DNA of 27,331 bases from Rhizaria sp. SCN 62-66 (lineage: Eukaryota): contig MEDY01000042.1 in NCBI GenBank assembly GCA_001724265.1, positions 310,001 to 337,331 on the forward strand, given 5' to 3'. Shown in pieces: positions 1-27,331 of this stretch (its first letter is position 1; every line of letters starts with the position of its first letter). Below the pieces are notes generated by a model. That model was not told the DNA's origin, did not search any database, and saw only the letters and a program-made list of their open reading frames with translations. Made by a program: the position numbers and the translations under genes.

Positions 1-3000
1 CGTGTTCACGGGCATTGACTCTGGCACTGACCGAACCGTGACCAATATCTGTGCGAGAACTCCCACGGACCTTGTCTTTACTTGACTTTGCATAATAGCT
101 ACTGCTTGGGTTGCTGGTATAAGCATGGCCATACGCAGAAACGCGAGGCTGATCCTGATCATTCTTAACGTCACCTCCGGCGTCGCGCTCGTCGTCGCAA
201 TCGTAAGAGTAGACATGGTTGTCACGATCGTTATCACTATCATCGTCGTCAACACTGTAGCTGCCCCCCCTCGTCGTAGGCGCGTCACCAGCCGTGAGAA
301 ACAACGAGCGTCCTGGCCCTCCACGCGGGTCCTTAGAGTTGCGGTCACGCTTCGCTTTCGTGGGCGCAGCGTGAAGCCGCGGCAGCTGGCTGTGAGCGAG
401 CTCCTTGTACCCGGCACCGCGGATCGAGCTGGGTTTGCTACTGCCACTAGAACCGATATATGCGTCGCGCAGATTCTGGTTCCGATGCTGCTGAAAAGAG
501 TACTGGTTGCCCTCATTCACAGCGCGGTTTCGGCCGGCATCAGCATAAGGAAACTCGCCCTGGACTCGCATCGCGTGAGGCCCGCTGAACTTCGTGAGGC
601 GAGATACGCTCGCGTTGGAGTCAGCGGCACGACCAACTTGGTCGTCGTTGTCGTCGTTGCTGCGCGCAGATAGAGCGCTGTTATTGAAGCCAAAGAACGA
701 GTCCCGAACAGTCGACTCGGCAGCGTCACGACGAGTATCGCGTGACGCGGTCGCGGCACTAGCAGGTGTCCAAACGTTGTTTTGGACGTGAATGTGCGCA
801 AACATGTTTTCGCGTTGCTTATTGATCTCGGTGGCACGGCTACTGCCGTCACGAGGAGCATTACGAGAGCCAGAGCCAGAACCAGGACCATTAATCGCAC
901 GGTGGTCACCGACGCCAGCAGCAGAGCCGGCAAAACTGGAACTTGTATGATATGCGCGCTCACTCTCATCAAGGGCGTCAAAGGCCCTGAAACTGATGTC
1001 ACGTGAACCGTTATTACCATTGCCAATACCGCGAATGCCCGTATTGTTGGAATCGTTAGGGTTTGTTGCGCCGTGGCGAATCGGCTTGAAGGGGTCATCT
1101 CGACGACGGCTACCGCTTCCAACAGGCCCGTTTGTGAAGTCGAACGTGTCGCGCGCGAGCTCACGCTCACGCTCACTAGTGTTCTTTGCAGACTCATCAT
1201 TGTTATCATGTCGTTCATTGTAATCTGGAGCAGTGAAATCAGGGAGCTTCGCTAGGAGCTCAGTCGTGACTGTCAGCTCACGGTCCCAGCGCAAAGCTTG
1301 GGGCCAACCGTAGAGCCTCTGTGAACGTAAAACTAGAGTGTCAACGACACTCGAGATATCATTAGTGAGACTGTTCTTGATGGCAGGCTTCTCGACTGCC
1401 TTGTTCGCAGCAGTCAGCGCAAGTTGCAAAGAAAACATACGAGTGAGAGACACTGAGAGCGACATCAGGTACCACAGCTGTTCCACAGAAGAGTCAAACA
1501 GAGTCGATACACCACTCGCATAAAGCATGCGACTAAGCTTGAAAAGAGACGGAGCGACCGTAGCGTGAGGGCAACTCACGATAGAGTTCTGCAATTGAGC
1601 AACGAATGTTCCATTGCTGAAGATGCGAGAGTATGTCGCGAAACTATCCTCGGAAGACGATGAAGCGGATGCAGAGCTCAGTGATGAGCTAAAATTGGAT
1701 GATGAGATGACTTGAGCGTGCTGATTAGCAGCTTGGTTATTCCTCATGAGACGCGCTGCTAGCGGTAACGACTCAGTGTCAAAGGCAGATGAGGCGCTGT
1801 TTGTCACATTAGTACCGATGTTATCGCTCTTGTTGAGATTGTTGTTAATGCTGCTAGTGATGTTAGTGTTCGGGACTTTCTTCGAGCTCTTGAGCTCCTC
1901 GAGTAACCGGACAAGGTGCCCATCTTGTTGGGCAATATAGCTGTGACTTTCAGCAGCGGGCAGCAAAGTCAAAGACCTTGACTGAGAGTGAACAACATGA
2001 TTTGCTTGTTCAAGCAAATGTGACACGGTAAAATCCGGGTCACCACTGTCAGAGCTTGTACTAGGCGAAATGGATCCGTCAGAGTTGCACAGTGCGGATG
2101 CGAAGTAACGAAGTGAGTCGCGGTTGTTGCTGACGGCAGCAGCTGCGACAGTAGCGAGCACGTTTAGCCCAGTGTCAGTGGTGTCGCCACTGGCCGCATC
2201 ATTTGAGGTGTTAATATAGGACAGATACAGTGAAGCAGCCGCACCAAGCAGAAAGGAGGCGAACACACTCGGCGGAGTCGCAGTATACTGGCCGAAGGTA
2301 ACAAGGTTGCGTGCTAAATGCCTAGATTCAGAGCTTGCGTTTGCGTCATCGCTGGAACGAGTCCACGTGTAAGTGTACGCACGGTGATGTTGCTTGAGGG
2401 CAAGCATGGTTACGAGTCCGGGGAAGGGAGTGCCATCCCCGGCATGATAATCGTAGCCTTCATCCTCAAGATAATCATTGTTGCTGACGTCGTCATCGCT
2501 CTCATTGCGCGCAGAGTCAGCTTCAGTCGACTTCGACTTATCAGACAGAGCGGCCTGGTTCATCTCGCTCTTAGTGTTCCTTGCTAGCGCAACATCGCTG
2601 TCGCGTGATAACGTCGTGAACAAATCAGTCTCACTAATGCTCACACTCTTGATAGCGGTATCACCGACAGCTTTGGTATCAGGCTGTAATCCAGTGTGAC
2701 CAAACTTCCGCTGAGCCCGGTCCAACTTCAATCCGCGCAGGAAATAACCGAGTCGCGCGTTGTTGCTGTAGGCATTGGACAATGCCAACTCTTTGTCATT
2801 CGCGTCATTATGGTCCTTTGCACTTGAGCTACCGTGACCGTCGTTATGATTGTTGAGGTAGTAATACGTGTTATCCTTATAGCTCTGGTGGCGGGAGACA
2901 GTAGTGTTGTTGTAAAGCGCTGCGAACCGCGTCAATGCAGTCGCATTTGCTGTAACACCGGCGAAAATGTCGAGATCATCCGCAGTAGGAGCACTTGCAT

Positions 3001-6000
3001 TTGCACTGCCTAAATTGGGATGAAAACTGTCGGAAGAACAGCGCAGCTTATTGGTTGCCTCTGCAGCCTTGTTGTTGCGAGCGAGCGTGAGTGCGGTGCT
3101 CACAGTCGTTGCAAAAGCCTTCAGATGCGGCGTCAGCGCGAACGGATTTTGCATGCTGTCTAAGTATGTCACTGCCGTTGAAAGCCGTGTTTGCGTCATG
3201 ATAATGACATCGACTGAGAAACTTTCAAAGCCAACGCCAAATTCAGCATCCATGCTAGCTGATTTGTTGTTGCTGTCGCTGTTTTTCGTGAGAACACTTG
3301 CTGGCGTCCGTAGAAGTAGACGCTGTAGGTACTTGGACAACGCCGGCGGGACGGAGTACGACGACATGTCACTCCAACACTTAGCACCGGTGTCAACGCC
3401 GTCTGAAGAGCCCTCGCCGCAAGTGCTCGACGCCAAACTGATCACGGTGAAGACATTGCGGAGCATCGCCGGTACCTTGTCGGCCTGTGAGAAGAGTGCG
3501 AAAAGAATCAAGAAATAAAATTCGAGTCGTGATAGTTCCATCGACATAAAGCACCAAAAACATTAAAATTCATTCATGGCATAACATATTCTCGCATAAA
3601 AGAGTAATACGTACCTGGAAAGAAAGTCGCCTGCGCATGACGGTATACTCTTGCTGCTTCTGCTCCAACCACTCTTTGTACTCCCCCGCCGCCTCTGCGA
3701 CGTCCAGCTTGGTCCCGCTTGTAAGCACGCCGCGCTGGTTCCTGCTGTCCAGCGCAGCGGCCACGTGCACAACCGCGTCTTGGCACCAGCGCACCATCGC
3801 GGCTGCCGCTGCGGCCGCCGCGCGCCAGTGCCCGTGGTAGCTGAGCGCAACGACGAGCTGCTGCAGAGACTGCTCGACCTCGTACGCCGCGTCCAGCCAC
3901 TTGCGCGTCGACGTCGATTTGATGTCGACCGCGTGCTTCGTTTCCTTGTTGATCGCGTGCGCAAAGTCGCACATGACGAGCGCAAGCGGGGCGCCGAACG
4001 GGTGGAAGCGGGTCGCGCGCGTGTGCGTGATAACGTTGGAGATGACGCACTTGAGCTCGACTTCAGTCGGGAACGCGACTTTGGGCGCCGTTGAAGACTG
4101 TTTACGAGTGGATTTAGAGCTTGAAGAGGGGTTGTGATGAAGGGGGATCGGAGGCGGATCTAAGAGCATTCCGAGCGCTGACCAGCACGTGGCTAACACA
4201 GAGAAACGTGCCAATGCTGAAACAGCCGGCTCGAGAGTGATAGGCAGTGATGTCAAGTGCTTGCACACTGCAGATGCCGAAGAGTCCGGGACAGTATTAA
4301 TCACAGCATCAGTGCCTGCAGACGCTGTGTCTTCATGCTGACTCCGTCCTCGAGCTAATGACTGTTGTGTCTCCTTCGTGTTGTTCAGCTTTGTAAGCAT
4401 CATTGCAAGTGGGGTCGGTAGCTGCATCGTTGTCTTTGTTGCCATAGTAACGGGTAATAGCAGCGCCATGGGGACAGCAAACGGTGTTCGCGACGCGTAT
4501 TCTTGGCCAATCACGTTAGCTTCCCAGTATTCGTCACCAGAGTCATTGCCACGGGAATTAGTCTCTGCAGTGGAGCTGATGTTGCTTGAGGCAGCATATT
4601 TTTTTTCGCGGTTGACCTTAGCAGCAGCGTCGCAAAGCGTAGTTTGCGCGCGCTGCGCCGCGCGTGCAGTCGCACGCGTGCCAATATTGATCGCTGCGGC
4701 GACGGCGACGGCGAGTGCGAGCGACGGCGCAATGCGGCACAGATCGGTCACGATTGTGGTCGACTGACGTACGTAGCCGGGACACCGCTGCCACGGCAGC
4801 ACGGGCATACTGAGGCTGTGGGGGTGGCCTGCAGCAGCCGGCGAGGCAGCCAGCCCACTCAAGTTCGCGTCAGTGCCCAATGATGCGTGCGTGAGGAAGG
4901 GAGTGGTGCCGAGTCCAGCAAAAGATGTTGTTGTCAAAATATCCCGCTGATCATTCAAAGATGAGGAGTCAATAACACCGCAGTGCTCAGTGCTCAGAAT
5001 AAGGTGGTTTAAAGCCCTTACAACAGGCACACCGGTTGCCGTTGTCGTCGGCAAAGACTTGTCGCTAAGACAGTCATTACTGACTGCCATGTAAGCTCCC
5101 TGACTCGAGGCGCTGTGGTCAGTTCTTACCTTGTCAATATCAGTGTAGTCGTTCGCCCAATATTTGTTGACACTTACATCCGACACGAAGAGCTGGTGGT
5201 ACAACTGTTGCCACATCGCGGTCCTTTTGAGGGCGCTCGCTTCATCCATCACGTTGTGCTCACGCATCCACTGAGAATGTACTGGCGCAAAGTTGTTGCT
5301 ACTGTTCAAACGCTTCGGTAGCTTACTGTGATTACGTAAAATAGACTTGCGCTCACGCTCAGCATTGTCGATACCACTCCCACGCGCGGTTGAGTGTCCG
5401 TTAGAACTCCCCAGCTCAGACAAAACAGAAGCGTTATCGTTCACAATGTTAGAGTCTTCAGCGACAGCAGAGCGGCGTGCCAAACTGAGCTGTTCTGTTG
5501 CGTTCCTCAACTTAACAACCGTAGCTGTCGTCTCCATGCATGAGATACTAACGTCATTTTGATCGCTCTTGAGCCGGTGTGGGAGAACAAACGGCGCTGC
5601 ACTGATCCCAGTCACGCCCAAATCACTCAAGGTCTTCGTGTAACCGTGCACACTGAGCGTATGCGCCTCAGCCCACACCGAGACAGCGCTAAACGCGGGC
5701 TGGTCAACGCTCGCGTCCGTCATCTGGTAGATGTCCAGAGCGGCGGCAGCCGTGGCAGCGGCGCGCGCAGCGGTGGCCGAGGCCGCGAGCAGGTGCTGGT
5801 TGTGGGAAAAACTCGACAACGTGCGGACAAAAGGGCAAAAGACCGAGACAGAAGCTGCGACACTGACTGTCACGGTCACAGCGCCCGAACCAGAGCTCAG
5901 GCGTGAATCATAGTTGTAGTTAGAGTTCGTGTTGGTGATATTTGCCCCCAGCGCTGACTCGCGTTCCTGGGATAACAACACATCGAAGTTGCTCCGGGCG

Positions 6001-9000
6001 TCCGCGCTCGCACTGAAGCTGGACGAGTTTCGCGAAGCCTTCGCCGCTAACAACGCCTGCAGCTGCTCCTGGTGCCGCTGCTGCCTGTCGCGGAAGAATG
6101 CCGGCACCGACACGGGCGCAGCAGTGTACAGAAGCGGAGCGGGCACGTGGGACACGTGGCCCGGACATGTCACTTCACTGACCAGAGCGAGAGTGTTGAT
6201 GAACCAGTCGACGAATCCGTCTTTGTTGCGGTACTGTGTCAACCAACGCGGTAAGTAGTGGCTTCCACGGCGACAGCCCAGACTGGCGCCGTATGGGCTG
6301 TTTGTATACATGTAAATGTTCGTAGAAATGCCATGTTGCGGCTTGCAGTTGCCTGCAGTCGTGTTGAACAAAGGCAGAGTCATCACAGTGAGACCTCCAG
6401 CCCAGTTGCTGCTAGTGAGACCTGGGTGAGGCGGAACACTACCGTTCGCGTTATTCGTGTTGTTGTTAAGCGGCTGCACCGAATAGGAGCGAGAAACTTG
6501 TTCCAAAACACGAACAATCCTCTTCCTCTCGGCCTCAAGCACGCTACTCGCGTTACTGCCCGTCGCGGTCACGGCTGCCGCCTGCGTCTTGGCAGCAGCT
6601 GCCGCGGATGCTGCCAGAGTCGCCGACGACATCCCAGAGGCCGCGGCCGCCGCAGGCGCTGAGTATACGTCAATTTTGCCCATCACAGTCGTTTGCGGCA
6701 GCGCTGCGATGCAGGCTGCGGCGGCGGCGGCGGCGGCGGCGCAGTCAGCCGCGACTGCGCGTTGTGCGCGTGCGAGCGACTGAGGCTGCAGCAGAGAGTC
6801 TGCGAAGGCGGCGTCTTCAGCGGTCGAGGCCGCGAGAAGCCACGGCTGCGACTGCAGAGTTTCACTGAGAATCTCCGTGATCTCGTCAGGATGGCGATGT
6901 GACGCTGTTGTCGACGTAGTCAGGATTGAGGGGGAAATATTGATCGCTGTCGTAGTAGCATGACAAGTCGTGTTTGAAACCTCAGTTGCACTAGCGCTCG
7001 CACTGGAGCTCGAACTCGAGCTTGAGCACGAGCTAGAGCCCGTGATGTAGTCCAAATTAGCGTTGCTGCTCATGCTGCTGAATGAGAACAGGCTACGCAG
7101 AGGTAGGTACGTCGCGGGCACAGTCGCGGTGACGGAAACACTTGCGGTGCCGCCAACCATGGTAATGAGGCGAGGAATCTCAGTGTCCGCAGTAAAAAGC
7201 TGGGGAAAACGCGGAATTGCTGTTAGCGTCGGGACAGTCACCGACGCGGACAGGCACTCCCAGGAGAAGAACGAGCATTGTGAGCCGTGGTGCTTGATCT
7301 CAAAGTTAAGCATCCTGGGGTCACAGATCGCAGAATACTTCACGAGTTGTTGCTGCTCCCACTGCGTCTGCTGTTGGTCCAGTAAATCCAGACGGCGTTG
7401 CCTGAACTGCTTCTGGAGCTCAGGGCTCACAGTAAGGACCCCAGGACGTGAGTTGTTGTTGTTGCTACTAGTCGTAGGCGAGGCAATTATAGTGATGTCC
7501 TCGCTGTCATCCTCATCGTCATCGTCAGTAACAATACGACGGCGCTTGACATTTTGAGTAGTGATGCTATCAGCACTGCCACTGCTTTCGCTGCTGCTGG
7601 CAGATGCAGGCGTGTTGTTCGCATCACCTTCGCCCAGACGCTTACGATCTGTATTGCCAGCAGTAGAGTCAGTGCTAGTTATGGCGTCGCTGCTACTCTC
7701 AGTCAAGGCAGCAGTAAGGATATCACGATACTGACTCATGACGGTCGTGTTATTAGGACCGTTGCTCTTTGCGTCCCCGCGAATTGCGATGCCACTTGAA
7801 ACTGTGACTACCTGAAGCGCCGGGACCGCACTTCTAAGTCCGTCATTCCTGCTGCTCGGGTCGTTGTTTTTACTGACGCCAAGCGAATTGCTGTAACGCG
7901 CGTTCTCATCTACCCAGTCTTGAAGCAGCATGGACATCAGGTACAGGTTGCCCTGCCTCTCGCTGACGAAGCTCGCAGCGTACTCAACCAGCTTGCCTTT
8001 GGTACTGTCATTCAAATCAACAACAGTCGCATTGGCACTCGTCAAACGACGGTTGTGGCTGCTTGAGTCGTCGCTTGCGTTGTTATTGATCAGAAATGTC
8101 GCCGCTTCCTTCGTGTCCGCGGCCAGCGCTGCCGCTGCCAACGCCTCAGCGGTGAGCCGCACCCTCACGAGCACTGGTTTCGCCACCGACACGAGATAGC
8201 CAGCGTGGCGCGCACTGACACCGGCTGCCTTAGCTAACTTTTTACGCGCATCGGTTTGCTTCTCAAGGTCATCGTCAATCTCTGCATTCGCCTTTGACTT
8301 GGATTTAGCTTTAGAACTAGCGTTAGCACTGGCCTTAGCAGTTGCTTCAGCGCGCTTAACCACATCAGCAGCGTCTTCCTCTTCGTCATCCTCGTGCTCG
8401 CCCTCGTCTTCGTCCTCAGCGAGAGGTTGAATCGCCTCAAGCGCCTTGGCCACCGCGGTCAGCGCAAAGAACGCCATCCTCTCGGTCGACGCGAGGAAGA
8501 AACAGCACGCTGCATGCGCCGCGGCGGCCAGCGGCGACTCCCCGATGATGTCGTTTTGCCGCGCATAGTGCGCGCGGCACAACGCGTCGCGCAGGGGCAC
8601 TGGGTCGCCGCTCTGGTGCGTCGTGGAAAAGCCGAAGACCGAGGGAAAAAGGTTCTTTGGGGCGCGCGTGGTGGTGAGTTTGTCGGCAGGCGATGAGAGG
8701 ATGAAAGCAAACAACTGGGGCGGATATAGCAGAGCGCAGTAGCGAAGAAGAAAGAGAACGGGTGGGAAATAGAGTGACGCGGCGCAGGGCAGCGCGGAGT
8801 GTGCCAGGCCCCACTGCAGAGCGAGACACGTAGTGAGGGTTGCGTCGGAACGGTACCGGAAGATCGAACCGTCTAACAGCATCTTGCTACCGGCGTCGGA
8901 CAAATGCGAGCTAGCTGCTGCACTAGAGCTCGAACTGCAGCTGGCGATGTTCATATCATCACTGTTAAAGCTGGCAATAGAGGTTGCGTCGATAACAGGA

Positions 9001-10997
9001 GCTGTGGGCACAGCGCCCGCATGGCGCAACAGAAGCTCCGTCGCTGCGCTGACTTGCTGCCCGGCGTCACTCAGCCAGTGCAGTTGCGCACTTAGAGTGT
9101 GCTTCGTCAGCAAGACACCGTTGCGATGCCAGCCGTAGCTGTGCTCACTGTAACCGCACGGACCGTCGTCACTGCAACTGTCGGTGCTGCTATAGAAGCA
9201 ATCACCGGCGCTCTCAAGCTCCAGGTCTGACTCCGAGTCTGAGCCATCAGTGTCGACGTTCGCTGACTGAGCGGAAGCAGCAGCGAGGGCAGCTGGCACT
9301 GTGAGCACCACAGTCGCGTCTAAGGGGACCTGCGTAAGTACGCGGACCCTGCCCTTAGCAGTACCCACGCCAACGGGGACGCCCGCTCCGCAGCCATCAG
9401 ACGCGAAGCCGTTCTTACTAAGACGGACAATTTCACTGCCGGTCTCAGCTACGACGAGACTAATGCTACCAGCGCTGAGGGCGGAACTGTTGTGGGGCGT
9501 ATTGAAGCAATGTTCGACCGCAGTCGCCATCAGTTCAACGCACGATACTGCTTGGATAGAAGGTCCGGCATCGTTGCCGCGCTTGCTTTTACTCTTCTTA
9601 CCCTTGCTGCCAATATTATGCTTGAGATCGTAAGCGATACCCTTAGCCTTGGTTGCAAAATATTTCGCGTCGGATTCTGTCGTCACACCCACCGCAACAA
9701 CGACAGCACTCGTCTCGTAGTTGTTGTCAACAGTAGATGCAACCGCAAAGCTTGCAGACGCGTTCGCAGTAGTGCTCATGCTGCCAGAAGACTTAAGCTG
9801 AGAGGCAGCAACTGCCGGCGCGTTTGCCTTGGTCAAATACATGCGCCGCGCACTCTTGGCAGCCGCAACGTACTCGTGGTACACCGGCATTAGCGCCTCG
9901 ACCTCCGGCCACGTCAGTGCCTGCGCGACCTCGGCCGCAGACGGCTGCGAGTGCTGCCACAGCAACGTGTCGCGCGGCTCCCAGTAGTGGGGCGGGTCTG
10001 ACGTCGACTGCGGAGACGCCCCCGCGCTGCGCAACGACTGCAATACGGACCGCGACTACGATTGCGATAACAGTTGGTCGTTGCTCTTGCCGTTGTTGAT
10101 CTTGCTGACATTAGAAATAGGCTACGCTGTTGCAATTGCAGCGAGTGAAATATCGCGAATACAGTCAGATAGCGTGGCCCTAGCAATCGAGGAAATCTCA
10201 GCTGCACGCTTGGTAGTAGCATCATCGCTCGAGCCTGCATTGTCTGTGTCTGCGTCGGCCATTGCGGTGGCGGTCTCGTCGTGCTTACTCTCGTCGCTTC
10301 TGCTACCAAGCATAGCAACGGCTTGCTCGAGTGCAGGTAGCAATGCTGCTCTGACGTCGGTTGCAAGGAGAGCGCGCGTCGACTTTTGCGCCGCATGCAA
10401 GCTCTCTTTGGCCAGATCATTCGCGGCCTTGAGAGCCTTACGAGCGGAAGCAGCGCTGAGCGACCTCACACCATTGTTGTTACTTGTACTCGCACTATCA
10501 TTCGCGGTTGTACTCGATTGAAAGCGTGAGATCGATTTCGCGGCGTTCATACTAGAGTGAGAGTTAGCAACATGCTCGGAATCAGAATCCGACTCGAGTG
10601 AGGAGGAGGACGAGGAGCCGGCGGCAGAACTAGAGTCAGATTCAGAGTCAGAGTCAGCATCAGAAGTGTCTTCATCAGAGCTATCAGAGCTATCGGAGCT
10701 AGAACCAGAACTCACGTTGGCGTTGCTGTTGCCGTTGTTTGTGCGCGAGTTAATGTTAGAGCCAAGGCCAGGCGGGTCGTAGCAAAAGCCCACCGACGGC
10801 GCGACGCAGATGGTGCTGCAGCGACTGCAGCAAGATGGCGTCGATGGGAGCATGGTGAGGGAGCGGGTGACTAGAGCCGCTGCTCGAGAGGATAAAAATG
10901 GTGCGGTAGTACCATGTCTAGTGCAAGGTGAATATAACGTAGCACAAGGGGTTCCACACTCCAAACAGGTTTCAGGGCAATCAATGCCCATCCTCAT
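1..10997 (-). CDS. Giant low-complexity (Ser/Ala/Asn/Asp-rich) protein of unknown function, >3600 aa, 3' end beyond the window. Exons 10997..3615 and 3484..<1. Contains two in-frame TAG codons (10122-10124, 10056-10058).
   Basis: ORFs 10122..11078 and 3570..10043 share a frame and are separated only by two TAGs. A 130-nt AT-rich phase-0 intron at 3485-3614 (TTCCAG|GTACGT ... TCTTCTCACAG|GCCGAC) links to a frame that I read open from 3484 to position 2 (ADKVPAMLRN...RVNAREH, 1161 codons). That frame is absent from the ORF track, probably because it has no stop. The start is uncertain: ATGs lie at 10997 and 10991, but an in-frame acceptor-like site (TTTTTCTTGTCTCTGCAG|TAC, 11043/11042) suggests a further upstream exon. 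No domain recognised. Confidence 0.8.
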
Positions 10998-11771
10998 GCG
11001 ATATAGACGCAATAGCGACTGAGAGAGTCTTGTGAAAGAGTACTGCAGAGACAAGAAAAAGTACGCACGTACTTTCACGGTTAGAAGCGAAGTTATAGTA
11101 ATTAAATTGAGGACTACAAGTAAATCCGATATTTAGATCAGCACAAACGGTGGCAACAGGTTTGACGATCAATTACGTGTACAAGAGAACATGTTAGAGA
11201 GGCCTCGACTACGCATCTTTGGCGCGCTGATCGCCACAAGCCATGAACCTCCTCTAAAAAACAATAATTCAGCTAAGTCCGCATTAACTTTTCGCAGGCA
11301 CATTGATTTTTGAATATGAAGTACACATGAACTGTTAATATTTCTAATGTATTTTTAGCGCTCAGCTGTTGTTATATGAACGGTTGTCTCTGACTCGAAC
11401 CACCATCCGACTCAATTGCACAGCGGCAAGCAGGAAGTTGATTCTCACAACAACAACAGAACCAAACAATCCTCTTAATATGATACATGTATATAATAAT
11501 ATCCAGAAACTAGGTAATCAGAGTAACATCCAACTGATATTACGAAAAGACACGAAATAAACGCGCTTTGAACGACTGTACATGCATTGTAACAGTACAA
11601 GCGCATCAAAACAAAATCAAATGTTTCGCATGCTCAGGCTGAAGCTTAAAACAACAAACTGCAACATAGTAGCAAAATGCGTATAGTAAACCTCTCCTAC
11701 TAAACAAACTGACGTAGCTTCAATCCGTCGAACGCGGCCTCACTAACTCAAGATGATCTTCATATACTATC

Positions 11772-13265
11772 TTAGTTAAGCGGCGGCGGCGGCGGGGGAG
11801 GCGTACCGGCGCCCGCGCTCGCGTTAGCCGCGCCCGCGTTCGGCGCCGCGCCGCCCGCGCCCGCGTTGTTGGCGGCGGCCGCGGCGGCCGCAAGCGCCAT
11901 GGCTTCGGCGACCGCGGGCGGCGGCGCGAGGGACTCGAGAGAGTGAAGCAGGATGTTCTTCTCGTCTGCGAACTGCTCGTCCTCGCGGTCCTTCTGGAAG
12001 TCACGCAGAAACGCGATCAGCTTGTCCTTGTTGCGGTACAGGATCTCCTGGATCGTCTCGGTCTTCTTGGGGTTCGCAACAAAGATCTTGAACACGTGGA
12101 ACGCCTCGACCTAAAAGTGAGGGGAAAAAAATTATAAAAACAACAAAAACATTTGAGCACAAGGATCAAAAGAAACAACAGTAAGACGTCGATAGTTACG
12201 TTGTTGATGAATAAATACGTAATATATAATATAATAGTGGACATATGTTCTGATTTCGCAGAGATATATGGAGTTATAAGTACCTGTGTGGCCTTGGAGG
12301 ATGCGCGAAGCAGGCGCATCGTGGCGATGAGGTGCTCAGGGATGGCAATAAAGCGCATCATAATAGTGAAGTTCTCGCGTGACAGCAGCAACGTGGCGAG
12401 CAGCTTGAGCGAGAGGCGGCACGTGACGTACTCGCTCGAGTTGAGCAGCTTCTGGTACTTAGCGAAGAACGAGTCGAAGTTGTCGTCGAGGTACTTGCAC
12501 ACGAGCCGCTTGTGCTTGGTCAGCAGCGCCGTGAACGTGGCGAACGCGTCGAGCGCGACGTCAAAGATGGAGACCTGCAGCAGGCTGAAGAGCTGGTCCA
12601 GCAGCGGCGGAGACGACAGCAGCATGAGGCACAGAGACTCAGAACGCAGCGTCTCGCGGAGAATAGCGCCGCAGGTGAGCGCGATGTTGCCCTCGCCGTA
12701 GCCCTGGATCAGCGTCGAGAGAATGTCCGGGTGCCGCGTCACGAACGTCACGGCATCGTCGCGGTTGTTGCGGAAGAGATACGTGTAGACGTGGAGCAAA
12801 TCCTTGCGCGCCTCGAACTCAAGCAGCACGATGCGCTGGATGAGGGTGAGCAGGATGTCAGACTCGAAGATGGCCTCGGTAAGCTTATCCACAGTCTCCT
12901 TCTTAGGCTCCGATTCGCCGTCGCCGTAGAAGATCACCTTCATCGCGGCGAGGTTGTCCGTGATCTTTTGCACCGACTGCGCGAAGATATACAAAACAAC
13001 ACAAGAACAAAGCGAAAGTCAAGATGCAAAGGACATGAGAGGCAACAGGAGATCATAGCGGAGGACTATCACAATACCAACTAGTAACAAGGTTTCGAGG
13101 ACATAAAATCGACATCAGATGTGTTTTTCGGGGGCCTTTTGTGATTAAAAGTACCTTCTTGACGCCCTTCTCGTCGTTTTTCTCGTCGACCATCTCGCCG
13201 AGGTTCTTTTGGATCGACTTGACGATCTCGCTGGGCGACTTTTTCGTTTTAAACAGAAAAGCCAT
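11772..13265 (-). CDS. MO25: MO25 / calcium-binding protein 39 (CAB39/Hym1) family kinase scaffold, about 380 aa. Exons 13265..13155, 12976..12284, 12110..11772.
   Basis: The spliced product has family motifs: N-terminal [67 protein letters not shown] and [17 protein letters not shown]. Phase-0 introns at 12977-13154 (GTACTT..GCAG) and 12111-12283 (GTACTT..TTTTAG). Stop is TAA at 11772-11774. Confidence 0.95.
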
Positions 13266-14229
13266 GGTGTACCCACGCACTATAGTGAGTAAACAGTAGA
13301 AGTTTGATGTAGAGAACGCAAATTCAGGAGAGCGGAAGTGAGATAGAGATCGAGATGTGTTGTTGCTGCGTGAGTGAGGCTGTGGTGGTCCTGGACAAGA
13401 TACATCATGATATAGATAAAGCGTAGAGTCAATACAGCCAATGCATATAGATAAAAATCAGGGCGTTCTCCGTTAAAATGTGCATGGATAGATGCAGTGC
13501 AACGTTCTTGGCGCGCTATGGGAGATGGTATGCGTGGCAGGAGCAGAGATCCTTCAGTGTCGGATGCCAGAGACGCCAGCGCCCACAGAGCATCAGGATA
13601 AGATTTTCAGAAGCCACAAAGAGTAGATTTGCGTCAAAATAGTATCGTCTATGCGATGAAGGTGTTCGTGTTCGTATCGTCGGAGTATGGCCGAGATATA
13701 GCAGCGGATTCCTACGCCCCTTCAAGGGGCTGCTCGAACCGGTCGACCGCAGGACAGACGGACTTTTTCGGTACCGCACCCGCTTCTCCTTCACGTCACG
13801 TCGGGCCGACCAATCGTTCTGCTTCTGGTCAGACTACCACATGTTGCGCCATCAAAGCATCGTCTATGCAGATATGGTGCCTCTCACCGGGTATAAAGTG
13901 ATGGCTGCCGTACTAATGCGATATGAAACCACTCTTTTGTGGCTGTACTATCTTTTAATGCATCCGTTCGCGACTGACCTCAGACACGCTACTAAACTCT
14001 TCGTCTTTGCATTCACGGATTAACTATGGTGTATACCGACCTTTATTCGGTTCAATAATCAACTAGCCGATGGTTGATCATTGCCTTCTACAACCCACTA
14101 ATCCTAAATTTCTTACCCTGTTCATGTGCGCTCTAATTTGGCATTCGTGAAGAACTTAAGCTTCGCGTCAAACCCCGCGAGCGTCCTACTTCACTCACAC
14201 GCTGCATTGCGTCCTGCCCTCTGTCTGCA

Positions 14230-17088
14230 ATGCTTCCCACGTCTTCCGGTGGCGTCCGCGGCCTTGACGACTACCTGTTGGCGGGCTACCTGTCCAAGAA
14301 GGGCTCCATGGTGGGGCTCTGGTCGCAGCGCTACTTCGTGCTGACCGCCGACGCCGTGCTCATGTACAAGAAGGCCGCCACCGTCGACCTCTTCGCGCTG
14401 CTCCGCACCGGCCGCGACACCAGTCTCTGCCGTCTCCGCCGCATCACGCCCCTCACGCTGTACGTTTCCTGTGCCGTGTCGCCGACGGACCCGTGCGTAC
14501 TGCAGCTGCGCGACCGTGAGCGCGTGACCTTCCTCCGCGCGTCCTCGGCCTCAGACGCCGCGTTGTGGGCGCGCGCCATGTCGGCGCTTATCACCAAGGT
14601 CCAGGCCGCGGTCAAGAGCGCCACGCTCGATGATGCCGCCGCCGCGGGGCGCGCGCTCAGCTCGGGTGCCTCGGTCGCTGACGCCGTCGCCTCTGTCAGC
14701 TTCACGGGCAATCCTATTGCCGGTGCCGGTACCAACGCCAGTGTCGGTGCCAGTGGGTCGACTGCGGCGCCCACCGCTGTGCCGGGCTCTGCGTCGTCGA
14801 CGACGTCCAGTCTTAGTGCGTTCGTCAGTGATAGCAGCAGCGGCGACAAGCCTCGTTCGCCGGGCTCCGGCTTTGTCCCCTTGTCGAAGAGCCAGATGAC
14901 CTCTGCCAGCGCAAGCTTAACATCTGCCTCGCGCGCCAACGCCCACGCCGACAACGCCAGCGCTAGTGCCAGCGCGGATGCCAAGTCGACTCCGGCCAAG
15001 CAGTCCAGCGCCGCGAGTGCTGCTGCTGCTGCGGCAGCTGCGGCTGGTGGCAAGAAAGTCAAGCCGCAGGACGGTTACGTCGCCGGCTCTGTCCCGCCGC
15101 CCGCGTTGATGCTGCAGCCGCTGCAGTCGGTCCAAGTCGTGTCCGAGGACCTTTCGCAGCAGATTGTGCCGTTTTTCATCCGCCCTCTTCTCGCGCACTT
15201 CACCAAGAACAGCACGAGCAACGGCAGTCCCAATCACACCAGCGGCAGCAACGCAAGTACCAGTGCTCCTGCGGTCCCCGGCTCGAGCTCGAGCTCTGTC
15301 TCTGGCGCGAGTGGTGCTGGCGGCCGCAGCGACGCGCACAGCGCCGCCGTGCCCCGAGTGCGGACGGTGGCGAGCAGCGTGCCCCTGCGCAAGCGGGTGG
15401 CGCTGGGTTCGCTGCCGCCGCACTCGACCGTCGTGGTCACGCTGGCCGACGGCTCCATCGTGCGGCTGCTTGAGGGCGACCTCCGCGTTGGGTTCGGGGC
15501 CGATGGGGGCGTCGTCACAAAGCAGCCCAAAGCTTTGTCCTCAAGCAGCAGCAACGCCGCAAACACTAGCGATAGCCACTCCGATAGTGATGATGATGGC
15601 ACGGCAGGCTCGACGGGTAAGTCGTCCAAGGGACACTTAGTCGAGACCCTTACCCGGTACTCTAAATGGGTCCCCGCCAACGACCCGTACCGCCAGTTCA
15701 GCGTGCTCGTTCGCTGGGAGCGTTCAGTGCCCGCGCCGCGCCGTGTGTTCACCAACGTGAAGCCGCTGCTGCCAAGCATCGTCGTGCCCGTGCTGACGCT
15801 GCTGTGTGCCATCGTGTGCTCGTTCCAGGGACACGCGGTCACCACGACGACGAGCACCGCCACGACCCCCGCGTTCTCGCCTACCACGGGTTCCGGCGCC
15901 AGCACCTCCGGTACCACCGGTACTGCTGCTGCCGCTGCTGCCGCGAGTGCCGCCGCGACTGTGGTGGTCACGAGTGTCACGAGCTCCAGCAGCGGCGGCC
16001 TCGCTGCGGCGGCGCTCGTGGTGCTCGCGACCGCGCTCGCGGCGCAGGTTGTCAGCGAGAAGTCCTGGCTCGCGTCGGTGCTGGCGCACGAGTACTCCCT
16101 TTCCATCCTCGCTGTTGCCGCAAGCACCGACACGCAGCACTCAGCGCTCGCTTCCTCTTTTACCGCGACCAGCGCCAGCACCGAACAGCAGCAGCAGCAG
16201 CAGCAGCAGCAGTATAACAAGACGCGGTCCGCGCTGGAGCGCCTGGACCTGGTCGACTACCGCCAGTCGCCGCTGCCCATCGGCGGCCGCGAGCTGCGCT
16301 TCCGCGCAGGCTCCACGGTCACCACGGGTGCCACGGCAGCCGCGACCATTACCGCAGCCACGCAGGGCGCCGTCCTGGTCTCACCCCGCAGCAACCTCGC
16401 TGCCGCCGCCGCCTCCGGTGCCGCTGCCGGAAGCTCCACTGGCGCTCCTTCTGGCAGTGTGCGTGGCTACCGCACGGCGAGCGTGCTCGAGGGCCCTATC
16501 TGGCTCGACACTGTCGATTCGGCCGTGTGCGACGACGAAGGCTTCACGCGCAAGACGAACCACATGAGCACCATCGGGGTCGTGGGTACCACGGGTACTG
16601 TCACCGCGAGTGACGCAAACGACGCAGGTGCGCTGCGGCTTCGCAAGGCGACAAAGCCCTGTGCCGGCGATGGCAGCGCCAGCGCCAGCGTCAGCGCCAG
16701 CGCGAGTCGCCGTAGTAGCAAGTCGAAGACCGACGACGGCGGCCTGTCTAGCGATAGCAGCGACGACGACGACGGCGACGACACCAACACGATCACGATG
16801 CTCAAGGCGCCTGCTCCCGACGTCTTCGTCCCCACCGCGGCCGCGCCGCAGGTAAGTGGCGGGCGTGTAAGGAGCGAGTCGCGCGCTGACGAGCATGCGC
16901 GCATCGTCAAAGCAATCTCGCGCTCGCACATGCTTGACGCCACGGCCACCAGTCTGCCCCTGTCCGCGTTCACTGAGGATGACGAGGACGGCGATTCGGC
17001 GGCCGCTGCGGAGACGGATGCGACCGGAGAGTCGAGCGAAAGCGAGTGGGACGAGGAGGAGAACGAGCTCACGCCCACCGCGCAGCAC

Positions 17089-17134
<46 letters not shown>

Positions 17135-18517
17135 AGAAGCAACAGCAGCAGCAGCAGCAGTTGCAGGGCAGCAGCAGCGACTTCGGTGTCAGCAGCAGCA
17201 TGACCGTGAGCGTTAGTGCGTCTGGCAAGACCATCTACTACCCGTCGACAAACCGCGTGCTGCGACCCGAAGACGCGCCCGCGCTGTGCACGGGCAAGCT
17301 GCGCCAGACCAGCCCGGTCCACGAGGAGAGGTGGGGCGGGTGGAGTGAGCCCGAGGAAGACATCATCAAGGTAAGCAATCACGTAAAACGCATTTTTTTT
17401 CCGGCTGATATCAATGTGCTGTTTTCTGAAACTTGGGTATAATGCGATTAATATCAGAATCTATATTTAGTATCCAATTTATATCTGTATGTGTTTGATT
17501 GGTTGATATATCTCAAATATACCTTTTGCCTTGTTCGCTCGCTTTATCTCTAGGTCCGTGGCCCGAACTACCTGAAAGACAGCGTCAAGTCCCTCGCGGG
17601 CCCACACCTGTTCCGCTTGGTCCGCATGGACCAGTGGTTTCACCCCACGGAGAAGCAGGTCCACGTGTCACGCCGTGCAGACTCGTATACCCAGTGGTAC
17701 CTCAGTCAGCTTCCTGCCGCGCGCTCGCAGCCGCTGGCCGAGGGCGAGCCGGCGTACAGCATGGACCGGCCGCCGCTAATGGTGATGCACTTCATGTTCC
17801 CGCACAAGGGCTTCAGCAGCTACACGGCGTACTACGAGATGCCCAAGGCGGAGGACGGGCGCACCTACGCCAAGTGGGACAACAAGGGTACGTGTGCGAG
17901 GACAAAATCGATTATATATCGACATAATTAACCGGCATTGCACTTAGGCCGAGAAAAATGAGTGCGAAAACGAATATTGTGTTATTATTTGTTTAGTTTG
18001 CCAGACCGAAACGCCCAAATACTGTTGCTTATCTAATCATTTACTAAACACCTGTATTTCTCATTTCGTTCTTCCCTGCACAGATGCGCCAGAGCAGCCT
18101 CCTTTGGCACCGCCCACCGAGGGCACGCGCGCGCTGCTCGAGGCCTTCCTGAACGGTACGGACGAGTTCCGGCGCAACTCGCTCAAGATCATCCCACACT
18201 TGGCGGTGGGCGCGTGGCTGGTGCAGCGCGCGATCGGCTCCAAGCCGGCGATCCTGGGCACCAAGATCACCACCACGTTCCACACGGACCCGCTGGGGCG
18301 GTACTTCGAGGTGGGCGTGGATGTGCACAGCTCGACCATGGCTGGCTACGTGCTGCAGGTGCTGCGCAACGCCGCCAAGTCCATGGTGCTTGACCTGTAC
18401 TTCACGATTGAGGCCAAGAAGGCGGAGCAGTTGCCCGAGCAAATCATCGGCGGCGTGCGCCTGCATTACCTCGACCTGGACAAGACGCGCGACTGCAGCG
18501 ACGAGAGCAACGAGTAA
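14230..18517 (+). CDS. N-terminal PH domain, long low-complexity linker with two hydrophobic segments, and C-terminal EDR2_C (DUF1336) domain, about 1302 aa. Exons 14230..17370, 17554..17887, 18084..18517.
   Basis: PH signature: LAGYLSKKGSMVGLWSQRYFVLT...FLRASSASDAALWARAM. EDR2_C signature restored across the introns: WSEP....IK|VRGPNYLKDSVKSLAG..LF.LVRMDQWF ... FLNGTDEFRRNSLKIIP.LAVGAWLVQRAIGSKPAILG...YFEVGVDVHSS...LDLYFTIEA....QLPEQIIGGVRL. Introns at 17371-17553 (GTAAGC..CTAG, phase 0) and 17888-18083 (GTACGT..ACAG, phase 1). Stop is TAA at 18515-18517. Confidence 0.9.
16186..16212 (+). repeat. (CAG)9 coding microsatellite, poly-Gln
   Basis: Nine perfect CAG units in frame in exon 1 of the PH/EDR2_C gene. 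Confidence 0.95.
17092..17160 (+). repeat. (CAG)13-(AAG)3-CAA-(CAG)6 coding microsatellite, Q13K3Q7
   Basis: Read directly from the sequence, in frame in exon 1 of the PH/EDR2_C gene. Confidence 0.95.
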
Positions 18518-19000
18518 GCTCCAAGTTCTGTTGTCAGTCAATCCTGAGCTTGATGGATGCGTGATGCATGTGGGTTCGGTCCTGAAATCGGTTTAGGACG
18601 TATCGGCACGTTCTTTTATTGCTGAGTAGATGGTGTTTTGTTCAGGTTCACTGTGTGCGCTCGCTGCTGTTTCTTGGTCATCTAAACCTTCATTCTTGGA
18701 TCGCACTCTATCAGAAGCTGAGTATTTATCAGCATCAGCTCGCTATCGTTTTGTATTTGTTGTCTCGTCTTGAGATTGTGTGCATTTTGACCCAGTGTAA
18801 TAGTGTCAGTGGTTTGCTCAATCACGTGCGCATCTTGTGATTGATTTTTTTAAGTTGTTTGGTTTTGACTTTTTCATCGTACATATACTATCATGGTGTC
18901 GCCGGACAACCTGAACAGATAGGACGTTTCGCGAGTGCATAAAAGTGAATGACAGTAATCCAATACAAACGGATGGCGCTCGGAAGAGTCTGTTCAAACC

Positions 19001-19152
19001 TGTGGAAAGCGTATAGCGATTGATAAATAAGTGAGTCTATTGCGGATAAACCATTGTTGTAGGTAAACCAATGATATTAGAACACACAACACCTCATGAA
19101 GCATCAGAATGTATTATTTGCGTATGTGTGGAAAGCGTATAGCGATTGATAA
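19001..19152 (+). repeat. Perfect 26-bp direct repeat TGTGGAAAGCGTATAGCGATTGATAA, two copies (19001-19026, 19127-19152), 100-bp spacer
   Basis: Identical 26-mers in the intergenic region upstream of the kinase gene. Confidence 0.9.
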
Positions 19153-19501
19153 GCTTGACAGAAAGTCCCGCTCCCATCGCCCACATCCAGGCCGCCATTC
19201 CTACACAATTCCCCGACGTTCGACGTCTGTCATTAGTTACAGTTGCAATTTCATGGATTTTGAGCTAGCCAATCCGCGTTTGCTTTTTGCGCTGGCACAG
19301 AGTACATCCTCCGTCATTTTCAAATGAATTTTGCCACGTAGCCGATTATCACCTAATTAATTTCTCCATTGCAGTTTCATTTTTAGAACAAGGGGAACAG
19401 CTCTAAAATCTTCAAAACAACTCATATCCTCCTCCGTCCCTTGCAGGTAATCCACCAAGCAACTTGGGGCATTAAAAGAGCCACATCGCACGGTCAATAA
19501 C

Positions 19502-22500
19502 ATGGCCGATGCCGCCACACCACTGGCGCCGATAAATCCAATCATGATATCGCCCAGCTCTTCAGCTACGTCGGTGACCTCACGCAGCAGTGTGACAACT
19601 GATAATACTACGAATCACACAAGCAAAGGTACAACTCTCACTGGCTCTAACAGCAGCCTTAGCGACAGTCTACGTAATGCCGCCAACATTCCGATGTTTT
19701 CGTCCTCCTGTTTTCGCTCCGGGCGCTTGGCGGGGCACGGCGGCTTTTCACGCGTCTACCGCGCCGTTTACACGCCCGAGACCGGCGAGCCTATCACGGT
19801 TGCGCTCAAGGTGCTCAACGCGAGCGCAGACGTGCTGCAAAGCAACAAGGCCGTCATGGACGAGCTGCAGCTGCAGTACCAGCTCCGGTCGTCTTACGTC
19901 GTGCGTTGTCATGGTGTGACAGACACCAACGCTCGTGCCATCGAGAGTAGTAATGGCAACCTCAGCGACACCCGCAGCCGCAGCGGAAGCGTTGCGGACG
20001 TGGATAATAAAAGCAAGTTCGTCATCGTGATGGAATATCTCGCAGGTGGCTCGCTTGACCGACTGTTATCGCACCCTGACTACCGCACTCTATCCAGCGA
20101 AGGGCGCGCGTGGCTCGCGCAGCAAGTCATCTCCGCCGTCCATGCGTTAAGCATCGAGAAGATTGTCCACGGCGACATCAAACCCCTCAACTTTCTCTGG
20201 GACGTCGGCGCGAATTGCACGCGCCCACTAGTCAAGATCTCTGACTTTGGTACCTCAAAGCTCCAAGAGACGGTGCAGAGCCTGTCACACACACCTGCCA
20301 ATCGTACGTTTTTCTATCATAGGTTTGGCAAATATTAAACTGGACAGATATCGTCACCCTTTTAAATCTTTGTTTTCGTATTCAAGCTGATTAATTGCAC
20401 GCTGACCCTTAGCTGTATCTATGTTTGCATTCTAGATTCAAACAAGGGCACCATGTCTTGGATGGCACCGGAGCTGCTCACTGGCCGTTACCAACACAAC
20501 TCCAAGACGGACGTGTACGCACTCGCCATGACGCTGTACGAAATCGCGTTTGGTGTGAGGCCGTTTGCGAGTATCCCGCAAGACGTGATCCCGAATATCG
20601 TTGGCAGAGGCCAGCGGCCCACGCTTGACCTCGCTGACTACAACGGCGACGTCCAGCAGGAGCTGTTCCCAGGCACCATGCCGCCGCAAGCGCTTATCGC
20701 GCTGATTGGCGAGTGTTGGGACCAGGACCGCGACAAGCGGCCGGACATTGACGTTATTGTCGATCGTGTCGAAGCCATGAAGACTGATGAATGCGCTGCC
20801 CGTGCCTTCATGTTACGGCTGCTTGACAGCCGCGATCAGCTTTAGCAGTCCCAGCATCTCTCGCGACTGTCGATCAACGCCACTGGCGGCTCACTTGTTC
20901 GCTCACCAATCTCCCGCTCTAGCTCCGAGAGCCAGCCGGTTTCACCGGCACCGCGTGTCCCAGCAAGCGTGCAGCTACGCGTGCCCCCGCCCGTGCCGCC
21001 GCGGCCGTCCACGCCGATGTCCGCCGGCCTGGCGGCGAGGTCCGGTGCGGCTATCGGTCCGCAGCCCGGTGTAAGCGACCCGAGCGCTGCGCGGTTAGTG
21101 GCTGCTAACCCGTCGTCGTTGTCGTCGTCGTCGTACTCCGCGGCAGCTGGCCGCACAACGGTCTCCTCCGGTGTTACTGTCCAGTTAACGCGTGTGTCAA
21201 TTCCGCAGTCAACTGCGCAGGAAACCTAGAGAGATCTCGCCTTATCGGCGACAACATCCAAGGGACTGGCGGTGTCGCAGTCAGGTGCTTCTGGTACCTT
21301 GTCTGTTCCATCGTTTGGGGCTGTTTCGTCATCTTGCGGAGCACAGTCTCAGCCGTATCAAACGGCACCGCAATATCAGTCAATGCAGCCTGGGCAGATG
21401 ACATACCAGTATTATCCGCAGCAGCATCAACAACAGCAGTGGAACTATCAACATCAGCAGTATAATCAATCCCAGCAGTGGCAGCAGCCACAGCCCCGCC
21501 ATCAGCAGGATCACTGGCAGCAGCAGCAACAGCAACAGCAGTGGCAGCATCAGCAGCAACATCAGCAGCAGCAACAGCAGCAGCAGTGGCAGCAGCAGCA
21601 ATGGCAGCACGTGTCTAGCTCAGTGCAGTCGTCCGTAATGGTGTCCGCACCGTACGGGCCGCACAGCCAGACTTAGGATACTCAGTCGGTGCAGCAAGCG
21701 AGTGGCCCGCAGTCCCCGCATTGCCAGACTCACAGTGGACCGCAACAGCTTTCACAGCCGCACCAATGGAGTGCGGAGTCGCCAAACCACTTGCAGCAAC
21801 AAGTGCAATGTCGCATGCCAGCGCCGCAGTTGCAAGCTTCCAAGCAACAACAGAATCAGCAGCAGCAATAGCTGCTGCAAGAGGACCTAGATCGTGAGCG
21901 TGCGCAAGACAACGCTGCAGGATCCCCACATCAGCCCGCGCAGAGCGGTGCTCGTGGCCTCCCGCTAAGGCCGCCAGCGGTGTCAGCCAAAGCAATGAAG
22001 CTGTACAACGAAGGCTGGGCAATGCTGCGTGCGAGCATTTCCACCAACGTCCACGTGGCCGGATTTGAGATTATTGCGGCGGCTGCCAGTCTGGAACATC
22101 CCGACGCAATGCGCGAAATGGCACGGTCGCACACGCGGCCATACTTCGGTCGCTATGACGTCGCAGTTGCCAAGAAGTGGATGAAGAGTCTTGCCGCCAT
22201 CAGCGCAAGTGGCAGCTATGAGTACGCGCTTTGGCTCATGTCACACGAACTCGATCTTGACGACGCCGAAGATAGTCTGCGCAACGCCATTGCCGCAGAA
22301 CATCCCTTTGCTGAAGGCGCGCTTGCGGCTCTGGACGCGCTTAAGGTCGAGCTCGGGATTACCGGCCCGCTGAAGGACGCTGAGCAGGCTGAACTTGTGG
22401 CGCGCCTGCGTCTGGGTGCTAAGAGCGGAGACTCAGCAGCCACGTTTATGCTTGGCCGCGAGACGTTTTACGGCAAGTTTGGTCTCAGCACGGACGAGGA

Positions 22501-23131
22501 AACCGGCCACGCGATGATGATGCGTGCCGGCACTGCGACGGAGGGCGAGAACTTCTACGGACCCGCCGCGTCGTACTTCGGCTGGAAGGCAGACTCGCTG
22601 CCTCATCTCAAGGCTGCCGCTGAAGCCGGTCAGCCGTTCGATCAAGTCGAGTTCGGCAAGCATCTTGCGGAAACCGGCCAGCACGCCGCCGGGCTTGCGT
22701 GGCTGCACGTTGCCGCCGATGACGGCAACGCGTGGGCGCTGATCGAGCTGTCGTACGTCTTCCAAGAAGGGCTCTATGGACAGCGCAGGAGCGCAGCAGA
22801 GTCGTTTCGCTACGTGCTGCGTGCGGAAGCGACGGGCCACCCTGCGGGCCAGACCGAGCTTGCAAAGCGCTACGTTACGGGCGTAGGGGTGGGACGAGAC
22901 AGGAAGCTGGGCGCAAACAAACTGAAGGATCTTGCATCGCGCATGCACTACAAACCTGCGATGTACTGCATGGCCATTTGCTATCTTAACGGCTGGGGCG
23001 TCGACCGCAATCAAGACGCTGCCAAGACGTGGTTGCAGCTTACAAACGGTTATCCTCAGGCGTTGGCCGTACTTGCCAAACTTAAGGAAAAGTCATTTTT
23101 TGCGCGGCTTGTTGGCGACTGGTCTTGGTAA
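19502..23131 (+). CDS. TKL-like Ser/Thr protein kinase, Pro/Ser- and Gln-rich linker, and Sel1-like repeats; about 1165 aa if four in-frame TAGs are read as sense. Exons 19502..20303 and 20436..23131.
   Basis: Kinase motifs: GHGGFSRVY, VALK, IVMEYLAGGSL, VHGDIKPLN, KISDFG, GTMSWMAPEL, KTDVYA, LIGECWDQDRDKRP. A phase-1 intron at 20304-20435 (GTACGT..CTAG) joins the activation segment. ORFs 20453..20845, 20969..21229, 21272..21676, 21689..21871 and 21980..23131 are all in one frame and separated only by TAG. C-terminal Sel1-like units include AMYCMAICYLNGWGVDRNQDAAKTWL and GQTELAKRYVTGVGVGRD. Stop is TAA at 23129-23131. The domain calls are secure, but the fusion depends on TAG being sense. Confidence 0.85.
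21404..21610 (+). repeat. Degenerate CAG/CAA/CAT/TGG repeat encoding a Gln-rich tract punctuated by Trp, His and Tyr
   Basis: Translates as YQYYPQQHQQQQWNYQHQQYNQSQQWQQPQPRHQQDHWQQQQQQQQWQHQQQHQQQQQQQQWQQQQWQH in the kinase frame. Confidence 0.85.
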
Positions 23132-23624
23132 CTTACTCTCACAGAGTGGCAGCAAACAGTGTGACCGCAACGACTGGAGCATTAATCCTCGAATATTCGA
23201 CGAGTGATAGCCCGGCGGTTTCACTGCTTTATGAACGGCAGCCACAATTTTTATGCTGCATTCCACTTCTATCACCAATCCGCACCGTACGCACGCGCAC
23301 ACCTGTCACTCACACTCGCGTGATCTCAAACAGCATGTGACAGCAACGCCGCAATGTGCAGTCGAGTGACGTAATACCATCTGTCTACGCACTATTTGTG
23401 TATTTTTTACGCGTGGATAGTTCTTAAAAGCGCAAACATGTAGAAAACTGTACTCTCACACCCATCACTTTCACAACTGACTTTCTAACACATTCACGAA
23501 GACTTAAGCTGGAGCACACTTAAAGATAAGAGAGCATTACCACCATCAATATTTTTCGTGATAATACATGGACATACAACTCCCTCAATATGACATAACC
23601 CCGCGTTTCGTTCTTTGAGTTATT

Positions 23625-23895
23625 CTTACTCAGCGGATCGTACCCCGTGAACTTGACAGTGTACTGCTTCACCGACCCGTCCTGGTCCTGCACGCGCACC
23701 GTGAACGTTGGTTCGCTATCCAGATTCTTTCCACATCACCACGCCAGTCGCCTCCCGGCCGGCAAAACGCGCTGGGACAGGGTTCATCTCAGTTTTGTCC
23801 GAGTACTCCTCGATGACGCGGCGCACACTGTGCAGATCGCTCCGAATCGAGCTGGGGAACAGGCAGAGCGTCGACGGGCCTGTGTCACTGGCCAT
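23625..23895 (-). pseudogene. Probable frameshifted, 5'-truncated coding fragment of unknown family (about 90 codons)
   Basis: A GC-rich island with host-like codon bias in an AT-rich intergenic gap. It reads MASDTGPSTLCLFPSSIRSDLHSVRRVIEEYSDKTEMNPVPARFAGREATGVVMW, then after skipping one A of the run at 23728-23730, KNLDSEPTFTVRVQDQDGSVKQYTVKFTGYDPLSK. Confidence 0.45.
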
Positions 23896-24101
23896 CACTT
23901 GATTCGGGATATTACTCGTCAATTGTTAGAATTGCTAGGACAGATTAAACAACAAGCTTCAGCTACTACAGGCAGAAAGTGAAATATTTCGTTCAGTGCA
24001 ATCAGTATCGTATCGTGGAGATCTAATTTGCTCTTGTTTTATTTACTTTTCTGTGTCCTCAGACCTGTGTCCTGTGTCCTGAGCACCTTATTGTTTAAGC
24101 T

Positions 24102-26472
24102 TTACTTGGTCTTGGCCGCCGCAGCAGCCTTGTTGGGACGCGTAACGACCATATTGTTCGCGTTGAGGTGCTGCGGGTCTCCGGGGGGCTTGCCGAGGCG
24201 GTGCAGGTAGCAAAGCATGGCCCAATACGCCTCGCCGAGCGAGCCGAACTGGTTGTACTGGAGCCCGAACTCGGCGGCGGTGTCGGCGACGATCTTGGCG
24301 ACAACCGGATAGCAGTAGTGCGAGATCGAGGGGAACAGGTGGTGCACGGTCTGGTGGTTGAGGCCGCCGGAGAACCAGTTCCAGAAGTGGGAGCCGACGC
24401 CCCAGTCAGCGGAGCCGATGACCTGTTTCTCGGCCCAGTGGAGGTCGTTGGCGGGGATCAGGTTGTCCTGAAGCGAATAAAACAATAACATAGACAGTAG
24501 AAACAAAAAAAAACAGATTAGGAGTGAGAAGATCATTTGATATTAGACAATTCATTACAATAATTAGGACAACAAAATGTGGGAATCACTCAATAAAGCT
24601 GACAAGAAAAGAGCTGACAATATATCCGGTGTTAGGTGGACGTACCTGGATGTGGTTGACGATGAAGATGTTCTCGAGGTAGTGAGACGAGATGACCATG
24701 AGGAAGAACGCGGAGAAAAAGGCGAAGACGGGCCCGTGGTGGATGGCCGGGTAGAGGAAGTGGAGCAGGAACCAGAAGCCCTTAAAGCCGAGCAGAATGG
24801 CCCAGTCGCGGGGGGTGGTGTAGAACTTCTGCGAGCCGACCTTCTTGGCGAGGAAGTCAAAGACGTCGGTGAAGTACCACTTGAAGGTGCCGATGGAGAT
24901 GGCGAGCACGGTGAAGGGCGCCTGGATACGGTGGTGCGCCTGATGCTCAAGCCCCGGGTGGAAGCGGATGAACGGGTAAGCGATGGAGCAGTCGTTGTCG
25001 GACCAGAGCTGGTTCGGGGTCAAGTGGTGCGCCACGGCGTGCTCGTGGGTCCAGATCTTGGACGAGCCGCCGATCAGATCCATCACCTATACATCGCACA
25101 TCCATTGCGCAGAAACAACGATAGAAAACATAAAATACAAGTGAGACAATGTGGGATGATGAAGATACTTGAGTTAGAAAAAACAACATGTGAGATGCAA
25201 CACTGGCAAGCGTATTTGCCATATTATAAAAGGTCGCACAAATTCACTGTTCAAGTTCCACGTTGCAGTAGTGACGACAAACACACAGTTAAAAACACTC
25301 AAGTCGCTATTATGTAACTCGAAAGCACTATGATCGCAACTGGTGGATGATTGCTTTCGTACCTTCTCGATGATCTCGTTGACGGTGGAGTTGGTCGACA
25401 TCGCGCGGTGGTTGCCCATGTGCATGAAGAAGCCCAGACGGCCAGTGAGGAGGCCGATGGGGATGCACCACCAGTAGGAGCCGGACTGGGCGAGGAGGAC
25501 GGAAAAGAGCAGGTAGAGGAACACAGTCAGAGAGACCTCGAAGAGAGCAATCGACTGGTAGAAGTGGCGGCCCCAACCGACCTCCTTGAGCTTCGCCTCC
25601 ACGCGCGCGCGCACGGTGACGAGGAACTTGTCATCCGGGATCGGGGGCTGAAGTTGGGAGCAGGCGCGCGAGAGAGAGCAGGGCAAGGTCGAGCGAAGAG
25701 CGGCGGAGAGCGAAAAGGTGGGGGAGAAAAGCAAAGAGCAAAGGCCGGGGAAGTTTTAAAGGAAGAATACGTGAGAGATAAAAGCACGAAAAGAGACACT
25801 ATCACTGGAAATCGGTAGATTGTCTCGTGTTTTAATTAAATAACGTAAAAACAATTCGTTGCAGTGGTATGGCGCAGCGCTAGAGAGGAAAAACGCAAAG
25901 TGGTTGAGAACGGTGCAGAAGCCCGACTAGGGGAAACAACTCGACCGACTGACTATAGTCCCACTCCAAGCAGCATAAAAGACGCAAATTAGCGGGGATA
26001 GACGTACAGCGTTGGCAAGCTCGCCAATGTAGTACTTCTCGAGCAAGTTGAGGGCCTTGATCTGGCCGACAGAGGGGTGGTAGGACTCGAGCATGTCGGT
26101 ACCGTCGCGGCCGGCGCAGAACTTGACGATGTCGCCACCGGGGTGGTGGGGCACGAACTCAGTGATATCGTACACCTTGTTGTTCACAACGGTCCAGAAA
26201 ACACTACGATGGGAGAGTAGAACAACATAAAAGGTCGGCGTTAGGCGGAGAAATAGCGTGAAAAGCAGGACAAAACAGGGGGAAAAGAAGGGAAAGCGTG
26301 AATATGTGGGCGTCCAGGCACGTGAGGGAGTGCCCCGATAAGGAGCTTGTTGGAGGTGCGAAAAGCGTTATTGGACGTACCCATGCTCGCCGTTGTTGGC
26401 CATGACTTCCTCGACCGTGTAAGACTTGGCGCCCTTGGTCGCGGCAGTATCCTTCTTGGGAAGCACCACCAT
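24102..26472 (-). CDS. Cytochrome b5-fused front-end fatty acid desaturase (delta-5/delta-4/delta-6 type), about 459 aa. Exons 26472..26381, 26203..26008, 25647..25363, 25086..24646, 24467..24102.
   Basis: Cytochrome b5 domain WTVVNNKVYDITEFVPHHPGG. Three His boxes: HMGNH, HAVAHH and GGLNHQTVHHLFP, the last with the Gln-for-His change typical of front-end desaturases. Four GT-AG introns (26204-26380, 25648-26007, 25087-25362, 24468-24645) give a continuous 1380-nt frame. Stop is TAA at 24102-24104. Regiospecificity cannot be read from the sequence. Confidence 0.93.
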
Positions 26473-27093
26473 TGTGACTCCGAAGACTGCGGGAGAAAAG
26501 CGCGGGAATGACCAAGGAGTTAAGGGTAGCGAGGATCGGTGAGCGACACGAAATACACGACAGAAACGCGAAACCGCAGTTAGAAAATGAATGAAATGAT
26601 AAATGACAGTGTCTTTTTTCTGGACACTTATAAACAAATATCTTTGTGGAGAGCCCGCAACAAAGTAACCGTTCCTATTTTGCGGCTTGTGGAGGGTGTT
26701 GTCTCACTCCTCTCACAGTCAAGTTTAGCCGGACAGTCAGTCGCGAGGCAACAAGTGACGAGGGATAGTTGCAGGGTACCGAATAAATAATAGTGCGAAA
26801 GATAATAAAAACAAAAGGTGTATTTCCTGCTTGAAACGAGCGAAGCAGAATCTCACGTGTAGCAACGCACACGACGTATATAAAGCAAATAGATAAGCTG
26901 TGTGGCAAAGAGTTTATGACTCGCCCCATCTTGGTTCTGCGCCTCACAAACGCGCGCTTAACGAGCAGCGCTTAACCAAGAGGTACAAAGCAAACGCGTC
27001 TAGACGGCAGTGCAGAGCGCGGAGAATGGGGCAAGAAACAGCATGTTTTAGAGAGTGTTTGTTGGGAGTGTTTGGACTGGGGAGCTGATTTGC

Positions 27094-27331
27094 TTAGTGG
27101 TGGTTGTCCTTGGGGAGGAAGACGGGGTAACCACGGAAGTCGCGACGCGCGATGGCCTCGCCGATGCAGAAGCAACCGAAGACCTGGAGGGACCACACGG
27201 CGGCAGTGGCGACCTGCTTGTTGGTGAAGTCGGTGACCTTGGTGCCGGCAATCACGCACGCCTCCTTCTTGGCGGCGGCGTAGGTCGCGGGCATCGCGGA
27301 CGCCTTGCGGTACCAGAACTCGAAGCGGCGG
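27094..27331 (-). CDS. ATP20: Mitochondrial F1Fo ATP synthase subunit g (ATP20/ATP5MG family), 3' part; 5' end outside the window
   Basis: The frame is open from the window edge: RRFEFWYRKASAMPATYAAAKKEA...VATAAVWSLQVFGCFCIGEAIARRDFRGYPV...HH. This matches the subunit g C-terminal motif F.xGE.IG.R...GY. Strong GC3 codon bias. Stop is TAA at 27094-27096. Confidence 0.8.
   Translation of the reverse strand, partial: RRFEFWYRKASAMPATYAAAKKEACVIAGTKVTDFTNKQVATAAVWSLQVFGCFCIGEAIARRDFRGYPVFLPKDNHH

What the first reader, a model, noticed from the sequence alone, without database searches (positions are those of the whole stretch)
20843..21871. Probable non-standard nuclear genetic code: TAG read as an amino acid (likely Gln) while TAA stays stop
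SEEN: between the kinase domain and the Sel1 repeats, about 380 codons stay in one frame with no TAA or TGA but four TAGs: 20843-45 (RDQL*QSQH), 21227-29 (TAQET*RDL), 21674-76 (HSQT*DTQSVQQ) and 21869-71 (QQQNQQQQ*LLQ). The stretch is GC-rich, carries in-frame poly-Gln, and does not resemble the AT-rich introns or intergenic gaps here. KNOWN: UAA and UAG are usually reassigned together (many ciliates, hexamitid diplomonads, some ulvophyte algae). UAG-only reassignment is rare: Gln in the fornicate Iotanema spirale and some phyllopharyngean ciliates, Leu in an uncultured rhizarian. INFERENCE: Gln is favoured by context and by CAG>TAG being a single transition. This organism has mitochondrial ATP synthase subunit g, GC-rich exons and 130-360 nt introns, which fits neither a fornicate nor a typical ciliate, so it may be an independent origin. 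No TAG is at a conserved alignable column, so Leu, Trp via A-to-I editing (UAG>UGG, as in Sordariomycete fungi) or readthrough remain possible.
Basis: partly seen in the sequence, partly recalled or inferred. Interest (0 to 1): 0.92.

Follow-up and report, generated by a model that had tools for sequence, protein, structure and literature searches.

The report
TAG read as sense codon
An uncultured wastewater eukaryote seems to translate the stop codon TAG as an amino acid while still ending its genes with TAA, a rare kind of genetic-code change, though which amino acid TAG stands for is not yet known.

Summary
The frame that runs from the kinase C-lobe to the Sel1 repeats (20438-23131) has TAG at 20843, 21227, 21674 and 21869 and no TAA or TGA before the terminal TAA.

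On its own this is weak: the other two frames of the linker hold as many stops, and only the type differs. Four other results make it strong.
- A second gene, of at least 3,600 codons on the minus strand, has two in-frame TAGs (10124, 10058) and no other stop.
- An unnamed metagenomic homologue (P0210) carries kinase, linker and Sel1 in one uninterrupted ORF.
- A conserved LPL motif lies upstream of the first ATG after the last TAG.
- In a paralogue (L003), homology continues past a TAG.

Contigs assembled from other studies show the same TAGs, so they are not assembly errors. All 5 window genes with a readable 3' end stop at TAA.

Best reading (about 0.78): TAG is a sense codon, and TAA and TGA are stops.

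The amino acid is unresolved. Gln rests only on prior knowledge, because no TAG sits at a conserved column. No tRNA, eRF1, RNA or whole genome could be examined.

The organism is unidentified. A Mo25 tree places it among unnamed metagenomic sequences, outside Amorphea.

The parts
19502..20303 (+). Kinase-Sel1 gene, exon 1 (ATG at 19502; N-lobe and catalytic core of the protein kinase)
   Evidence: Pfam Pkinase, E 1.8e-22, on window:19451-20335. Read from the sequence: the exon ends before GTACGT.
20304..20435 (+). Intron, 132 nt, GTACGT...TCTAG, GC 0.36
   Evidence: Sequence; composition. Splicing joins ...PAN-H-SNKGTMSWMAPE and restores the kinase activation segment (inferred from the frames).
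20436..20842 (+). Exon 2, kinase C-lobe
   Evidence: Pfam Pkinase profile positions 155-258 of 263. Aligns to the kinase part of P0065/P0210.
20843..20845 (+). In-frame TAG no. 1
   Evidence: Covered by X3 record 23 and X4 record 32 with no other letter at this place.
20846..21982 (+). Disordered Ser/Pro/Gln/Trp-rich linker, same frame as kinase and Sel1; no TAA or TGA
   Evidence: A P-rich linker occupies the same position in P0210.
21227..21229 (+). In-frame TAG no. 2
   Evidence: Covered by X3 record 23 and X4 record 32.
21674..21676 (+). In-frame TAG no. 3
   Evidence: Covered by X3 record 24 with 0 other letters.
21869..21871 (+). In-frame TAG no. 4. The conserved LPL..P..A motif (about 21956-21990) follows it, and the first in-frame ATG comes only at about 21995.
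   Evidence: Covered by X3 record 24.
21983..23128 (+). Sel1/TPR-like repeat domain
   Evidence: Pfam Sel1. 16,102 representative proteins at E<=0.001; the closest non-self ones are 41-54% identical.
23129..23131 (+). TAA terminator of the kinase-Sel1 gene
   Evidence: The C-terminus (..DWSW) matches the end of P0210 (..PSFW) in alignment A1.
3615..10997 (-). Giant low-complexity gene, exon A (ATG at 10997). 2,461 codons with 2 TAG, 0 TAA and 0 TGA.
10122..10124 (-). In-frame TAG in the giant gene
   Evidence: Covered by X3 record 18 and X4 record 28 with 0 other letters.
10056..10058 (-). In-frame TAG in the giant gene
   Evidence: Covered by X3 record 18 and X4 record 28 with 0 other letters.
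3485..3614 (-). Intron of the giant gene, 130 nt, GTACGT...CACAG, AT-rich
   Evidence: Sequence printed; donor listed. The frames of the two flanking ORFs fit a phase-0 junction (my count).
1..3484 (-). Giant gene, exon B. It runs off the window; about 1,161 codons with no stop of any kind.
18515..18517 (+). TAA terminator of the PH + EDR2_C gene
11772..11774 (-). TAA terminator of the Mo25 gene
24102..24104 (-). TAA terminator of the cytochrome b5-fatty acid desaturase gene
27094..27096 (-). TAA terminator of the ATP synthase subunit g gene

Best explanation
[quoted passage not shown] In this organism TAG is decoded as an amino acid, while TAA (the usual terminator here) and TGA remain stops.

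Shown:
- TAG, and only TAG, interrupts otherwise intact long coding frames in two window genes and one paralogue.
- The frames, the domains and the homology continue downstream of each TAG.
- No gene examined ends in TAG.

Inferred from what is known of other UAG-reassigned eukaryotes: a tRNA with anticodon CUA, most probably derived from tRNA-Gln, reads UAG, and eRF1 has lost or weakened UAG recognition. TAG is rare: 6 of 5,856 codons in the long exons. So far it is seen only in disordered or poorly conserved stretches, as expected if new TAGs arise by drift at unconstrained sites.

Gln is the most likely meaning from prior knowledge only. I put it at about half of the probability given to this explanation. 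Nothing in these data fixes the amino acid.
For: 1. In five long exons (5,856 codons) there are 6 TAG, 0 TAA and 0 TGA.

2. The giant gene has 0 stops in the 336 codons upstream of its first TAG, against 10 and 31 in the other two frames. Its codon-usage score is best in frame 0 upstream of, between and downstream of the TAGs. It then continues for more than 3,300 codons.

3. P0065/P0210, an unnamed homologue called with table 11, has kinase C-lobe, linker and Sel1 in one ORF of 601/619 aa. Pfam finds Pkinase and Sel1 in it.

4. An LPL motif, with a P and an A nearby, is invariant in 4 of 4 aligned sequences. It lies between TAG no. 4 and the first in-frame ATG. That part can therefore be translated only from upstream.

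5. In L003 the sequence reads AAK-TAG-WFRRAELAYA-TAA. The residues after the TAG match the W[LF]RR of its homologues.

6. X3 contigs (study P2) cover all 6 TAGs, and X4 contigs (study P3) cover 4 of 6, with no other letter at any TAG.

7. Terminators: 5 of 5 window genes end in TAA. L003 ends in TAA and L004 in TGA. That is 0 of 7 TAG.

8. Introns do not explain the TAGs. For 3 of the 4 linker TAGs there is no GTRNGT..YAG candidate with a length divisible by three. The single candidate, for the fourth, has GC 0.56, against 0.36 for a real intron. In the giant gene, the spans I checked by hand across both TAGs were not divisible by three (my count).

9. Under a random nonsense-mutation model, the TAG share is 0.53-0.61. 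This gives about 0.03 for 6 of 6 (my arithmetic), and there are no frameshifts.
Against: - Only 6 codons in the window, plus 1 in a paralogue.
- The linker frame has as many stop triplets as its other frames.
- Codon-usage scoring does not favour frame 0 in the linker.
- No TAG lies in any Pfam-supported exon: 0 of 1,534 codons.
- No tRNA was found in the window or in L001-L004, and no eRF1 or whole genome is available.
- There is no RNA evidence. None of the RNA-run pieces listed covers a TAG, and one piece from the polyA run lies unspliced across an inferred intron donor.
- The kinase-Sel1 family contains at least one damaged copy, L002, with two frameshifts and a TAG at an invariant Trp. 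Pseudogenes therefore exist in this family.
- With 7 terminators, the absence of TAG is only weakly significant.
Confidence: 0.78

Rival explanations
1. Standard code: TAG is a stop. The kinase gene would end at 20843 and a separate Sel1 gene would start near 21995. The giant ORF would be two genes, or these loci would be young pseudogenes carrying nonsense mutations.
For: - The first TAG lies about 10 codons after the end of the kinase domain.
- A table-11 gene caller produced a stand-alone 369-aa Sel1 ORF, P0060.
- L002 shows that damaged copies of this family exist.
- CAG-rich sequence makes TAG the commonest nonsense product, with a share of 0.53-0.66.
- The stop density in the linker frame equals that of the other frames.
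Against: - Kinase and Sel1 share a frame, with no TAA or TGA across 343 codons.
- P0210 has the fused form.
- The conserved LPL motif lies upstream of the first ATG.
- The giant gene's upstream 336 codons are open only in the frame of the downstream ORF, and there is no intergenic gap.
- There are no frameshifts and no TAA or TGA in 5,856 codons.
- The sequence is identical in contigs from three studies.
Confidence: 0.08
2. TAG is ambiguous. It remains a terminator at true gene ends and is read through inside these genes by a suppressor or near-cognate tRNA. This would be context-dependent or partial reassignment rather than a clean code change.
For: TAG is rare: 6 of 5,856 codons, all in unconstrained regions. 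Ambiguous stop/sense codes are reported in some ciliates and in Blastocrithidia (search listings and abstracts).
Against: - 0 of 7 terminators are TAG.
- There is no shared context after the six TAGs; the next bases are C, A, G, C, C, T.
- Four successive inefficient readthroughs would leave almost no full-length kinase-Sel1 protein (inference).
Confidence: 0.08
3. mRNA editing repairs the codon, for example A-to-I editing of UAG to UGG (Trp), as described for sexual-stage transcripts of some filamentous fungi. That example is recalled and was not checked in any call.
For: The linker is unusually Trp-rich. In L002 one TAG aligns with an invariant Trp that is TGG in L003.
Against: - L002 carries two frameshifts and is unreliable.
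- The Mo25 tree places the organism outside the Amorphea clade that holds the fungi.
- The TAG in L003 and the first TAG in L002 align with polar or variable residues, not Trp.
- No RNA data cover the sites.
Confidence: 0.04
4. Assembly or sequencing error at the TAG positions.
For: None found.
Against: X3 records 18, 23 and 24 and X4 records 28 and 32, from studies other than the possible source, cover the sites with no other letter there. L001 is identical over 20468-23174, though it may come from the source sample.
Confidence: 0.01

Closest known systems
Iotanema spirale (Fornicata) nuclear code: UAG = Gln, UAA and UGA = stop (PMC5304391; abstract and sections 6-7 read)
   Same: Only UAG is found in frame. 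UAA is the predominant terminator there (104 UAA, 15 UGA, 0 UAG), and here 5 of 5 window genes end in TAA. In-frame UAG is occasional rather than abundant.
   Different: There, Gln was shown at 22 of 28 hyperconserved positions and by a likelihood test, whereas here the amino acid is unresolved. Iotanema is an anaerobic gut flagellate. This organism has a mitochondrial ATP synthase subunit g and occurs in wastewater and bioreactor metagenomes.
Rhizarian exLh (Sainouroidea) nuclear code: UAG = Leu (PMC5304391, section 6)
   Same: UAG-only reassignment with UAA and UGA as terminators (56 and 15). The only named neighbour of the window's Mo25 clade outside Amorphea is a rhizarian, Spongospora.
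   Different: In exLh, UAG is abundant (384 in 71 genes) and sits at conserved Leu. Here there are 0 TAG among 1,534 Pfam-supported codons, which include 173 Leu. The TAG-aligned columns seen in paralogues are polar or variable, not Leu.
Phyllopharyngean ciliates with UAG reassigned to Gln or Leu (PMC11687900; listing, start of abstract and two passages seen)
   Same: UAG is reassigned independently of UAA.
   Different: A 27-kb multi-gene contig at about 55% GC with introns of 130-132 nt does not resemble what I recall of phyllopharyngean macronuclear DNA (gene-sized, AT-rich). That recollection was not tested here.
UAR = Gln codes (many ciliates, hexamitid diplomonads, some ulvophytes, Streblomastix, Amoeboaphelidium; as listed in passages of PMC5304391 and PMC11687900)
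   Same: A stop codon is read as an amino acid, Gln in those cases.
   Different: Those codes also read UAA as sense. Here there are 0 in-frame TAA in 5,856 codons despite 77 CAA, and TAA terminates 5 of 5 genes. The window's Mo25 is not placed with Rozella and the chytrids, where an aphelid would be expected (a single gene).

Membership tests
UAG-only stop-to-sense nuclear code (Iotanema / exLh type) | In-frame UAG in several genes, with coding frame and homology continuing downstream | tested here: met
   Kinase-Sel1 gene: 4 TAG. Giant gene: 2 TAG. Paralogue L003: 1 TAG. Fused homologue P0210.
UAG-only stop-to-sense nuclear code (Iotanema / exLh type) | UAG never used as a true terminator | tested here: met
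   0 of 7 gene ends are TAG: 5 window genes end in TAA, L003 in TAA and L004 in TGA. The sample is small.
UAG-only stop-to-sense nuclear code (Iotanema / exLh type) | UAA and UGA absent in frame and used as terminators | tested here: met
   0 TAA and 0 TGA in 5,856 codons. The TAA of the kinase-Sel1 gene lies at the homologous C-terminus of P0210.
UAG-only stop-to-sense nuclear code (Iotanema / exLh type) | UAG aligns with one conserved amino acid in orthologues | tested here: inconclusive
   No window TAG is at a conserved column. The L003 TAG column holds T, T, F, A, S, K, I. L002 was rejected because of its frameshifts. TAG no. 4 aligns to Q or to K depending on the method. The context predictor was uninformative.
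UAG-only stop-to-sense nuclear code (Iotanema / exLh type) | Cognate tRNA with anticodon CUA; altered eRF1 | not testable with these tools
   No tRNA in the window or in L001-L004. No whole genome is held. eRF1 is not in the window.
UAG-only stop-to-sense nuclear code (Iotanema / exLh type) | UAG present in mature mRNA, and peptides that cross it | not testable with these tools
   None of the RNA-run pieces listed covers a TAG.
exLh-type UAG = Leu | UAG frequent and located at conserved Leu positions | tested here: not met
   0 TAG among 1,534 domain codons, which hold 173 Leu. The TAG-aligned columns are not Leu.
UAR = Gln codes (NCBI table 6 type) | Both UAA and UAG are sense; UGA is the sole terminator | tested here: not met
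   TAA ends 5 of 5 window genes, and there are 0 in-frame TAA.
A-to-I editing of premature UAG to UGG (filamentous fungi; recalled) | Edited G at the site in RNA reads but A in DNA; fungal host | not testable with these tools
   No RNA coverage of the sites. The Mo25 tree places the organism outside the clade that holds the fungi.

The most novel reading that the evidence does not exclude
An uncultured, aerobic eukaryote of wastewater and bioreactor communities represents a further, independent origin of a nuclear code in which UAG alone has become a sense codon. It is neither a ciliate nor a fornicate, and it lies outside Amorphea in a Mo25 clade made up only of unnamed metagenomic sequences. 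The encoded amino acid is still open, so it may not be Gln.
Probability: 0.5. Interest if true: 0.85.

Novelty: new member of a known kind. Interest (0 to 1): 0.72.

Why it matters
Changes to the nuclear genetic code are rare. Cases in which UAG and UAA have been uncoupled are known from very few lineages: Iotanema, the rhizarian exLh and some phyllopharyngean ciliates (PMC5304391, PMC11687900). Another lineage would add an independent data point on how UAG can be captured while UAA stays a terminator.

There is also a practical consequence. Standard-code gene calling on metagenomes splits or truncates this organism's proteins. P0060 is such a fragment of the kinase-Sel1 protein.

My literature searches listed no report of such a code in a wastewater eukaryote. 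They cover only the held library, and supplements could not be seen.

Tried and rejected
- tRNA scan of the window and of L001-L004: none found.
- Homologue search with all of exon 2: swamped by polyQ words. Only 3 weak Sel1 hits, and the window's own product was outside the length range.
- Homologue search with the linker around TAG no. 1 and no. 2 (residues 60-321): no hit among the 8,000 candidates scored.
- Genome-contig scan with a Mo25 alignment, hoping for mis-binned contigs of this organism: only two spurious bacterial matches, L006 and L007.
Repeated with A2.
- Codon-usage scoring of the linker: frame 0 is no better than the other frames, so it does not help.
- Predicting the TAG amino acid from local composition: the predictor was worse than global frequencies and ranked Ser first, so it was rejected as evidence.
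- L002: rejected as evidence either way, because it has two compensating frameshifts relative to L003.
- RNA runs X16 and X10: none of the pieces listed covers a TAG. X16 record 15 (17881-18105) lies unspliced across an inferred donor at 17888. No conclusion on transcription, splicing or editing.
- Names for the closest relatives (P0004, P0005, P0061, P0063, P0065, P0068, P0080): none carries a name.
- Intron explanation: rejected.
- An aphelid origin (Amoeboaphelidium, cited as UAR = Gln): not supported by the Mo25 tree or by the use of TAA as terminator.
Full report
**Observation**

The + frame that starts at 20438 runs to a TAA at 23129-31. Pfam finds a protein kinase domain split over 19451-20335 and the start of 20366-23128, and a Sel1 repeat at the C-terminus.

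Reading the sequence, the two kinase parts are joined by a 132-nt intron (20304-20435, GTACGT...TCTAG, GC 0.36). Splicing puts exon 1 (ATG at 19502) in phase with exon 2.

**How strong is it alone?**

Weaker than it looks.
- The linker frame has 3 stops in 342 codons, plus one at its 5' edge. The other two + frames have 5 and 4. The frame is not unusually open; only the type of stop is unusual. TAA+TGA are 0 in this frame and 4 and 2 in the others.
- A codon-usage score trained on 1,534 Pfam-supported codons does not prefer frame 0 in the linker.
- The GC-by-position pattern is in phase with the flanking exons, but CAG repeats drive it.
- If the TAGs were random nonsense mutations, CAG-rich sequence would make TAG 55-66% of them.

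1. *A second gene.* On the minus strand, an ORF from the ATG at 10997 runs 2,461 codons to a GTACGT donor at 3614. After a 130-nt AT-rich intron it continues for about 1,161 more codons off the window.
   - It has two TAGs (10124, 10058) and no TAA or TGA.
   - Upstream of the first TAG, frame 0 has 0 stops in 336 codons, against 10 and 31 in the other frames. Frame 0 also has the best codon score upstream of, between and downstream of the TAGs.
   - There is no intergenic gap. The spans I checked by hand across both TAGs were not divisible by three.

2. *Fused architecture.* A search of 1.84 billion representatives with the Sel1 part found the window's own table-11 ORF, P0060. It has 369 aa and starts after the last TAG. 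The search also found P0065, whose cluster mate P0210 (619 aa) carries kinase C-lobe, a Pro-rich linker and the Sel1 domain in one uninterrupted ORF (Pfam).

3. *Conserved motif before any start codon.* An LPL motif, with a P and an A nearby, is invariant in 4 of 4 aligned sequences. It lies between the fourth TAG and the first in-frame ATG. That stretch can be translated only from upstream.

4. *Paralogues.* A scan of JGI metagenome contigs returned 5 loci.
   - L001 is identical to window 20468-23174.
   - L003 reads ...NAAK-TAG-WFRRAELAYA-TAA. The residues after the TAG match the W[LF]RR of its homologues.
   - L004 ends in TGA.
   - L002 has two TAGs, one of them at an invariant Trp. It also has two compensating frameshifts relative to L003, so I treat it as a pseudogene or an assembly error and do not use it.
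   - L005 is a weak match at 30% identity.

5. *Not an assembly error.* Logan contigs of run X3 (study P2) cover all six TAGs. Contigs of X4 (study P3) cover four of the six. No other letter appears at any TAG (records 18, 23, 24, 28, 32). The possible source sample is in study P1.

6. *Terminators.* All 5 window genes with a readable 3' end stop at TAA: kinase-Sel1, PH+EDR2_C, Mo25, cytochrome b5-desaturase and ATP synthase g. With L003 (TAA) and L004 (TGA), 0 of 7 ends are TAG.

7. *Totals.* In five long exons (5,856 codons) there are 6 TAG, 0 TAA and 0 TGA, alongside 207 CAG and 77 CAA.

8. *Introns.* For 3 of the 4 linker TAGs there is no GTRNGT..YAG candidate whose length is divisible by three. 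The only candidate, for the fourth, has GC 0.56, unlike real introns.

**What I conclude**

TAG is translated in this organism, and TAA and TGA are stops (confidence 0.78).

The mechanism is inferred from other lineages and not shown here: a tRNA with anticodon CUA and an eRF1 that no longer recognises UAG. No tRNA lies in the window or the loci, and no genome is held.

The RNA runs gave nothing usable. None of the pieces listed covers a TAG. One piece from the polyA run (17881-18105) lies unspliced across an inferred donor at 17888.

**Which amino acid?**

Unresolved.
- No TAG sits in a Pfam-supported exon: 0 of 1,534 codons, which include 173 Leu and 49 Gln.
- A predictor based on local composition performed worse than global frequencies and ranked Ser first.
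- With X at the fourth TAG, one alignment method pairs it with Q and another with K.
- The L003 TAG falls in a variable column.
- Heavy use at conserved Leu, as in exLh (384 UAG in 71 genes), is not seen.
- Gln stays the most likely meaning only because it is the usual outcome in other lineages and CAG to TAG is a single transition.

**Who is it?**

The stretch occurs in bioreactor, wastewater and activated-sludge runs.

The Mo25 search found the window's own product, then unnamed relatives at 55% and 53% identity. Named hits at 44-50% were Spongospora, chytrids, Rozella and Paraphysoderma.

The tree had 50 rows: the window plus P0004-P0052. P0053-P0056 were left out as short partial matches. 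It puts the window in a clade of 15 unnamed rows, outside a 33-row clade (support 100/100) that holds the Amoebozoa, fungi and animals. Spongospora is the only named sequence outside that clade. This is a single gene, so it is a lead rather than a placement. None of the 7 closest relatives I looked up carries a name.

**Comparison with known codes**

- *Iotanema spirale* (UAG = Gln; 104 UAA, 15 UGA and 0 UAG terminators) is the closest pattern.
- *Rhizarian exLh* (UAG = Leu) differs in how often and where UAG is used.
- *Phyllopharyngean ciliates* also uncouple UAG from UAA. From recall, their genome style differs.
- *UAR = Gln codes*, including the one attributed to Amoeboaphelidium in the passages, are excluded by the use of TAA as terminator.

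Five literature searches listed no report of such a code in a wastewater eukaryote. Supplements were closed.

**Verdict**

This is a real feature and very probably a UAG-only sense reassignment in an unidentified eukaryote. It is a new member of a known, rare kind. The amino acid, the machinery and the lineage remain open.

Noticed in passing
window 23523-23925 (-): A small gene-like ORF (MASDTGPSTLCLFPSSIRSDLHSV...) runs into a TAG at 23718-23716. At the same place another frame becomes protein-like (KNLDSEPTFTVRVQDQDGSVKQYTVKFTGYDPL, then a GTAAG). Neither frame has a Pfam match. It is unclear whether this is a frame change, a small intron or a further in-frame TAG.
   Followed up: partly
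L002:1-1257 (P0113): A paralogue of the Sel1 domain with two compensating frameshifts relative to L003 and TAG in place of an invariant Trp (TGG in L003). It starts with TAA-ATG followed by a polyQ run. Probably a pseudogene or a poor low-coverage assembly.
   Followed up: yes
window 3614, 20304 and other GTA[ACT]GT sites listed: Both well-supported introns begin with GTACGT. They are 130-132 nt long and about 0.36 GC, inside exons of about 0.6 GC. The donor may be a useful signature for finding more contigs of this organism.
   Followed up: partly
window 16116-16779: Summed contig depth jumps to 492 (X4) and 254 (X16), against 4-10 elsewhere. This is a low-complexity Ala/Gln/Ser-coding stretch of the PH+EDR2_C gene, which probably recruits contigs of other organisms.
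   Followed up: no
window 19000-19160: A direct repeat of about 27 nt (...GTGGAAAGCGTATAGCGATTGATAA...) occurs twice, about 125 nt apart, in the AT-rich region upstream of the kinase gene.
   Followed up: no
L002-L004; P0061-P0063, P0065, P0068, P0080, P0210: This particular Sel1 domain, with or without the kinase, forms a multi-copy family. Its closer relatives (E <= 1e-30) are unnamed metagenomic sequences, and three further copies lie in the same metagenome as L001.
   Followed up: partly
L004:751-1767 (-): An LRR-like ORF of 339 codons has a TAG 16 codons before its TGA. It cannot be told whether the protein ends at the TAG or reads on.
   Followed up: no
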